From the sequence record NC_048048.2: a stretch of DNA of 64,000 bases. One strand, 5' to 3'. This document shows positions 1 to 64,000 of this stretch, piece after piece; the stretch's first letter is position 1, and each line of letters starts with the position of its first letter. The position numbers and the translations under genes were made by a program. Under the pieces are notes generated by a model, which saw only the letters and a list, made by a program, of their open reading frames with translations, searched no databases and was not told the DNA's origin.

Positions 1-1263
1 GGCAACAGCGGTGCCGTCCAGGTCCTGGTCAACGGCGCGCTGGCCGCCACCCGGACCCTGACGGGCTCCGACGAGGGCAACTACGCCGGCTTGGTCATCG
101 CCGACCAGAAGGACTACCCGCCCGCGACGCCGGGCTTCTACAAGTCGATCGACGTCACCGCGTCCAACGTCGCCGCCCCGGTCGGCGTCAACAAGTTCCA
201 GATGAAGCATACCGGCGCGGGCCAGACCAACGTCGTCTACTTCGTCCGCGACGCCTTTACCGCATCCCCGGCGGTCAGCGACACCTCCCTGGCGCTCCAG
301 AGCCTGGGTACGTTGGCCTACTCCTCGGGCGTGCCGCACTTCGGGACCGGCGGCCAGCTTCTGGTTGGCGCCTCGACCAACAACTTTTCGGGTGAGACCT
401 ACTATGGTGGGTCTGACCCGTTCAGCGTTTCGGGCTCGGGCGGCATCATGTCCACCCAGAGCTTTGGCTACGCGGCCCTGGGCCTGACCACGCCGTTCGC
501 GCGCAACACGACCGCCACCGCCGCCCTGACGCCCCAGATCGTCAGCATCAACGGTTCGGTCCACGGCTCGGGGCAGGTCTCGGGCACGGCGCGCAACGTC
601 AATGGCTCCGGCTCGGCGCTTTTGTCGACGACCACGATCCTGGTCAAGAACGGCAGCGCTGGCGGGCGCATCGACGAGAACGCCGTCACCGTCTCGGGCC
701 TGGGGTCGAGCCCCAACGGCAATCCGGCCGTCCGGGTCAAGCTCGGCGCGGGCGACACGCCCGGCGGCGCCTATCAGGCCTGGGTCTCGGCCGACCCGCT
801 CGATACCTGGGAAGCCGCCGTCGTCGCCGGCGTCCTGGCCCACAACCAGACGGACTATACGGTGGGCGTTCTGCCGCAAGGTCCCGACTATTCGATCGGG
901 CGCAGCGGCGCCCAGTACGTCACCTTCCTGTTCCAGCGCGCGCCGCTGTCGCAGTTCAAGATCGCCGTCACGGGCGCCTATGCCGGCTGCTGGACCAAGC
1001 TGCCCGGCGTGTCCGACGCCACCCCCAACGCCCCGAACGGCTGGTGGAATGGCTTCAAGGCCTATGACGGCGCCGGCGTCCCCGGCGAAGCAGGCGATCC
1101 CGACGCCGGCTGCGCCACGGGCGCGGTCATGACCGGGGGGTCGGGGACCTTCACCATGACCTTCGGCACCCAGTCCTCCACCAACGCGACCGGCAACACG
1201 ATCCTGGTCCGCTTCAAGCTCAACCCAGGGCAGTCGATCACTGCCCTCTCCTTCACCGCCTAG
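1..1263 (+). CDS. Virion structural protein, 5'-truncated by the window edge; paralog of the C-terminal part of 1272..3452
   Basis: Frame is open from base 1. Shares blocks with the next gene: GLVIADQKDYP, YSSxVPH, GWWNxFxAYDGAGxPGEAGDP, STNATGNxILVRxKLNPGQ. Confidence 0.85.
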   Translation, partial: GNSGAVQVLVNGALAATRTLTGSDEGNYAGLVIADQKDYPPATPGFYKSIDVTASNVAAPVGVNKFQMKHTGAGQTNVVYFVRDAFTASPAVSDTSLALQSLGTLAYSSGVPHFGTGGQLLVGASTNNFSGETYYGGSDPFSVSGSGGIMSTQSFGYAALGLTTPFARNTTATAALTPQIVSINGSVHGSGQVSGTARNVNGSGSALLSTTTILVKNGSAGGRIDENAVTVSGLGSSPNGNPAVRVKLGAGDTPGGAYQAWVSADPLDTWEAAVVAGVLAHNQTDYTVGVLPQGPDYSIGRSGAQYVTFLFQRAPLSQFKIAVTGAYAGCWTKLPGVSDATPNAPNGWWNGFKAYDGAGVPGEAGDPDAGCATGAVMTGGSGTFTMTFGTQSSTNATGNTILVRFKLNPGQSITALSFTA

Positions 1264-1271
1264 GAACTCCA

Positions 1272-3452
1272 GTGGCCATCAGCACCGATGAAAAGGTCGA
1301 CTTCCTCTGGAAGAAGATCGTCTATGGCGCCACCAAGACGGCGAGCGCCGCCAACAAGGCTGGCTCGAACGAAGCCATCCCCTCGCCGGTGGTGGCCTTC
1401 TCCGACTACGTCTGGACGCAGTCGAACCTGATCCCGCTGAGCCCGCCGACCGACAGCACTCCGATCGTCGAGGTCTGGGTTGGTCCCGAGCGGATCAAGA
1501 TGACCAACGACCCGACGTCGCCGGTCAATCAGTCCTGGCTGGCCACCATCCTGCCGCCGGACCTGACCAGCCGCATCGGTGACTTCGTCCCGCCGGCCTT
1601 TGGCACTGGCTATGCTGTCAAGGTCTTCATCGGCGACCCGTCGACCGGTCCTGCCGCCCGTATCTTCCCCGAGACGACCAACGAAGAGTGGGTGTTCGAC
1701 TATTCTGCCGGCGTCCTCAACTTCCCCAATTCGATCCCGGCCTCCAAGACCGCCACGATCGGCACGGGCACCGTGGCCGTCGGCACCCATGGCATCTACA
1801 TCGAAGGCTACCAGTACATCGGCAAGACCGGCGGCGGCGCGGGCGAACTGGTCATCGAGAGCGGCTATGACCTGCCGCTGGGCGAGACGGCGACGGCCGG
1901 CGACGGCTCCTGGACCGACGGCGCGATCCCGCTGACCGACGACACCAAGGTCTCCGAAGCCATCGACCAGTTGAACGAGGTCTTGGGCCTGCTGGTCCCG
2001 GCCCAGCCGCCGGCCTTCCCGAACGCGGCCTTGAGCGTCTCCAACGGCACGGGCAACAGCCCGCGTCTGGCCACGGGCGTCACCGACAACTCTGGCGCCT
2101 CGACGATCACCGCCGGCTCGGCCGTCACCCGCATCACCGCCTCGGGCGTCTCGTCCAACACCTACAATGACGTTGGTCCTGGCAAGGGCGGCAATCTGGC
2201 CCTCCTGGTCAATGGCGCGATCGTCGGCCAGCGCGCCCTGGTGGGTACGGGCGACAACGGGACCTACAACGGTCTGGTCATCGCCGACCAGAAGGATTAC
2301 CCGGTCGCCACCCCCGGCTTCTGGAAGTCGATCGACATCTCGGTCAACCTCGCCGCCGCCCTGGACGGCGTCAACAGCTTCCAGCTTCAGCACAGCGGCG
2401 CCGGCTCCACCGCCAGCGTGTTCTTCGTCAAGGACAACCTGACCGCAGCGCCGGCCCTGTCGACGACCTCGGTGATCGAGCAGTCGGCCGGCGCGGTCGC
2501 CTATTCGTCCTCGGTGCCCCACTACAACACCGGCGCGGCCCTGACGGTCGCCGCCTCGATGAGCAATCTGGCCGGCGAGACCTATTACGGCGGCGCCGAC
2601 CCGCTGACCATCACCGGCACCAACAGCATCATCGCCGCCCAGACCTACGACTACGCGACCCTGGGCGTGACGACGCCGATCGCGCGCCAAACCACCACGC
2701 CGGTGGTCCTGACCCCGGTCACCGTCCAGATCAATGGCACGAACGTCCACGCCTCGGGGACCATCCAGGGCTCGGGCAAGAACGCCGCAGGCCAGTCGAC
2801 GGCGGCCAACATGGCCGCCACCATCATCAACGTCAAGCGCGGCAGCGCCGGCGCGCGCATCGACGAGATGAGCATCCCGGTCGTGGGCCTGGGCTCGCTG
2901 CCCAACGCCAACAACGCCGTGCGCGTCTCGGCTGGCTCGGGCGACACGCCCACGGGTTCGACCACCGCCTGGAACCCCGCCAATGCCCTGGCCACCCATG
3001 AGGCGGCCGTTGTCGGCGGCGCGCTCAAGCACGACCAGACCAACTACAGCACCGGCGTCCTGCCGGTGGGGCCGGACCTTTCGGTGGGGCGCAGCGGTGC
3101 GCAGTACGCCACCTTCAGCTTCAACCGCTCGGCGCGCTCGGGCTTCAAGATCGTCATCAACGGCGCCTATGCCGGCTGCTGGGTCAAGCTGCCGGGCGTT
3201 TCGACAGCCCAGCCCAATGCGCCGGGCGGCTGGTGGAACGCCTTCCAGGCCTATGACGGCGCGGGCATCCCCGGCGAAGCGGGCGACCCCAACGCCGGCT
3301 GCGCCACGGGCGCGGTCATGAACGGCGGCGCGGGGACCTTTGCGATCACCTTCGGGACCGAGTCGTCGACCAACGCCACGGGCAACGAAATCCTCGTCCG
3401 CCTCAAGCTGAACCCCGGCCAAACGGTCACGGCGCTCAGCTTCACCAACTAA
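1272..3452 (+). CDS. 726-aa beta-rich virion structural protein (module A + module B)
   Basis: AGGA RBS. N-terminus matches 3468..4160 (KVDFLWK...EEWVFDYxAGVLNF...YQYIG); C-terminus matches 1..1263. Confidence 0.85.
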   Translation: MAISTDEKVDFLWKKIVYGATKTASAANKAGSNEAIPSPVVAFSDYVWTQSNLIPLSPPTDSTPIVEVWVGPERIKMTNDPTSPVNQSWLATILPPDLTSRIGDFVPPAFGTGYAVKVFIGDPSTGPAARIFPETTNEEWVFDYSAGVLNFPNSIPASKTATIGTGTVAVGTHGIYIEGYQYIGKTGGGAGELVIESGYDLPLGETATAGDGSWTDGAIPLTDDTKVSEAIDQLNEVLGLLVPAQPPAFPNAALSVSNGTGNSPRLATGVTDNSGASTITAGSAVTRITASGVSSNTYNDVGPGKGGNLALLVNGAIVGQRALVGTGDNGTYNGLVIADQKDYPVATPGFWKSIDISVNLAAALDGVNSFQLQHSGAGSTASVFFVKDNLTAAPALSTTSVIEQSAGAVAYSSSVPHYNTGAALTVAASMSNLAGETYYGGADPLTITGTNSIIAAQTYDYATLGVTTPIARQTTTPVVLTPVTVQINGTNVHASGTIQGSGKNAAGQSTAANMAATIINVKRGSAGARIDEMSIPVVGLGSLPNANNAVRVSAGSGDTPTGSTTAWNPANALATHEAAVVGGALKHDQTNYSTGVLPVGPDLSVGRSGAQYATFSFNRSARSGFKIVINGAYAGCWVKLPGVSTAQPNAPGGWWNAFQAYDGAGIPGEAGDPNAGCATGAVMNGGAGTFAITFGTESSTNATGNEILVRLKLNPGQTVTALSFTN

Positions 3453-3467
3453 GAGAGGCCAGCGCCC

Positions 3468-4160
3468 ATGGCCATCTCGCTCGACCAGAAGGTCGACTTC
3501 CTCTGGAAGCGCTTGATCTACTCGGTCACCAAGACCGGGACGGCCGACGACAAGGCCGGCTCCAACGAGAGCATCGCGTCTCCGATCACGATCACGGTCG
3601 CCGACATCTGGAACGATGTCGACCTGATCACCGCCGCGCCGCCGGTCGCCGACACGGCCGCGATCAAGGTCCTCACCGGCGCCAACCGCGTCCGAGGCAC
3701 CAGCGATCCCACGGCGCAGCCCAACTTCACCTGGATCGCCACCGCAACCTTCGGCGACGTCTCCTCCAGGCTGAAGGACTTCGTGCCGGCCAGCTTCGGC
3801 TCCGGCTACGCGGTCAAGGTCTACATCGGCGATCCGTCGACGGGACCTGCCGCCCGCATCTTCCCCGACACCACGGGTGAAGAGTGGGTCTTCGACTACG
3901 CCGCAGGCGTGCTCAACTTTGCCGGAACAGTTCCGGCCAATAAAACCGCCACGATCGGAAGTGGAACGGTCTCGGTTGCCAGTAATGGCATCTACTTCGA
4001 GGCCTACCAGTACATCGGTGGAAAGGGCGGCAAGGCAGGCGTCAATCCCGAAGACCTCGGGACGATGGCCTACCAAGACTCCGACGACGTCAACATCACC
4101 GGTGGCACGATCTCCGATGCCACTTTCATCAACGTCACCATTGATGGTGGCACCTTCTAA
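3468..4160 (+). CDS. 230-aa virion protein (module A only)
   Basis: GAGG RBS; strong visible similarity to the N-terminus of 1272..3452. Confidence 0.85.
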   Translation: MAISLDQKVDFLWKRLIYSVTKTGTADDKAGSNESIASPITITVADIWNDVDLITAAPPVADTAAIKVLTGANRVRGTSDPTAQPNFTWIATATFGDVSSRLKDFVPASFGSGYAVKVYIGDPSTGPAARIFPDTTGEEWVFDYAAGVLNFAGTVPANKTATIGSGTVSVASNGIYFEAYQYIGGKGGKAGVNPEDLGTMAYQDSDDVNITGGTISDATFINVTIDGGTF

Positions 4161-4175
4161 AGAGGAACTGCCGTA

Positions 4176-4592
4176 ATGGCTTCGCTCGTCTACAACTCGA
4201 TGCTGGACGATCTCGTCAAGGGCGCGATCAACTTCAACAGCGACACCTTCAAGGTCATGCTGGTGACTTCGGCCTACACGCCGAACAAGGACACCCACAC
4301 CCGCAAGAACCAAGTCACCAACGAAGTGACCGGCACCGGCTACACCGCCGGCGGTCAGGCCTCGGCCGTGACCATCACCCCCGACACCACCAACGACCGC
4401 GAGGACCTGTCCTTCGCCACCGTGACCTGGACGTCGGCGACGATCACCGCGCGCGCCGCCGTGATCTACAAGGACACCGGCACGGCCTCGACGAGCCCGC
4501 TCGTCGCCTATGTCGATTTTGGCTCGGACGTCTCGTCCACGAACGCCAACTTCGCCGTGTCGTTCTCCAGCCCGCTGCGCTTCCAGAACTAA
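4176..4592 (+). CDS. 138-aa conserved phage virion/fibre-associated protein
   Basis: GAGGA RBS; FKVMLVTSAYTP...EVTGTGYTAGG motif typical of small proteins preceding fibre genes; paralog at 17453. Confidence 0.8.
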   Translation: MASLVYNSMLDDLVKGAINFNSDTFKVMLVTSAYTPNKDTHTRKNQVTNEVTGTGYTAGGQASAVTITPDTTNDREDLSFATVTWTSATITARAAVIYKDTGTASTSPLVAYVDFGSDVSSTNANFAVSFSSPLRFQN

Positions 4593-4666
4593 GCGCGACC
4601 TGATGGCGGCGCCTGCGGGCGCCGCATCGGTCTTTTCTCCCGCCCTCCCGTAAAGGACCCCTTCAG

Positions 4667-7600
4667 TTGGTCGATCTCGTCGCCGGCACGCCCGCCTCCG
4701 TCGCCTATACGGGCGCGTCGGTGGACTATGTCGTCAAGGCGGCGGGTCAGGTCGACATTCACCTGTGGGGCGGCGCGGGCGCGGGTGGCTACTATGCCAA
4801 CGGCAGCGGTAACGCCAACAAGTTTGGCGGAGCCGGCGGCTACACCAACGTGCGCTTCATGGCGTCCGTGGGCGACGTCATCTCCGTTGAGGTCGGTCAG
4901 GGCGGTCGCGTGCCGACCGGCTCGGGCACCACCACGTCGGCTGGTGGCCTGGGAGGCTGGCCAGACGGTGGTTTCGGCGCGCCGAACTCGGGCGCTGCGT
5001 GGGTCGCTCCAGGCGGCGGCGGCGGGTCGACGCGCATCTATCGCAATGGTGAACTGATCGCCGTTGCAGGCGGCGGCGGCGGCGCCACGGGCTTCTACGG
5101 CGGCGGCAACGGCGGCGGCGCGCTCGGGTTTGCCTCGACGGATGCCTCGTCGGGCGCTGGTGGTACGCAGTTGGCGGGCGGCGTCGCCGGTTCGGGAACG
5201 CTGGCCGTCCAGTCGGGCGGCTATTTCCGAGGCGGCCAAGCCAGCACCTCGGCGACCACCTCGAACGCCTATACGGGTGGTGGTGGTGGCGGCGGCTATT
5301 ATGGCGGTGCCTCCAACGGCGGCGGCTCGGGCGCGCACGGCTCCGGCGGTGGCGGTTCGGGTTGGATGACCCAGGCGACCGACATCGCGGGCGTGTGCCG
5401 CGCCGCGCCGCAGGATGGCACGGGCGCGCCGATCAATCCGGCGGCGATCTCCATCCCAGCCGGGACCGCCCAGGGCGGCACCAACAACATCGCCACGGGC
5501 CAGTGGGGCGCGATCACGCCGGGCGGCAATGGCTTTGCCTTCCTCACCCTGACGGACATCGCAGCCTTCGCGCCTGATCTGCCCACCGGCAGCACCACGG
5601 TCAGCTACACCGGAACCCGGCAGACCTATGTCGTAGACTCTGCCTGCTCGGTTGATTTCGAGATGTGGGGCGGCGGCGGCGGCGGCGGCTTCTACACGTC
5701 CGGCGGCAACGCCGCGCGCTGGGGCGGCGCGGCCGGCTATACCAAGCTCACCAGAATCCTCTATCCTGGCGACGTCGTCGAGATCGAGGTCGCCCAAGGT
5801 GGCCAAGCCCCCAGCGGCGTCAGCCAGACCGGCGGCGCGGGCGGCTGGCCCAATGGCGGCGCGGGCGGACGGCCCAGCGCGGCGGCGCCCAACTTCGGCG
5901 GCGGCGGCGGCTCGACCAACGTCTGGGTCAACGGACGACTGCTGGCGATCGCGGCGGGCGGCGGCGGCTCGACGGGATTCTACTATGGCGGCGCGGGCGG
6001 CGGACGCTTTGGTCTCCAGTCGTCCGACCAGACGACCAACAACGGTACCGGCGGGACCTGGGGCGGCGTCAACACGACCTCCAGCCAGGGTCGCGGCTAC
6101 TTCCTGCTGGGCGGGCACGGCTCGCCGATCGAATCCTCCACGATCATCCATGCCAATGCGGGCGCGGGCGGCGGCGGCGGCTACTATGGCGGCGGCGGTG
6201 CCAAGGGCGGCTCTGGCACGCACGGGTCGGGTGGCGGCGGCTGCGGCTATGTTTCGGGCGACAACACCTATAACCGCGTCATGCAGGCTGGCACGCCAGC
6301 CACCGGCCAGCCCTATGATCCAGGCACCAAGCCGGCGGGCGTCGGCGTCGGCGGCGTGGGCGGGAACTCGGCCGGCACCACCGGTCCGGGCGGCAACGGC
6401 GCCTGCCTGCTGACCGTCACGCCCCTGACAGGCCTGCCGACCTTGCCGACCGGCAAGACGGTCTTCAGTTTCACCAACGCCGCCGAGCACTATGTCGCCG
6501 GCAACTACGGCGTCATGGCCCTCAAGGTCTGGGGCGCGGGCGGGGGCGGCTGCACCCGCTCGTCTGGCACCCTGCGTCGCGGCGGCGGCGGCGGTTTCTT
6601 CCGCGTCGACATGGTCAAGATCGCCCCCGGCGACATCGTCACCTTCGTGGTTGGCGAGGGCGGCAAGGGCATGCCCGGCGCCAACCTGGGCGGCCGTGGG
6701 GGCTTCCCCAACGGTGAAGGCGGCAACGCCGGCGACGCGACCGGGGGTAATGGCGGCGGCGGCGGCTCCTCGCACGTCTATGTCAATGGCAAGCTTGTCG
6801 GCGTCGCGGGCGGCGGCGGCGGCGGCGCCATCTCGTTCGATGGTCAGACGGGCGGCTTGGCGGGCTATCCGCCAAGCGGCGACGGCTTCGACAAGACCGG
6901 CGCCTCCCTCTACGCCGGCGGCTATTCTGGCCAGCGCGGCGCGGAAGGCAACAATCGTGGCGTCTTCATGCTCGCCGGCATGGGCCAGATTGACGGCGCC
7001 ACCCTTGACACGCCCAACAACCTCTGCGGCGGCGGCGGTGGCGGCGGCTACTATGGCGGGGCCGGCGCGGTCCCCCTCAACTCGCGCTTCCAAGGCGGCG
7101 GCGCGGGCACGACCTACATTTCCTCGGCCTATGTCGGGACCCAGCAGGCCGGCACCACCAGCGGCACCAACATCACCGACGCCGATTGGGGATCGTCCGC
7201 CAGCGTCGGCGGCCAGGGCTCGAACACGGTAGGCAACGCCATCACCAATGGCGGGCACGGCCGTATCGTCTGCCAGTTCGATACGCCTGATCTGCTGCTG
7301 GAAAGCGCCAGCGCCAATACGCCCGTCGCCAGTCAGATGCAGACCTTCATGGTCGGCACCGATGGCACCCTGACGCTGAAGGCCTGGGGCGCGGGTGGTG
7401 GCGGCTCGATGATGACCGCCAACAACGGCTCTGAACTGGCCGGCGGCGGCGGCTATTCGACGGCGACCCTGGATGTCGTCAAGGGGCAGGTCGTTCGCGT
7501 CTGGACCGGGCGCGGCGGCGGCGGCGCCAACTACACCAGCGGGGCCAGCGGCGCCTTTGTCGGCTCGGGCGGTACGGGCGGCTGGCCCGACGGCGGCACC

Positions 7601-10600
7601 GCCGGCATGCACGTCTCGGGCATCTTCGGCGGCGGCGGCGGCTCGACCCGCGTCTATGTCGACGACGTCATGGTCCTGGTCGCCGGCGGCGGCGGCGGCC
7701 TGGGCATCGCCACCACCACCACCACGCCGGGCGGCGGCGGTGGTGCGACCGGGGGCAACTCCGACGCTCCCAGCGGCCAGAACCTGGGCGGCTTGGCCTA
7801 TCGCGGCGGCCAGAACACCGGTCGACTCACCGACACCTCCACCTCGGGCGGACCGTTCCGGGGCGGCACCGGCTACTGGTCTGGCTCGACCTCCTCGACC
7901 AGCAACATCCAGTTTGGCGGCGGCGGCGGCGGCGGCCTTTACGGCGGCGCAGGCTCGGGCGGCACCGTGCAGTCGTCGGCCTATTGGCTGGGCGGCGCTG
8001 GCGGCTCGGGCTTTGTCGCCGACGGCAAGGGCATCCTTGCCGACGATTTCCTGCGCAACTATACCTCTGTTCAATATAGCTTCGACACCAACGGTGGCGT
8101 GGCCGATGACGCGCGAATCCTCGACACCCAGCTTCTCGACACCGCGCCGACTGTCACCACGACGGGACCGAAGTACGGCACCCAGTGCCTCAATTTCCCC
8201 GGTACGGGCCACCTGACTGCCAACGTCCCGGCGATCGGGACCCAGGACTTCACGCTTGAGGGTTGGTTCAACCCGTCCTCGGTCGCCACGGGCGTCATGC
8301 TGCTGCTGGGCAACAACAGCATTGGCGGCTTCTCGCTCCACTACTATCCCGCCGCCACGACTCTGGCCTTCCGCTGGAACAACGCCGCCCAGGCTTCGGA
8401 TACGACCTACACCGACTCGGCTCGCCAAGCCAACGTCTGGGCGCATTATGCGGTCGTGCGCGACATCAACGGCACCCGCGTCTACAAGGACGGCGTCCAG
8501 GTGATGTCGATGCCCGGCTCGCCGCAGAACCTGACGGCGACGACCCTGACGCTGGGCAACTACAACGCCGCCGCCGGCGCCAGCACGCGTTTTGCTGGCA
8601 AGATCGACGAAGTCCGTCTGACCATCGGCACTGCGCGCTATCGCAACAACAACTTCAAGCCCGTCCAGTTCCGCAACACCTTCACGACCGGCCTGACGGG
8701 GACTTCCACGGTTCAGGCGCCCAATTCCGGCAACGGTCAACCCGCCTCCACGGGCGTGTCCGGCTATCTCGCAGGGCGGGGCGTCGGCGCGACCGTGCGC
8801 ACCACGACAGGCAACGGCAACACCGGCGGTGACGGTCAGGTCAACTATTACCTGCTCACCACCAACGTCACCGCCACCGGTCCGATCGGGACGGTAAATG
8901 TCGGCGGCCTGACCGAAGCAGCGGCAGGGGCTTTCTATTCGTTGCCGGCGCCCGGCTCGACGGTGGTCGTTCCCTACTCCGGTGCGCGTGTCAACTACTC
9001 GGCCGATGATCCGGGCGGCGCGCGCATCAAGGTGGAGATGTGGGGCGCGGGCGGCGGCGGCTGCTCGTTCAACAACAGCCTGACTACCAATGGCGGCGGG
9101 GGCGGGGGCTACACCGTCTATGAGATGGACCTTGCCCAAGGCGACAAGGTCATCCTCCAGACGCCTTCGGGCGGCTATGGGTCCACCACGGCTGGCGGCA
9201 GCAACGCCACCGGCATCAACACCGGCGGCTATCCCGACGGCGGCGACGGCTATCGGCCGGCGTTCACCGCCTTCAACGGCGGCGGCGGCGGTTCTGCGCG
9301 CATGTGGGCGCGTGGCGATCTAGCGGCCGTGGCGGGCGGCGGCGGTGGCAGCGCCTACGGCTCGGGTTCCTATGACTATGCCGGCGGTGCGGGTGGTGGT
9401 TCTAGCGGGGGCCAGGGCGGATACCAGCCGGACGGCACCAATGCCACTTACCCCAACAATGGCGGCAACCAGAGCGCCGGAGGCTCCGGCTCGCCCAATG
9501 GTTTCTCGGGCGGGTCCTTGGACGGTGGCGACGGCGGCACCACCATCAACCAACCCAACAACGGCCCTGGCGGCGGCGGCGGCTATTATGGCGGCGGCGG
9601 CGGCGGCGCCTACAAGGCTGCTGGCGGCGGCTCGGGCTACATCAACACCTCCCTGGCTGGATACCGCACGGGCTCGACGACCGGTGGCTCAGGCAACCAG
9701 CCCGGCGGCATGGCCTCGCCCAACTACCTCGCGGGCATCGGCGTCGGCTCCAACGGCAAGTCCAGTCAGGTCCATGGCGGCAACGGCCGCATCGTCCTGT
9801 CGGTCATCACCCCCACGCCGGCCAATGCGTCGGGTGAAATCGGCACCGTCAACGTCATCACCCCGCCGACGGTCGGTTACATTACCGGCACGCCGCGCGG
9901 CGATCTGCCCGTCGTCCAGCTTATCCAGATGGTCGGCGAGTTCGGCTATCCGGCCTATACGTCCGGGTCGCTGCCGACGGTCACCCTGGCCCCGGTCGAA
10001 TCCAACCCGACCACCAGCGCCATTGTCATTGTCCCGATCAATGACAGCACCTCGATCAATGTCACCGGCGTTAACGCCGCGCCGTTCTTCATCGACGGCG
10101 AAGGCGTGGGCGAACCACCGCCCGTCCTTCTGACGGCGCCGGAAGCCACCGCCACCGTTCCGGCGGCGGCGAGCGGCTCGCTGGTCGACATTACCATCGT
10201 CGCGCCTGAGGCAAGTGTCGACGTCATCCTGCCGGTCTCCGCCTCGGGCGATATCGGCACCATCACCGTCTCGCCGCTGCTGGGCGAGACGGACGTCAAC
10301 AATGACGTCTTCCCGTCGGGCAACATCGGCACGATCCTGGCGATCTCGCCCGAAGGCGTCGCCACGCCCGGCCCGCCGATCGCCATTGGCGACCTGAAGA
10401 CCGTCACCATCACCGCGCCGACGGGCGCGGCGAGCGCCGGCGCGGTCATCACGGGCGCCTTTGTCGATGTCCTGCTCACCCCGCCCGAGGCGGGCGTGGA
10501 CGGTGACGCGCGCGGTGACGATCTCGAATTCGCCTATGTCCAGGTCCTGCCGCCGCTGGTGTCGGTCAGCGTCTACCAGGACGGTGAAACCAACATCTAC

Positions 10601-12937
10601 GCCGATCCCGGCCTCATCCTCGTGCGCCCGGCGTACGGCGATCTGCTGGTCATCAGCGACGACAACTACTTCCACGCCCTGCCCGATCCGATCGTCATCA
10701 CGACGACGGCCCCGGCGGGCGCGGCCGTGGGCAATATTCGTCTCGACGGCGATCTCGCCACCGTCACGATCACGCCCCCGGAAGCCTCGATCACGATCCC
10801 GGCTGATGTCCAAGCCTATACCGGCGACTTCATCATCCTGTCGATCCCGCCGTTCCCGGTCACCGAACTGGCGGCGAACATCAACGTCGCCATGCCGGCG
10901 CAGATCGTCATCAACGGCAACGACGCCGAGGCCTCCAACGAGGTCACGGTACCGATCGTCGGCTATGACATCGTTGTTACGCCGCCGACCGCCACGCCGA
11001 CGGGCGTCCACGCCGGCGACATCGGCACGATCGCGATCACTCCGCCGCAAGGCGGCCCGCAGATCGACGCCAATCCGGCGGCGGCCCTGACCACCATCCA
11101 GGTCGAACCGCCGCGCTTCTACTATATCCCGCCGATCACCGTCATCCCGCCTGAAGGTCAGGCGCTGGATGCGATCTCGGTCGACCTGAACCTGCCGCTG
11201 CCGCCGGCCATCGTCCTGACGCCGTCGGACGCGGGCTTCCAGGTCGGCGTCAACATCTCCCTGCCGCTGACGACGATCTTCGTCTCGCCGATCACGGCCA
11301 TGGTGGTGATCGCCGCCGACGCCAGCGGCGCGCTGCGGACGATCAACGTCGTCAACACCAACGCCAGCGTCCAGGTCCCCAACAACGCCAGCGGCGCGAT
11401 CAGCACGATCACCGTCCAGGCGCCGGAGGCCTATGCCGGCGTTCCGGGCGCGGCGACGGGCGCCCTGACGACCGTTAATGTCGAGCCGCCGTCGGCGACG
11501 GTGAGCGGCGCGGTCCTGGCCAATCGTCCGCTTCTGACCATCACCGTGACCGCGCCGAACGGGGTCGGTCGAGTGCCGGCCGCCACCAGCGGCGACATCG
11601 GCACGATCACCGTGGTCACGCCCACGGCGCTGGCCACGACCGATCTGGTCAACGCCGCTGGCGACATTGGCACGATCACCCTCACGCCGCCGGCCGGTTC
11701 GGCGACTGGCCACGCCCGTGGCATCGGCCAGATCGGCACGATCATCGTCAGCGCGCCGGCGCCGTCGATCACCGTCCCGGCTTCGCCCAGCAGTCCGATC
11801 GGCACGATCATCGTCTCCTCGCCCGAGCCCCAGGCCGGCGTGGCGGTGGACCTGTCGCTGGCGATCGGCACGATCACCGTCAATCCGCCCGAGGCGGCCG
11901 TCCAGGTCATCCCGCCGGTCGAAACCTCCGGCGACATCGGCACGATCACCGTCACGTCCTCGCCGAACGCGACGATCGCCCATGGCCATAATCTCGTCTT
12001 CCCGCTGCGGACGATCAACGTCTCGCCGCCCGAGGCCCAGGCCTCCGGCGCCGTCGACCTGATCACCGAGCAGGAATTGACGGTGATTCTTGCGCCGCCC
12101 GTTCCGTTGCTGTATCAGGAAGCTCAGGTCATCGTGGGTTTCCCGACGATCTTCCTCTACGCGCCGGAAGCCACGGCCCTGGAGATCGCCGAGTTCGTCT
12201 CGGTGCTGGTGACGCCGCCCGATGGCTATGCCGAGGTTCCGGTCGAGCCGGGCGAGGCGCGTATCCGTTACCGCCGCTCGCAGATCAAGGGCAAGGCCCC
12301 CGCCTCCCTGGAGCCGCGAGAAATCGCCCTCAACGAGTTTGATGGCGTCCTCTATTCGCGCGACGGCGCCGGCAACGTCAAGCCAACGCCACTCGGCAGC
12401 ATCGTCGGCCAAGGTGTTCCGCCCGATGGCGGCGATGAAGGTCAGGCGCTGAACGGCGCCCTGTCCTGGAACGAGGTGACGCCGGTCTATAGCGGCCCGA
12501 TCCGCAATGCGCCGCCGGCCGGGACCACCGTGCCGCTGGCCGATGGCGTGGTGGGGTCGAGCACCTTCACCCCGACGGTGGGCTTTACCTACACCCGGCC
12601 GTTCTTCGTGGCCAAGGCCATGGAGATCGCCAACCTTGCCGTCGAAGTGGTCTCGGCCGGCGCCGCCACGGCGACCTGCGAGATCATCCACTGGAGCCTG
12701 ACGGGCACGCCCGGCGCGACCATCGTCTCCGGTTCGGTCTCGGCGGCGACGACCGGTCTCAAGGCTGTGCCGGGCACGGCCACGACCCTGGCGCCGGGCT
12801 GGTACGCGGCGACCTTCTCGGTGGCCGGCGCGGCGGGCACGTCCTATCGCGCCTCGATCACGCCCGCCACGGTGGGGCCGGACATGACCACCACCCAATC
12901 GACCCCGGCCTATGTTCTGGCCGCCTTGGAGGCCTAA
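4667..12937 (+). CDS. 2756-aa giant virion appendage protein: five glycine-rich domains, a LamG/ConA-like lectin domain, an Ile/Thr/Pro-rich repeat stalk and a C-terminal adapter
   Basis: TTG start after AAGGA. Five (W)GxGGGG domain starts. LamG-like segment DFTLEGWF...WAHYAVVR...VYKDG...GKIDEVRLT at ~8150-8680. Repeated ASGDIGTITVxxP units at ~9800-12250. Confidence 0.85.
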   Translation: MVDLVAGTPASVAYTGASVDYVVKAAGQVDIHLWGGAGAGGYYANGSGNANKFGGAGGYTNVRFMASVGDVISVEVGQGGRVPTGSGTTTSAGGLGGWPDGGFGAPNSGAAWVAPGGGGGSTRIYRNGELIAVAGGGGGATGFYGGGNGGGALGFASTDASSGAGGTQLAGGVAGSGTLAVQSGGYFRGGQASTSATTSNAYTGGGGGGGYYGGASNGGGSGAHGSGGGGSGWMTQATDIAGVCRAAPQDGTGAPINPAAISIPAGTAQGGTNNIATGQWGAITPGGNGFAFLTLTDIAAFAPDLPTGSTTVSYTGTRQTYVVDSACSVDFEMWGGGGGGGFYTSGGNAARWGGAAGYTKLTRILYPGDVVEIEVAQGGQAPSGVSQTGGAGGWPNGGAGGRPSAAAPNFGGGGGSTNVWVNGRLLAIAAGGGGSTGFYYGGAGGGRFGLQSSDQTTNNGTGGTWGGVNTTSSQGRGYFLLGGHGSPIESSTIIHANAGAGGGGGYYGGGGAKGGSGTHGSGGGGCGYVSGDNTYNRVMQAGTPATGQPYDPGTKPAGVGVGGVGGNSAGTTGPGGNGACLLTVTPLTGLPTLPTGKTVFSFTNAAEHYVAGNYGVMALKVWGAGGGGCTRSSGTLRRGGGGGFFRVDMVKIAPGDIVTFVVGEGGKGMPGANLGGRGGFPNGEGGNAGDATGGNGGGGGSSHVYVNGKLVGVAGGGGGGAISFDGQTGGLAGYPPSGDGFDKTGASLYAGGYSGQRGAEGNNRGVFMLAGMGQIDGATLDTPNNLCGGGGGGGYYGGAGAVPLNSRFQGGGAGTTYISSAYVGTQQAGTTSGTNITDADWGSSASVGGQGSNTVGNAITNGGHGRIVCQFDTPDLLLESASANTPVASQMQTFMVGTDGTLTLKAWGAGGGGSMMTANNGSELAGGGGYSTATLDVVKGQVVRVWTGRGGGGANYTSGASGAFVGSGGTGGWPDGGTAGMHVSGIFGGGGGSTRVYVDDVMVLVAGGGGGLGIATTTTTPGGGGGATGGNSDAPSGQNLGGLAYRGGQNTGRLTDTSTSGGPFRGGTGYWSGSTSSTSNIQFGGGGGGGLYGGAGSGGTVQSSAYWLGGAGGSGFVADGKGILADDFLRNYTSVQYSFDTNGGVADDARILDTQLLDTAPTVTTTGPKYGTQCLNFPGTGHLTANVPAIGTQDFTLEGWFNPSSVATGVMLLLGNNSIGGFSLHYYPAATTLAFRWNNAAQASDTTYTDSARQANVWAHYAVVRDINGTRVYKDGVQVMSMPGSPQNLTATTLTLGNYNAAAGASTRFAGKIDEVRLTIGTARYRNNNFKPVQFRNTFTTGLTGTSTVQAPNSGNGQPASTGVSGYLAGRGVGATVRTTTGNGNTGGDGQVNYYLLTTNVTATGPIGTVNVGGLTEAAAGAFYSLPAPGSTVVVPYSGARVNYSADDPGGARIKVEMWGAGGGGCSFNNSLTTNGGGGGGYTVYEMDLAQGDKVILQTPSGGYGSTTAGGSNATGINTGGYPDGGDGYRPAFTAFNGGGGGSARMWARGDLAAVAGGGGGSAYGSGSYDYAGGAGGGSSGGQGGYQPDGTNATYPNNGGNQSAGGSGSPNGFSGGSLDGGDGGTTINQPNNGPGGGGGYYGGGGGGAYKAAGGGSGYINTSLAGYRTGSTTGGSGNQPGGMASPNYLAGIGVGSNGKSSQVHGGNGRIVLSVITPTPANASGEIGTVNVITPPTVGYITGTPRGDLPVVQLIQMVGEFGYPAYTSGSLPTVTLAPVESNPTTSAIVIVPINDSTSINVTGVNAAPFFIDGEGVGEPPPVLLTAPEATATVPAAASGSLVDITIVAPEASVDVILPVSASGDIGTITVSPLLGETDVNNDVFPSGNIGTILAISPEGVATPGPPIAIGDLKTVTITAPTGAASAGAVITGAFVDVLLTPPEAGVDGDARGDDLEFAYVQVLPPLVSVSVYQDGETNIYADPGLILVRPAYGDLLVISDDNYFHALPDPIVITTTAPAGAAVGNIRLDGDLATVTITPPEASITIPADVQAYTGDFIILSIPPFPVTELAANINVAMPAQIVINGNDAEASNEVTVPIVGYDIVVTPPTATPTGVHAGDIGTIAITPPQGGPQIDANPAAALTTIQVEPPRFYYIPPITVIPPEGQALDAISVDLNLPLPPAIVLTPSDAGFQVGVNISLPLTTIFVSPITAMVVIAADASGALRTINVVNTNASVQVPNNASGAISTITVQAPEAYAGVPGAATGALTTVNVEPPSATVSGAVLANRPLLTITVTAPNGVGRVPAATSGDIGTITVVTPTALATTDLVNAAGDIGTITLTPPAGSATGHARGIGQIGTIIVSAPAPSITVPASPSSPIGTIIVSSPEPQAGVAVDLSLAIGTITVNPPEAAVQVIPPVETSGDIGTITVTSSPNATIAHGHNLVFPLRTINVSPPEAQASGAVDLITEQELTVILAPPVPLLYQEAQVIVGFPTIFLYAPEATALEIAEFVSVLVTPPDGYAEVPVEPGEARIRYRRSQIKGKAPASLEPREIALNEFDGVLYSRDGAGNVKPTPLGSIVGQGVPPDGGDEGQALNGALSWNEVTPVYSGPIRNAPPAGTTVPLADGVVGSSTFTPTVGFTYTRPFFVAKAMEIANLAVEVVSAGAATATCEIIHWSLTGTPGATIVSGSVSAATTGLKAVPGTATTLAPGWYAATFSVAGAAGTSYRASITPATVGPDMTTTQSTPAYVLAALEA

Positions 12938-13611
12938 TGACCACCGTCACCTACCTGCCGCCGGGCGTGATCTACCCCGAGGCCATCAAGCTTCGGGGTG
13001 GGGCGTTTCCGCCCGGCGCGCTGGCGCCGGGGGAGTTCTATATCGATGAGGAACACCGCCTCCTCTATATGGAAACTTCGGCCGGGCTTCTGGGCGTGCC
13101 GCTCGACGTCCTGGCCATCCCGCCTCTGATCGATCGCACCGCCGATGACAGTCTTGTCCTGGTGCGCACCACGACGGGCGCGGCCTGGGACGAACTCGAA
13201 GCCGGCGGCGGCGGCACGATCTATGACAGCGGCGCCTATCGCGTACCGGGCCTGACGCCCACGGCTCTGGGCAGCCTCGTCCTGCCGGGCGGCACAGGTG
13301 GGCGCGCCATCTTCGAGATGCCCCAGCCCGGAACCCTGACGGCGATCGCCGCGCGCGCCAAGGCCGGGTCGGGCGCGGTGACCTTCACCCTCAAGACGTG
13401 GAACGGCGCCCTGGGCGACACTCTGGCCACCCAGGGCCTGTCCTTTGCCACCGTCGAGGCCAAGGTCGCAAACCTCTCGGTGCCTCTGGATGCAGGCTAT
13501 TACGCCTGGACCTGGACCTCCGCCGCAAACCTCACCCTGGAGACGGTCGAGGGATATCTGTCCTGGTCGACCAGCCCCGAGGCCCACCCCGTCTTCATGC
13601 AGATCAGCTAA
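12937..13611 (+). CDS. 224-aa virion protein related to the C-terminal module of the giant protein
   Basis: TAATG coupling, GGAGG RBS; N-terminal IKLRGG...LAPGEFYIDEEHRLLY adapter-like motif. Confidence 0.8.
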   Translation: MTTVTYLPPGVIYPEAIKLRGGAFPPGALAPGEFYIDEEHRLLYMETSAGLLGVPLDVLAIPPLIDRTADDSLVLVRTTTGAAWDELEAGGGGTIYDSGAYRVPGLTPTALGSLVLPGGTGGRAIFEMPQPGTLTAIAARAKAGSGAVTFTLKTWNGALGDTLATQGLSFATVEAKVANLSVPLDAGYYAWTWTSAANLTLETVEGYLSWSTSPEAHPVFMQIS

Positions 13612-14393
13612 TGGCGATCCAGAACCTTCGTTCCACCGTGTCCGACAGCCTGCCGAACCTACTGCCGGGCATGGTCGCGCTCAACATTCCCGACGACGTG
13701 CTCTGGGTGCGCAAGGAAGGCCGGCGCACGCCCGTCAAGCTCGCCGATGTCCGCGATCGCGCGCCGCCGGCGGACGGCTTGCCCGGCGCGCCTCTCGTGC
13801 GCGAAGGTGGCAAGGCTGTCTGGGACGATGCCCAGGCCCCGTCCAGCGTCGTCAATGGCGTCATTCGCGTGGACCTGCCGCCAGCGCCCGGCGTCTTCGC
13901 CATCCCCGGCGCCCAGATCACCGGCTTTGGCGCCGATCGCCTTCTGGGCATCAACGCCGTCGAGGTCGCGCCCTTCTATGTGCGCTCCGACAGCGTCACG
14001 ATCACCCAGCTTGCCGTCGGCATCAAGTCCGCCTCTCCGGGCGCGGTCCGTATCGGCATCTGCGACTCTCTGGGCATCATCATCACCGACCAGTTGATCG
14101 CCGCGCCGGTCCAGGGCGCCAATGTCGTCACCCTGGGCGCGCCGCGTCTGCTGCCGCGCGGCACCTACCGCACCATCCTCTGGGCCAGCGCCGCCACCAC
14201 CTTCGGCTCGGCCAACGCCAGTGCGCCAGAGCAGGGCTGGGGCCTGACCAATTCCAGTCTTCTCTTCACCCGCGCCTACCAGGGCCTGAAGGACATGAGC
14301 GCCGGCATCGGCAGCCTACCGACGCTCTCGGCGCGCAACACCGCCGAACCGGGCCAAGACAAGCTGGTCATGCTGCGCTGGACGACCCCGTGA
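13611..14393 (+). CDS. 260-aa virion protein related to the same C-terminal module
   Basis: TAATG coupling puts the start at 13611 (MAIQNLRSTV), not at the longer track start. Confidence 0.8.
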   Translation: MAIQNLRSTVSDSLPNLLPGMVALNIPDDVLWVRKEGRRTPVKLADVRDRAPPADGLPGAPLVREGGKAVWDDAQAPSSVVNGVIRVDLPPAPGVFAIPGAQITGFGADRLLGINAVEVAPFYVRSDSVTITQLAVGIKSASPGAVRIGICDSLGIIITDQLIAAPVQGANVVTLGAPRLLPRGTYRTILWASAATTFGSANASAPEQGWGLTNSSLLFTRAYQGLKDMSAGIGSLPTLSARNTAEPGQDKLVMLRWTTP

Positions 14394-14394
14394 C

Positions 14395-14425
14395 AAGAAA
14401 AGGGCGGCCCACTACAGGCCGCCCT
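14395..14425 (-). terminator. Intrinsic terminator between convergent genes
   Basis: AGGGCGGCC/GGCCGCCCT stem; AAGAAA on the left gives a U-rich tail for the minus strand. Confidence 0.6.
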
Positions 14426-14458
14426 CCCCTGGGATTTCGTTTGGGATAGACGTCGGCG

Positions 14459-14818
14459 TCAGGTCTTGCTGGCGGCCGTCGAGCGCTCGTGGAGCCAGGA
14501 CATGGTGTCCTGCCCCGAGAACCGGCCGCCCTGTTCCTTCAGATCGCCCAACTGGTCGACCGACACGCCCAGCGACTGGGCGACGGCGTCGCGGCTGTCG
14601 AACGTGACGTCCAGGGCGTCCTGCTTGCCGAACGTGGAGGACGACAGGCCCCGCTGGAAGGCCTGGACGATCTCCGGCGTCGATTGGATCGTCTGGGTCT
14701 TGCCGTCCACCTCGATGGTGATGCGGGCGTCGCGCGCGTTCGGGCTGTTCAGCGCCTGGAGGGCGCCGTAGGCCTGGACGTATTGCGACTTGTCGTCCGA
14801 CAGATTGAGATCACGCAT
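14459..14818 (-). CDS. 119-aa hypothetical protein
   Basis: AGGAGAG RBS upstream of ATG at 14818 (MRDLNLSDDK). Confidence 0.7.
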   Translation of the reverse strand: MRDLNLSDDKSQYVQAYGALQALNSPNARDARITIEVDGKTQTIQSTPEIVQAFQRGLSSSTFGKQDALDVTFDSRDAVAQSLGVSVDQLGDLKEQGGRFSGQDTMSWLHERSTAASKT

Positions 14819-14950
14819 AGAACTCTCCTCAGAAGGGGTTTGCGGGGCGGTGACGCCGGATGAGCGCCTGAGATGGACGCTATGCCTGGGTTTTTGGGCC
14901 GTCAACGGGGTCTGGAAGAAAAAATGACGCGTGTCAGCAGGCATGACACG

Positions 14951-14991
14951 GTGACGTAATTCTTGACATGGTTAACGGCAGGCCCTATCGT
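14951..14991 (+). promoter_or_regulatory. Sigma70-type promoter with upstream GTGAC motif
   Basis: GTGAC-N7-TTGACA-17 nt-TATCGT. Confidence 0.7.
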
Positions 14992-15016
14992 GCGCCCCTG
15001 ACTGAGGAGTGCTGCA

Positions 15017-15325
15017 TTGACTGTCCGAATCTATGCCCCCGACGGTGAGCCTTTCGACGTCCCGGAGCACCGGGCGGGCGAACTGGTGCTGAACAAGGGC
15101 TTCAGCCGGCTGCCGCACGATCCCAACGCCGTCCCGCTCGTCCAGGAGACGCCGGGCTATCGCGAGACGATGGCCAAGGCCCAGGCCGAATGGGAAAGCC
15201 TCCAGGCCGATCGCGACTACATCGCCGGCCAGGACATCGACTTCGCCAACCTCCTGGCCGGCGAGGAGCCACAGGAGCCCAAGCCTGTGCGCCGTCGCCG
15301 CCGCCGCGTCAAGGACGAAGCGTGA
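15017..15325 (+). CDS. 102-aa hypothetical protein with an Arg-rich C-terminus
   Basis: GAGGAG RBS before TTG; normal codon usage. Confidence 0.75.
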   Translation: MTVRIYAPDGEPFDVPEHRAGELVLNKGFSRLPHDPNAVPLVQETPGYRETMAKAQAEWESLQADRDYIAGQDIDFANLLAGEEPQEPKPVRRRRRRVKDEA

Positions 15326-15834
15326 AGGTCGTAAATCTCTACGGCGGCCCTGGCGCAGGCAAGTCGACCACGCGGGCGGGTCTCTTCTACAAGATGAAGA
15401 TGGCCCAACTGGTGGTCGAGGAGACGCCTGAATACGCCAAGGACCTGACCTACGAGAAGAACTGGACGGCGCTTTCCAACCAGTGGCTGGTGATCGGCGA
15501 GCAGAACCATCGGCTCAATCGCCTGCGCGGGCAAGTCGACTACGCCGTCACCGACAGTCCGCTGCCCCTGGGTCTGATGTTCGCCACCCCGGCGTTCCAG
15601 ACCGAGTGGTTCACCGACGCGGTCTGGGGTCTCTATGACACCTACGACAACGTCAACATCTTCATCGAGCGCGCCAAGCCCTACCAGTCGTTTGGCCGCA
15701 ACCAGTCGGAAGATGAGGCCCGCCTTATCGACCGCAAACTGCGTCACTTGATGCGAGATCGGATCGACCTCTTCGTCCCCGGCGACGAACACGCGTCCGA
15801 CCGCATCATGGGGTTTCTGGGGCTGACGCCCTAG
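15322..15834 (+). CDS. P-loop nucleotide kinase/ATPase (NadR/AAA_28-like)
   Basis: GTG start overlapping the upstream TGA; N-terminal VVNLYGGPGAGKST Walker A, followed by EYAKDL and TDSPL motifs. Confidence 0.8.
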   Translation: MKVVNLYGGPGAGKSTTRAGLFYKMKMAQLVVEETPEYAKDLTYEKNWTALSNQWLVIGEQNHRLNRLRGQVDYAVTDSPLPLGLMFATPAFQTEWFTDAVWGLYDTYDNVNIFIERAKPYQSFGRNQSEDEARLIDRKLRHLMRDRIDLFVPGDEHASDRIMGFLGLTP

Positions 15835-15839
15835 CCGGC

Positions 15840-15914
15840 GCGGCTATAGCTCAGAGGTAGAGCGCCTGCTTGCCATGCAGGAGGTCGCGGGTTCGATCCC
15901 CGCTAGCCGCTCCA
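15840..15914 (+). tRNA. tRNA-Gly: tRNA-Gly(GCC)
   Basis: GCGGCTA/TAGCCGC acceptor, CCTGC-TTGCCAT-GCAGG, TTCGA, U73-CCA. Confidence 0.95.
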
Positions 15915-15936
15915 TTCTTCTTTCCCGTGCAGACGG

Positions 15937-16012
<76 letters not shown>

Positions 16013-16034
16013 CTCCTAAGCTAAGGCCAAGACG

Positions 16035-16289
16035 ATGAAAACGCACGAGTTCTGCTACTGGCTGCAAGGCCTCTTCGAGATCGCCGATCCCAAGACCCTG
16101 GACGAGAATCAGGTGAGGATCATCAAGGCCCATCTCGACATGGTCTTCCTCCACGACATCGATCAGCGCTACCCCGCCGAGCAGCAGCCGGCGCTCAACG
16201 CGATCCACAACGGCCTGAAAGTGGCCGGCAAGCCTCCCATTTCCAAACCCGCGCCGATCCCCGAGGATGGCATGCTCTTTCGCTGTTGA
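16035..16289 (+). CDS. 84-aa conserved phage hypothetical protein
   Basis: AAGG RBS; N-terminal FCYWLQGLFEI motif. Confidence 0.7.
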   Translation: MKTHEFCYWLQGLFEIADPKTLDENQVRIIKAHLDMVFLHDIDQRYPAEQQPALNAIHNGLKVAGKPPISKPAPIPEDGMLFRC

Positions 16290-16567
16290 TCAGCATGATC
16301 GACGACGAGGATGAGCTTCTCTGCGACGTCTGGGGCGATTGCGAGCCCTTTGACGAGCAGGCCCATCTCACGATCGGCGACTGCCAGTATTGCGGAGGCG
16401 TGCGCTACCACGTCAACGGCCGCTGGATGACCTGGACGAGCGCGATCCAGGACTACGTCGATCACCACCGGATCACGGGCTACAGCCAAGGCATGATCCT
16501 CGACGACCACCTGCCCGAGAGGTTCGTGCCATGCAAGACGCCAACTTCGGCTACCATATCCGCCTGA
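16286..16567 (+). CDS. ~90-aa hypothetical protein with a CxxC pair
   Basis: Overlaps the upstream stop; CQYCGG; alternative ATG at 16295. Confidence 0.55.
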   Translation: MISMIDDEDELLCDVWGDCEPFDEQAHLTIGDCQYCGGVRYHVNGRWMTWTSAIQDYVDHHRITGYSQGMILDDHLPERFVPCKTPTSATISA

Positions 16568-16791
16568 TCCCCAAGGGGGTCCTGGGCGAAATCTCCAAGA
16601 TCAAGGAGGAGTTCGCCGAGTTCGAGGACGCCATGGAGCAGGGCAGCCTGATCATGGCGCTTGTGGAGCTTTCCGACATGCAGGGCGCCATCAAGGCATG
16701 GCTGGCCAAGCATACGCCCGGCGTCACCCTCGACGACCTCAACGCTATGAGCCTCATCACCGAAAGGGCCTTCCGCAATGGACGCCGGTAG
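16531..16791 (+). CDS. MazG-like/NTP pyrophosphohydrolase-fold protein
   Basis: SKIKEEFAEFEDAMEQ...LVELSDMQGAI (EExxE...E/DxxD helical pattern). Confidence 0.6.
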   Translation: MQDANFGYHIRLIPKGVLGEISKIKEEFAEFEDAMEQGSLIMALVELSDMQGAIKAWLAKHTPGVTLDDLNAMSLITERAFRNGRR

Positions 16792-17356
16792 CTGGAAACG
16801 CCTGCATCAGGCTGTCGAGTTCTATGTCGATCGCGGCTACACCTACATCGATGCGCCCTGGGCCGTCGGTCGCAAGGTCATGGACATGACCTGCCCGCGT
16901 CCCGATCTGGCCAGTCCCCTGGAGGACAAGTTCCTGGTAGGCTCGGCCGAGCAGTCGTTCCTCGAACTGGAGACCGACACCCTGGGCACGGGGCGCTTCG
17001 TGGCGCTCACGCCGTGTTTCCGCGTCGCCGACGCCGGCCGATCGGTGAACCATTCGCCCTACTTCATGAAGGTCGAGCTTTACTCGAACCTCGCGCTGCG
17101 GCGCGAGCGCGTCCTGCGCCGGATGATCGAGGACGCCAAGGCCTGCTTCACCATGCTCGGCGCGACCAACCTCGAAGTCCATCCCATCCAGGATGAGACG
17201 GCCAAGTTCGCCCAGGACATCGTCTGGCGCGGCCTGGAACTGGGCTCCTACGGCATCCGCAAACGGCAGCACCCGGTTCTGGAAGAGGAGCACATCTGGA
17301 TTTACGGCACCGGTCTAGCCGAGCCGAGGTTCTCCCAGGCGCTCCGTCGATATTGA
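16778..17356 (+). CDS. Stand-alone class II aminoacyl-tRNA synthetase-like catalytic domain
   Basis: Motif 1 (FYVDRGYTYIDAP), motif 2 (TPCFR...H..YFMKVEL) and motif 3 (GTGLAEPRF), preceded by ELGSYG; only 192 aa, with no tRNA-binding domain. Confidence 0.75.
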   Translation: MDAGSWKRLHQAVEFYVDRGYTYIDAPWAVGRKVMDMTCPRPDLASPLEDKFLVGSAEQSFLELETDTLGTGRFVALTPCFRVADAGRSVNHSPYFMKVELYSNLALRRERVLRRMIEDAKACFTMLGATNLEVHPIQDETAKFAQDIVWRGLELGSYGIRKRQHPVLEEEHIWIYGTGLAEPRFSQALRRY

Positions 17357-17452
17357 TTGCATGTCGGTGAATGAGCCCCTACCACGCGACGCTGAGCCGG
17401 CGGCCGGCTTGCGCTGTCCGAATGGGGAAAGAAGAAGCAAGGTCTGAACTAG

Positions 17453-17893
17453 ATGTCGTCAATGATATTTCACGCTTTCGCTGATGACCTGACCCAGGGC
17501 AGGTTTGATCCGGCAAACTGCCGTTTCGGGATGCTCTTGGTGTCCAAGGGATACAACCCGGACCGACGCCAGCATCGCACGCTCCAGGACATCACCCATG
17601 AAATTTCAGGCGATGGCTACGTGCAGGGCGGGCAGGAGATGCAGATCGTCCCTGGACGGGAACTTCGTTTCGTACCGACCAAATGGGAGAAGGCGACCAT
17701 CGGCGCGCGTGGCGCAGTCGTCTACCGGGCCGGAGAGACTGCCGAGGAAAGCGGGCTGGTAGGCTACCTCGACTTCGGCGAAAGGGTCTCTGTCAAGAAG
17801 GCGAACCTGACCGTCTCGATCAGAAACCCCATCAGGATGCCAGGGGTCTATTGGGGCTCTAAACCTTCCCCGGCTGGACAACGGTCAGCCTAG
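17453..17893 (+). CDS. 146-aa paralog of 4176..4592
   Basis: FGMLLVSKGYNP...HEISGDGYVQGG and TIGARGAVVY align by eye with FKVMLVTSAYTP...NEVTGTGYTAGG and TITARAAVIY. Confidence 0.75.
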   Translation: MSSMIFHAFADDLTQGRFDPANCRFGMLLVSKGYNPDRRQHRTLQDITHEISGDGYVQGGQEMQIVPGRELRFVPTKWEKATIGARGAVVYRAGETAEESGLVGYLDFGERVSVKKANLTVSIRNPIRMPGVYWGSKPSPAGQRSA

Positions 17894-17904
17894 CTTCGGG
17901 CGCC

Positions 17905-17945
17905 GTGTCACCGATCTTGACAAGGTCTTCCAGATGTGAGATACG
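17905..17945 (+). promoter_or_regulatory. Promoter of the Glu/Asp tRNA unit
   Basis: GTGTC-N7-TTGACA (17917-17922); the -10 element is weak. Confidence 0.5.
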
Positions 17946-17952
17946 GCGCTTT

Positions 17953-18018
17953 ATGACCTTCTCGACCTTCCTTTTCCGAGAGATCGGCTCCGCGAGCCGA
18001 GATACCACCGCCTCCTAG
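17953..18018 (+). CDS. Candidate 21-aa leader peptide MTFSTFLFREIGSASRDTTAS
   Basis: ATG close to the predicted transcription start; overlaps alternative hairpins directly upstream of tRNA-Glu and tRNA-Asp. Confidence 0.4.
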   Translation: MTFSTFLFREIGSASRDTTAS

Positions 18019-18046
18019 GCTGGTGGTACGACGGCTCGCGCGATGT

Positions 18047-18123
18047 GGGCCTGTCTTCTAAATGGACTAGGAATCTCGGCTTTCAATCGAGCAATGCGGG
18101 TTCGAGCCCCGTCAGGCCTACCA
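18047..18123 (+). tRNA. tRNA-Glu: tRNA-Glu(TTC)
   Basis: GGGCCTG/CAGGCCT acceptor, CTCGG-CTTTCAA-TCGAG, CCA. Confidence 0.9.
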
Positions 18124-18149
18124 ACAATTTCCGATCGAAAGCCACCCTG

Positions 18150-18225
18150 GGCTCTAGGGTGTGAGGGTTAGCAGCGCCGGCTTGTCAGGCCGGAGGAAGG
18201 GGTTCGAGTCCCCTTAGAGTCGCCA
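18150..18225 (+). tRNA. tRNA-Asp: tRNA-Asp(GTC)
   Basis: GGCTCTA/TAGAGTC acceptor, CCGGC-TTGTCAG-GCCGG, GCCA; atypical D arm. Confidence 0.9.
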
Positions 18226-18229
18226 TTTC

Positions 18230-18580
18230 GCCCGGACGGGCACAACCAATCGAAAGCACCGGGCAAGAGCGCTTAGCGGCCTCCAAGCGCCTGGGTTACG
18301 CTGGAAACGCAGGGGTCGCCGGGTCGTGCGTAACGACAGCCCTGGTCAGTGACCGATGGTGGATAAGAAATTGGTCCCAACCTGCTGTAGGTGGTTGGCG
18401 GCGCCGGGTCCGAGAACCCGGACGTATTTCCCGCTGTGGCGCTAGTAGGATGCGCTAGTGGCCATGCCATCGAGGCTCACCGCATGGGGGCCGGCGGAAG
18501 TAGCTCAGGTCCGCCTAGAGTGAAAACCCACATCATGTCGTCGGCCCCACTGCTCTGCATGCGCCGCCGACGCCCTTTCG
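18230..18580 (+). ncRNA. Candidate structured non-coding RNA of unknown family, co-transcribed with tRNA-Asp
   Basis: No credible ORF. Stems GCGCTT/AAGCGC, CCAACC/GGTTGG, CCGGGT/ACCCGG, GGGGCCG/CGGCCCC; ends at a terminator. Confidence 0.4.
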
Positions 18581-18581
18581 G

Positions 18582-18623
18582 AACCCTCGGTCAGGCCAGC
18601 CCTCACCGAGGGTTTTCCTTTTT
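18582..18623 (+). terminator. Intrinsic terminator
   Basis: AACCCTCGGT/ACCGAGGGTT stem followed by TTCCTTTTT. Confidence 0.7.
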
Positions 18624-18632
18624 ATAGAGGCC

Positions 18633-18690
18633 GTGCATTTTTTATTGCACCGTTTCTTGACACGCCTGATGACCTGTGTCATAGGCTACA
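18633..18690 (+). promoter_or_regulatory. Promoter of the 12-tRNA operon with an upstream inverted repeat
   Basis: GTGCA-N8-TGCAC palindrome (18633-18650), then TTCTTGACA (-35 at 18657-18662). Confidence 0.55.
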
Positions 18691-18738
18691 TCATCAACAG
18701 CCCAGATCGGGCGCATTTTCTCCGCCGGAACAAGGTCC

Positions 18739-18858
18739 ATGACCCGCATCCATACCACGCTGCCGACCGCCAAGCCCGCCTCCACCGGCGCGCTGACGCT
18801 CGCCTCGTGGCCGGCGTCGAGCAAGCCGCTATTGCGGCACTCAGCGGTTCTCGCCTAA
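18739..18858 (+). CDS. 39-aa leader peptide of the 12-tRNA operon (MTRIHTTLPTAKPASTGALTLASWPASSKPLLRHSAVLA)
   Basis: AAGG RBS; 33 of 38 non-start residues are P/T/K/L/H/A/S/W, exactly the amino acids of the 12 downstream tRNAs. Confidence 0.75.
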   Translation: MTRIHTTLPTAKPASTGALTLASWPASSKPLLRHSAVLA

Positions 18859-18970
18859 CAGGCGACCGCTCCGGGTGCCGCTTCTAAGCCGCACCCGATC
18901 TCTCCACGACACCTCCCAACTGTCCAGGCGAACCGGGTGCTCCTGATCTCTCAGGAGATCGCTCCTATTT
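18834..18970 (+). promoter_or_regulatory. Putative transcription attenuator (alternative hairpins) before tRNA-Pro
   Basis: GCGGCACTC 18834-42 pairs with GGGTGCCGC 18873-81. CGGGTGC at 18872-78 and at 18934-40 both pair with GCACCCG 18891-97. Terminal hairpin CTCCTGA-TCTC-TCAGGAG with a weak U tail. Confidence 0.55.
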
Positions 18971-18977
18971 GGTTCAT

Positions 18978-19053
18978 CTTGGCGTAGCGCAGTGGTAGCG
19001 CACTCGGTTTGGGACCGAGGGGTCGTGGGTTCGAATCCTCACCGCCGAGACCA
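18978..19053 (+). tRNA. tRNA-Pro: tRNA-Pro(TGG)
   Basis: CTTGGCG/CGCCGAG acceptor, CTCGG-TTTGGGA-CCGAG, ACCA. Confidence 0.9.
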
Positions 19054-19126
19054 TTTCACCCTCCGCCGGCTTTGACCGGACGATCCGCGTGCGCCTGGGC
19101 GCCGGCGGAGGCGTGTTCTTCGTTGT

Positions 19127-19203
19127 GCCGGTGTAGCTCAGCCCGGTAGAGCGTCTGCCTCGTAAGCAGGGGGTCCCTGGTTCAAATCCAGGTGTCGGCA
19201 CCA
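19127..19203 (+). tRNA. tRNA-Thr: tRNA-Thr(CGT)
   Basis: GCCGGTG/TGTCGGC acceptor (3 G-U pairs), loop CTCGTAA, ACCA. Confidence 0.85.
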
Positions 19204-19257
19204 CAAAGAACACGATCGCAAGATCAAAGAGAAGGAACAGACAAGACACAGACTTTC

Positions 19258-19344
19258 GGGCGAGTAGCCGAGTGGTTAAAGGCACCTGACTCTTAATCAG
19301 GCGTGAGAAATCCTACGTGGGTTCGAATCCCACCTCGCCCTCCA
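19258..19344 (+). tRNA. tRNA-Lys: tRNA with Lys anticodon CTT on a long-variable-arm (type II) body
   Basis: GGGCGAG/CTCGCCC acceptor, CCTGA-CTCTTAA-TCAGG, ~16-nt variable region, U73-CCA. Confidence 0.8.
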
Positions 19345-19424
19345 TTGATACCATGTTCCCGCTCGGGAACATTCTGGCCAGGACAGGGGTCTTGGGATGA
19401 GAATGTTCCCGATCGGGATCACGG

Positions 19425-19511
19425 GCGGGTGTGGCGAAGTTGGTAGCCGCGCGAGTCTCAGGTACTCGTGGTCGAAAGGCCGGGGAGGTTCGAATCCTCT
19501 CACCCGCACCA
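19425..19511 (+). tRNA. tRNA-Leu: tRNA-Leu(CAG)
   Basis: GCGGGTG/CACCCGC acceptor, CGAGT-CTCAGGT-ACTCG, long variable arm, ACCA. Confidence 0.93.
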
Positions 19512-19522
19512 ATCTGAACTGG

Positions 19523-19609
19523 GCCGAGATGGCGGAATGGTAGACGCGCCGGCTTCAAGTCCCGTGTGCCCGCAAGGGCGTCCGAGTTCGACCCTCGGTC
19601 TCGGCACCA
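19523..19609 (+). tRNA. tRNA-Leu: tRNA-Leu(CAA), imperfect anticodon stem
   Basis: GCCGAGA/TCTCGGC acceptor, loop TTCAAGT, long variable arm, ACCA. Confidence 0.85.
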
Positions 19610-19650
19610 ATCAGATTGGCGATGGAAAGCGAAAGTCATGCAAGGACAGT

Positions 19651-19738
19651 GCGGAAGTGGCGTAACGGTAGCCGCGCCAGATTGAGTATCTGGTGATCTG
19701 AAAGGGTCGTGGAGGTTCGAGTCCTCTCTTCCGCACCA
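19651..19738 (+). tRNA. tRNA-Leu: tRNA-Leu(GAG)
   Basis: GCGGAAG/CTTCCGC acceptor, CCAGA-TTGAGTA-TCTGG (U37), ACCA. Confidence 0.9.
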
Positions 19739-19771
19739 AGACAAGGAGAAGAAAAGACAGGTTTGGTTTGT

Positions 19772-19843
19772 GCTGAAATGGCCTAGCGGTTAAGGCGCTG
19801 CATTGTGGATGCAGACACGATGGTTCGAATCCATCTTTCAGTG
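19772..19843 (+). tRNA. tRNA-His: tRNA-His(GTG), no G-1 and no encoded CCA
   Basis: GCTGAAA/TTTCAGT acceptor, CTGCA-TTGTGGA-TGCAG; separated from tRNA-Ala by a single C. Confidence 0.85.
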
Positions 19844-19844
19844 C

Positions 19845-19920
19845 GGGGATATAGCTCAGTTGGTAGAGCAGTTGCTTTGCAAGCATCAGGTCGTCGGTTC
19901 GAGCCCGACTATCTCCACCA
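19845..19920 (+). tRNA. tRNA-Ala: tRNA-Ala(TGC)
   Basis: GGGGATA/TATCTCC acceptor with G3:U70, loop TTTGCAA, ACCA. Confidence 0.95.
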
Positions 19921-19985
19921 GACGAAGGGACCCAGGGCGCGGCGCCGGATCGGCGACCACCTGGGTCCGTGACAACAAGACAACT

Positions 19986-20077
19986 GGAGGGCTGGCAGAG
20001 TCTGGCTGAACGCACCCGTTTCGAACGCGGGCAGGGGTGAAAGTCCCTCGGGGGTTCAAATCCCTCGCCCTCCGCCA
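19986..20077 (+). tRNA. tRNA-Ser: tRNA-Ser(CGA)
   Basis: GGAGGGC/GCCCTCC acceptor, loop TTCGAAC, long variable arm, GCCA. Confidence 0.93.
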
Positions 20078-20095
20078 ACACGAGCCGGCATCTAT

Positions 20096-20187
20096 GGAAG
20101 GATGGCTGAGTCCGGCTGAAAGCGCCCACCTGGAACGTGGGTAGGCCTTCGCGGGCCTCGGGGGTTCAAATCCCTCTCCTTCCGCCA
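20096..20187 (+). tRNA. tRNA-Ser: tRNA-Ser(GGA)
   Basis: GGAAGGA/TCCTTCC acceptor, CCCAC-CTGGAAC-GTGGG, GCCA. Confidence 0.93.
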
Positions 20188-20221
20188 ATACCGAGCCGGC
20201 GCGGATCGCCGGCCGAAGCGA

Positions 20222-20311
20222 GGTGGGTTGACCGAGTGGTAAGGTGCGCGCTTGCTAAGCGCAGGTCAGCCTGGAAGGGCTGCGGGGGTTCGATCCCCTC
20301 ACCCACCGCCA
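20222..20311 (+). tRNA. tRNA-Ser: tRNA-Ser(GCT)
   Basis: GGTGGGT/ACCCACC acceptor, loop TTGCTAA, long variable arm, GCCA. Confidence 0.93.
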
Positions 20312-20326
20312 TCGCTTCGACGATGC

Positions 20327-20402
20327 AGGAGTATAGCTCAACTGGTAGAGCGCTGGTCTCCAAAACCAGAGGTTGGGGGTTCGAGTCCCTCTGCTCCTGC
20401 CA
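20327..20402 (+). tRNA. tRNA-Trp: tRNA-Trp(CCA)
   Basis: AGGAGTA/TGCTCCT acceptor, CTGGT-CTCCAAA-ACCAG, GCCA. Confidence 0.95.
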
Positions 20403-20446
20403 ACACCGTTTCATCGATCCACAGCACCAAGGAAAGGAGGACACCG

Positions 20447-20677
20447 ATGAGAAATCCCACCATGACCCAATGCCGTATGACGCGAGGCGAGACCGGTGTC
20501 CTGATCTCGTGGATTCCGACCGAGTTCGCCCAGGTCGGCCGCAAGATCGACCTGAAGGAAAAGGACTTCTGGTCGCGCGGCTGGATCGTCGACAAGGTCT
20601 GGACCACGATGGACGCCAAGGCGGTCGCCGAGCGCGGCCACGACTACCGCATCCACCGTCGGGCCACCGACGTCTAA
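20447..20677 (+). CDS. 76-aa hypothetical protein at the end of the tRNA operon
   Basis: Strong AAGGAGG RBS before ATG at 20447. Confidence 0.75.
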   Translation: MRNPTMTQCRMTRGETGVLISWIPTEFAQVGRKIDLKEKDFWSRGWIVDKVWTTMDAKAVAERGHDYRIHRRATDV

Positions 20678-20713
20678 GAGGTTGGCCCTGCCATGTGTAG
20701 GAGCCGCATCGGG

Positions 20714-20743
20714 GCCGCCCAGGCATGACCTGGGCGGCTTTTG
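20714..20743 (+). terminator. Intrinsic terminator of the tRNA operon
   Basis: GCCGCCCAGG/CCTGGGCGGC stem followed by TTTTG. Confidence 0.8.
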
Positions 20744-20748
20744 TCGCG

Positions 20749-21156
20749 TTAGAGGGTAACGAGTTCGATGCCTCTGGTATGGGACACGACGAGCCAGTCG
20801 CGCCCAGTGGATTTCAGGAAAATCGCGATGGGAACCTTGGACGCGTCATTGTCTTTCGTGATGCCTAGGGCCACGCCAGAATCGTTCCCGTTGATGACGA
20901 AATTGGGGACTGACCGGTCCTCCATGCTGATCCCAGCGAGCTTGATAGCTTGTCCGTTGGGGGCATTAATGTTGAAATGCAGGCGAATGAACAATTCGTC
21001 GCCTACTTCCTGACCACCCGCGATTTGAGCGGCGTAGATGCCGGCTTCATCGCCGCCAGTTACGACGTCGACGATTTTTTGACCGTCCGGGTTGATAATG
21101 GGCCATTGGAAATAAGGGGCGTCAGCCTGGGTGAGCAGAATGGTGTGCCGAGACAT
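20749..21156 (-). CDS. 135-aa hypothetical protein with visibly lower GC
   Basis: AAAAGGAGA RBS; AT-richer codons than neighbouring genes. Confidence 0.7.
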   Translation of the reverse strand: MSRHTILLTQADAPYFQWPIINPDGQKIVDVVTGGDEAGIYAAQIAGGQEVGDELFIRLHFNINAPNGQAIKLAGISMEDRSVPNFVINGNDSGVALGITKDNDASKVPIAIFLKSTGRDWLVVSHTRGIELVTL

Positions 21157-21323
21157 GCGTATCTCCTTTTAGGTACTAGCCTTCGGACGGCGGGTGAACG
21201 GCGCCAGCGGGCTGGCCCAGCTACCGGCCCAGCGCCGGCAGCCCCTCCTACCCGATCCATGTGACAAGTCTATCTAAGATCGAGTTTTATCCACAGCAGC
21301 TTTAACGCGAGTATAGGCGCACG

Positions 21324-21350
21324 AAAAAGGGCTCCCCGGAGGGAGCCCTT
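21324..21350 (-). terminator. Intrinsic terminator ending the large minus-strand RNA (possibly bidirectional)
   Basis: GGGCTCCC/GGGAGCCC stem, 4-nt loop, TTTTT on the minus strand. Confidence 0.8.
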
Positions 21351-22190
21351 ATTGTTTGAAAGGTTGAGACACTAGGCCTTTCTCGACGAGACCTCAGGGA
21401 TTATCCTTGCTCAGGTTCCCCTGGGAGTCCAGGAGCCTTTCGGCTTCTCTGTCCCGCCAACGACGGTCATTTTAGGTCCACCACAGACCGTCCTGTTAAA
21501 CTACTCAGCCTCTCCGCTACCATCAAAGGCTGGCCGGCCCTCGAAGGAAGTTTCCTGACACTCACCTCAGAACCTTGCGGGGTCCTGCGATGCCCCTGCT
21601 AAGCCGAAGCCCAGGGGACGTAGTCGTCTATCGTTCAACAGCGGACTGACTTTCGCTTGTGCTTCGTCAGCCAATGATGATCGGGGTTGGTTTAAGCCCC
21701 GTGCTACCTTCCCTAGTGAAGACGTGCAGTACCTTGGGCTTCGTGGCTTTTGGCCACAAAATACCCTACGCCTCCGTGTCCCTCAGATCGGAACGGTCCT
21801 GCCCGAAAATCCCTCCAGATGCTTTTCACACCCGGCGTGACTTCCAGAAGAACTGGGTCTCGCCCTAAGCCGGTATCTCTCCGGCCTCGAACTGTCGTAG
21901 TAGGCTGTCGCCCAGCTACCCCCTACACCTGAATCCTCGCCGACAAGGCCGCCTTGATGTGTTCCTCCCGGCGGATATCACCCCGCACCAGAGCGCCTGT
22001 CGGCGCCTTTCGAGACAGAACACGGCCCCTTCGACTATCCTCCACCCCCAGTTTTTACCTGGGTATGAAAGACGGGCTGGTTAGGCCCGGTCTTCGATGC
22101 CTGCTTGAGTGAGCCCGGTTTCCCAGGTGGCGAAGGATAGGGCCTCCGCCTCGTTGCCGGGTTGCCCCGGCCGCGTCGCTCTCAAGCGAT
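21351..22190 (-). ncRNA. ~840-nt highly structured non-coding RNA, probably GOLLD family
   Basis: Bounded by its own promoter and terminator; no credible ORF; many tetraloop-capped stems on the minus strand (CCGGG-GCAA-CCCGG, AGCC-GAAA-GGCT, GGGC-TTCG-GCTT). Size and position beside phage tRNAs fit GOLLD; the family call has not been tested with a covariance model. Confidence 0.65.
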
Positions 22191-22196
22191 GACTGG

Positions 22197-22225
22197 GTTG
22201 TAGACGGACGATTTTCCGGGGTCAA
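22197..22225 (-). promoter_or_regulatory. Promoter of the large ncRNA
   Basis: TTGACC-17 nt-TACAAC on the minus strand; predicted start ~22190. Confidence 0.75.
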
Positions 22226-22270
22226 CAGGCATTTCGAACTTTTTTCGAAAAAGTTTCGATCGACGTCCCC

Positions 22271-22311
22271 GTGACGCGTTTCTTGACCCGACATCTCCCT
22301 TAGGGCAGAAG
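22271..22311 (+). promoter_or_regulatory. Divergent rightward promoter
   Basis: GTGAC-N7-TTGACC-17 nt-CAGAAG. Confidence 0.55.
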
Positions 22312-22663
22312 GGTTTCGAGGGCGCCACGCGTAGTGGAAGAATCCGTGCTCCCGCCCAAGGCGCGGCCGTGTAGCGACACAGTCCTGCACATCAGGCCAA
22401 CCCTAAGCCGCAGCGCGTTGTCTACCCGCATGCCTCGGGCAATAGGCAAATCCCGGTCCGGCGGACATCCCTCGAAGCTGGAGGAGATAACCGGAGGATA
22501 CCGTCCCCGTGGGACGGATGGAAGGAAGGGATTTTGTCGATCCCTGGTAGGCCGTCCAGGCTGTAGCGCTGCTGTCTGGGTCCGGGACCGCCAAATTCGG
22601 CGAAACGCGAAAAGAGCCCGGCTGGTTTCGCGGCTGGCCGGGCTCACTACCCCTGGAAACCTC

Positions 22664-22987
22664 ATGATCGACAACACCTTCGTCCTCGCGGATGGCCCGC
22701 TGTACCTCACCTTGGAGGCGGCCTTGGAGGCGCCCGGTGCGATCTACACCCACGTCAAGAAGGGCGGCATCTATCGCCGTATGGGCGAGGCCAAGTACGC
22801 AGGCGAGGCGGCGGCCGAGACCCTGGAAGGCGTGATGATGGCCGTCTACGAGCATCTCTACCCATACGAGCACTCTTTCTTTGTTCGTCCTCAAAGTGAG
22901 TTTGTCGAGGTCGTACGGACCCAGCACGGCGAGCACCGCCGTTTCGTCTTTCACACCAATGAGATACTCACCGTCCTCGACACCTGA
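22664..22987 (+). CDS. DUF1653-like small protein (107 aa)
   Basis: GIYTHVKKGGIY...MAVYEHLY...FVRPQSEF...RRF pattern; ATG at 22664. Confidence 0.7.
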   Translation: MIDNTFVLADGPLYLTLEAALEAPGAIYTHVKKGGIYRRMGEAKYAGEAAAETLEGVMMAVYEHLYPYEHSFFVRPQSEFVEVVRTQHGEHRRFVFHTNEILTVLDT

Positions 22988-23022
22988 CATGCGTCAAAAG
23001 CCTTGTCATACAAGGCGTCACG

Positions 23023-23063
23023 GTGTCGCCGATCTTGACTTGACACTCGATCTCCGGTAGAAG
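23023..23063 (+). promoter_or_regulatory. Promoter
   Basis: GTGTC-N7-TTGACT-17 nt-TAGAAG. Confidence 0.65.
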
Positions 23064-23089
23064 GCAGACCTGCTTTCAAGGAAATTGTG

Positions 23090-25438
23090 ATGGCCAAGCC
23101 GCTGATCGCGGCGACGAAGCGTCAGCGCTTGTCGCCTGCGCATGTCCCCCTGATCCCTACCGACATCGAACTCAGCAGCACCCAGGTGCCAGCCGGTAGC
23201 CCTGCGGGCACCACGATTGGCATATTGACGGCCAAGCCCGAGGTGGGCGAGATCGACTTTGTCCTTCTCGACGACGCCGGTGGCAAGTTCGCCATCGACG
23301 GCGCCCGGCTGGTGATCGGCCCGGTCGCCTCGGCTGGCGCGACGCTCAACATCACCGTGCGCGCCATCGCCCGCTTCTCCAAGCTCTGGGTCGACAAGGT
23401 CTTCGGCGTCGAGGTCCAGACCGTGGTCGCCCCGATCATCCTGTCGCCGACCAATCCGACCATCCTGGAAAACAGCCCCGCAGGTACTCAAGTCGCGGCG
23501 ATCTCCTCGCCCGGCTCGACCTTGGCGCTGACCAACAATGCCGGCAATCGCTTTGCCTTGAACGGCGTCAACCTCCAGGCCGGCAGCGTGCCGACCGACT
23601 ACGAGACCGCCACCAGCCACGACGTCACCATCTCGGCCACCAACAATGGCGACACCATTTCCGAGATCGTCACTGTCCAGGTGATCAATGTCGTCGAGAT
23701 CACCAACATCACCCTGTCAGCCAACACCATCGCCGAGAACTCGGCGGCCGGAACAGTCGTGGGCCAACTGGCCTCGGTCCCGGCTGGCGCGACGCTCACC
23801 CTGACCAACAACGCCGGCAATCGCTTCGCCATCGACGGCAGCAACCGGCTGGTCGCGGGCAGCGTCGCAACCGATTACGAGACCAACACCACACACGACG
23901 TGACGGTGCGAGCCACCAAGGGTCCTGACGTCTACGACAAGACCTTCACGATCAACGTCACCAACGTCAACGAACTGACCGATATCACCCTGTCGGCCAA
24001 CACCATCGCCGAGAACTCGGCGGCCGGGACGGTCGTGGGCAATCTCGCCAGCGTGATCGCCGGCGCCTCGTTCACCGTGACCAGCCAGACGCCGTCTGGC
24101 GCCTACTTCACGGTCAACGGCTCCAATCAGCTTGTCGCCGGTGCCACGCCGACCAACTACGAGGCAAACACCTCCCACTCGGTCACCATCCAGGCGACGC
24201 GCGGGACCGACACCTTCTCCAAGACCTTCACCGTCAACGTGACCAACGTCACCGAGATCACCGACTTCACCCTGTCGGCCAACACCATCACCGAGGGCGC
24301 GGCCCAGACCACCCAGGTGGGCCTCTTCACCTCGACGCCGACGGGCGCGACCTACGCCCTGGCGCCGGACAACACCGCCGGCACGCTGTTCCAGGTTTCC
24401 GGCACGGCCCTCCAGGCCGGCTCGACCGCCACCAACTACGAGAACGCCACCAGCCACGTCGTGAAGATTCGCGCCACCCGAGGCGGTGAGACCCTCGACA
24501 AGAACTTCACGATCAACGTCACCAACGTGGTCGAACTGAGCGACTTCACTCTCTCGGGTTCCTCGATCGACGAGAATTCCGGCCAAGGTACGGGCGTGGG
24601 CACCCTGTCCTCCACGCCGACCGGCGCGACCTACAGCTTCGTGGCGCCCAACAGCAGCGCCGGCAGCCGCTTCCAGATCAGCGGCAATGCGCTCCAGGCT
24701 GGCCCCGTGTCGACTGATTACGAGTCGGCGACCAGCCACGCCATCACCATCCGCGCCTCTCGCGGCGGCGAGACGATGGACAAGAACTTCACAATCACCG
24801 TCAACGACATCAACGAAGCGCCACCACCGCCGGACCTGGACAGCTTCAGCCTGTCGGGCAACTCCATTGATGAGAACTCGGGCGCGGGCACCTTTGTGGG
24901 CACCTTCTCGTCGAGTCCGTCGGGCGCTAGCTATGTCTTGACCAATTCGGCCGGCGGGCGTTTCGCTATTTCTGGCACGTCCCTCGTCGCGGGGTCGACG
25001 CCGACGGACTATGAGACAGCTACCAGCCATTCGATCTCGGTTAATGCTACGCGTGGAGCCACCACGCTGAGCGACAGCTTCACGATCAACGTCAACAACC
25101 TCGCCGAAGGCGGCGGGGGTAGTCAGACGCTGACCGTCAGCAAGAATAAAGGCAATTTGACAGGTTCAATCGTGGGGGGAACTACCCCTCCCACCACGTC
25201 AGAAACGATTACGGCGACTGCGTCTGGTGGCACGGCTCCCTATTCCTACGACTGGGAATATGTCAGCGGCGACACCCTGATCTTCCTGGCGAACGTCTCG
25301 CCCCAAGAAGCCTATTGGTACCTGGGCAACGGCGATCGTCCAGCCAACCGCACCGCCATCTGGCGATGCAAGGCGACCGACGCGGTCGGAAATTACGGCT
25401 ATACCTCCAACACTCAGATCACCCTCACGTGGTCATGA
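23090..25438 (+). CDS. Cadherin-like repeat protein (about seven ~92-aa repeats plus a C-terminal domain)
   Basis: Repeats of LSxNTIxENSxxGTxVG...DYExxTSHxVTIxA...KxFTINVxNVxE; AAGGA RBS. Confidence 0.85.
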   Translation: MAKPLIAATKRQRLSPAHVPLIPTDIELSSTQVPAGSPAGTTIGILTAKPEVGEIDFVLLDDAGGKFAIDGARLVIGPVASAGATLNITVRAIARFSKLWVDKVFGVEVQTVVAPIILSPTNPTILENSPAGTQVAAISSPGSTLALTNNAGNRFALNGVNLQAGSVPTDYETATSHDVTISATNNGDTISEIVTVQVINVVEITNITLSANTIAENSAAGTVVGQLASVPAGATLTLTNNAGNRFAIDGSNRLVAGSVATDYETNTTHDVTVRATKGPDVYDKTFTINVTNVNELTDITLSANTIAENSAAGTVVGNLASVIAGASFTVTSQTPSGAYFTVNGSNQLVAGATPTNYEANTSHSVTIQATRGTDTFSKTFTVNVTNVTEITDFTLSANTITEGAAQTTQVGLFTSTPTGATYALAPDNTAGTLFQVSGTALQAGSTATNYENATSHVVKIRATRGGETLDKNFTINVTNVVELSDFTLSGSSIDENSGQGTGVGTLSSTPTGATYSFVAPNSSAGSRFQISGNALQAGPVSTDYESATSHAITIRASRGGETMDKNFTITVNDINEAPPPPDLDSFSLSGNSIDENSGAGTFVGTFSSSPSGASYVLTNSAGGRFAISGTSLVAGSTPTDYETATSHSISVNATRGATTLSDSFTINVNNLAEGGGGSQTLTVSKNKGNLTGSIVGGTTPPTTSETITATASGGTAPYSYDWEYVSGDTLIFLANVSPQEAYWYLGNGDRPANRTAIWRCKATDAVGNYGYTSNTQITLTWS

Positions 25439-25440
25439 TA

Positions 25441-25466
25441 AAAAGCCCGGCTTCGGCCGGGCTTTT
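25441..25466 (+). terminator. Bidirectional intrinsic terminator
   Basis: AAAAGCCCGG-CTTCGG-CCGGGCTTTT. Confidence 0.85.
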
Positions 25467-25469
25467 CGT

Positions 25470-25497
25470 TTGACGGCGTCACCGCGCCGCGTATGGT
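25470..25497 (+). promoter_or_regulatory. Promoter
   Basis: TTGACG-16 nt-TATGGT. Confidence 0.55.
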
Positions 25498-25542
25498 GGC
25501 CTCACGGCGGAGAGATCGCGCCGTTCAGAAGGAGAAACCACC

Positions 25543-26079
25543 ATGACCATGATCGTCAAGATCATGACGGGCCATGACCTGCCCGACGATTCCCCCTATA
25601 AGACCTTCACCCTGGTCTCCGACGTCAAGAGCTTGACGTTCCACACCCAGGCCGACAGCGAAGGCCGGCGCCATTCTTTCATGCGCGCCTATATCGCCGA
25701 TCCGGTTAAGACCGCCGAGGTTCCGGGCTTCAGCGAGCACGAGGTCCTCTACGACATTCCGGCCCAGGCCAACGTCTATGTGATGAACGGCAACGGCAAG
25801 ACCATCTCGTCTTGGACCCCGCCGCCTGCCGACACTCAGGGTAAGTTCGTGGTCGACAGCGCCACGCCCATCCAGTTCGTCGACGTGGGCAAGGACACCA
25901 TCTACGGCCGCCAGGAGCGCTACTGCGTCCTGCGCGCCGCCGACTTCCTACCCAAGAAAGCGGCCGAGTTGGCGGGTTTTGAGCCTCGCCCCGAGGTCAT
26001 CGACGCGCTGGAGTCCGATCCCCTGCTGGCGGACCAGATCAGGCAATTGAAGGCCAAGGCCAAGCCGCCGGCCGAGTAG
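25543..26079 (+). CDS. 178-aa hypothetical protein
   Basis: AAGGAGA RBS; typical codon usage. Confidence 0.8.
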   Translation: MTMIVKIMTGHDLPDDSPYKTFTLVSDVKSLTFHTQADSEGRRHSFMRAYIADPVKTAEVPGFSEHEVLYDIPAQANVYVMNGNGKTISSWTPPPADTQGKFVVDSATPIQFVDVGKDTIYGRQERYCVLRAADFLPKKAAELAGFEPRPEVIDALESDPLLADQIRQLKAKAKPPAE

Positions 26080-26114
26080 GCCTGACTGGGCCTGCCAAGA
26101 AAATCATCGCCACC

Positions 26115-26156
26115 GCGACACGTTTCTTGACAGGCCCCTATGGCCTGATGTATAAG
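26115..26156 (+). promoter_or_regulatory. Promoter of the 8-tRNA operon; predicted start lies at the leader ATG (leaderless)
   Basis: GCGAC-N7-TTGACA-18 nt-TATAAG with TG just upstream; ATG 7 nt downstream. Confidence 0.7.
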
Positions 26157-26163
26157 CCACCTC

Positions 26164-26262
26164 ATGAGCAAGACGTATCGTCAATTTGTGCGCCAGATTC
26201 AGTTCGTCCGAGTTAATCGGACGGGCCTTTCGCGCATGGTTGACGGTGGGACCTCGATCTAG
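26164..26262 (+). CDS. 32-aa leader peptide of the 8-tRNA operon (MSKTYRQFVRQIQFVRVNRTGLSRMVDGGTSI)
   Basis: Codons 5-18 are all read by the eight downstream tRNAs; the ORF overlaps attenuator segments 1 and 2. Confidence 0.8.
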   Translation: MSKTYRQFVRQIQFVRVNRTGLSRMVDGGTSI

Positions 26263-26328
26263 GTCCCAGACCCGCTCAAACCCATCCTGCGAAGGCCCGT
26301 CCGATCTCTCGGACGGGCCTTTTCTTTT
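26205..26328 (+). promoter_or_regulatory. Four-segment transcription attenuator
   Basis: Seg1 CGTCCGA 26205-11; seg2 TCGGACGGGCCTTT 26217-30; seg3 AAGGCCCGTCCGA 26292-304; seg4 TCGGACGGGCCTT 26309-21 plus TTCTTTT. Pairings 1:2, 2:3 and 3:4 are all possible and adjacent pairings are mutually exclusive. Confidence 0.8.
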
Positions 26329-26375
26329 GTCCTCAATCCAAGGAGTTTCGCCATGCAAGGCGATGCCTATCGCTC

Positions 26376-26459
26376 GGGCCGGCTGGGCACGAGTGAGCCC
26401 ACGGGCCTGTAAAGCCCACGCGAAAGCTGTGGAGGTGCAAATTCCTCTCCGGCCCACCA
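26376..26459 (+). tRNA. tRNA-Tyr: tRNA-Tyr(GTA), atypical T loop (TGC)
   Basis: GGGCCGG/CCGGCCC acceptor, loop CTGTAAA, variable arm, ACCA. Confidence 0.8.
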
Positions 26460-26490
26460 GTTTCCGCAGAGCCGAGTATTCGGACCCTGC

Positions 26491-26562
26491 GCTTCAGTAG
26501 CTCAGTGGTAGAGCGCCTCGGTGACATCGAGGAGGTCGTAGGTTCAAGTCCTACCTGAAGCA
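26491..26562 (+). tRNA. tRNA-Val: tRNA-Val(GAC), no encoded CCA
   Basis: GCTTCAG/CTGAAGC acceptor, CCTCG-GTGACAT-CGAGG; one C before tRNA-Ile. Confidence 0.88.
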
Positions 26563-26563
26563 C

Positions 26564-26639
26564 GCTAGGTTAGCTCAGATGGTAGAGCACCCGATCGATA
26601 ATCGGGATGTCGCAGGTTCGAGCCCTGCACCTAGCACCA
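26564..26639 (+). tRNA. tRNA-Ile: tRNA-Ile(GAT)
   Basis: GCTAGGT/ACCTAGC acceptor, CCCGA-TCGATAA-TCGGG (C33), ACCA. Confidence 0.9.
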
Positions 26640-26755
26640 AACACTCTATACGGTTTGGCGTATATTCAAGAAATATACGCAATAGCGTATAATCCAGTAG
26701 ACAAATACGGAATTCCGTATATTCGATGAGGTGAAGAACGAGAGGAACAAGATAC

Positions 26756-26830
26756 GGGCCGGTAGCTCAGTGGTAGAGCGCTGCTGTCACATAGCAGATG
26801 TCGAGTGTTCGAGACACTCCCGGCCCACCA
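26756..26830 (+). tRNA. tRNA-Val: tRNA-Val(CAC)
   Basis: GGGCCGG/CCGGCCC acceptor, CTGCT-GTCACAT-AGCAG, ACCA. Confidence 0.9.
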
Positions 26831-26835
26831 GTTGT

Positions 26836-26909
26836 TGGGGCATGGTGTAATGGTAACACGTCGGACTTTGGTTCCGAAATTCCAGGTTCGAGTCCTGGTG
26901 CCCCAGCCA
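26836..26909 (+). tRNA. tRNA-Gln: tRNA-Gln(TTG)
   Basis: TGGGGCA/TGCCCCA acceptor, TCGGA-CTTTGGT-TCCGA, GCCA. Confidence 0.93.
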
Positions 26910-26967
26910 ACTTACGAAGACAACGAGGACTGATGTGACCAGTCCAGTGGAGAAGAGACAGGTTTGT

Positions 26968-27042
26968 TCCCGAGTAGCTCAGCGGTAGAGCGGCTCGCTG
27001 TTAACGAGAAGGTCGCAGGTTCGAATCCTGCCTCGGGAGCCA
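26968..27042 (+). tRNA. tRNA-Asn: tRNA-Asn(GTT)
   Basis: TCCCGAG/CTCGGGA acceptor, loop CTGTTAA, GCCA. Confidence 0.95.
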
Positions 27043-27056
27043 ATACTTTTCTCCAC

Positions 27057-27135
27057 GCCCGGTTAGCTCAGCGGAATTAAGAGCAGACGCCTACGAAGCG
27101 TAAGGTCGGGGGTTCGAATCCCTCACCGGGTGCCA
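27057..27135 (+). tRNA. tRNA-Arg: tRNA-Arg(ACG)
   Basis: GCCCGGT/ACCGGGT acceptor, loop CTACGAA, GCCA. Confidence 0.92.
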
Positions 27136-27161
27136 TTTCTCTGCAAGGTTGCGTACCTTGC

Positions 27162-27237
27162 GCATGGATAGCTCAGATGGTAGAGCGCCGGCGTGAAGCC
27201 CCGGAGGCCAGTGGTTCGATCCCACTTCCATGCACCA
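27162..27237 (+). tRNA. tRNA-Phe: tRNA-Phe(GAA), atypical anticodon loop
   Basis: GCATGGA/TCCATGC acceptor, CCGG(C)-GTGAAGC-(C)CCGG, ACCA. Confidence 0.85.
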
Positions 27238-27258
27238 GTTTCTCGGTGACCGCGAAGC

Positions 27259-27292
27259 GGCCGTCAGGACATTCGGTCCTGGCGGCCTTTTT
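27259..27292 (+). terminator. Intrinsic terminator of the 8-tRNA operon
   Basis: GGCCGTCAGGAC/GTCCTGGCGGCC stem followed by TTTTT. Confidence 0.85.
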
Positions 27293-27383
27293 CATGGATC
27301 GAAGGTCGCCGAGTCGAGTTCTCGACTTACTGGCAAGTTCTGGATTAAGTAAAACGTCAGGATGTATTTTGCGACGCGGCACC

Positions 27384-27424
27384 GTGACGCGAATCTTGAC
27401 ACAGAGCACATCCTACCCTAACCT
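27384..27424 (+). promoter_or_regulatory. Promoter
   Basis: GTGAC-N7-TTGACA-17 nt-TAACCT. Confidence 0.7.
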
Positions 27425-27438
27425 GCAACCACTTTTCA

Positions 27439-27633
27439 ATGGCTCAAGTCGGGGACGCGAGCATGGCCCATGCCACAGAACGTCCTCCCGAAGCGGCTTC
27501 GGAGGAAACCGAACAAACGCCGCGAAGGATGCACGCCATGAAGACGCTCATCGAGCATCTGCGTCAAGCCCAGATCGAGGCCGAAGCAGAGCGCAACGCC
27601 CACACCGCGACGCCTCCGGCGAAGGAGGCCTAA
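27439..27633 (+). CDS. Small hypothetical protein (likely start 27463)
   Basis: GGGGA RBS before ATG at 27463. Confidence 0.5.
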   Translation: MAQVGDASMAHATERPPEAASEETEQTPRRMHAMKTLIEHLRQAQIEAEAERNAHTATPPAKEA

Positions 27634-27636
27634 GTC

Positions 27637-27978
27637 ATGTCCTCGGCTAATACCACCGCCCAGGCGCGCGAGCGTCACCTTCAAATCCAACTGTTCGAGT
27701 CGATCAACGACAAGCTCGACAAGGTCGACGTGCGTTTCGACAAGGTCGAGGATCGCTTCGACAAGCTGTCGGACTCGATCACCGACGTCTCGACCCGCCT
27801 GACCCGGATCGAGGCCTCGGACGTCGCCTCGCGCGTCCAGAAGCTCGAAGACACCATCCACCAGACCGACACCCGCATCACCAAGCTGGAGACGATCCTG
27901 CTGCCGGTCACGGGCCTGGGTTCGGCCCTCGCCGGCGCCCTGGTGACGTGGGCCTTCAACCTCCTGCCGCACACCTAA
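27637..27978 (+). CDS. 113-aa coiled-coil protein with a C-terminal transmembrane helix
   Basis: Heptad DKLDKVDVRFDKVEDRFDKL repeats; hydrophobic ILLPVTGLGSALAGALVTWAF; GGAGG RBS. Confidence 0.75.
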   Translation: MSSANTTAQARERHLQIQLFESINDKLDKVDVRFDKVEDRFDKLSDSITDVSTRLTRIEASDVASRVQKLEDTIHQTDTRITKLETILLPVTGLGSALAGALVTWAFNLLPHT

Positions 27979-28126
27979 CGGTATAGCTTAAGCATTAGCT
28001 AGACCATAAGGTGCGTCAACCTACCTCAGGTTAAAATTTCCTAAACACCAGTCCGCGCCTCTTGTTCCTTCAAAAACTCCCTGTACGGTCATCGTCAACA
28101 GCGATCCAGGGCGTAGAGGAGAGAAC

Positions 28127-28348
28127 ATGCTGGCCGCCGCAACCGCTTACAGCCCCCAGGAGGATAACCGCCTGGAGGCCGTAGATCAGGCTCAAGAGGG
28201 CCTGATTCTTTCGACCACCACCCTTACCGAACTCTGCGCGGAACCCCTGTCTGACATGGGCGTCGCGCGGATGGCCAAGCTGATCGCCCAGGTCAACCAG
28301 GACGTGATGCTCACCATCGAGGCTTGGAAGGCCAGTAAAACCGTGTAG
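28127..28348 (+). CDS. 73-aa hypothetical protein
   Basis: GAGGAG RBS. Confidence 0.6.
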   Translation: MLAAATAYSPQEDNRLEAVDQAQEGLILSTTTLTELCAEPLSDMGVARMAKLIAQVNQDVMLTIEAWKASKTV

Positions 28349-28381
28349 CCCCTCGGTCGGAGGGGCCTGAAGGGAGTCCCT

Positions 28382-29260
28382 TTGACTGACCTGCTTCCCG
28401 AAGACATGTTCGAGGCTCGTCCTCTGAACAAGGCTGCTGTTCGAGCCCAGCGTCGCGCCGCCGCCAAGAATCAACCCGCTTCGGACCGCCGTCAACGCAC
28501 CGGGGACCAACCCGGCGCCAAGCCCCTAGAAGCTAAGACGGCGAAGCAAGCCGAGTACATCGCCCATCTCCAGGCCGGCAAGTCCGTCGCCGCCACGGGC
28601 GGCGCCGGCACGGGCAAGACCTACGTGGCTGCCCGTGTTGGAGCGCGGGGCCTGATCGAGGGACGCTTCGAGAAGATCGTCCTCTGCCGCGTGGCCGTTT
28701 CCAAGCCCAAGCACGCGATGGGCTTCCTGCCCGGCAAGATCGAAGACAAGCTCAAGCCCTGGCTGGTGCCGGTGATCGACGGCCTGCGCGCCGAGGTCTC
28801 GGCCGGCACGCTCGATGAGTGGAAGGCCAAGGGCATGTTCGAGGTCGTCGCCTTCGAGCACATGCGCGGGCGCACCTTCAGCAACGCCTTCGTCATCCTG
28901 GACGAAGCCCAGAACGCAGATTTCGGCGACCTCAAGCTGTTCCTGACCCGCACCGGCGCCAACAGCCAGATCGTGCTAACCGGCGACATGGACCAGATCG
29001 ACATCCCCAACTCGGGCCTCGCCGAGGTCATCGACATGATCCTCGACTACGACGTCCCGGTAGAAGTCGTGCAGTTCACCTCGGCCGACGTCGTGCGCTC
29101 GCCGCTGGCCAAGGCCTTCGTCCAGGCGTTCGAGCGCCACGCCGCGACCAAGAAGGCCCTGGCTGAAGGTCAGCGCCACGAGCCGGCGAATGGCGCGTTT
29201 CTTGACCGTGCGCCTGCTTTCCTTAACAATGGACTGTCGGCGCACAAACTCGCCGCCTAG
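28382..29260 (+). CDS. phoH: PhoH-family ATPase
   Basis: GGAGTGKT Walker A, GFLPG, MRGRTF, ILDEAQN, LTRTG, TGDxxQ and DVVRS motifs. Confidence 0.95.
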   Translation: MTDLLPEDMFEARPLNKAAVRAQRRAAAKNQPASDRRQRTGDQPGAKPLEAKTAKQAEYIAHLQAGKSVAATGGAGTGKTYVAARVGARGLIEGRFEKIVLCRVAVSKPKHAMGFLPGKIEDKLKPWLVPVIDGLRAEVSAGTLDEWKAKGMFEVVAFEHMRGRTFSNAFVILDEAQNADFGDLKLFLTRTGANSQIVLTGDMDQIDIPNSGLAEVIDMILDYDVPVEVVQFTSADVVRSPLAKAFVQAFERHAATKKALAEGQRHEPANGAFLDRAPAFLNNGLSAHKLAA

Positions 29261-29352
29261 CCTCATACACTAGCCGCCGTAATGGCAGGGCTCCGAGTCA
29301 GGTGCAGGAGTGCGCCGCGCTCGGAGCCCACTCACATCCCTGGAATCCCTCA

Positions 29353-29895
29353 ATGTCCTTCACCTTCGTCGTGGAGACGGGTCAGGCCCTGCCGGACGCC
29401 AACTCCTACAGCAACATCGAGTTCGCCGACGACTACGTCGAGATGGACATCCACCGTTCGGGAGAATGGCTCGGTCTTGACGAGGATGTCAAGGAGAGAT
29501 TGTTGGCGCGCGCCAGCAAGATGCTCGACAGCCGCGTGAAGTGGAAGGGCAAGAAGTACGACCGCGACAGCGGCCTGCAATGGCCGCGCATCGAAGTCCT
29601 CGATGAGGACGGCTATCCGATTTCCGACGACGAAGTCCCGCAGATCGTTCGCGAGGCCACCGTCGAGTACGCCAAGTATTTCATGGACGAGGATGTGGTC
29701 GCCGGTTCGACCATCTCCAACTATCGGGAAATCCAGGTCGACGTGATCGAACTGAAGATCAACAACGAGACCAATCCCGCCCTGGTCCCCGACGTCGTCA
29801 AGACGATGATCGAAAACTCGGGCTTGGGCACCGTCGACGACGGCACCTCCACCACCAATGGTCGGATGGGCTTCAAGAAGATTCGCCGCACCTAA
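29353..29895 (+). CDS. Head-tail adaptor (DnaT-like fold family)
   Basis: FVVETG...ANSY...GLQWPR...VREATVE pattern; first gene of the neck module. Confidence 0.75.
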   Translation: MSFTFVVETGQALPDANSYSNIEFADDYVEMDIHRSGEWLGLDEDVKERLLARASKMLDSRVKWKGKKYDRDSGLQWPRIEVLDEDGYPISDDEVPQIVREATVEYAKYFMDEDVVAGSTISNYREIQVDVIELKINNETNPALVPDVVKTMIENSGLGTVDDGTSTTNGRMGFKKIRRT

Positions 29896-30275
29896 TGGCG
29901 TCGCTTTCCAAGGTCATTCAGCGCGGCGTCGACAGCGCCTTCAAGGCGATCGGCGATATCGCCAAGCCCGGCACGTGGCGTCAAATCCGCACGACCGGCG
30001 CCAACGCCATCGACATCAACGGCGGCGTGCCGATTCAGCCATACACCGACTATCCGCTCAAGCGCGTGGTTTTCGCACGCTTCAAGCAGGAAGAAACCGA
30101 CCATACCACCATCACCCTCAACGACCAGAAGGTGCTCTTTCCGCGCCAGGATTTGCCGGTCGAGCCGGCCGACAGCGACGCGGTGATCGATAGCAAGGGC
30201 CGCCTTTGGCAGGTGGTGCGGGTGCTGAGCCCGCCGGCCGACGCCGTGGTGATCTGCCAAGTCCGGGCGTCCTAA
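29895..30275 (+). CDS. Head-closure/neck protein
   Basis: TAATG coupling; size and position; WQVVRVLSP...VICQVR end. Confidence 0.65.
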   Translation: MASLSKVIQRGVDSAFKAIGDIAKPGTWRQIRTTGANAIDINGGVPIQPYTDYPLKRVVFARFKQEETDHTTITLNDQKVLFPRQDLPVEPADSDAVIDSKGRLWQVVRVLSPPADAVVICQVRAS

Positions 30276-30781
30276 TGGCGCGCGGCGGCGGCCACATGTT
30301 TTCGGCCCAGGCCGGCGGCAACTGGCGCAAGGCGCTCCAGCAATATGCCGCCGACGTCAACCGCGCCTATATCCGCTACGTCGATCGCTTCGCTGTGGCC
30401 CTAAACGAGAATCTGCTGGGCAACACTCCGGTCTGGGAAGGCACCACGATCCGAAACTGGAACTGGTCGATCGGCGTGGCTGACCGCAGTGGCTACACGC
30501 CCGCCGAGGGCGACCTGCCGCCCGGCCCGACCAACAAGATGCCCCTGGGCGCCGAACCGCGCCGTCCCGCCAACGAGGCGTCCGAGATCGGCGACTTCGA
30601 GAATTTCCGCCGGCAACTGGCCGCCCAGACCAAGCCGGTCAACATCTACGTGACCAACACCGCCCCCAACGCCGTCTCCCTCGAATACGGCATGCTGCCC
30701 ACTCCGGCCACCTCGCGTCGCAAGAAGGGCATGCTGCTGCTGTCCCTCGTCGAGACGCTGGCGGCCATGGGTGTGCGCTAG
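30275..30781 (+). CDS. Tail-completion/neck protein (HK97 gp10-like)
   Basis: TAATG coupling; TPVWEG...NWNWSIG and YVTNTAPNAVSLEYG motifs. Confidence 0.7.
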   Translation: MARGGGHMFSAQAGGNWRKALQQYAADVNRAYIRYVDRFAVALNENLLGNTPVWEGTTIRNWNWSIGVADRSGYTPAEGDLPPGPTNKMPLGAEPRRPANEASEIGDFENFRRQLAAQTKPVNIYVTNTAPNAVSLEYGMLPTPATSRRKKGMLLLSLVETLAAMGVR

Positions 30782-30806
30782 GCCCGTTTCTTGCTAGGAG
30801 GACCAG

Positions 30807-31256
30807 ATGGCTGACGAAACCTTCGCCTTCGAGGAACTGCGCAAGCGCTTCCTCACCGAAGCTATCCAGGCCGCCAATACGGCGGGCCTAGGCGACGTCT
30901 TCAAGACGCCGGGCTATCCGTTCGTCCAGCCTCAGGCCCAGCCCTGGGTCGAGTTCTCCTACGAGGTCGGCAAGACCTTCCCGGCCAGCCTGGGCGCGGG
31001 CGAGGACCTCGACGCTCCCGACTACACCGTCGGCATCTTCCAGTTCGACGTCTATGTCCCCGAGGATAGCGGCACCGGGCCGGGCACGATCCTGGGCGAG
31101 AAGCTGCGCAAGCAGGTCAATCGAAAGGAATGGCTGGTCGGGGACGTCGGCCACGTCAAGCTCGGCGCCTTCTCCACCACGCCGGTGAACACCACCATGA
31201 AGGGCTGGAACTGCGTCTGCGTGCGCGGAAGCTACGGCTTCTGGCATCGAGGCTAA
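30807..31256 (+). CDS. Tail terminator protein
   Basis: AGGAGG RBS; GIFQFDVYVPEDSG motif; immediately before the tube gene. Confidence 0.7.
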   Translation: MADETFAFEELRKRFLTEAIQAANTAGLGDVFKTPGYPFVQPQAQPWVEFSYEVGKTFPASLGAGEDLDAPDYTVGIFQFDVYVPEDSGTGPGTILGEKLRKQVNRKEWLVGDVGHVKLGAFSTTPVNTTMKGWNCVCVRGSYGFWHRG

Positions 31257-31318
31257 GACCTCCTGACCTGACTGTCAAGACGCGCCATGACGCAAACCGC
31301 GTCACGATGCTGTGTTTC

Positions 31319-31347
31319 TTGACATTAGGAATATTTTCCTATACGGT
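31319..31347 (+). promoter_or_regulatory. Promoter of the tail tube gene
   Basis: TTTCTTGACA-17 nt-TACGGT. Confidence 0.65.
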
Positions 31348-31417
31348 CCGACCCAGCCTTTGATGCGCCACCGGGGCGGTGCGCCATCCGCAACCCCACA
31401 ACTTTAGGTGACGCCTG

Positions 31418-33250
31418 ATGGTCGCAATTTTCGCCGACTCCAACCGCGCTCGTATGCGCTACATCAAGTCCGTGGACGGCTGGGGTACGACCCCCGCCAC
31501 GGGCCGCACCCGCGAGCTTCGCTACACCGGTTCGTCCGTGACCGCCTCCAAGGAGACGACGGTCTCGGAAGAAATCCGTGCCGACCGCATGGTCTCCGAC
31601 ATCATCGAAACGTCCGCCAAGTCGGCGGGCGAGATCAACATCGAATTCTCGGCCGGCAGCCACGACGACTTCCTGGAGTCGTTCATGATGGGCGCCTGGA
31701 CGCGCCCGATGACCTTCGACAGCGCCCAGGGCAAGTCGCTGGTGTTCGCTGACGCCGACACGATCTACATCAAGGGCAAGGACGTCACGGACTACTTCTT
31801 CGCGGGCCGCCGTATCCGTACGAACGGCTTCGTGAACCCGGCCAACAACAACTACTGGCAGATCGACACGATCGTCTTCAACGCCGGCGCCAACCGCACC
31901 GAGATCACGCTGACGACCGCCACGGCCGTTGCCGAAAACGGCACCGCCAACACCTTCATGTACGACGCCAACGACGTCATCGTCCTGAAGAACACCAACA
32001 TCCGCGCCGGCACCGGCGGCCTGCCGACCTTCGACTCCAACGGCACCAACGCCTTCGCCGCCGCGATCGCCGCCGGTCAGATCGTTCCGGGCCAGAAGGT
32101 CTTCGTCGACGGTCTGGGCTTCGCCACCGGCACCGTGACCCTGACGGGTCAACCCGCCGCCGGTTCGCGCGTGCGTCTGTCGGACGGCAAGAAGGCCGTG
32201 ACCTTCCAGTTCGGTGGCGTGTTCGGTCAGACCGTCGAGCCGGTCGACCTGGGCACCGACTTCAACCAGACGGCCGAGAACCTCGCCCTGGCCCTGAACG
32301 AAGCCCGCGCCGTGGGCAAGATCGCCGCCTCGGCGACCTTCGCCGGTGGCGTGGTCACGATCAAGCTCCAGACCGAGACCGGCACCCTGACCGAAGTCTC
32401 CGACACCGGCAACGTCATCGCCGTCGCCAACTTCTCGGGCGGCGACAGCACCCTGCACGGCATCTACACGATCCTGTCGGCCACCGACGACGTGCTGGAA
32501 GTCTCGCCGGCCCCGAACACCAACGCCAATGCCGGCGCGCGCCCGATCACCATCAAGGGCTCGATGCTGCGCAACCCCCACCTCGTCGAGGACATCACGC
32601 CTCAGGACTACGTCCTGGAGACGGGCTTCGAAGACGTTGGCCAATACTTCATCGCCGACGGCCAACGCGTGGGCGGCTTCAGCTACGACATCTCGTCGAA
32701 CGCCATCCTGACCGGCTCGTTCACCTTCTCGGGCCGCGCCATGACCCGCTCGGACGTCACCATTCTGGGCGACGAGGGCGTCTACACCGTCCTGGGCACC
32801 ACCGCCACGGAAGTCGCCAACTCGACCGTCAACGTCGGCAACGTCAACGTTAACGGCGAGGTCCTGTCGACCGCGCTCCAGTCGATCCAACTGACCGGCG
32901 ACAACAACCTGCGCGACCAGAACGCGGTGTCCTACAAGTTCCCGGCCGGCATCGGCTCGGGCCGCATGGACATCACCGGCTCGGTCAACGCCTACTTCGC
33001 CGACGGCGCCCTGTGGGACAAGTTCCTGAACCACGAGACCGTCTCGCTGTCGTACTCGATCTCCGACGTGGCGGGTCACACCTACCACTTCACGATCCCG
33101 TCCTGCAAGTTCTCGTCGGACCAAGTCAACCCGGCCGGCGGCAACCAGGACGTCATGGAGGCGATGGAATTCACCGCCAAGCGTGACCCGGAAACCGAGT
33201 GCCAAATCCAGATCGACCGGTTCTCCTCGAACCTGCCGATCACCGCCTAA
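31418..33250 (+). CDS. Major tail tube protein (610 aa, with an internal insertion)
   Basis: RELRYTG...SEEIRADRM...GEINIEFS N-terminus and DITGSVNAYF...YHFTIP C-terminus of siphovirus tube proteins; highly biased codons. Confidence 0.9.
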   Translation: MVAIFADSNRARMRYIKSVDGWGTTPATGRTRELRYTGSSVTASKETTVSEEIRADRMVSDIIETSAKSAGEINIEFSAGSHDDFLESFMMGAWTRPMTFDSAQGKSLVFADADTIYIKGKDVTDYFFAGRRIRTNGFVNPANNNYWQIDTIVFNAGANRTEITLTTATAVAENGTANTFMYDANDVIVLKNTNIRAGTGGLPTFDSNGTNAFAAAIAAGQIVPGQKVFVDGLGFATGTVTLTGQPAAGSRVRLSDGKKAVTFQFGGVFGQTVEPVDLGTDFNQTAENLALALNEARAVGKIAASATFAGGVVTIKLQTETGTLTEVSDTGNVIAVANFSGGDSTLHGIYTILSATDDVLEVSPAPNTNANAGARPITIKGSMLRNPHLVEDITPQDYVLETGFEDVGQYFIADGQRVGGFSYDISSNAILTGSFTFSGRAMTRSDVTILGDEGVYTVLGTTATEVANSTVNVGNVNVNGEVLSTALQSIQLTGDNNLRDQNAVSYKFPAGIGSGRMDITGSVNAYFADGALWDKFLNHETVSLSYSISDVAGHTYHFTIPSCKFSSDQVNPAGGNQDVMEAMEFTAKRDPETECQIQIDRFSSNLPITA

Positions 33251-33567
33251 GACTCGCGGCGCCGGCGCAAGCCGGCTGTCCGTCCGCCTCGCCGGAGGGC
33301 GTAAACTTCCGGTTCCCAATCTGCCCGAACGGGCGCCCAAGACCCGCGACCCCAACAAGGTGGGGAAACGCCCTGGTCCTCATCCAAGACCAGCCCGGCG
33401 GCCAAGGCCGCCGGGGCAACCAACACCCCGACAGAGAACAGAGCTTTCGACCCTAGCGGTCACTCCCAAAGCTCACCGGTGAGCCGGGCGGGAGGGTTCT
33501 GTCGGGGTCCTCTCCCGCCCACCCCCTCCGACAACTGAAACCCCCGACAACTTAGGATTCCAAGACC

Positions 33568-33990
33568 ATGAGCAGCGTGCTCGACGACCTGTTTGCGACC
33601 GACACCTCCGCTGAAGAAGACGGCGTCTGGGTGGACGTCACCCCGACCCTGAAGTTCAAGATTCGCGCCTATAGCGCCAAGGTCGTGGGCGACCTGCGCG
33701 AGAAGCTGATCAAGCCGTTCCAGTCGATGATCCGCGCCGGCGTGCCGATCCCCAACGACCAGAACGAGGACATCGCGCTGAAGGTCATCGCCGGCGCCGT
33801 CCTGGCCGACTGGCAGGGCCTGACCGCCAAGGGCGAGGACGGCAAGGACGTCGAGGTCCCGTACTCGGCCGCCACCGCCCTCGAATACCTCAAGCGCCTG
33901 CCCAAGCTGGCCAACTTCGTGGTCGGCATCGCCACCGACACGGCCTTCTACAAGGCCGAAGAACTGCGCGAGGACGGCGCAAAAAACTAG
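33568..33990 (+). CDS. Tail assembly chaperone (G)
   Basis: Between tube and tape measure; DDLFATD...EEDGVWV; ends in a slippery site. Confidence 0.85.
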   Translation: MSSVLDDLFATDTSAEEDGVWVDVTPTLKFKIRAYSAKVVGDLREKLIKPFQSMIRAGVPIPNDQNEDIALKVIAGAVLADWQGLTAKGEDGKDVEVPYSAATALEYLKRLPKLANFVVGIATDTAFYKAEELREDGAKN

Positions 33991-34391
33991 TCGCGGCGCT
34001 AGACGCCGCCTTGACCAAAAAGGCGGACAAGGTCTCCGCGTTCCTGGATGCTCTGAGGGCCGAGGGGGTCATTGACTCCCCGGCCTCGGAGGCTCCCCAA
34101 CAGGTCAACATCTACGATGACCTGATCTGGGCCTGGAACGCCTTCTGGCGTCTATCCGCCGCTCGCGACATCGGGTTCGACCGGCCCAACCGCATCAAGG
34201 TCTCTGAGGTCAAGGCCTACGCCGATCTCAAGCGCCTCAATCCGTACAAGGCCTCCGATCTCCTCTTCTACGTAGACGCCCTCGACGAACGCTGGATGGA
34301 GCACGCCGAGGACGCCCGGCTCAAGGCCGAGGAGGAGCGGAAGAAGAAGCAGAAAGACATCACACCAGCAAGGCCGCAGCAGAAGCGGTAA
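33981..34391 (+). CDS. -1 frameshift extension of the chaperone (GT product 33568..34391)
   Basis: A AAA AAC at 33981-33987 immediately before TAG; the -1 frame is open to 34391 and ends 6 nt before the tape measure ATG. Confidence 0.8.
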   Translation, partial: KKLVAALDAALTKKADKVSAFLDALRAEGVIDSPASEAPQQVNIYDDLIWAWNAFWRLSAARDIGFDRPNRIKVSEVKAYADLKRLNPYKASDLLFYVDALDERWMEHAEDARLKAEEERKKKQKDITPARPQQKR

Positions 34392-34397
34392 GGGACC

Positions 34398-37300
34398 ATG
34401 CAAGCCGAGGCTCTCCAGCTTACAGTCGACTCGAAGGGCGCCGTTGCCAACCTCGGCGCCCTTTCGCGTGCCTTGGACGGTGCTGGTCGCGCCTTTGACG
34501 GCTTCGAGCGCTCGGTCTCGGCCGACGCCAACAAGATCGACGCGGCCCTCCAGAAGTCGATGCGATCGGCTGAAAAGGCCGCCAAGGTCGCGCAGCTTCT
34601 GGGTCAGACCAAGATCAACGGCGGCTCGGCGAACGCCCTGAAGGATTTCGCCTCCGCGCTCGACAGCCTGGGCCGCGCGCGCACCTTCACCGACGCCAAG
34701 CTCAAGAGCCTCCAGGACTTCATCCGCCTGCTGCCGCAAATCCGTGCGCCGGGCGGTGTGGCCCAGCTTCAGCAGTTCATGACGGCGCTCAGCAGCGCCA
34801 AGGCGCCCTCGCAGGCGCAAATCCGCAACCTCTCCGAGTTCCTGAAGGTCCTGTCCTCGTACAAGGGCTCCTCGGCGACGCGCGGCGCCAATCAGATCAC
34901 CACCTTCCTCCAGGCGCTCGCCGGCGCCCAGGCCCCCAGCGCCGCGACCATCAAGCGCCTGGGCGACTTCCTCAACACGCTCTCCAACGCGCGCGGCATC
35001 CCCAACGCCTCCAAGATCGCCAACGACCTGATGATGGTCGCCAACGCCGCCCAGCGCGCCTCGGCGGCCTTTGGTACGCTGCCCAACAATCTGAAGGGCT
35101 TCTCCGCGCCCGCCAACGGCGCGAGCACGGCCGCCAGCAATCTGGCCCGCAACGCCGCCGCCGCCGGCAAGACGATCGCCGGCAGCGGCGCCCAGATCGC
35201 CAGCGCGCGCACCCACGTCAAGGGCCTGGGCGTGGACTTGGGCGGCCTGGGTGATCGCTTCAAGCTGTCCTACCAAGCCGGCACGGTGTTCTCGGCCCTG
35301 TTCTCGTCGTTCACGATCGGCCAGTTCATCAAGGGCATCTACGACGCCGGCATCGAGATGGCCAAGCTGCAAAAGGCCATGCTGTTCACCACCGGCTCGT
35401 TCGAAGGCGCCCAGAAGGCGACCGGCGAGTTCATGGGCATGGCGCAGGAACTGGGCCTGTCGATCGACAAGACCGCCGAATCGTTCGGTCGCTTCTCGAT
35501 CACCGCCAAGACCGCAGGTCTGACGGCGGATTCGTCCAAGAAGATTTTCTCTTCGGTGAGTAAGGCGCTGCAAGTCGTTGGTGCTTCCAATGAACAGACG
35601 CAGTATGCCTTCTACGGCCTGACGCAGATGATGCAAAAGGGCAAGGTCTCGTCCGAAGAATTCAACCGTCAGATCGGCGAACAACTTCCAGGTAACGCTG
35701 AAGCTGGTCGTCGTGCTTTGTCTAAGCTTGAAGGTCGTGCCGTTTCGATGGGCGAATTCTTCAAGAAGATGTCGCTCGGTTCGATCATGTCGGCCGACTT
35801 CGTCCCAGCCTGGGCCGAAGAGATCAACAAGATGTTCGATCCGCTGAACGCGATCGCCCAAAAGCGCCCCGACGTGGCGCTCAACCGCCTGGGCAACGCC
35901 TTCAAGCTGTTCTCGGCGACCGCCGCCAACGCCGGCTTCATGGGCGCGGCGGGCAAGTCGTTCGACGAACTGGCCAAGAAGATGGTCGTGACCAAGGACG
36001 GCGCGCTCGAACTGACGCCGGAGTTCCAGGCGCTGGCCGACCGCATCGGCACCAACCTGGGCAAGGCGGTCAAGACCGCCGGCGACTTCCTGAAGTTCCT
36101 GGCCGAGAACATCGACGGCGTCGTCAACGCCGCCAAGATTCTCCTCGCCATCAAGATCGGTTCGACCCTGGTGGGCTGGGGCCGTGACGCCGCCGACGCG
36201 GCGGGCGCCTTCAAGCTGCTGGCCGAAAAGATCGGCATGGCGACGGCGGCGGCTGCGGCCCAGCAGGAAGTCAAGGTCGGTACGGGCGTGGCGGCGACCA
36301 CCGCCGACATCATCGCATCTCGCGGTCGCGGCGCCGGTCGCGGTGCAACGGGCCGTCCGATGGGCTCTGGCATGATGGGTCCGGCGGGCTTTGCCGTCGA
36401 CGTGGCCACCAGCTTTGGTAAGCGCGCGCCTCAGGTCGCGACCAACGCTGGTCGTGTCGTCCAGGGCGCCGAAGGCCTCGCCGGCGTGACGGCGCGCGTG
36501 GGCGCCAATGCCGCCGCCGGTGCGGCGGGTCAGGGCATCCTGGGCGCGGGCGCCACGCGCGGCCTGACCGCCCTGGCAGGCCCGCTGCGTAACGTGCTGG
36601 GCCTGCTGTCCAATGCCCACCCGCTGCTGAAGGCCATCTATGTGGCGGTCATGGCCGCCGGCGCGGCCTGGGCGATCTTCGGCAACCGCATGACCGAAAT
36701 CCAGGGCAAGCAGGTCAAGGTCAACGACATCCTGGGCGCGAGCTTCAAGATTCTGGGCAACAACCTCAAGCAAGGTTGGATGGACGGCATCGGCAAGAAC
36801 TTCCAGAACTTCAACAAGTGGCTCGACGAGGCCGCCAAGGGCAGCGGCGGCTTCGTCACGCAGATCGCCACGGGTCTCGTCTGGCTGGGCGAGTTCGTCG
36901 GCAAGCTGGGCCAGCAGATGGCCTATGATCTGGTCAAGCCGTTCAAGCAGGTCATGGCCGCTATCGAGGCCTGGAAGAAGACCGGCAAGGTGAGCGACGC
37001 CATCGCCGCCGCCGACAAGTACAACAAGCCCGGCGCGCAACCGCTGGGCCAGATGCGCTCGTGGAAGGACATCCAGGCCGAGGTCGAGAAGACCGCGATC
37101 AAGACCTTAGAGGATCGCAAGAACGCTGGCGTCAACACCGCCAAGAGCCCGGCCGAACTCGCCGCCGAGGCCGCCCTGCAACGCCAGAACGCCCAGAACG
37201 CGGCGGCCGAAGCCCAAGGGCGCGCCGAGCAACTGCGCGACATCCTCTCGCCGGTCAAGACCCCCACGATCGAGGAACTCCAGAAGTCTTTCGTCGATCT

Positions 37301-40300
37301 GGCGGCTGCCGCCAACAAGGCCACCGACAACGTGTCGGCCATGGGCGCGGGCGTGGCCACCGCTTCACTGATGGGCGGCGACGCCAAGGACCAGTCCTAC
37401 AACCTGATCAAGCAGTTCGAGGGCTATCGCGAGAAGGCCTACCTGGACACCGGTCGTGTCCGGGCGTGGCGCGCGGGCTTTGGTTCGGACACCTGGACCG
37501 ACATGAAGGGTGGCGTCCATACCGTCACCAAGGACAGCAAGGTCGGCGGCACCGAAGCCTCGCTCGACTTGAAGCGTCGCATCGGCATTTTCCAGGACAG
37601 CGCCGCCAAGACGGCGGGTCAGGCCAACTGGGACCGTCTGGCGGACTCGACCAAGGCCGCCCTGACCTCGATCACCTACAACTACGGCTCGCTGCCAAAG
37701 CGCCTGCTGGCTGCCGTCAAGACCGGCGACAACGCCAAGATCGCCACGGCGGTCGAAGGTCTGGCCGGCGACAACAACGGCATCAACCGCAAGCGCCGCA
37801 TGCAGGAAGCCGCGCTGATCCGCAACGGCAAGGTCCAGGCCGTGTCGGCGACCGACGTCGAGGACTTGGCCGAGAAGTACAACAACGCGCGCGGCACTTG
37901 GGAAGGCCTTGCCGCATCGCTGAACCCCGGCGCGGCGGCCGTCTCCGACCTCAACAAGTTCATCCTGACCCTGGAGGACCTGCGCAAGAAGCAGGAGGAC
38001 TTCAACAAGGTCAAGCCGGGCGCGCCCCAGATCGTCGACACCAAGGTGCTCGACGCCCTGATCGCGCGCAAGAAGCAGGAGGTCGAGGACCTGACCAACC
38101 CGCTGGGCAAGGACAATCGGGACGCCGAAAAGGCGCTCGAAATCGATCGTCTGCGCGCCAACGGCATGGAAGACATGGCCTCGTGGCAGGAGAAGCTGAA
38201 CAAGCTTCAGGACCAGGGCTACGACCTGACGACCATGAATCTGGATGCCGAGAAGCAACGCTTCCTCCAGGTCCAGAACGCCAACCGCGTGCTCGAAGCC
38301 CAGGTCTCGCTGGCTGGCAAGCTGCGCGACATCGAAGCCCAGCGTATCGCCCGCACCGGCAACGGTTTCCAAGCCGCCGAGGCCAACGCCGTCGCCGGTC
38401 TGGGCATCGGCAAGGAAACGCTCGACCAGACGCGCAACCGTCTCAAGCAGCAAGGCACCTACGATCCGCTGGTCCAGGGCATCCAGGCCCAGGAAAGCGA
38501 GCGCCGCTCGGCCGCGATGCAGAGCGCCCGCGACCAGTTCTCCGAAATGCGCGCCACGGCGGGCCTGTCGGACAAGGACAAGCGCTACCGCGAAGCCTAC
38601 AAGTCCTACCTCAAGGACCTGACCGGCTCGCAGGCCGACGCCCTCTCGACCATCGAGCAGGCGGCGACCGAGGCCGAGCGCAAGATGGCCAAGGGCTACA
38701 CCGACCTCCTGCGTCAACTGGAAAACCCGCCGGGCTTCCAGCGCTGGGCTGCGGCGCTGCAACCGTTCGCCGATCGTCTCCAGGACATCAAGGCCAACTT
38801 CATGGACGGCCTGTCGGACGGCATCACCGCCGCCCTGACTGGTGACAAGTTCGACTGGCGCTCGATGCTGCATGGCATCTCCCAACAACTGGTCAAGGCC
38901 CAGGTCGATTCGATGCTGGGTAGCGTCGTCACGGCGATCACCGGCAAGCCTGCCGCGCTCAAGCCTGAGCAACAGGCCATGCTGGCTGCCCAGACCCAGA
39001 CCGACGCGGCCATGACCCAGGGTCAGGCGGCCCAACTGCAATACCAAGCCGCCCAGACCATTGCCCAGGCAGCGGCGGGCGGCGGCATCGGTGCGACCGC
39101 AGGCGCAGCGCCCGGCGGCGCGATCGGCGTCCTGGCCAGCGCCCAACGTCAAGCCGCCAGCCAAGTCGCCGGCGCGATCGGACAGGCCTCGGCCAATGGT
39201 CAGCAGGCCCTGGCCTCGGTGAGCAGCGTGCTCAACACCGCCCTGGCGCCGACGCCGTCCTATGGCGCGGCCAATGACAACATCGCCACGACCGGCGCCA
39301 TGGACGTGACCAACGCCGCCATGCAGGTGGCGCAGTCGCAGATGACGGTCTCGGCGACCTCGGTGTCGCTGAACGCCGCGCAGGTCAATGGCCTGGGCGG
39401 CGCCGGAGGCGGTCTTGCTGGCAGTGTGCTCAACACGGGCCTGGGCAGCATCAGCGGCGCGACGCCCGGCGGTGTTGCCGGCGGTGGCCTGGGCGGTCTT
39501 TTCAGCGGCATCGCGCAAGGTGCAGGCAGCATCTTCAGCAGCCTGACCGGCGGCGCCAACGCCCTGTCGAACATCACCAACAATGCCGTGTCGGTCGCCG
39601 ACAACGTCCTCAAGCCCCTGATCGTCGATAGCACCGGCGGCCCCGGCTTCCAGGCGGCGGGCTCGTTCATGTCCTCGTTGGGCAAGATCACCCCGCCCGG
39701 TGGCGCTGGCGGCATTGGCGGCCTGTTCTCCAGCCTCGGCAGCGGCATGAGCGGCCTGCTGCAAGGCGCGGGCAGCATCTTCAGCATGTTCGCCGGCCCG
39801 CTGCTGGGTCAGTTGACCAAGCCCAAGAACAAGTCCCAGAAGTTCAACACCGACAAGCCGCTCAACGGCATCATCGGCGAACGTCGCGCGGTGAACCTCG
39901 AAGGCCGCGCCGTCGGTCCCAAGCAGAACATCATCGGAACGATCCTGAGCATCGCCACGGACCTGTTCAACCCGGTCGGCGGCATCATGAGCGCTGCGGG
40001 TCTGGCCAGCGGCGCTGCGGGCGCGGCCGGCGGCGCGGGCGGCCTGATGAGCATGTTCGGTGGTGCGGGCGGCGCCGGTGGCGGTCTGGGCGGCATCATG
40101 AGCCTCTTTGGCGGCATGGGCGGTGCTGGCGGCGGCATGGGCATGCTCGGCGGAATGGGCGGCCTTGGAGGCCTGTTCGGCGGTATGTCGGGCCAAGCCG
40201 GCGGCCTGGGCGGTCTCTTCGGCGGCCTGTCTGGCCAGGGTGGCGGCCTGGGTGGTCTCTTCGGTGGCCTCTTTGGCGCGTTCGAGGAAGGCGGCATCGT

Positions 40301-40619
40301 CGGCGCTCCGGTCTCCTCGGTGATGGGCGCGGTCGATTTCCGCAACGCGCCCCATTACAAGGAAGGCACCGCCAACACCTCCGGCGGCATCCCCTCGATC
40401 CTGCATCCGAACGAGGCGGTGATCCCGCTGAGCCGTGGCCGCGCCGTCCCGGTCGAGATGAACGACAATGCTCGCGTTCAGCCGATCAACGTCAGTTCGA
40501 ACTTCACGATCGTCACCCCCGACCCCAACGGCTTCCGCCAGTCGGCCGGTTCGATGATCCGCGAGCAGAACAAGGCGCAAAAGCGCGCCGCGCGTCGCAA
40601 CCTGACCCCCGGCGGCTAA
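34398..40619 (+). CDS. Tape measure protein (2073 aa) with an embedded lysozyme domain
   Basis: Tape-measure motif AFYGLTQMMQKGKVSSEEFNRQIGEQLPG; IKQFEGYREKAYLD...ALTSITYNYG at ~37400-37830; C-terminal HYKEG...ILHPNEAVIPL. Confidence 0.95.
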   Translation: MQAEALQLTVDSKGAVANLGALSRALDGAGRAFDGFERSVSADANKIDAALQKSMRSAEKAAKVAQLLGQTKINGGSANALKDFASALDSLGRARTFTDAKLKSLQDFIRLLPQIRAPGGVAQLQQFMTALSSAKAPSQAQIRNLSEFLKVLSSYKGSSATRGANQITTFLQALAGAQAPSAATIKRLGDFLNTLSNARGIPNASKIANDLMMVANAAQRASAAFGTLPNNLKGFSAPANGASTAASNLARNAAAAGKTIAGSGAQIASARTHVKGLGVDLGGLGDRFKLSYQAGTVFSALFSSFTIGQFIKGIYDAGIEMAKLQKAMLFTTGSFEGAQKATGEFMGMAQELGLSIDKTAESFGRFSITAKTAGLTADSSKKIFSSVSKALQVVGASNEQTQYAFYGLTQMMQKGKVSSEEFNRQIGEQLPGNAEAGRRALSKLEGRAVSMGEFFKKMSLGSIMSADFVPAWAEEINKMFDPLNAIAQKRPDVALNRLGNAFKLFSATAANAGFMGAAGKSFDELAKKMVVTKDGALELTPEFQALADRIGTNLGKAVKTAGDFLKFLAENIDGVVNAAKILLAIKIGSTLVGWGRDAADAAGAFKLLAEKIGMATAAAAAQQEVKVGTGVAATTADIIASRGRGAGRGATGRPMGSGMMGPAGFAVDVATSFGKRAPQVATNAGRVVQGAEGLAGVTARVGANAAAGAAGQGILGAGATRGLTALAGPLRNVLGLLSNAHPLLKAIYVAVMAAGAAWAIFGNRMTEIQGKQVKVNDILGASFKILGNNLKQGWMDGIGKNFQNFNKWLDEAAKGSGGFVTQIATGLVWLGEFVGKLGQQMAYDLVKPFKQVMAAIEAWKKTGKVSDAIAAADKYNKPGAQPLGQMRSWKDIQAEVEKTAIKTLEDRKNAGVNTAKSPAELAAEAALQRQNAQNAAAEAQGRAEQLRDILSPVKTPTIEELQKSFVDLAAAANKATDNVSAMGAGVATASLMGGDAKDQSYNLIKQFEGYREKAYLDTGRVRAWRAGFGSDTWTDMKGGVHTVTKDSKVGGTEASLDLKRRIGIFQDSAAKTAGQANWDRLADSTKAALTSITYNYGSLPKRLLAAVKTGDNAKIATAVEGLAGDNNGINRKRRMQEAALIRNGKVQAVSATDVEDLAEKYNNARGTWEGLAASLNPGAAAVSDLNKFILTLEDLRKKQEDFNKVKPGAPQIVDTKVLDALIARKKQEVEDLTNPLGKDNRDAEKALEIDRLRANGMEDMASWQEKLNKLQDQGYDLTTMNLDAEKQRFLQVQNANRVLEAQVSLAGKLRDIEAQRIARTGNGFQAAEANAVAGLGIGKETLDQTRNRLKQQGTYDPLVQGIQAQESERRSAAMQSARDQFSEMRATAGLSDKDKRYREAYKSYLKDLTGSQADALSTIEQAATEAERKMAKGYTDLLRQLENPPGFQRWAAALQPFADRLQDIKANFMDGLSDGITAALTGDKFDWRSMLHGISQQLVKAQVDSMLGSVVTAITGKPAALKPEQQAMLAAQTQTDAAMTQGQAAQLQYQAAQTIAQAAAGGGIGATAGAAPGGAIGVLASAQRQAASQVAGAIGQASANGQQALASVSSVLNTALAPTPSYGAANDNIATTGAMDVTNAAMQVAQSQMTVSATSVSLNAAQVNGLGGAGGGLAGSVLNTGLGSISGATPGGVAGGGLGGLFSGIAQGAGSIFSSLTGGANALSNITNNAVSVADNVLKPLIVDSTGGPGFQAAGSFMSSLGKITPPGGAGGIGGLFSSLGSGMSGLLQGAGSIFSMFAGPLLGQLTKPKNKSQKFNTDKPLNGIIGERRAVNLEGRAVGPKQNIIGTILSIATDLFNPVGGIMSAAGLASGAAGAAGGAGGLMSMFGGAGGAGGGLGGIMSLFGGMGGAGGGMGMLGGMGGLGGLFGGMSGQAGGLGGLFGGLSGQGGGLGGLFGGLFGAFEEGGIVGAPVSSVMGAVDFRNAPHYKEGTANTSGGIPSILHPNEAVIPLSRGRAVPVEMNDNARVQPINVSSNFTIVTPDPNGFRQSAGSMIREQNKAQKRAARRNLTPGG

Positions 40620-40647
40620 GGCCGTCGGGCGTCACGCCCACTTTCTC

Positions 40648-40690
40648 GTGACGTAATTCTTGACCCATGTCGCTTTCCGTGACACTGAGG
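40648..40690 (+). promoter_or_regulatory. Promoter-like motif before the baseplate genes
   Basis: GTGAC-N7-TTGACC; the -10 element is weak. Confidence 0.45.
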
Positions 40691-40740
40691 TCGCATGCGC
40701 CATTAACCATGGCGCCCAAACCCTTGAAGCACATCCCCAC

Positions 40741-41391
40741 ATGCCTGTCTTCCACGAGGTCCTCTTCCCGGAGGATATTTCCTATACGAGCGGCGGCGGT
40801 CCCAAGTTCAAGACCACCGTCTTCATGTCCGATTCCGGCTACGAGCAGCGCAACATCGACTGGTCCAATTCGCGCGCCGAGTACGACGTCAGTCAGGGCA
40901 TCAAGAACCAGGACCAGATGGACGTCCTGACGGCCTTCTTCTACGCCCGTCGCGGCAAGGCCTACGGCTTCCGGTTCAAGGACTTCAACGACTACCGGAT
41001 CAAGCAGCAGGTGATCGGCGTCGGCGACGGCGTCAAGACCAAGTTCCAACTGATCAAGACCTACGTCAACGGCCAGTCCGAATCCGGCGAGACCTACACC
41101 TATACCCGCAAGATCACCAAGCCCGTGTGGGGTACGGTGGCCGGCGTGACCGTGGGCGTCGCTGTCAAGGTGTCGCCTGACGACTACGAGGTCGACTACA
41201 CCACCGGCGTCATCACCTTCTTCGATCCGCCCGGCGTCGGCGCCCAGGTCAAGGTGGGCTCGGCCCAGTTCCACGTGCCGGTCCGCTTCGATACCGACCA
41301 ACTCGACGCCACCCACGAGTTCTGGAACCACCAGACCTGGGGCTCCATCCCCCTGGTCGAAGTCCGCGACTGGACGGATGTCTTCGCATGA
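40741..41391 (+). CDS. Distal tail protein, DUF2460/GTA-like
   Basis: FHEVLFPEDISY...GGPKFKTTV...SGYEQRN...FHVPVRFDTD. Confidence 0.9.
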   Translation: MPVFHEVLFPEDISYTSGGGPKFKTTVFMSDSGYEQRNIDWSNSRAEYDVSQGIKNQDQMDVLTAFFYARRGKAYGFRFKDFNDYRIKQQVIGVGDGVKTKFQLIKTYVNGQSESGETYTYTRKITKPVWGTVAGVTVGVAVKVSPDDYEVDYTTGVITFFDPPGVGAQVKVGSAQFHVPVRFDTDQLDATHEFWNHQTWGSIPLVEVRDWTDVFA

Positions 41392-43037
41392 AGGACCTGA
41401 CCGACGCTCTGCGCGCCCACCTTCGGGGCGGCGTCACGACCATCTGCACCTGCATCGAGATCGTGCGCAAGGACAAGAAGTCCTTCCGCTTCACCGATCA
41501 CGATGAACCCCTGACGGTGGCCAACGCCATCTACGTGCCCTACGCCTCCTATGCGCGCACCTCGATCTCGACCTCGATCGAGAACGAGGTCGACGAGATG
41601 GAAATCCGGGGCATCCTGAACTCCAACTACATCGCGCGCGACGACGTGGCCGGCGGCCTTTTCGATCACGCCGACGTGCGCATCTTCGTGGTCAACTACG
41701 AAGACCCCGACTCGGGCACCTGCGTCCTTCGCACCGGCTGGATCGGCGAAGTGACCATGAACGAGGACAACACCTACGTCGCCGAAATCCGGGGCCTGTC
41801 GCAGGTCCTGACCTACCGTATCGGCGAGGCCTATTCGCCCGAGTGCCGGGCTGACCTGGGCGACAGCCGATGCAAGCTGGCGCTCAAGCCGCCGCGCTGG
41901 CAGCGCAACTATCGCTATGCCCAAGGCACGTCCGTCCTGGGCATGATCAATCCAGCCTCGCTCTACCTGAACCTGAATTTCGTCAATCCGTCGTTCGATC
42001 AGGAAGGCTATGTCGAACTGACGCGCGACGTCGAGGGCTGGACGACCTATGGCGATCCGAACGGTCGCTGGTCGATCCGCCAGGACCCCTTCTACAACAC
42101 GCCCGGCAAGGAGGGACACGCCCTCTTCGGCACCGACGATGGCAAGGACCGCGATCCGGTCAAGCACACCGTCGCCGACATCGGCATCTACCAGGACCTT
42201 GATCTGGTTGAGCAAGGGGTCGACGAATACGACCTCGATAGCGGGGAGTGCCGCCTTTACGCCACGCTCTACAGCGCCTGCGTCAACGGCACCGAGGCCG
42301 GCACGCGCTTTCGCATCTTTGCGCTCAACGAGTATGGCGGCCAAATCTCGCCGGCGGCGATCTACGACACCGGCCAGCGCAAGACCGCCGAGGACAAGTG
42401 GTTCCAGACCATCGTTCAGGACCTCCTGATCCCGCCCGGCACCCGCAAGCTGCGCTTTGATCTGTTCGCCCACAAGCGCCCGCGCTACGAAGAAGGCGCC
42501 GCCTTCGATACGATCACCGCCGCCATCAACATGCCCGGTGGCAACTACGGCTCGGCCGACCAGTTCGGCGACGTGGCGTTCCTGGCGCTGAACGACGGCG
42601 TGAGCGGAGACACCGAGCCGGCCTGGGGCAACCTCCTCAACACCACCTACACCGACGGCACCATCACCTGGAAGGCCGTCAAGTCCTGGAAGCGCACGAC
42701 CTATGTCGACAGCGCCTCCAACGGGGGTCGCAACATCATCCCGACCTACGTGCCCGAGGGCAACGGCTACTATGACGGTGGCCTGATCACCTGGGAGACC
42801 GGCAAGAACGCCGGCAAGTCCCAGGAGATCAAGTCCTGGAAGGACGGGGTGATCACCACCTTCCAGCGGCCATTCTACATGCCCAAGGAAGGTGACCGCA
42901 TGGTCATCCATCCAGGCTGCGACAAGCGTCGGGTGACCTGCAAGGAGAAGTTCGCCAACATCCTGAACTTCCGGGGTGAGCCCGACGTGCCCGGCCAGGA
43001 CAGCTACTACTCCACGCCTGACGCGCCGGTGGCCTAA
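41388..43037 (+). CDS. Baseplate hub protein, DUF2163/BR0599 GTA-like, with an inserted domain
   Basis: FRFTDHD, CRADLGDSRC and GCDKR...C..KFANILNFRGEP motifs; ~280-aa insert. Confidence 0.9.
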   Translation: MKDLTDALRAHLRGGVTTICTCIEIVRKDKKSFRFTDHDEPLTVANAIYVPYASYARTSISTSIENEVDEMEIRGILNSNYIARDDVAGGLFDHADVRIFVVNYEDPDSGTCVLRTGWIGEVTMNEDNTYVAEIRGLSQVLTYRIGEAYSPECRADLGDSRCKLALKPPRWQRNYRYAQGTSVLGMINPASLYLNLNFVNPSFDQEGYVELTRDVEGWTTYGDPNGRWSIRQDPFYNTPGKEGHALFGTDDGKDRDPVKHTVADIGIYQDLDLVEQGVDEYDLDSGECRLYATLYSACVNGTEAGTRFRIFALNEYGGQISPAAIYDTGQRKTAEDKWFQTIVQDLLIPPGTRKLRFDLFAHKRPRYEEGAAFDTITAAINMPGGNYGSADQFGDVAFLALNDGVSGDTEPAWGNLLNTTYTDGTITWKAVKSWKRTTYVDSASNGGRNIIPTYVPEGNGYYDGGLITWETGKNAGKSQEIKSWKDGVITTFQRPFYMPKEGDRMVIHPGCDKRRVTCKEKFANILNFRGEPDVPGQDSYYSTPDAPVA

Positions 43038-43459
43038 TGCGACGTCAGGAGATCATCGACGAAGCCCGTCGCTACGTGGCCGCCGGTACGCGCTGGCGTC
43101 CGCGAGGCCGCTCGATCAAGGCGGTCGACTGCATTGGCCTGATCTGCTGCGTGGGCGGCCATTTCGGCGTGCCCTACGAGGATATCGACGGCTATTCGCA
43201 AAACCCCGACGGGCGCTTTGTCGAGCACATCCGCAAGTTCATGATCTATCGCGAGCCTCAGACGGTCGTGCCCGGCTGCGCGGTGATCTTCAACGACAAC
43301 CACCAAGCTTGCCACATCGGCATCATCGGCGAGCGCTATGGCCAGCGCTCGCTGATCCACGCCTCCCTCGCCCACCGACAGGTCGTCGAGGAGGAATATG
43401 ACGGCCATTGGACGAGCCGCTTCCGTTGCGCGCTCGATTTCCCCGGAGTTGAAGACTAG
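43037..43459 (+). CDS. NlpC/P60 peptidoglycan peptidase
   Basis: GRS...DCIGLI catalytic Cys, HIGI, LIHA. Confidence 0.9.
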   Translation: MRRQEIIDEARRYVAAGTRWRPRGRSIKAVDCIGLICCVGGHFGVPYEDIDGYSQNPDGRFVEHIRKFMIYREPQTVVPGCAVIFNDNHQACHIGIIGERYGQRSLIHASLAHRQVVEEEYDGHWTSRFRCALDFPGVED

Positions 43460-46400
43460 ATGGCGCAAGCAGCCGCGTTCGCCGCGACCCAGGCCCTGAA
43501 GATCGGGATCAGCTATCTGTTCCCGAGCGAAGGGCCGCGCCTGAAGGACCTCAAGCTCACCGCCTCGACCTACGGCGCGGCGATCCCGTGGGTGTTCGGC
43601 ATGATGCGCGTGCCGGGCAACATGATCTGGGCCAAGCCGATCCGCGAGAAGAAGAAGAAGAAGTTCGCCGGCAAGGGTGGCTTCTACAACCAGTACACCT
43701 ACTTTGGCACCTTCGCCATGGCGCTCTGCAAGGGGCCGGTCAAGTCGATCCTGCGCATCTGGGCCGACAACAAGATCATCTATGACGCCACGGCCGGCAC
43801 GCCGCGCAAGGAAGGCACCCTGCCGTCCGGCACGCTCAAGCAGTACATCCGCACCTTGGCCCTGGAAGCCGGCGCCCAGATCACCTCGTCCAAGTACAAG
43901 ATGCGCTTCTATACCGGCTCGGAGACTCAAGTCCCCGACTCGACCATGGACGCGCACCTGGGCGTGGGCAACGCGCCCGCCTTCCGAGGCACCGCCTACA
44001 TCCTCTTCGACGACATCCCACTGGCCGACTTCGGCAACCGCATCCCGCAGATCACCGCCGAGGTCTTCATCGGCGAGTTGAACGAGACGGTGATCGTCGA
44101 GAACCTCTACGAGGCCGACGGCGACACGCCCCTGGCCACGGACTATTCGGTGACCGACGCGGCCTTCGACTGGACCCGCAACTACGGCTACCTGCGCTAT
44201 GGGACCTCGGTGACCCAGGTCAACCTGCGCACCTATCAGGCGGTCAAGACCTTTTCGACCAGCGAGTTCCTGTTCCCCGGCGGGGCCGAGATCGCCAAGC
44301 TGCATGCCTGCGGCCAGGACAGCTTCGTCTACGCCACCTATGGCCCAGACGGTCCCACCATGCCCCTGGCGAGGCTCGATCCCTACTCCTTGCAGATGGT
44401 CGCCAGCCAGACGCTCGACAAGCCTCTGGAGGTTTCGACCGCGACCGACAGCACCGCGATCGAGCACGTCATCGCCATCTCCGAGACCGGCGGCTTTACG
44501 GTGATGAAGGCCGCCGACCTTTCGGTCGAGGGGACTGGCCAGATCGGCTCTGGACCGCATGCGGGCAACTACAAGGTCTGCGCGCGCGACCCGGATGTCA
44601 CCACCAAGTCGACCTTCTATGTCTTCCACAAGGAGGACGACAGCACGCTCAAGCTGGTGCGGATCAACGGCGCGGGCCAGAACGTCGTCGACACCATGGT
44701 CGGCACGGGCATGGAAGTGGGCGGGGCCTTCTGGGACACCGTGATCCCCGGCGTCGTCCTCTTCTGGCGCTCGGGCGGCCAAGCCTATATCTCCAAGTGG
44801 GGCGAGGATCGCGGCGCCGAGGTTTGGCGCGCGTCCATCCCTGGCTATCCCGAGCGCTTTGATGCCCAGACCCGGATCAACGGTCAGCTTTTCTGCTGGG
44901 AGTACGGCAGCGCCCTCTTTGGCGTCGACACCTCCGATGGCCAGTTCAAGGACCAGATCGTCGATCCGGCGACGGGCGAGGAGAACGCCAACGTCGGCAA
45001 GGTCGACTGGAACGACTACATGGTTCGCTATCCCGACGTCGAGGCCGCGTGGCTTTCGTCGGGGACCTCCGTGGCCGGATCGCGCGAGGGCTTTGCCCAG
45101 TGGCACTATGAGAACTACGGCAAGAATGAAGGCCGCACCCTGACCTACATCGGCCAGGGCCAGGGCGAGGGCTTCCCGCTGCCGGAAGCCTTCTCGGGCG
45201 AGCATGCCGTGCTTCAGGCCTTCAGCCCCCAGCAGGGCCTCCTGGTCGCGCTCGGCGGCATCGACGGCATCGTGCGCGTTAACACCATTTCCTCCGGCGT
45301 CAGCGTCGCCACGGTGCTGGAGCGCCTGTTCCTGGAGGCGGGCCTGACCTCGGCCCAGATGGACCTCAACACCCTCTACCAGATTCCGATCCGAGGCTAC
45401 GGCTGGGCCAACGGCACCGACATCAAGTCGATCGTCGACGAACTGGGCCGGCTCTACCTGTTCGACATCTCCGAGCGCCAGGGGGTGATGACCGCCATTC
45501 CGCGCGCGCCTGATAACGAATACGGTCCCTCCACCCAGACCATTCCGCAAAACGCCCTGGGCTCCACGAGCCCCGACGCCGTCGATTTCTGGCAGGAAAC
45601 CCGCCTCCAGGAAGTCGATCTGCCGGCCCAGGTCTCGCTGACCTACATGAATTGGGACCAGGACTATGAGACCGGCGTGGCCCGCTCCAAGCGGATCACC
45701 AGCCCGACCCCGACCATGTTCTCGCGCCAGCAGGTCAACCTGGAAATGAACATGGTCATGTCGCCCACCGAGGCGAAGATCGTGGTCAACAAGATTCTCT
45801 ACTCGCAATGGGGCGAGCGCACCAAGCACACTACCACCCTGCCCTGGGCGCTCCTGGACCTCGACCCGTCCGATATCGTCACAGTCGAGTTCAACGACGG
45901 CCGCTCCTATATCGAGCGCGTCCACCGTCTGGAGTTCGGCGCCGACTATCACTTGGCCTTCGAATCCTATGGCCAGGACAGCGGCGCCTACGAGAACTGG
46001 GAGGAGATCACCACGGCCGATGGCGGCGACGGCAAGACCCCTGCCGTCCTGGACGACGCGCCGCGCACGGCTATTCCGTTCATCCTCAACACGCCGCTGC
46101 TGCGCGATGGCGACGACACCAACGGCGCGATGTCGCGCTACTATGTCGGCATCGGCAACGGCTACCCCGGCGCCTACAAGGGCGCTGGCCTCTTCAAGTC
46201 GAACAACCTTCTCGACTACACCCAGATCGACGGCGGGGACAACGACGTCGAGTGGGCCACGGTCGTGGGCAAGCTGCCGCCGCCCCATGCAGGCCCCTTC
46301 TCGATGGATTGGCAGACGCGCCTGCGCTTGGTGCCGGCCGTGCCGTGGTTCGAGCTTGAATCCATCACTGATTCGGAGCTTTGGCAGGGCCTCAACCCGG

Positions 46401-47065
46401 TCATCGTCGGCGACGAGGTCATCCAGTTCCGCGACGCGATCGAGAACGACGACGGCACCTGGACGATCTGGAACCTGCTGCGCGGCCGGCGCGGGACCGA
46501 ATATGCCTGCGACAATCACGCCAATGGCGAGCGCTTCATCTTCCTGAACGACGCCACGATCGCCCAGCAGGCCGAGGTCCTCAACGCCCGAGGCCAAGCG
46601 CGCTATTTCAAGGCCGTGGCCCAGGACCGCACGCTCCAGGAAACCACCGCCACCACGATCCTCTACGAGCCGCGCGACCTGATGCCCTACGCGCCGGTCG
46701 ACATCCGCCGCGAGTTCGCCACCGACAACAGCCTCGACATCTCCTGGTCGCGCCGCACCCGCTACGGTGGCGGCATGATGGATGGCACCGGCGAAGTGCC
46801 CCTGGGCGAGCGGTACGAAAAGTACGAGGTCTATGTGCTGCCGGCGCCGTTCTCCGGCGATCTTTCGCGCGGCGCCGAGCCGGTGGGCTACACCCGCAAG
46901 TTCGAGACCGGCGCTCCCTCCATCAGCTACACGCCGGACATGCAGACGGTCGACGGGTTCAACCAGACGACCGATACGCTGCATCTGGCCATCTACCAGC
47001 TTTCCGACGCCGTGGGCCGAGGCTTTCCCGGCGTTCGCTCGATCCTCCCAACCAATCCGTTCTAA
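43460..47065 (+). CDS. GTA-like host-specificity/central baseplate protein, copy 1 (1201 aa)
   Basis: ASTYGAAIP...GNMIWA, PAFRGTAY...FGNRIPQITAEV, EVIQF...LLRGRRGTE motifs. Confidence 0.9.
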   Translation: MAQAAAFAATQALKIGISYLFPSEGPRLKDLKLTASTYGAAIPWVFGMMRVPGNMIWAKPIREKKKKKFAGKGGFYNQYTYFGTFAMALCKGPVKSILRIWADNKIIYDATAGTPRKEGTLPSGTLKQYIRTLALEAGAQITSSKYKMRFYTGSETQVPDSTMDAHLGVGNAPAFRGTAYILFDDIPLADFGNRIPQITAEVFIGELNETVIVENLYEADGDTPLATDYSVTDAAFDWTRNYGYLRYGTSVTQVNLRTYQAVKTFSTSEFLFPGGAEIAKLHACGQDSFVYATYGPDGPTMPLARLDPYSLQMVASQTLDKPLEVSTATDSTAIEHVIAISETGGFTVMKAADLSVEGTGQIGSGPHAGNYKVCARDPDVTTKSTFYVFHKEDDSTLKLVRINGAGQNVVDTMVGTGMEVGGAFWDTVIPGVVLFWRSGGQAYISKWGEDRGAEVWRASIPGYPERFDAQTRINGQLFCWEYGSALFGVDTSDGQFKDQIVDPATGEENANVGKVDWNDYMVRYPDVEAAWLSSGTSVAGSREGFAQWHYENYGKNEGRTLTYIGQGQGEGFPLPEAFSGEHAVLQAFSPQQGLLVALGGIDGIVRVNTISSGVSVATVLERLFLEAGLTSAQMDLNTLYQIPIRGYGWANGTDIKSIVDELGRLYLFDISERQGVMTAIPRAPDNEYGPSTQTIPQNALGSTSPDAVDFWQETRLQEVDLPAQVSLTYMNWDQDYETGVARSKRITSPTPTMFSRQQVNLEMNMVMSPTEAKIVVNKILYSQWGERTKHTTTLPWALLDLDPSDIVTVEFNDGRSYIERVHRLEFGADYHLAFESYGQDSGAYENWEEITTADGGDGKTPAVLDDAPRTAIPFILNTPLLRDGDDTNGAMSRYYVGIGNGYPGAYKGAGLFKSNNLLDYTQIDGGDNDVEWATVVGKLPPPHAGPFSMDWQTRLRLVPAVPWFELESITDSELWQGLNPVIVGDEVIQFRDAIENDDGTWTIWNLLRGRRGTEYACDNHANGERFIFLNDATIAQQAEVLNARGQARYFKAVAQDRTLQETTATTILYEPRDLMPYAPVDIRREFATDNSLDISWSRRTRYGGGMMDGTGEVPLGERYEKYEVYVLPAPFSGDLSRGAEPVGYTRKFETGAPSISYTPDMQTVDGFNQTTDTLHLAIYQLSDAVGRGFPGVRSILPTNPF

Positions 47066-50000
47066 TGGCCGATCAGCTTTTCTCCTTCGCCACCGACAAT
47101 GCCGCCATGATCGGGGTCAGCTACCTGTTCCCGAGCAAGGGGCCGCGTCTGAAGGATTTGAAGATGAGCGCCTCGACCTACGGGGCGGCCATCCCGATCG
47201 TCTTTGGCGTGACGCGCGTACCGGGCAACATGATCTGGGGCACCAAGATCAAGGAGCACAAGCGCAAGAAGCTTTCGATCGCCGGCAAGGGCGGCTTCTA
47301 CATCAAGTACACCTACACCGCCTCGGTGGCCTTCGCCTTCTGCAAGGGGCCGATCTCGCAGTTTCGCCGCATCTGGGCCGACGGCAAGGTCATCTATGAT
47401 GTGACCGGCGCGAGCAAGAAGACCAACAACGACAAGTACAAGATTCGCTTCTACCTGGGCAACGAGGAGCAGAACCCCAACTCGACGATCGAGGCCGACT
47501 TGGGCGTCGGCAACACGCCGGCCTTCCGGGGTCTGGCCTATATGGTCATTGAAGACATGCCGCTGGAGGACTTCGGAAATCATATTCCGCAGATCACCGC
47601 CGAAGTCTACAACATGCAGAAGTTCTTCGACACGCCCCAGGTGCCTGTCACTGCTTATGTCGAGGATGGGACGCCACGCCCTCTGAGCTATTATGGCAAT
47701 GCGTTCTCGGCCGACGTCACGCGTGGATACTTCTACCTGACGGACCCGTTCTTCAAGAATACAGGCAAGACTCATCTGCGCCGCTTCAGCCTGAACACGG
47801 GCAAGGAAGACATGGCCATCCTGCCGGCGTTCATCAACACGGCCCAGGGCGTGGGCATCTACGACGATCAATCGCTGCTCTACCTGCATGCGGTCAAGCG
47901 CGATGGCACCCTGTTTGTGTCGAACGGCGGCCTCAACAACTACGTCGCCGCCTCGCTGATCGAGCCTCAAGGCTACAACACCATCGCCACCCAGGGCATG
48001 TCGGACGCGTTTGGCCGTCCCAATCCGATCCTGGGCCTGGAGGTTGGCTATCCGCCCACCGACGGCTCGGCGCGCACGAGCGCCTATTCGCTCAGCAGTA
48101 GTGGTCAGGAGATGGCGCTTTGGTGGGGGCTCTTTGGCGACGTCACCACCTTCGACATCACCGATCCGATCCAGTTTCAGCGCGTGGGCGGCACGACGTG
48201 GCCCACGCGCATTGGCTCGGTCTACCATGGCGTCGTGGTTTGTGGCTCCATCGGCCTGAAGACCTGCCAGTTCTATGGTGCGATCACCTCCGAAGAGGAC
48301 GCCGACGCCCTCTATATCGACCTCTACGACATCACCAACGGCGGCGGCGGACCCCTCCTGGGCCGCCTGGAGCGCAAGTTCGCCGGGCTTGGCTTCATGC
48401 CCTACTGGATCATGTACGATGAGAGTGATCCAGGCATCCTCATGGTCTATTCCGAAGGCGACCAATCCGTCTGGATGGCCAAGTTCTCCCTGGAGAAGAT
48501 GGAGTGGAAGTGGCGCAAGCAGGTGGCTTACGACGCCCGCAGCCTCGACCCTCGCCTGGGTCGGATCGTCAACGGCCAGTATCCCTGGATTCAGTCGACG
48601 CCCTTTGGCCCCACGGACGTGGCCATCTATATCATCGACACCCGCACCGGCTCCTATGTGCTGCCCAACAACACCGCCGATGCGCCTCCCGAACTCTATG
48701 CGCCGGAGGACATTCAAAGCCCCTATGTCAGTGACGAGGACTATCACGGCATCCCGGTCGACAAGCCGGGATTGACGGCGGTTGGCTCGCAGTTCTTCAA
48801 CTGGACCAATTACAGCATCGTCTCGGTGTCGACCTTCGCCGGGGTAGGCGATAACCGCATCACCTTCCTGGGCGGCAAGATCGGCTATTGCAGCCTGGGT
48901 TTCATCTGCGACCGCCTGCTGCGCATGGCCGGCCTGACCTCGTCGCAGATCGACATGTCGCGCCTGATGGACACCGAGGTCCTGGGCTACGGCTGGGCGC
49001 AGTCGACCGACCTGAAGTCGGTGCTCGACCAGTTGAAGATGATCTACCTCTTCGACATCGTCGAGAGCGATGGCAAGCTGACGGGCTTCTTGCGCACCGA
49101 GGGCGGCAATGACGGCCTGCCGGTCGCCCAGATCAAGAAGGCCGCCCTGGGCTCGACGGGACCGGACGCGGTCGACTACTGGACCGAAACGCGCCTGCAA
49201 GAGGCTGAAATCCCTCAGAAGGTCTCGCTGACCTACCTCAACTACGATCGCGATTTCCAGGAATCGGTCGCCCATTCCAAGCGCATCAGCAGTCCGGCGC
49301 GGACCATGCAGTCCGAGCAACTGGTCGCCATCGAGGCCAATCTGGTCCTCAAGCCGGCCGAGGCCAAGGAGCGTGTCAACCACATGCTCTATGACCAGTG
49401 GAACGAGCGCACGCGTCACACCACTCACCTGCCGTGGGCCTATCTTGATCTGGACCCTTCCGACTGGGTCGAGGTGCGCCTGGATGATGACCGCACCTAT
49501 GCCGACCGTATCCAGCGCACCGAGATCGGCGCGGACTTCTCGATCGCCGTCGAAGCCTACGGCCGCGACGGCGGCGCCTACGAGCCCCTCGAACAGGAAG
49601 CTGACGGTGGCGTGAGCCCGCCCCAGGTCATCTATGATCCAGGTCAGGCGGTCCCCTTCGTGATCAACACCCCGCTGCTGCGCGATAGCGACGATAGCGG
49701 CGGCAACATGAGCGTCTTCTACTACGGGGTGGGCAACAACACCGATCGCCCATTCGATGGCGCCAGCCTGTTCCGTTCGATCAACGACCTGGACTATGAC
49801 GAACTCGACACCTTTGACAAGGAAGTCGAATGGGGCGTGACCACCATTGCCTTGCCGGCCCCGCCCACCGGGGACTTCGCCCTGGACTGGAAGACGCGAC
49901 TGATCATCCAGCCCTACACCAAGTCGTTCGAGCTTGAATCGATCACCGACGACGAGCTTTGGGCCGGACAGAACGCGGCCCTGATCGGCAATGAGGTCAT

Positions 50001-50673
50001 CCAGTTCCGAGACGCGGTCGAAAACTCCGACGGGACCTGGACCATCTGGAACCTGCTGCGCGGACGTCGGGGCACCGAGTACGCGGCCGAGGCGCACGTC
50101 AAGGGCGATCGCTTCATTGTCCTTCAAAACGAGGGCACCTTGGAGAAGGCCGGCGAGACGATCGATGTCATCGGGCAGTTTCGCTATTACAAGGCCGTGG
50201 CCAAGGCCCAGAAGCTCGAAGACGGCCTCAAGCAAACGCTCATCTATTATCCCCGCGATCTGATGCCCTATGCCCCCAAGGACATCCGGCGCACGATCAA
50301 CGGCGATGGGACCATGACCTTCACCTGGAAGCGTCGTACCCGTATGGGCGGCGGCTTGCAGGACAACACCGGCACGGTGCCGCTCAACGAAACGACCGAG
50401 CGCTACGAAATCTACATCTACGTCGGTTACGACTTCCCCTTCTTTTTCGATATCTCGACCGGCGGGATCGATCCGACCCTGGCGGTCGCCCAGGCGACGA
50501 CCACAACTAACAGTTTTGTCTGGAACTATTCCAACCTCAAGAATAGCTTGTCACTCCCCGTGACATTTGACGTCAATCTTGACAGGGTGACGTGCATAGT
50601 CTATCAAGTTTCATCCGCTGTTGGACGCGGATTCCCCGGTTGGCGTGTGATCGAGCCGTGGCGGACCTTCTAG
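47065..50673 (+). CDS. GTA-like host-specificity/central baseplate protein, copy 2 (1202 aa)
   Basis: TAATG coupling gives start 47065; same N- and C-terminal motifs as copy 1 with a different centre. Confidence 0.9.
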   Translation: MADQLFSFATDNAAMIGVSYLFPSKGPRLKDLKMSASTYGAAIPIVFGVTRVPGNMIWGTKIKEHKRKKLSIAGKGGFYIKYTYTASVAFAFCKGPISQFRRIWADGKVIYDVTGASKKTNNDKYKIRFYLGNEEQNPNSTIEADLGVGNTPAFRGLAYMVIEDMPLEDFGNHIPQITAEVYNMQKFFDTPQVPVTAYVEDGTPRPLSYYGNAFSADVTRGYFYLTDPFFKNTGKTHLRRFSLNTGKEDMAILPAFINTAQGVGIYDDQSLLYLHAVKRDGTLFVSNGGLNNYVAASLIEPQGYNTIATQGMSDAFGRPNPILGLEVGYPPTDGSARTSAYSLSSSGQEMALWWGLFGDVTTFDITDPIQFQRVGGTTWPTRIGSVYHGVVVCGSIGLKTCQFYGAITSEEDADALYIDLYDITNGGGGPLLGRLERKFAGLGFMPYWIMYDESDPGILMVYSEGDQSVWMAKFSLEKMEWKWRKQVAYDARSLDPRLGRIVNGQYPWIQSTPFGPTDVAIYIIDTRTGSYVLPNNTADAPPELYAPEDIQSPYVSDEDYHGIPVDKPGLTAVGSQFFNWTNYSIVSVSTFAGVGDNRITFLGGKIGYCSLGFICDRLLRMAGLTSSQIDMSRLMDTEVLGYGWAQSTDLKSVLDQLKMIYLFDIVESDGKLTGFLRTEGGNDGLPVAQIKKAALGSTGPDAVDYWTETRLQEAEIPQKVSLTYLNYDRDFQESVAHSKRISSPARTMQSEQLVAIEANLVLKPAEAKERVNHMLYDQWNERTRHTTHLPWAYLDLDPSDWVEVRLDDDRTYADRIQRTEIGADFSIAVEAYGRDGGAYEPLEQEADGGVSPPQVIYDPGQAVPFVINTPLLRDSDDSGGNMSVFYYGVGNNTDRPFDGASLFRSINDLDYDELDTFDKEVEWGVTTIALPAPPTGDFALDWKTRLIIQPYTKSFELESITDDELWAGQNAALIGNEVIQFRDAVENSDGTWTIWNLLRGRRGTEYAAEAHVKGDRFIVLQNEGTLEKAGETIDVIGQFRYYKAVAKAQKLEDGLKQTLIYYPRDLMPYAPKDIRRTINGDGTMTFTWKRRTRMGGGLQDNTGTVPLNETTERYEIYIYVGYDFPFFFDISTGGIDPTLAVAQATTTTNSFVWNYSNLKNSLSLPVTFDVNLDRVTCIVYQVSSAVGRGFPGWRVIEPWRTF

Positions 50674-50721
50674 GTCTCGCCCACGGACCCACGCTGGCGC
50701 GCGCTTTTCTCCCTGGAAAAC

Positions 50722-51552
50722 ATGGCCAATTCGCCCATCCTCAACCTGCCTCAGGTTGCGCCCAATCAGAATCAAAAAGAGACCACGATCAACACCGCCC
50801 AGGGCATCCTGGAAGCGGCGATGAACGATGGGATCAATCTCGCTGTCGCGGCCAATCGCGTCCTGACCTCGGACGAGTACACCAGGGCCTTCATGCTGAC
50901 GCTGACGGGCCTGACCAGCGAGTTCACCGTCTCCGCCCCGGCCACCAAGCGCTTCTTCGCCGTCAACAACGCCGGCGCCTCCAACGCCACCATTAAGGTT
51001 AACGGCTCCTCGGGCGCCACCGTTGTGGTCGAGCCGGGTAAGCGGACCTTGATCTACAGCAATGGCGTCGACATGGTCGCCATCAGTTCGGGCAACAGCA
51101 ATCTCGCAGGCATGAGCGACACCGCCGGCGTCGACGACGCCAGCGACGGCCAAGCCCTGGTGTGGGACGCCACCGCCGGCCGCTGGACCCCGGCGGACAT
51201 CCCGGCCGATCACACGATCACCAGCATCGCCAAGCCCACCAACGGCCAGACCCTCTACAAGCACGTCTTCACCCGGACGGTCCGCTTCTACAGCAACTAT
51301 TCCGGCTCGCAGGGCCATGCCGACACCACCGCGACGGCCTCGGCGGTCTTCAACGTCTACAAGAACGCGACCTTGGTCGGTCATGTCACCTTCGCCGCCG
51401 GCTCGGCCACGCCGACCTTCAGCACCGACCTGGGCAGTGGCTCGGTGTCGGTGACCTACGCCCCCGGTGATCGGATCACCGTCACCGCCCCAGCCTCCGC
51501 CGACGCCACCCTGGCGCTTCTGTCCTTCACCCTCAAGGGCGTCTACCTCTAA
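50722..51552 (+). CDS. Short tail fibre/adapter (DUF2793-like N-terminus)
   Basis: PILNLPQVAPNQNQKETTINTA N-terminus shared with the next gene. Confidence 0.75.
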   Translation: MANSPILNLPQVAPNQNQKETTINTAQGILEAAMNDGINLAVAANRVLTSDEYTRAFMLTLTGLTSEFTVSAPATKRFFAVNNAGASNATIKVNGSSGATVVVEPGKRTLIYSNGVDMVAISSGNSNLAGMSDTAGVDDASDGQALVWDATAGRWTPADIPADHTITSIAKPTNGQTLYKHVFTRTVRFYSNYSGSQGHADTTATASAVFNVYKNATLVGHVTFAAGSATPTFSTDLGSGSVSVTYAPGDRITVTAPASADATLALLSFTLKGVYL

Positions 51553-54500
51553 ATGGCCGAATATACGCCCATCCTCCATCTGCCCCAGGTTGCGCCCAAC
51601 CAGGACCAGAAGGAATCGACGATCAACACCAGCCTCGCGATCCTGGAGGCGGCGTCCAACGACACGCTCGAAGTGTCGCTGACCGCCGGTGACGTCACGC
51701 TCAACACCGACGAATATACCAAGTATTTCCATCACCAGTTCTACGGACACACGACGACCCGCACGGTTTCGCTGCCAGCGACCAAGCGTTGGTTCAGTGT
51801 CGAGAACATGGGCACCGCCACCATCACCTTCCAAATCTATGGTTCGGCGGGGCTTTCGGCCGAATTGGCCTCGGGCAAGATTGGACTGGTCGTTTCCGAC
51901 GGCACCAATCTGCGTTTTGTCGTGCCCGACCCTACCAGCGGACTGGGACTGCTGACCGACCTGTCCGACGTCGACGGCGGCCAGACCGATGGACAGCTTC
52001 TGCGCTGGTCGAACGCGTTCAGCGCCTGGAAGCCGTGGACGCTGGATTTCTCGTTCCTGAACCTGAACGACACGCCCAACACCTACGTCGCCAACGTCGG
52101 TAAGCTGGTGGCGGTCAAGGGTGACGGCACGGGCCTGGAGTTCGTCTCCTCGGCCGCCAACGTCAATTCGTTCGTTGATCTGGACGATACGCCCGGCAGC
52201 TACAGCGGTGCGCCCAATCGCACGGTCAAGGTCAACGGTTCGGCCTCGGCGCTGGTGTTCGACTGGCCCAAGCTGACCGAAGCCTCCGATTTCGTGTCGT
52301 CCTACGCCGGCGCGGCCAACAAGTTCCTGCGCGTCAAGGCCGACACGAGCGGCGTGGAACTGCATGCGCCGGTCGTCGCCGATCTCACCGACGGGCCGGG
52401 CGCGCCGACGGGCAACGCCCTGAAGTACCTGCGCGTCAAGGCCGATGGCACGGGCGTCGAGTACGCCACCGGCACCGGCGGCCCCGACGACTTCCTGGAA
52501 CTGCTCGACACCCCCGACAGCTATGCCGGCAAGGGCCTCTATTTCGTGCGCGTCAAGTCCGATGCGACGGGCCTGGACTTCCTGCGCGCCAGCTTCACCG
52601 ACCTGATCGACGTCCCGAGCAGCTACAGCGGCCAGGGCGGCAAGTACGTCAAGGTCAATGGCGGCGGCACGGGCCTGAGCTTCTCGGCGCCCACCGTCCA
52701 GGAACTCTCCAATGGTCCGGGCAACCCGGCCGGCCAGAACGGCAAGGTGGTGCGCGTCAAGACCGACGGCACCGCTCTGGAATACGCCGTCCTGCCGATC
52801 ACCTCGCTCTCGGGCTTTCCGTCGAGCTTTTCGGGCCAGGGTGGCAAGTACCTCCAGGTCAAGGGCGATGAAACCGGTCTCCAGTTCGTCACCACCTCCT
52901 ACACGACCAACTTCCTGGCCCTGACCGATACGCCCAGCAGCTATGCGGGGCAAGCCGGCAAGATTCTGGCCGTCGACCCGACCAGCAGCGGCCTGATCTT
53001 CATCACCCCGCCCAGTGGAGGCGGCGGCGCGACCAAGCTCGACGACCTCAATGACGTCGAATTCCCGACCGGCACGCCGGCCGACGGCATGGTGCTGACC
53101 TTCAGGGGCGGCATGTGGTCGCCGGAAGTCTCGGCGGGCGGCTCGGACGGCACGCTGGAAGGCCTGACGGACGTCGACCTCACTTCGCCGACGGACGGCC
53201 AGACCCTGATCTATCGCGCGGGGTCCTGGGTGAACGAGGACACCGTCGGCATGGGCGTGCCATCGTTCGGCGAGCACACCTACTGGCGCCTGCTGCTGCA
53301 CACCACTGACGGCTCGACCGTTCAGTACGGCATCCAGGAAATCCAGTTCAAGCACACCAAGACCGGCCCCGACATGGCCAATGGCGGTACCGCCTCGGCC
53401 AGCAGTGATGAGTTTGGGACCGTAAGCGGCGCCTTCGACAACGTGATCAGCGGCGCGTGGTTCTCGACCAGCGCCGCCGATGGCGAATGGATCAAGTACC
53501 AGTTCCCCGCCCCGGTCGACGTGCGCTACATGACGATCCAGGGCTCGCAATCCCAGCCCACGACGTCCCCGGCCTCGTTCTCGGTTCAGTTCAGCGACGA
53601 CAACGCCGGCTGGACCACGGCCTGGGAAGTGACCGGACAGACCGGATGGGCGCCGGGCCAGACCCGCGAGTTCCACGCTCCGGTCGATTTCTACTTCACC
53701 GACCTTGCCGATGTGCCTCAGTCCTACATTGGCCAGGGTCTCAAGGCGCTGCGCGTCAACACCGCCGGCACGGCCCTGGAATTCTTCACCTTGCCGTTTG
53801 TCCCGACTCGTATCGGTGATCTGGCGGACGTCGAGATGGGCACCGGCACGCCAGCCGAAGGCGCGGTGCTGACCTGGAAGGATGGCGTCTGGCAGGCCGA
53901 GCCGAACACGGGCGGCGGCGGTGGAGGCGGCGCAAGCTCCTTCCTGGACCTCAACGACACGCCCAACGCCTATGCCGGCGAAGGTGGCAACGCCGTTCGG
54001 GTCAAGATGACCGAGGATGGTCTGGAGTTCTACACCGCAGGAACCGGTGGCGGCGGCGGCGGAGGCTGGCGCGGAGGCTGGGCGGCCGGCGCCGAGCAGG
54101 TCTTCATCGACTTCGAAGATGGCGCCCTCAACCCTGCGTTTACGTACGACGCCTCGGGCTTTGCCGTTGTCACCCAGCCCGACTCCGTGCCGGGCACGAC
54201 CTATGCTCTGAAGTTCCGGCCGATCGGCAACGGCGCGACCTGCTATTGCGAACTGCCGATCGTCGACGTCCTCAATGTGTCGAACCTGAAGGTTCGTTAC
54301 AAGGTCTCTTCCGAAGGGCCTGACTACTTCCGTATTCTCCAAGACGGATCGCAAGTCCACCAAGATAGCGGCAACAATGGACTCTATGAAGAGTTCTCGT
54401 TCGCGACCACAGGCGACCACACGCTTCGTTTCTCCTATTCGAAGGACAATTCGCTCGCGGTCGGCGACGATACCGTCTATATTTCGCAGATTACCTATTA

Positions 54501-56415
54501 CAAGACGCTGGACAATCCTTACGTCTATGGGGACACGGTGTCCTACCAGGGCGGCTATTGGTTCTGCCGTCAGGCGGGAACCACCGAGGAACCGGGCGCG
54601 GGCGATGATTGGATCAGGCTCGCCGAAGGGCTCGCCAACCTCAAGGACGTCGATTTCACGACGCCACCCGAAAACGGTCAGACCCTGGTCTACGATTCTT
54701 CGTCGAGCAAGTTCAAGCCTGCCGACGCCGCGTCCGGCGGATCGGGCGGCAACACCTATTATGTCGGCCTGCCGCCGCGCACCCGCCTGCACCGCGCGGC
54801 GACCCAGACGATCCCGACGACCACCTGGACGGCCATCCAGTGGGATACCGAAGTCGAGGATGCTGTCAACGCATACACGAGCGCTGCCAATACGCGCATC
54901 ACCGTGCCGGCCGGGGTTTCCAAGGCGCGGGTCACTGGCTACCTGACCTGGGCCGACAACGTCGCGGGCGCCACGATCGGCATGGCTTTGCGCCGCAACG
55001 GCGTTGAGACCGGATCGTCAGGCGGGACCCCTCTTGCCGTCTCGCGCACGGGCATCGCCGAATCGCACCTCAACATGACCTCTGAGTGGTTCTCGGTCAC
55101 GCCCGGCGATTACTACGAGGTGTACGCGCTCCAGTCGACTGGCGGCAATGCCAACATCAATGGCCCGGTGACTCATTTCGGCGAGAACAGCTACGTCCAG
55201 TTCGAATGGGACGACGGCACGCCGCTGACCGCGATCGAGGCCGGCGACAACCACGGACCTCACCAGGGCTGGCGCATGCTCGTGCTGGAGAGCCAGACCG
55301 ACACCTTTGCGACCATCTCGGAACTGAAGTTCTACGATCGCTCCGGGGTGCAGATCGCCACCACCGGTGGTAGGCTCTACGACACCAACTCCCACGCCTC
55401 CTACCCGGTCCAGAACGCCTTCGATGGCAGCACCTCGACCTACTGGTCCTCGCTGCAACAGACGTCGACGGGCCAGATTGCTGGACCCGGATACATCTTC
55501 GCCTCGGCGGTCGATGTCGGCTCGATCAAGATCACCTCCACGGGCACGGATTTCAACGCCACCAACTCGCCCAAGAATTTCGTCGTCCAGTACAGCGACG
55601 ATCGTGGGGCGACCTGGACGACGTTCAAGACGTTCACGGGTCAGACTTCGTGGGGCGACAAGGAGGAGCGGACCTTCGTCCTGCCCGCCGTCGGCGAGGC
55701 CCGAGTGGCCGGCGCACGAACCCTCGACGAGCTTATCGACGTCACCCTGGGGACGCTCAAGAACGGCGATCGCCTGACCTACGACCTCGCCTCGGGAACC
55801 TGGAAGCAGAAGACCCCGCTGGGCTGGGGACCGCCGGTCGCCAGCGATTTTCCGACGGCGATCGGCACGGTTCCCCTGACCCTGGCCAACGACGCCGACG
55901 TGGGCCTGACCATCGACTGTGGCGCGGCGGCGTCCGGCGACGTCCAACGGGGCGTCTTCAAGAGCCTGCCGGCCTCGGGGGACTGGTCGGTGACCGCCAA
56001 GATCGTCGATCACCTTGCGCCGGTCTACTACAACGCCGTGGGCATCATGCTGCGGGAATCGACGACTGGCAAGCTTGTGCTCCTCGGTTGCGAGATCGCC
56101 GGATCGAGCTTTTCGGTTCCCATGCGGCAGGTGCGCTATTCGCGCCTTCCAGGGCTGACGGGTTTCACGGCCAACGACTATGGCCGTCCCTCGCCGTCCC
56201 TGCCTCAATGGTATCGCGTGTCGTTCACCTCTGGCACCTCGACGCTGAAGGCCGAAGTGTCGACCGACGGCAAGTTCTGGCGAACCATTGTCTCTCAACC
56301 CGTAACCACTGGTTTCACCACCAAACCCGACCAGATTGGACTGGGCTGTTCGCTGAACTACTCCGACACCCAGTCGGCGATGTTCTCGGTCCCGTACTGG
56401 TCTCAGTCCTTCTAA
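51553..56415 (+). CDS. 1620-aa tail fibre: ~37-aa tandem repeats, two discoidin/F5-8C-like domains and a C-terminal beta-sandwich
   Basis: Nine tandem LxDTPxSYxGxxGKxxxVKxDxTGLEF repeats at ~52050-53010; YWRLLL...EIQF...AFD...W..YQF..P and WRMLV...SELKFYD...AFDG..STYWS domains. Confidence 0.85.
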   Translation: MAEYTPILHLPQVAPNQDQKESTINTSLAILEAASNDTLEVSLTAGDVTLNTDEYTKYFHHQFYGHTTTRTVSLPATKRWFSVENMGTATITFQIYGSAGLSAELASGKIGLVVSDGTNLRFVVPDPTSGLGLLTDLSDVDGGQTDGQLLRWSNAFSAWKPWTLDFSFLNLNDTPNTYVANVGKLVAVKGDGTGLEFVSSAANVNSFVDLDDTPGSYSGAPNRTVKVNGSASALVFDWPKLTEASDFVSSYAGAANKFLRVKADTSGVELHAPVVADLTDGPGAPTGNALKYLRVKADGTGVEYATGTGGPDDFLELLDTPDSYAGKGLYFVRVKSDATGLDFLRASFTDLIDVPSSYSGQGGKYVKVNGGGTGLSFSAPTVQELSNGPGNPAGQNGKVVRVKTDGTALEYAVLPITSLSGFPSSFSGQGGKYLQVKGDETGLQFVTTSYTTNFLALTDTPSSYAGQAGKILAVDPTSSGLIFITPPSGGGGATKLDDLNDVEFPTGTPADGMVLTFRGGMWSPEVSAGGSDGTLEGLTDVDLTSPTDGQTLIYRAGSWVNEDTVGMGVPSFGEHTYWRLLLHTTDGSTVQYGIQEIQFKHTKTGPDMANGGTASASSDEFGTVSGAFDNVISGAWFSTSAADGEWIKYQFPAPVDVRYMTIQGSQSQPTTSPASFSVQFSDDNAGWTTAWEVTGQTGWAPGQTREFHAPVDFYFTDLADVPQSYIGQGLKALRVNTAGTALEFFTLPFVPTRIGDLADVEMGTGTPAEGAVLTWKDGVWQAEPNTGGGGGGGASSFLDLNDTPNAYAGEGGNAVRVKMTEDGLEFYTAGTGGGGGGGWRGGWAAGAEQVFIDFEDGALNPAFTYDASGFAVVTQPDSVPGTTYALKFRPIGNGATCYCELPIVDVLNVSNLKVRYKVSSEGPDYFRILQDGSQVHQDSGNNGLYEEFSFATTGDHTLRFSYSKDNSLAVGDDTVYISQITYYKTLDNPYVYGDTVSYQGGYWFCRQAGTTEEPGAGDDWIRLAEGLANLKDVDFTTPPENGQTLVYDSSSSKFKPADAASGGSGGNTYYVGLPPRTRLHRAATQTIPTTTWTAIQWDTEVEDAVNAYTSAANTRITVPAGVSKARVTGYLTWADNVAGATIGMALRRNGVETGSSGGTPLAVSRTGIAESHLNMTSEWFSVTPGDYYEVYALQSTGGNANINGPVTHFGENSYVQFEWDDGTPLTAIEAGDNHGPHQGWRMLVLESQTDTFATISELKFYDRSGVQIATTGGRLYDTNSHASYPVQNAFDGSTSTYWSSLQQTSTGQIAGPGYIFASAVDVGSIKITSTGTDFNATNSPKNFVVQYSDDRGATWTTFKTFTGQTSWGDKEERTFVLPAVGEARVAGARTLDELIDVTLGTLKNGDRLTYDLASGTWKQKTPLGWGPPVASDFPTAIGTVPLTLANDADVGLTIDCGAAASGDVQRGVFKSLPASGDWSVTAKIVDHLAPVYYNAVGIMLRESTTGKLVLLGCEIAGSSFSVPMRQVRYSRLPGLTGFTANDYGRPSPSLPQWYRVSFTSGTSTLKAEVSTDGKFWRTIVSQPVTTGFTTKPDQIGLGCSLNYSDTQSAMFSVPYWSQSF

Positions 56416-56429
56416 CCTGAGTAGAGTAA

Positions 56430-57080
56430 ATGCAGCGCCACTACTGGTCTGTCCCACGCCTTTGGCTGGGGCAGACGGCGGTGATCGTCGGCGGCGGCCC
56501 GTCCGTCAAGGACGTTGATCTTTCCCAGATCGGCGATCGCGCCCGCGTCATCACCCTCAACAACGCCTGGGAACTGCTTCCCGCCCCCGACATCATCTTC
56601 TTCGCCGATACCCGCTGGTGGCGCTGGCATGGCGCCGATATTCCCAAGGACTTCGGCGGTCGCATCGTTACGGTCTCCAAGGGTGACCTCCCAGGCGGCA
56701 ACGAGCGGGTCTTTCGCCTGCGCAAGGAGCATGAAGGCGGCCTTTGCACCGATCCCAAGGGCGTCTATGGCCGCGATAGCGGCTTGATGGCCATCAACCT
56801 CGCCCACAACCTGGGCGCCAGCCGTATCGTCCTGATCGGCATCGACATGCGCTTCACCAATGGTCAAGCCCATTGGCATCCCGATCATCCGATCGCCGCC
56901 GTCGAGAGCTACTATACCCAGGATTTTGCGCCCACCTACCCGCCGGTGATCGCGCAAATCCAGGAGACGGGCGTGGAGGTCCTGCGCGTGACGCCGTCGG
57001 CCCTTGACTTCATCCCACAGGTCTCATTGGAGGACGCCCTAAGCCGCCCGCCGCGCCATCGTAGCGACATCTATGTCTAG
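56430..57080 (+). CDS. Sialyltransferase/MptE-like Rossmann-fold enzyme (glycan modification)
   Basis: VIVGGGPS...VITLNN...DIIFFAD...SGLMAINLA..LGASRIVLIGIDM. Confidence 0.65.
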   Translation: MQRHYWSVPRLWLGQTAVIVGGGPSVKDVDLSQIGDRARVITLNNAWELLPAPDIIFFADTRWWRWHGADIPKDFGGRIVTVSKGDLPGGNERVFRLRKEHEGGLCTDPKGVYGRDSGLMAINLAHNLGASRIVLIGIDMRFTNGQAHWHPDHPIAAVESYYTQDFAPTYPPVIAQIQETGVEVLRVTPSALDFIPQVSLEDALSRPPRHRSDIYV

Positions 57081-57897
57081 GGCCTATGTCGACCTGAAGG
57101 ACAATCCGCACTATCGGATGTCCAGCTTCATCAATGGCTTGGCGCGGCTGGGCTACACGGTCAGACGCGGCTTGCCAGATCATCCGGTCGAACCCGGCGA
57201 CGTGGCGCTGATCTGGAACCGCCTGGGCCGCTCGGTTCAGGCCGAGGCCATGGTCAAGGCCGGCGGCGGCGCCCTGATCGTCGCTGAAAACGGCTATTAC
57301 GGCCAGGACGCCGACGGCAATCAAGCCTATGCCCTGGCGCTAGACGGCCACAACGGTTCGGGCCGCTGGTTCGTCGGCGACCAGAGTCGCCTGGACGCCC
57401 TGAAGATCGACTTCAAGCCCTGGCGCATCCAAAACACCGGCCGCCTCCTGGTCGCCGATCAGCGAGGGATCGGCTCCCCGGTCATGCGCTCGCCCGCCCT
57501 CTTTGCCGAAAAGATGACGGCCTTGGTCGAGGCCCAGGGCAAGAAGGCCTATGTCCGGCCCCATCCAGGGCGTAACAAGCCGCTTCGGAGCCTGATGCAG
57601 GACCTGGAGGACAAGGAGGGCCTGATCGTCTGGTCCTCCAACGCCGCAACCGAGGCGCTGATCGCCGGTGTGCCTGTGCATTACGCGGCGCCAGCGATCG
57701 TGACACGAGGCGCGGCCAAGCGCTTGACAACTCCTTTCTTGTGGAATAGCGATGCGGACGCCCGCCCTGACGCTTTCAAGCGGCTGGCCTGGGCGCAGTG
57801 GTTTCTTCATGAGATCGCCTCTGGCGAGGCCTTGAGGACCCTGCTTGACGTCCATCAGGGGAAACTCCCCGCCGTGCAGGAAGGGTTTGGCATTTGA
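57073..57897 (+). CDS. Capsule-biosynthesis-like GT-B glycosyltransferase, paralog A
   Basis: AENGYY, VRPHP, WSSNAATEALIAGVPV, LAWAQW. Confidence 0.6.
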   Translation: MSRAYVDLKDNPHYRMSSFINGLARLGYTVRRGLPDHPVEPGDVALIWNRLGRSVQAEAMVKAGGGALIVAENGYYGQDADGNQAYALALDGHNGSGRWFVGDQSRLDALKIDFKPWRIQNTGRLLVADQRGIGSPVMRSPALFAEKMTALVEAQGKKAYVRPHPGRNKPLRSLMQDLEDKEGLIVWSSNAATEALIAGVPVHYAAPAIVTRGAAKRLTTPFLWNSDADARPDAFKRLAWAQWFLHEIASGEALRTLLDVHQGKLPAVQEGFGI

Positions 57898-58754
57898 GCA
57901 ACTACGGGGTCTTCAAGCCGCCGTTCGTGGTGATCCAGCGCGGCAAGGAGAAATCCGAGATGCTCGCCAACGCCGTGGTCAAGGGCTATGGCCTGGGCGC
58001 GGGGCGTATCGGCTATGAGACGCCCGTCGCCGACATCCCCGACACCTTCATGCCCGTCTATGTCGGCGTTCACCCGACCACCGTTCAGTCCTTGCGCGAC
58101 TGCCATGCCGCCCGCCGCCCGTTCGTCACCGTCGACAACGGTTATTTCCGGGGCTACAAGCGCGGCGGCTATTTTCGCCTGACGACCAACGCCATGCAGT
58201 GGGCGCAGCGGCGTCACGAGACCAACGCCGAGGATATCGCCCGCTTCAAGGCCCTGGACATGCCGGTGCAGCCGCTCCGGCTGAGCCAGGGCGAGCACAT
58301 CCTGATCGCCTGCCAGTCGCCGGCTTGGTACCAGATGATGGGCCTGGGCAGCGTCGAGGCCTGGGTCAATCCCCTGGTCGACCGCCTGCGCCTGATCACC
58401 GACCGGCCCATTCGCGTGCGCCAGAAGCCGCTCAAGGGTGTCAAGGAACCACCGATCGAGGAAGACCTGAACAAGGCCTGGGCCGTGGTCGCTTTTTCCT
58501 CCAACACCCTGATCGAGGCGTCCTTGATGGGTATCCCGATCTTTCCCATGGCGTTCAGCGCTGCCACGCCGCTGGGCAGCGATGATCTTTCGACCATCGA
58601 GAGCGCGCCGTTCCGCAACCAGCGCACCATCAACCGTCCCGAGGTGTTTGCCCAACTGGCCGGCGCCCAATGGACGGTCCCTGAAATCGAATCGGGAAAG
58701 GCGTGGCTGGTCCTGAACCAGCGCTACGACCCCGACTTCAAGCCCCTGGCCTAA
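57894..58754 (+). CDS. Capsule-biosynthesis-like GT-B glycosyltransferase, paralog B
   Basis: VDNGYF, IRVRQKP, FSSNTLIEASLMGIPI, LAGAQW; same pattern as the previous gene. Confidence 0.6.
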   Translation: MSNYGVFKPPFVVIQRGKEKSEMLANAVVKGYGLGAGRIGYETPVADIPDTFMPVYVGVHPTTVQSLRDCHAARRPFVTVDNGYFRGYKRGGYFRLTTNAMQWAQRRHETNAEDIARFKALDMPVQPLRLSQGEHILIACQSPAWYQMMGLGSVEAWVNPLVDRLRLITDRPIRVRQKPLKGVKEPPIEEDLNKAWAVVAFSSNTLIEASLMGIPIFPMAFSAATPLGSDDLSTIESAPFRNQRTINRPEVFAQLAGAQWTVPEIESGKAWLVLNQRYDPDFKPLA

Positions 58755-58763
58755 GGAGCCCAC

Positions 58764-59579
58764 ATGCCCTTCCATGTCTTCGTGGGCTACGACAGCCGCG
58801 AACAAGCCGCCTACGACGTCTGCGTCAGCAGCCTCACCGAGCACAATGTCGGTGACGACCGCGACGTCGTCGTTCACAAGCTCGAACACCGCGACCTGCG
58901 CCGGCGCGGCCTCTTTGATCGTCCATGGCGGATCGATGAGACCGGGCAGTTCTGGGACATGCGCGACGGCCGTCCCTTCTCCACCGAATTCAGCCACAGC
59001 CGTTTCCTGGTGCCGACGATCGCCCGTGACCTGGGCATCGAGGCGCCGGTGTTGTTCGTCGACTGCGACTTCCTGTTCCTGGAGCCGGTCCAGAGCCTGT
59101 TCGATCAAGTCCTGGCGACCGAACCCTTCAAGGACGGAAGCTATCCGCTTTGGGTGGTCAAGCACGAGTTCAGCAAGGCCGACGAAGGCGTCAAGATGGA
59201 CGGCATGGTCCAGCAGGCCTACTTCCGCAAGCTCTGGTCGAGTTTGATGATCTACGATCTTCGGTTCCCCAATATTCGCGGCTGCTTCCCGTCCAGACAT
59301 GACGCCAACCACAAGTCGGGACGCGACCTGCACGGTTTTGGCAACTCCATTGTGCAGCCCCTCGACGAGGACCTGATCGGCGCCCTTGACATGGGCTGGA
59401 ACTGGATTCCGGGCCACTCCGCGCCCCTCGACAACCCCAAGGCCGTCCATTGGTCCCTAGGCGGCCCCTGGATGGAAGGCTATGAAGACACGCCCTACGC
59501 CAACACGTGGCGCGTTTACCACCGAGGCGCCCTTCTCCAGCAAGTGGGTCTCGTGCCCTCCATGACCAAGGCCGCCTGA
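58764..59579 (+). CDS. GT-A glycosyltransferase (GT8-like)
   Basis: VFVGYDSRE, STEFSHSRFLVP, LFVDCDFL (DxD), KLWSSLM, WNW...KAVHWSLGGPW. Confidence 0.8.
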   Translation: MPFHVFVGYDSREQAAYDVCVSSLTEHNVGDDRDVVVHKLEHRDLRRRGLFDRPWRIDETGQFWDMRDGRPFSTEFSHSRFLVPTIARDLGIEAPVLFVDCDFLFLEPVQSLFDQVLATEPFKDGSYPLWVVKHEFSKADEGVKMDGMVQQAYFRKLWSSLMIYDLRFPNIRGCFPSRHDANHKSGRDLHGFGNSIVQPLDEDLIGALDMGWNWIPGHSAPLDNPKAVHWSLGGPWMEGYEDTPYANTWRVYHRGALLQQVGLVPSMTKAA

Positions 59580-60106
59580 TGTCCGACACGATCTCCGAAG
59601 CCTACCGCTCGCTCAACGCGGCCCTGCACGGCGAGAACCCTTCCTACGGCGCCAATGGCTGGCAGTGGATCGGCCCGGTCCTGCATTTCGCCCAGACCCA
59701 CGACGCCCGCTCGATCCTCGACTATGGTTGTGGCAAGGACAGCTTCGCGCGCTGGGCGCCGCAGACCGCGCCGAGCATCCGCTACGAAAGCTATGACCCG
59801 GCGATTGCCGAGCACGCCGCGCCGCCGCCGATCTGCGACTTCGTCGCCTGCCTGGACGTGCTGGAGCACATCGAGCCCGATCACCTCGACGCGGTCCTGG
59901 CCGACATCCGCGATCACATGCGCCTGGGCGGCTTCTTCGTGATCTGCCTGCGCGCGGCCAAGAAGGAACTGCCCGACGGCCGCAACGCCCACCTGATCGT
60001 CGAAAGCGATGGGTGGTGGATCGAGCGCCTGAAGACTGTCTTCAGCGCCATCCACAAGATCAAGGGCCTGTCCAAGGACAGCCTCGTCGTCCACGTGGAG
60101 CGCTGA
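59579..60106 (+). CDS. Class I SAM-dependent methyltransferase
   Basis: ILDYGCGK, YDPAI, DVLEHIEP; ATG overlaps the upstream TGA. Confidence 0.85.
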   Translation: MSDTISEAYRSLNAALHGENPSYGANGWQWIGPVLHFAQTHDARSILDYGCGKDSFARWAPQTAPSIRYESYDPAIAEHAAPPPICDFVACLDVLEHIEPDHLDAVLADIRDHMRLGGFFVICLRAAKKELPDGRNAHLIVESDGWWIERLKTVFSAIHKIKGLSKDSLVVHVER

Positions 60107-60109
60107 TCG

Positions 60110-60967
60110 ATGGGCATTGGCGACAAGATGATGGCGATCGGCGACGCCTGGAAGCTCCATCAGGAAGACCCGCTCAAGCGCAAGGTCGCGATCGGCGATG
60201 GCCAGATCGTCGACCCAACCGACAACGACCTGCTCTGGGGCCTGGACTTCGTGGCGCGGGCGGGCCAGACCAACAAGGACACGCCCTGGGTGATCAGTCA
60301 TCCCGGCACGCGGCCCTATATCGACTATAGGGCCATGCGCCGCGAACTGATCCGCCAGGGGCGTCGGCCCTTCAAGCACAAGAAGCTGGCCGCCATGCTG
60401 GGCCGGTTCATCTGGAACATGGACTATCGCCCCACGCCGGCGCCCATCCGCCTGACCACGGACGAGGAGATGATCGTCGCCCGCTGGGCCAAGGAGCCTT
60501 TCGTGGCCATCGAGCCCTACATCAAGGCCGCAGCCCCCGTCGCCAAGCAGTGGCCGATCGACTACATGACCGAGACGGTCAAGCGCCTGCGCAAGGAGGG
60601 CGTCAAGGTCGTCCAGATCAGCGCGGGAGGTCAGCCGATCATCCCCGGCGCGGTGATGGCCGCCACGCGGACCTATCGCGAGGCCCTGGCTGTCCTGAAG
60701 GCCGCCAGCCTCTATGTCGGCCCCGAGGGTGGCCTGCATCACGGCTCGGCGGCTATGGGAACCAAGGCCGTGGTCATGTTCGGGGGCTATATCAGCCCCC
60801 TGACGACCGGCTACGACTTCCATGTCAACCTGACCGGTGGCGTGGAGGAGCCCTGTGGGCGCCGGGACGGGGTCTGTCCGCATTGCGTCGAGGCCATGGC
60901 CAGGATCACGCCAGACCTCGTCACCGACCATGCCTTGCGCCTGCTGCGCGAGACGGTGAAGGCCTGA
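60110..60967 (+). CDS. GT9 (heptosyltransferase-like) glycosyltransferase
   Basis: MGIGD N-terminus, KQWP, LYVGPEGGLHHGSAAMGTKAVVMFG, C-terminal C...C motif. Confidence 0.8.
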   Translation: MGIGDKMMAIGDAWKLHQEDPLKRKVAIGDGQIVDPTDNDLLWGLDFVARAGQTNKDTPWVISHPGTRPYIDYRAMRRELIRQGRRPFKHKKLAAMLGRFIWNMDYRPTPAPIRLTTDEEMIVARWAKEPFVAIEPYIKAAAPVAKQWPIDYMTETVKRLRKEGVKVVQISAGGQPIIPGAVMAATRTYREALAVLKAASLYVGPEGGLHHGSAAMGTKAVVMFGGYISPLTTGYDFHVNLTGGVEEPCGRRDGVCPHCVEAMARITPDLVTDHALRLLRETVKA

Positions 60968-61074
60968 AAATAGAGGCTTGACTAGCTGTCAAGCCTCTGA
61001 TACATGCTACGAATCTTGACACGAGACGTTAACCATGACACGAAAGGGTCCTCCTTCCCTTTCGTGAGCATCTC

Positions 61075-61710
61075 ATGCGCGTCTCCCCCACGGGTCTGGC
61101 CCTGATCCAGGCCTGGGAAGGCATCGAAGACGGCGATCCGTCGACGGTCCTTCTCGATCCCTACATCGACATGGTCGGCATCTACACCATTGGATGGGGC
61201 CATGTACTGCTCACGCCCGCCGGCCAGCAGATCAACATCAACGTGTTCGGCCGCGCCAAGGCCAAGACCCTGGCGACCCAGGCGATGATCCGCATGTTCG
61301 GCACGCCGGCGATCACGCGCGAGAAGGCCGAAGAACTGCTTCGCGCCGACATCATCTCGTTCGAGAACGCCGTGGCGGGCATGGTCGCCAAGGACACCAC
61401 CCAGAGCCAGTTCGACGCCATGGTCGCCTTCGCCTTCAACGTCGGCAAGACGGGCCTATCGAAGTCCTCCCTGCTGAAGCTGCACAACGCCGGCAAGCGC
61501 GCCGTGGGCGCCCTGGACGTGGCCAACCTGATCGCCACCTCCAAGGCCCAGAAGGCTCCGACCAACATTCCGCAGGGCTTCACCTCGTGGTCGTACGCGG
61601 CCAAGAAGTGGACGCGAGGCCTGTTCCGTCGTCGCTGCTCCGAAGCCCTGGTCTATGGCGGCATGCCCGGCGCCCAGGCCTTCAAGCAGGTCCAGGCCTA
61701 TGCCGCCTAA
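61075..61710 (+). CDS. Endolysin (GH24 lysozyme)
   Basis: IQAWEG...YID..GIYTIGWGH, QSQFDAMVAFAFNVG, GLFRRR..E. Confidence 0.92.
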   Translation: MRVSPTGLALIQAWEGIEDGDPSTVLLDPYIDMVGIYTIGWGHVLLTPAGQQININVFGRAKAKTLATQAMIRMFGTPAITREKAEELLRADIISFENAVAGMVAKDTTQSQFDAMVAFAFNVGKTGLSKSSLLKLHNAGKRAVGALDVANLIATSKAQKAPTNIPQGFTSWSYAAKKWTRGLFRRRCSEALVYGGMPGAQAFKQVQAYAA

Positions 61711-62011
61711 CCGCCGCCTGAGCGAGAATTCGGTCAGCCGCGTTCGCCGGGCGATCTTCGCCTTCTTCCTGACCCTGCTCTGCTGGGCCAGCATCATGAC
61801 GCTGGCGCGCTTTCCGGTCCCGGTCAACCAGGAGATCGTCAACAAGGCGATCGACACCCTGGGCTTCTTCGCCACGGCCATCGGCCTGGGCTACATCGGC
61901 GGCTCGGTCGTCGACTTCTCGGGCATGTTCAGCGCCATCGGCGGCAAGTTTGGCATCAGCATCCCGCAGGCCCAGCCTCAACCCCGCAACGACGAGATCG
62001 GAGGCGTCTGA
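61700..62011 (+). CDS. Holin candidate (two transmembrane segments, 103 aa)
   Basis: Hydrophobic AIFAFFLTLLCWASIM and LGFFATAIGLGYIGG; lies between endolysin and spanins. Confidence 0.6.
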   Translation: MPPNRRLSENSVSRVRRAIFAFFLTLLCWASIMTLARFPVPVNQEIVNKAIDTLGFFATAIGLGYIGGSVVDFSGMFSAIGGKFGISIPQAQPQPRNDEIGGV

Positions 62012-62541
62012 TGCTCGGTTTCCTCTTTGGGCACTTTGATCTTTTCGGGTTCATCTTCGGCCATCCGAAGGTGATCCTCGGCGTCATCGTCCTGGCGCTG
62101 GCCGCCGGCCTGATCGTCTTCAAGGGCGCGTTCCTGAAGTTCATCACCAACGCCCGCGTGCTGCTGGTGATCGCCGTCGCCGTCGGCATCCTGTCGGTGG
62201 CGAGCGTCAAGCGCGACATGGCCGCGCTCGAAGCCAAGAACGCCCACCTGACCGAACAGGTTCAGGCTGCCGCCGATGGCGCCAAGGCCGTTTCCCACAA
62301 ATCCGAAGCGCAGCGCGTGAACGCCCGAAACACCGCGCGCCTGCATGAGGTTATTTCCAATGCAAAGCCCGACCAAGCCCTCGACGACGTCCTCGACGAG
62401 ATCGCCCTTCAACAAGGCCAGAGCGTCCCTGGCGGCGCTGGCCATGATCCTGTCGCTCAGCCTGTCGGCGTGCGCAACGACGCCCCCGCCGCCTATCAAC
62501 CCGGAAGCATTGATCCCAACGACATTGACCGTCTGCGCTGA
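62011..62541 (+). CDS. Inner-membrane spanin (Rz-like)
   Basis: N-terminal hydrophobic segments followed by a coiled coil; overlaps a lipoprotein gene in another frame. Confidence 0.75.
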   Translation: MLGFLFGHFDLFGFIFGHPKVILGVIVLALAAGLIVFKGAFLKFITNARVLLVIAVAVGILSVASVKRDMAALEAKNAHLTEQVQAAADGAKAVSHKSEAQRVNARNTARLHEVISNAKPDQALDDVLDEIALQQGQSVPGGAGHDPVAQPVGVRNDAPAAYQPGSIDPNDIDRLR

Positions 62542-62746
62542 CGCGCCGAAGGTTCCCGATCGGATCAGTCCAGGCGAGCCGCGTTCCGACGCGGTCCAGG
62601 CCAACTATGTCGTCGGCCTCTACGACGCCTATAAGGACTGCAAAGCCACGGTCGAGGCGGTCAAGGTCCGCCGCCAATCCCTGGATCAGCGCGAATTCGA
62701 GGCCAAGCCCTGGTACCAGCGCCTGTTCAAGAAGGCTCCCCAATGA
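62360..62746 (+). CDS. Outer-membrane lipoprotein spanin (Rz1-like)
   Basis: GAGG RBS; lipobox LSLSLSAC; Pro-rich segment after the Cys; overlaps the Rz-like gene. Confidence 0.8.
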   Translation: MQSPTKPSTTSSTRSPFNKARASLAALAMILSLSLSACATTPPPPINPEALIPTTLTVCADAPKVPDRISPGEPRSDAVQANYVVGLYDAYKDCKATVEAVKVRRQSLDQREFEAKPWYQRLFKKAPQ

Positions 62747-63099
62747 TCCCGCATCTCCGCCAAGACCATGACGATCTCCTGGCGCGTATCGCCGCGCTGG
62801 AGGCCGAGGTCGAGAAGCTGAAGAACGCCCTGTTCCATCGCCATCCCGACCCCGTGGTTCCGCTTCCGGCGCGACCCATCCCCGCGCCGTCGCCCATGGT
62901 GCCCTACACGCCACAACCGTTCGACTATCCGACGGTCGTGCCGATGACTCCCATGGTGCCGCTCCAGCCGGGTTTCCCGAGCTTTCCGGGCGTGCCGACC
63001 TATCCGGCGTATCCAGCCCTGGACCCCACGTCGCCCTACGCGCCCTGGGTAACGCCCATCACCATCTGCGCGACCGACAACGCCTCGGATGCGGCATAG
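62743..63099 (+). CDS. 118-aa Pro-rich hypothetical protein
   Basis: ATGA coupling; N-terminal coiled coil; Pro-rich tail. Confidence 0.55.
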   Translation: MIPHLRQDHDDLLARIAALEAEVEKLKNALFHRHPDPVVPLPARPIPAPSPMVPYTPQPFDYPTVVPMTPMVPLQPGFPSFPGVPTYPAYPALDPTSPYAPWVTPITICATDNASDAA

Positions 63100-64000
63100 G
63101 CCGCGCCCCGCGCCTCGATCGCCTTCAGATAATCCTCGCCGGCCAGGAAGACTTCGACGTTTTCCTGGTCGTCGCCTTTTTTGATGTCCTTCATGTTGGA
63201 CTTCAGGACCGAGGCATGCTTGGTCAGCATGTCCATCTCGCCCGATCCATCACGCTTGACGACCCCGACGCGAACGGCGCCGGCCGTCTTGCGCACATCC
63301 TCGATGGGCCGGTCAATCAGCACATAGGCCACCTTGACGCCCTTGGGCGCCAGCTTGGCCAGCGCCACGCGATCGGCGCGCCGGATATTCGTGGCGTCCA
63401 CCACCGTCGGCAGGCCGCCGTCCATTCGCGCCGCGACCACCTTGTGAACGGCGGCGAAGACCGCCGCATTGCGGTCCTGGATGTGCGGCGAGCCGGTCAG
63501 GAGGCGCCGGAACGCGTCCGACGAGACGATCGTCGCCGGATCGAAGTGGCGGCTGGCGAAGGTCGACTTGCCTGCGCCCGAGATGCCGATCAACACCGTC
63601 AGCAGCGGCACGCCCCCGTCGACATACACGCCATAGGGCCGCACCCTCGGCGGTTCGTCGAAGTCGCCCGGCGCGACCTGGAAGCAGGCCACGCCGTTGT
63701 CGCGCCACATGTCCACGACCTTCTGACGATCATCGAAGATCGCGTCGGGCTCGTTGCCCAGGGCGCGCTCCTCCAAGAGCCAGGACAGCTTCAGCTTCTC
63801 GTCGGGCGTGTTGTCGCCTTCCACCCGCATGCGCTTGAGGTGTGCGCGATCGATGCCCTGGGCCTCCAGCCACACCGCCGATTTTTCGAAAACGATATCG
63901 CTGCGGCCCGACCAGATTTCGACTCGGTGGCCAGCCTGGATCAGGTCCTTCATGATGTTGAGGACGGCGTGGACCGGCTCGTCCTGATCGCAGGCCTGGA
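63036..64000 (-). CDS. Polynucleotide kinase/3'-phosphatase-like RNA repair protein; 5' end lies beyond the window
   Basis: T4 PseT-type HAD segment (SGR...R..GD.TPD..LK...FDDRQKVVDMWR..G..CFQVA.GDF) followed by a P-loop kinase (LIGISGAGKST...SSD..R...VVDATN); frame is open to the window end. Confidence 0.85.
   Translation of the reverse strand, partial: QACDQDEPVHAVLNIMKDLIQAGHRVEIWSGRSDIVFEKSAVWLEAQGIDRAHLKRMRVEGDNTPDEKLKLSWLLEERALGNEPDAIFDDRQKVVDMWRDNGVACFQVAPGDFDEPPRVRPYGVYVDGGVPLLTVLIGISGAGKSTFASRHFDPATIVSSDAFRRLLTGSPHIQDRNAAVFAAVHKVVAARMDGGLPTVVDATNIRRADRVALAKLAPKGVKVAYVLIDRPIEDVRKTAGAVRVGVVKRDGSGEMDMLTKHASVLKSNMKDIKKGDDQENVEVFLAGEDYLKAIEARGAAYAASEALSVAQMVMGVTQGA

Follow-up and report, generated by a model that had tools for sequence, protein, structure and literature searches.

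A putative leader-peptide transcription attenuator preceding a tRNA operon of Caulobacter phage CcrSC

What the tRNA genes of large phages are for, and how they are controlled, is an unresolved question. The tRNA clusters of the phiCbK-like phages and of phages Lacusarx and L02 have been treated as codon-usage helpers, with no mention of leader ORFs or attenuation (PMC3556154, PMC5648845, PMC9127768). Here, one such operon was analysed in a window of 64,000 nucleotides (Caulobacter phage CcrSC, MH588547.2, positions 62001-126000), and we consider it likely that a ribosome-mediated (leader-peptide) transcription attenuator governs its eight tRNA genes, a proposal that makes the question testable. 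The evidence is computational throughout and consists of the anatomy of the locus, rarity statistics, conservation, covariation and the matching of leader composition to tRNA content.

Anatomy of the leader region and the tRNA operon

The features of the locus are listed below in window coordinates.

26127..26132, + strand: -35-like TTGACA, within TTCTTGACA; TTGAC invariant in 11 aligned relatives, flanks variable
26151..26156, + strand: -10-like TATAAG, 18-nt spacer from the -35-like element; second base (A) invariant
26164..26262, + strand: leader ORF MSKTYRQFVRQIQFVRVNRTGLSRMVDGGTSI, 32 codons plus stop TAG, read from the sequence; conserved across relatives
26176..26217, + strand: putative regulatory run, codons 5-18 (TAT CGT CAA TTT GTG CGC CAG ATT CAG TTC GTC CGA GTT AAT); 14/14 codons decodable by operon tRNAs
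26205..26211, + strand: segment 1, CGTCCGA, 5' arm of the 1:2 anti-antiterminator hairpin; hairpin of 7-10 bp, conserved, with compensatory changes
26217..26233, + strand: segment 2, TCGGACGGGCCTT-T-CGC, partner of segment 1 or segment 3
26248..26267, + strand: hairpin GGGACC-N8-GGTCCC, containing the leader stop codon; hairpin at the same place in single-sequence folds of 11/11 relatives
26288..26304, + strand: segment 3, GCG-AAGGCCCGTCCGA, antiterminator when paired with segment 2, terminator when paired with segment 4
26309..26330, + strand: segment 4 TCGGACGGGCCTTT plus T-run TTTTCTTTT, forming an intrinsic terminator; conserved, with covariation
26376..26459, + strand: tRNA-Tyr(GTA)-like gene, not annotated; T-loop of 8 nt, ACCA end encoded; Rfam tRNA model score 18.4 bits
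26491..27237, + strand: seven canonical tRNA genes (Val-GAC, Ile-GAT, Val-CAC, Gln-TTG, Asn-GTT, Arg-ACG, Phe-GAA)
27259..27296, + strand: operon-closing terminator, 12 pairs followed by TTTTT

The leader ORF (start ATG at 26164-26166, stop TAG at 26260-26262) follows the promoter-like site (26127-26156) and precedes the first tRNA-like gene, which begins at 26376; it is unannotated in the CcrSC record. Some records list the ORF as a hypothetical protein. Searches of the leader peptides matched no Pfam and no PHROGs family. Five copies of TTCTTGACA are present in the window versus 0.31 expected, and the arrangement TTGAC[ACG]-N16-18-TA....-6-8 nt-ATG occurs in it only once. The -10-like element is separated from the leader ATG by 7 nt, a distance fixed in all lineages, and the leader mRNA is predicted to be leaderless or near-leaderless. 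Leaderless mRNAs in Caulobacter are translated with about the same efficiency as leadered ones (PMC4117421). No TTGAC (-35-like motif) that might mark a second promoter for the tRNAs was found within 26331-27395.

Both ARAGORN and the GenBank record place seven tRNAs in the operon. The initial annotation had counted eight downstream tRNAs; seven of these are canonical, and the remaining one, Tyr-GTA, has to be described as an unannotated tRNA-like gene that scores below the Rfam gathering score of 29. It was not called by ARAGORN in CcrSC and lacks the 7-nt T-loop of a canonical tRNA, and its RNA has a cloverleaf minimum-energy fold with a CUGUAAA anticodon loop. It is homologous to the tRNA-Tyr that occupies this slot in Brevundimonas phages Kikimora and Bajun, where the gene is called by ARAGORN and annotated in the records. 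Papers on these tRNA clusters had declared Tyr tRNAs absent from phiCbK-like phages (PMC3556154, PMC5648845, PMC9127768).

The claim from which the analysis started, that 14 consecutive leader codons (5-18) match the operon tRNAs and that all eight tRNAs are used, was confirmed against the anticodons GTA, ACG, TTG, GAA, CAC, GAT, GAC and GTT. The run uses 13 distinct codons out of the 16 decodable by the operon tRNAs and would comprise 13 codons if Tyr-GTA were left out. Of all triplets in the window 23.1% belong to these 16 codons, a share at which 1.6e-4 runs of at least 14 are expected (both strands, all frames). One run of 14 was found in the six frames, the next-longest being 8; second-order Markov simulations (200) mostly had a longest run of 7-9, and one simulation reached 13. 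At the amino acid level the leader has the longest in-set run among the 304 small ORFs of the window (15 vs 8 for the next). Many codons of the run end in U or A and are minor codons in the window's own long ORFs.

The overlapping 1:2, 2:3 and 3:4 segments proposed earlier were likewise recovered. Pairing in the 2:3 helix is perfect over 13 pairs and extends to 16 if one bulged U is allowed, and the 3:4 terminator (26291-26328) has a 14-pair stem (9 G-C) with a loop of 4 nt followed by TTTTCTTTT; it was the best-ranked match of the terminator scan. Segment 4 itself spans 26309-26322 and the T-run 26320-26328. A long-range stem, P0, encloses the 1:2 hairpin. Codons 5-10 are paired to codons 24-29, and AUGAGC at the 5' end has a co-varying partner, GCUCA, further downstream. 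The leader RNA had a folding z of -7.7 relative to shuffles, and the full-length minimum-energy fold in CcrSC is a nested 1:4 plus 2:3 structure. No known cis-regulatory family was matched in the leader region by Rfam, the sub-threshold hits being spurious and driven by the terminator hairpin. A T-box was found neither at E<=1 (cmscan, 15000-28500) nor at E<=10 (26100-26495).

Folding with a ribosome mask suggested how the switch might operate. With the A-site at about codons 11-14 the equilibrium flipped to 2:3 in 6 of 9 lineages; the switch was not reproduced in CcrPW and Colossus and was weak in phiCbK, and equilibrium folding with a ribosome mask is thus only suggestive support. In this crude model stalls at codons 15-18 would favour termination, and segment 2 would be kept from pairing only while the A-site is at about codons 17-27. 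In transcripts ending at segment 3, equilibrium folding favoured 2:3 whenever segment 2 was uncovered, and therefore the decision would have to be kinetic. The leader stop codon is located 27 nt beyond segment 2, so that the ribosome would cover segment 2 in transit only and not while parked at the stop. The idea that complete translation masks segment 2 is accordingly retained for the passage of the ribosome and given up for a ribosome resting at the stop codon.

Conservation and replication in other phages

Across the Dolichocephalovirinae the element is kept in 12 lineages. They belong to four named genera (Bertelyvirus, Colossusvirus, Shapirovirus, Poindextervirus) or are Brevundimonas phages without assignment, of which there are several, and one is a metagenomic contig. 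The leader ORF is conserved in its length, its frame and the position of its stop in all 12, and indels are multiples of three within the ORF and irregular after it. Across 11 sequences 2:3 pairing was 87% compared with 30-48% in slid controls, with double changes in four pairs of the helix; the 1:2 and 3:4 helices are conserved and co-vary as well. Of 15 inferred replacements within the codon run, at least 14 remained in the set {Y,R,Q,N,V,I,F} (P of about 1e-6 to 2e-8), some of them radical, for example F<->N and V/N/F. These comparisons speak for a leader that is translated and linked to a terminator/antiterminator switch before the tRNA operon, as the initial annotation had interpreted the locus.

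The peptide skeleton YRxxVxxIxVVRxxR is conserved, and therefore part of the leader composition is inherited; in codons 5-10, pairing with codons 24-29 places a further constraint on the nucleotides. The conserved C-terminus, G-R-S-R-M-x-D-G-G, lies over segment 2 and the 3' strand of P0, and RNA pairing therefore explains its conservation. In CcrBL9 one Ser codon interrupts the run. Kikimora and Domovoi retain a Phe codon in the leader, and no Phe tRNA was found in either cluster; likewise, no Arg-CCG tRNA was detected in some lineages whose leaders have CGG codons. Strict co-variation of leader and tRNAs within the Dolichocephalovirinae is only partly upheld. Leader composition did lead to unannotated tRNA-like genes, namely an Arg-ACG in each of phiCbK and Kikimora and an Asn-GTT in phiCbK.

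The matching was also seen in two unrelated phages, Erythrobacter phage L02 and Sphingobium phage Lacusarx, whose tRNA operons differ in composition and arrangement and whose leaders match their own tRNAs. The L02 leaders (MFNVIAMNNPAPAIMVPVAMA.., MTFGRTKRDRREGDERGFTS and MFTQTALHLLTQTTLCWQCQYSSLSPF) each ranked first of 717 small ORFs for the amino acid set of their own operon, and the Lacusarx leaders behaved in the same way. These leaders share the matching principle with CcrSC, not the peptide sequence, and their composition pointed to unannotated tRNA-like genes with a CAT anticodon in both phages. Across five phage groups 74-90% of the leader amino acids were in the set of the own operon versus 0-26% for other operons. 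Several L02 and Lacusarx leaders are without a clear T-run.

The other tRNA clusters of CcrSC were examined for leaders of their own. The cluster C leader (18739-18858) is 87% in-set, but three of the 304 small ORFs rank above it, since P, A, T and S are abundant in off-frame ORFs of GC-rich DNA as well; taken alone it is a weak replicate. The cluster B leader was rejected as a replicate, as its single Glu codon and single Asp codon are not significant, and no leader was found for the Gly/Thr tRNA pair at 15840. In wider searches a pattern of the form CGGGCCNNTCG..AAGGCCCG proved too loose for IMG/VR, as it returned at least 118 matches that were mostly due to chance, only two Rogue-like contigs being real. 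A specific leader pattern recovered only known isolates from IMG/VR and one new lineage from metagenomes, and was absent from 185,579 species-representative bacterial and archaeal genomes.

Proposed mechanism and competing explanations

Since the leader is built from the codons of the downstream tRNAs and lies over a switch, tRNA output is probably raised only when these codons are decoded slowly. Transcription would begin at or beside the A of the ATG at 26164, and the nascent leader would be translated by a ribosome, with codons 5-18 polling the tRNAs encoded downstream (Tyr, Arg, Gln, Phe, two Val, Ile and Asn). Slow decoding of any codon of the run would hold the ribosome up on segment 1 and the 5' portion of the leader, whereupon 2:3 would pair, the terminator would be blocked and RNA polymerase would read into the tRNA genes. 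If decoding is fast, the ribosome would be on or just past segment 2 as segments 3 and 4 emerge, and 3:4 would form; if the leader is untranslated, P0 and the 1:2 hairpin would trap segment 2, again leaving 3:4 to form. Either route to 3:4 would stop transcription at about 26325. The net effect would be a negative feedback by which the supply of the operon tRNAs is held to demand during infection. The start site, translation of the leader, the direction and dynamic range of regulation, and tRNA supply as the sensed quantity are all elements that we infer.

Such an attenuator might be real and nevertheless sense general translation status or amino acid starvation (via the charged/uncharged ratio or ribosome availability), being multivalent as in ilv leaders and carrying the tRNAs as mere cargo. 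What is read would be aminoacyl-tRNA delivery, to which the amino acid and the synthetase contribute as much as the tRNA does; biosynthetic attenuators have an identical architecture, and the default-off fold of P0 and 1:2 would report whether the leader is translated at all. Extra tRNA, however, gives no relief from amino acid starvation, and the preference for the own operon (74-90% vs 0-26%) is hard to explain unless the tRNAs are the relevant variable; we therefore regard this reading as unlikely. It appears quite improbable that the ORF is an independent micro-gene, encoding a 32-residue peptide with its own function (a small regulator or an arrest peptide) and ending in the hairpin as its terminator, with the tRNAs expressed by unregulated read-through or from an unrecognised promoter. 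The conserved peptide skeleton and C-terminal motif and the annotation as a hypothetical protein in some records would fit a micro-gene, but variable positions accept radical changes only within the tRNA-matched set, the C-terminal conservation is accounted for by RNA pairing (segment 2 and the P0 3' strand), and the mutual complementarity of four segments co-varies, which a simple terminator does not need. In addition, no protein family was matched, no -35-like motif follows the terminator, and the unrelated L02 and Lacusarx leaders keep the matching principle without the peptide sequence.

A structured non-coding leader with an incidental ORF, acting as a processing or stability element or as a protein- or tRNA-binding riboswitch-like RNA, would account for the very strong predicted structure (z = -7.7), the near-invariant Bertelyvirus nucleotides and the co-varying AUGAGC/GCUCA pairing. 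It is made very unlikely by the retention of frame, start-to--10 distance and stop position in 12/12 lineages, by indels that are of 3 nt only inside the ORF and irregular after it, and by an in-set amino acid pattern for which there is no RNA-level explanation; neither a T-box nor another Rfam cis-regulatory family was matched. That a fortuitous ORF lies beside an ordinary terminator can practically be dismissed: a run of 13 did arise in one of the 200 Markov simulations, but only 1.6e-4 runs of at least the observed length are expected in the window, and the comparative data already contradict chance. The ORF also sits between a promoter-like site and the tRNAs that it matches, is conserved in several genera and has counterparts in other phages.

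Implications and comparison with known systems

Leader ORFs or attenuation on tRNA operons were not described in the searched literature, the coverage of which excluded subscription journals; terminators upstream of the tRNA clusters had already been predicted in the phiCbK and Colossus records. With moderate confidence we propose that in CbK-like alphaproteobacterial phages (Dolichocephalovirinae, L02 and Lacusarx) each tRNA operon is under its own leader peptide that polls exactly its tRNAs, forming a codon-resolved homeostat of tRNA supply and, as far as the searched literature shows, the first leader-peptide attenuation of tRNA genes. If this is true, the phage measures and corrects its decoding capacity codon by codon, and the tRNAs, odd-looking ones included, act in translation, since the leader monitors the codons that they serve. 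A corollary would be that leader composition predicts the tRNA content of an operon. As an annotation rule it would flag non-canonical Tyr-, Arg-, Asn- and Met-like tRNAs that are missed by standard finders and absent from published annotations.

The T-box riboswitch resembles the CcrSC element in that a terminator/antiterminator choice in the leader reports on a specific tRNA. It differs in binding one uncharged tRNA directly (through the specifier codon and the T-box sequence) with no translation required, and no T-box, with its stem I specifier loop and its conserved sequence in the antiterminator bulge, was matched in the scanned CcrSC regions, the anatomy of the element being different. 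Leader-peptide attenuation of a component of the translation apparatus has a precedent in the E. coli pheM leader of pheST, which responds to decoding of the cognate codon. The pheST attenuator is bacterial, controls a synthetase, senses one amino acid and involves no tRNA operon.

The closest relatives in design are the biosynthetic attenuators (enterobacterial ilvGMEDA/ilvL and ilvBN; trp, his, leu, thr and pheA; Caulobacter ilvBN). The ilvL leader is also about 32 codons long. One such leader-peptide attenuator, ilvBN, is found in the Caulobacter host itself (PMC4117421). As in these systems, the CcrSC leader combines a short ORF rich in regulatory codons, clustered and cognate to the genes downstream, with overlapping 1:2, 2:3 and 3:4 helices and an intrinsic terminator, the exclusive 2:3/1:2 pairings overlap the ORF, and the fold would be set by the position of the ribosome; several amino acids would be sensed together, as in the multivalent ilv-type leaders. 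Apart from the spurious sub-threshold hits, no leader family curated in Rfam (those for His, Trp, Thr, Leu and Phe among them) was matched in CcrSC. The CcrSC element also differs from biosynthetic attenuators in polling seven amino acids (eight tRNA species), in its predicted leaderless mRNA, in being phage-encoded, in an ORF that runs 14 codons past segment 2 and in the extra P0 stem that encloses 1:2. Its cargo consists of tRNAs instead of the usual enzymes, and therefore the loop would close directly on the sensed molecule. Classical attenuation would thereby be extended to an RNA product as its target, one that acts back on the sensor controlling it and so provides tRNA homeostasis by a compact natural design.

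Leader anatomy and codon content

The window corresponds to bases 62001-126000 of Caulobacter phage CcrSC (Bertelyvirus, subfamily Dolichocephalovirinae) at 100% identity and contains 24 tRNA genes in several clusters according to ARAGORN. The putative attenuator lies between gp149 and a cluster of seven tRNA genes, in a gap without any annotated feature in the GenBank record. The four RNA segments of the 1:2/2:3/3:4 switch (anti-antiterminator, antiterminator, terminator) described in the initial annotation were present:

26127-26132, TTGACA
26151-26156, TATAAG, after an 18-nt spacer
26164, leader ATG, 7 nt past TATAAG
26164-26262, leader ORF MSKTYRQFVRQIQFVRVNRTGLSRMVDGGTSI, with TAG stop at 26260-26262
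26205-26211, segment 1, forming a 7-10 bp hairpin with segment 2
26217-26233, segment 2, pairing with segment 1 or segment 3
26288-26304, segment 3, forming 13 perfect pairs with segment 2 (16 if one bulge is allowed)
26309-26322, segment 4, forming a 14-bp stem with segment 3, followed by TTTTCTTTT
26376-26459, unannotated tRNA-Tyr(GTA)-like gene with a 7-bp acceptor stem, CUGUAAA anticodon loop and encoded ACCA end
26491-27237, tRNA cluster Val-GAC, Ile-GAT, Val-CAC, Gln-TTG, Asn-GTT, Arg-ACG, Phe-GAA
27259-27287, second terminator, closing the transcription unit

Since a sequence scan from the first terminator through the cluster end found no TTGAC and the unit is closed by its own terminator, the tRNAs appear to depend on transcription through the switch.

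Under standard wobble rules the eight anticodons proposed for the operon decode 16 codons, which make up 23.1% of the triplets in the window. All 14 of leader codons 5-18 (26176-26217) belong to this set and all eight anticodons are used, as had been claimed. The expected number of runs of at least 14 was 1.6e-4 (both strands, all frames, window); this was the sole run of 14 observed, all others being 8 or shorter, and the longest run per sequence in second-order Markov simulations (n = 200) was mostly 7-9, with a single case of 13. At the amino acid level the leader ORF also held the longest in-set run among 304 small ORFs in the window (15; runner-up 8). Thirteen of the 16 possible codons occur in the leader (P ~0.004 under uniform draws), and for each amino acid represented in the leader by just one codon that codon is U-ending (TAT, ATT, AAT). 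In the long ORFs of the window these three make up 14-39% of usage among their synonyms. With two corrections, the initial observation was confirmed.

Seven of the eight tRNAs were canonical. The eighth was not called by ARAGORN, by Rfam at the gathering threshold or in the database record, each of which gave seven; excluding Tyr shortens the codon run to 13. The Tyr-like gene scored 18.4 bits with the Rfam tRNA model (gathering score 29; E = 0.3, 396-nt search) and has an 8-nt T-loop, GGUGCAAAUUCC, shared with CcrBL9, CcrPW, Colossus and Domovoi, and its minimum-energy fold is a cloverleaf. Each relative carries a homolog in the Tyr slot with a CTGTAA loop and co-varying stems. Because this homolog is called and annotated as tRNA-Tyr in the Brevundimonas phages Kikimora and Bajun, and has a canonical T-loop there and in RB23, phiCbK and Rogue (GGTTCGA in the latter three), the eighth tRNA is judged from sequence to be real at the family level and non-canonical in CcrSC. 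The phiCbK group has been described as lacking a Tyr tRNA (PMC3556154).

Just past the attenuator terminator lies a Shine-Dalgarno-like AAGGAG (26340-26345), followed by a 19-codon ORF (26353-26412) that overlaps the Tyr-like tRNA. In relatives this position is taken by a GATC...GGAGATC hairpin together with mini-ORFs of 4 codons (MNNGG* in CcrPW, Colossus and Rogue; MTGGD* in Kikimora and Domovoi), and a comparable GATCTC-TCA-GGAGATC hairpin precedes tRNA-Pro at 18944-18961. Between tRNA-Ile and tRNA-Val(CAC), three tandem palindromes TATACG-N6-CGTATA (26647-26721; the third is AATACGGAATTCCGTATA) occur only here within the window (0.01 expected), contain a perfect TATAAT and are kept in CcrBL9, RB23 and Kikimora with symmetric compensatory changes; they may act as hairpins for RNA processing or as operator sites.

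Conservation of peptide composition and RNA pairing

Relatives were located by BLAST and locus retrieval. The element precedes the homologous tRNA cluster in CcrBL9, RB23/BL47, CcrPW, CcrColossus, phiCbK, CcrRogue and CcrBL10 and in the Brevundimonas phages Kikimora, Domovoi and Bajun, and was also found on one soil metagenomic contig. All relatives share an invariant TTGAC, a -10-like element with an invariant A at its second base, an ATG 7 nt further on, then a 31-33-codon ORF with its stop codon inside a hairpin, and a GGCCCG...CGGGCC terminator with a T-run. Gaps inside the ORF were exactly 3 nt, and those 3' of the stop were irregular.

Leader peptides and, where given, core sequences of segments 1/2/3/4
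CcrSC: MSKT-YRQFVRQIQFVRVNR-..; GTCCGA / TCGGAC / GTCCGA / TCGGAC
phiCbK: ..YRQFVRQIQVVRNIR..; TCCGG / CCGGGC / GCCTGG / CCAGGC
Rogue: ..YRQFVQIQVVRNFR..
CcrPW: ..YRNNVQQIRVRQFN..
Colossus: ..YRNNVRQIRVRQFN..; GCCAG / CTTGGC / GCCAGG / CCTGGC
Kikimora: ..YRQNVQNIRVVRFYR..
Domovoi: ..YRNNVQQIQVVRFNR..
Bajun: ..YRQNVQNIRVVRFNR..
Metagenomic contig: ..YRQNVRFIQVVRFNR..

The shared skeleton indicates that the peptides are homologous. Their variable positions were Q/N, F/N, R/Q, Q/N/F, Q/R, F/V/S, V/R, R/Q, V/N/F and N/I/F/Y, so that 14 of at least 15 replacements stayed within the set {Y,R,Q,N,V,I,F}, the sole exception being a Ser in CcrBL9. For this bias P was 9e-7 when the in-set probability under the null was taken from proteome composition (0.31) and 2e-8 when it was taken from single-nucleotide neighbours (0.23). 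Replacements that are chemically radical yet in-set argue for selection on which tRNA decodes each codon rather than on the peptide sequence.

The CcrSC leader RNA folded at -81.7 kcal/mol (z = -7.7), much more stably than shuffled sequences. In an 11-sequence alignment the 2:3 helix was 86.9% paired, versus 30-48% with the partner slid by 1-3 columns; four of its pairs showed double-sided changes (eight cells), and its covariation score exceeded all 500 shuffles. RNAalifold recovered 1:2 and 3:4 with compensatory pairs in each, and the four segments co-drift between phages. Single-sequence folds additionally gave a conserved long stem (P0) that joins codons 5-10 to codons 24-29 around the 1:2 hairpin, and a conserved pairing of the 5' AUGAGC with a downstream GCUCA, co-varied to AUGAUG/CAUCA in Colossusviruses. 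The extreme nucleotide conservation is attributed partly to P0 pairing, and the P0 fold predicts termination by default if the leader is untranslated.

Leaders at other tRNA operons

We consider the most persuasive test to be that offered by Erythrobacter phage vB_EliS-L02 and Sphingobium phage Lacusarx, which are more distant and whose tRNA arrays are arranged differently:

L02, Pro, Pro, (CAT-anticodon tRNA-like), Val, Ile, Ala, Asn: leader MFNVIAMNNPAPAIMVPVAMACVEGTRD, with a strong terminator
L02, Lys, Lys, Gly, Gly, Asp, Ile, Glu, Glu, Arg, Arg, Phe, Arg: leader MTFGRTKRDRREGDERGFTS
L02, Ser, Tyr, Leu, Leu, Thr, His, Gln, Gln, Ser, Cys, Trp, Thr: leader MFTQTALHLLTQTTLCWQCQYSSLSPF
Lacusarx, Lys-Lys-Gly-Asp-Glu-Glu-Gly-Arg-Phe: leader ..MFTRFGKRDRREGERGFSL
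Lacusarx, Ser..Leu-Thr-His-Gln-Ser-Cys-Trp: leader MFTQTTLLTQCHYWQLLSSSSL, with TTGACA-N17-TATCAT-7 nt-ATG, repeating the TTGACA / 7 nt-ATG arrangement seen elsewhere

The 125 kb of L02 that were scanned contain 717 small ORFs, and each L02 leader ranked first of these for its own operon's amino acid set. Across both phages 74-90% of each leader was in-set for its own operon, versus 0-26% for other operons, with binomial P values of 1e-3 to 5e-9. Some of these leaders have a terminal hairpin without a clear T-run; leader/tRNA matching is a general principle, but the controlled step may not be intrinsic termination in every case.

Leader composition also led to tRNA-like genes absent from the annotation, each matching codons of its own leader (coordinates local to each retrieved locus):

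phiCbK 2384-2465, anticodon GTT with a CTGTTAA loop, mis-called Ile-AAT by ARAGORN; leader Asn codons
phiCbK 2484-2564, anticodon ACG, non-canonical; leader Arg codons
Kikimora 14045-14125, anticodon ACG; leader Arg codons
L02 21233-21299, anticodon CAT, weak; three internal Met codons of the first leader
Lacusarx 2006-2078, anticodon CAT, 41 bits

Directly 5' of tRNA-Leu(TAA) in L02, a Leu-rich 37-codon ORF (25531-25644) contains no TTA or TTG codons and may encode a small membrane peptide rather than a leader.

Two further CcrSC clusters have candidate leaders:

17954-18019, cluster B ORF MTFSTFLFREIGSASRDTTAS, conserved 21 codons (region 17917-18050)
18739-18858, cluster C ORF MTRIHTTLPTAKPASTGALTLASWPASSKPLLRHSAVLA (region 18655-18977), with TTCTTGACA upstream at 18654
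18978-20402, cluster C (Pro...Trp), 12 tRNAs

In the cluster C ORF 33 of 38 residues (87%) are among the operon's eight amino acids. The ORF is near-invariant in CcrBL9 and RB23, whose annotations list it as a hypothetical protein, and strongly diverged versions in CcrPW and Kikimora keep its composition. Since P, A, T and S are also abundant in off-frame ORFs of GC-rich DNA, this composition is unexceptional in CcrSC alone (fourth of 304 small ORFs). A complex structure lies downstream of the ORF. The cluster B ORF follows TTGACA-N17-GATACG-7 nt-ATG and immediately precedes tRNA-Glu and tRNA-Asp; it has a 7-bp hairpin between one Glu and one Asp codon, reads ..EREA..GRD.. in relatives, and its alternative pairings overlap the tRNA-Glu 5' end. 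Its composition showed no significant match to the Glu/Asp tRNAs.

Roughly 1 kb past the large tRNA cluster (end 20402), the minus strand (21361-21776) carries a GOLLD RNA-like match over the full Rfam model length (120 bits, E = 1e-31; gathering score 150). The phiCbK genome paper lists no structured RNAs besides tRNAs (PMC3556154).

Proposed mechanism and comparison with known systems

The ribosome was simulated as a 31-nt mask and the remaining RNA was folded. When the full transcript was used, placing the A-site at about codons 11-14 switched the pairing favoured at equilibrium from 3:4 to 2:3 in six phages (CcrSC, RB23, Rogue, Kikimora, Domovoi and Bajun); the effect was weak in phiCbK and absent in CcrPW and Colossus. 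For a transcript ending at segment 3, 2:3 formed unless segment 2 was physically covered, which occurred solely with the A-site at about codons 17-27. On this modelling the decision must be kinetic, as in classical attenuators.

From transcription start onward, we infer the following course. A fast ribosome would clear the 14 test codons and be on segment 2 as segments 3 and 4 are transcribed, giving termination; alternatively, after fast decoding, P0 and 1:2 would re-form behind the ribosome, with the same outcome. A ribosome delayed in the codon run would leave segment 2 free and permit read-through, so that slow decoding of these codons would yield more of the operon's tRNAs by negative feedback. 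In Caulobacter, leaderless mRNAs are translated about as efficiently as leadered ones, and ilvBN is under a leader-peptide attenuator (PMC4117421).

The attenuator mechanism proposed initially is supported by conservation, covariation, the substitution pattern and independent replicates, with the kinetic decision added by the mask folding. The leader peptide belongs to no Pfam or PHROGs family, and full-text searches of openly accessible literature and the phiCbK, Lacusarx and L02 genome papers gave no mention of leader ORFs or attenuation at tRNA operons. The element is not a T-box, and the Rfam search gave no match to any leader family. Mechanistically the element is of the same type as the trp, his and ilv attenuators and agrees with them in every sequence-level feature that could be tested here. 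It differs from them in that its cargo is tRNA genes, its leader polls seven amino acids and eight tRNA species, its start is predicted to be leaderless, and it is encoded by a phage.
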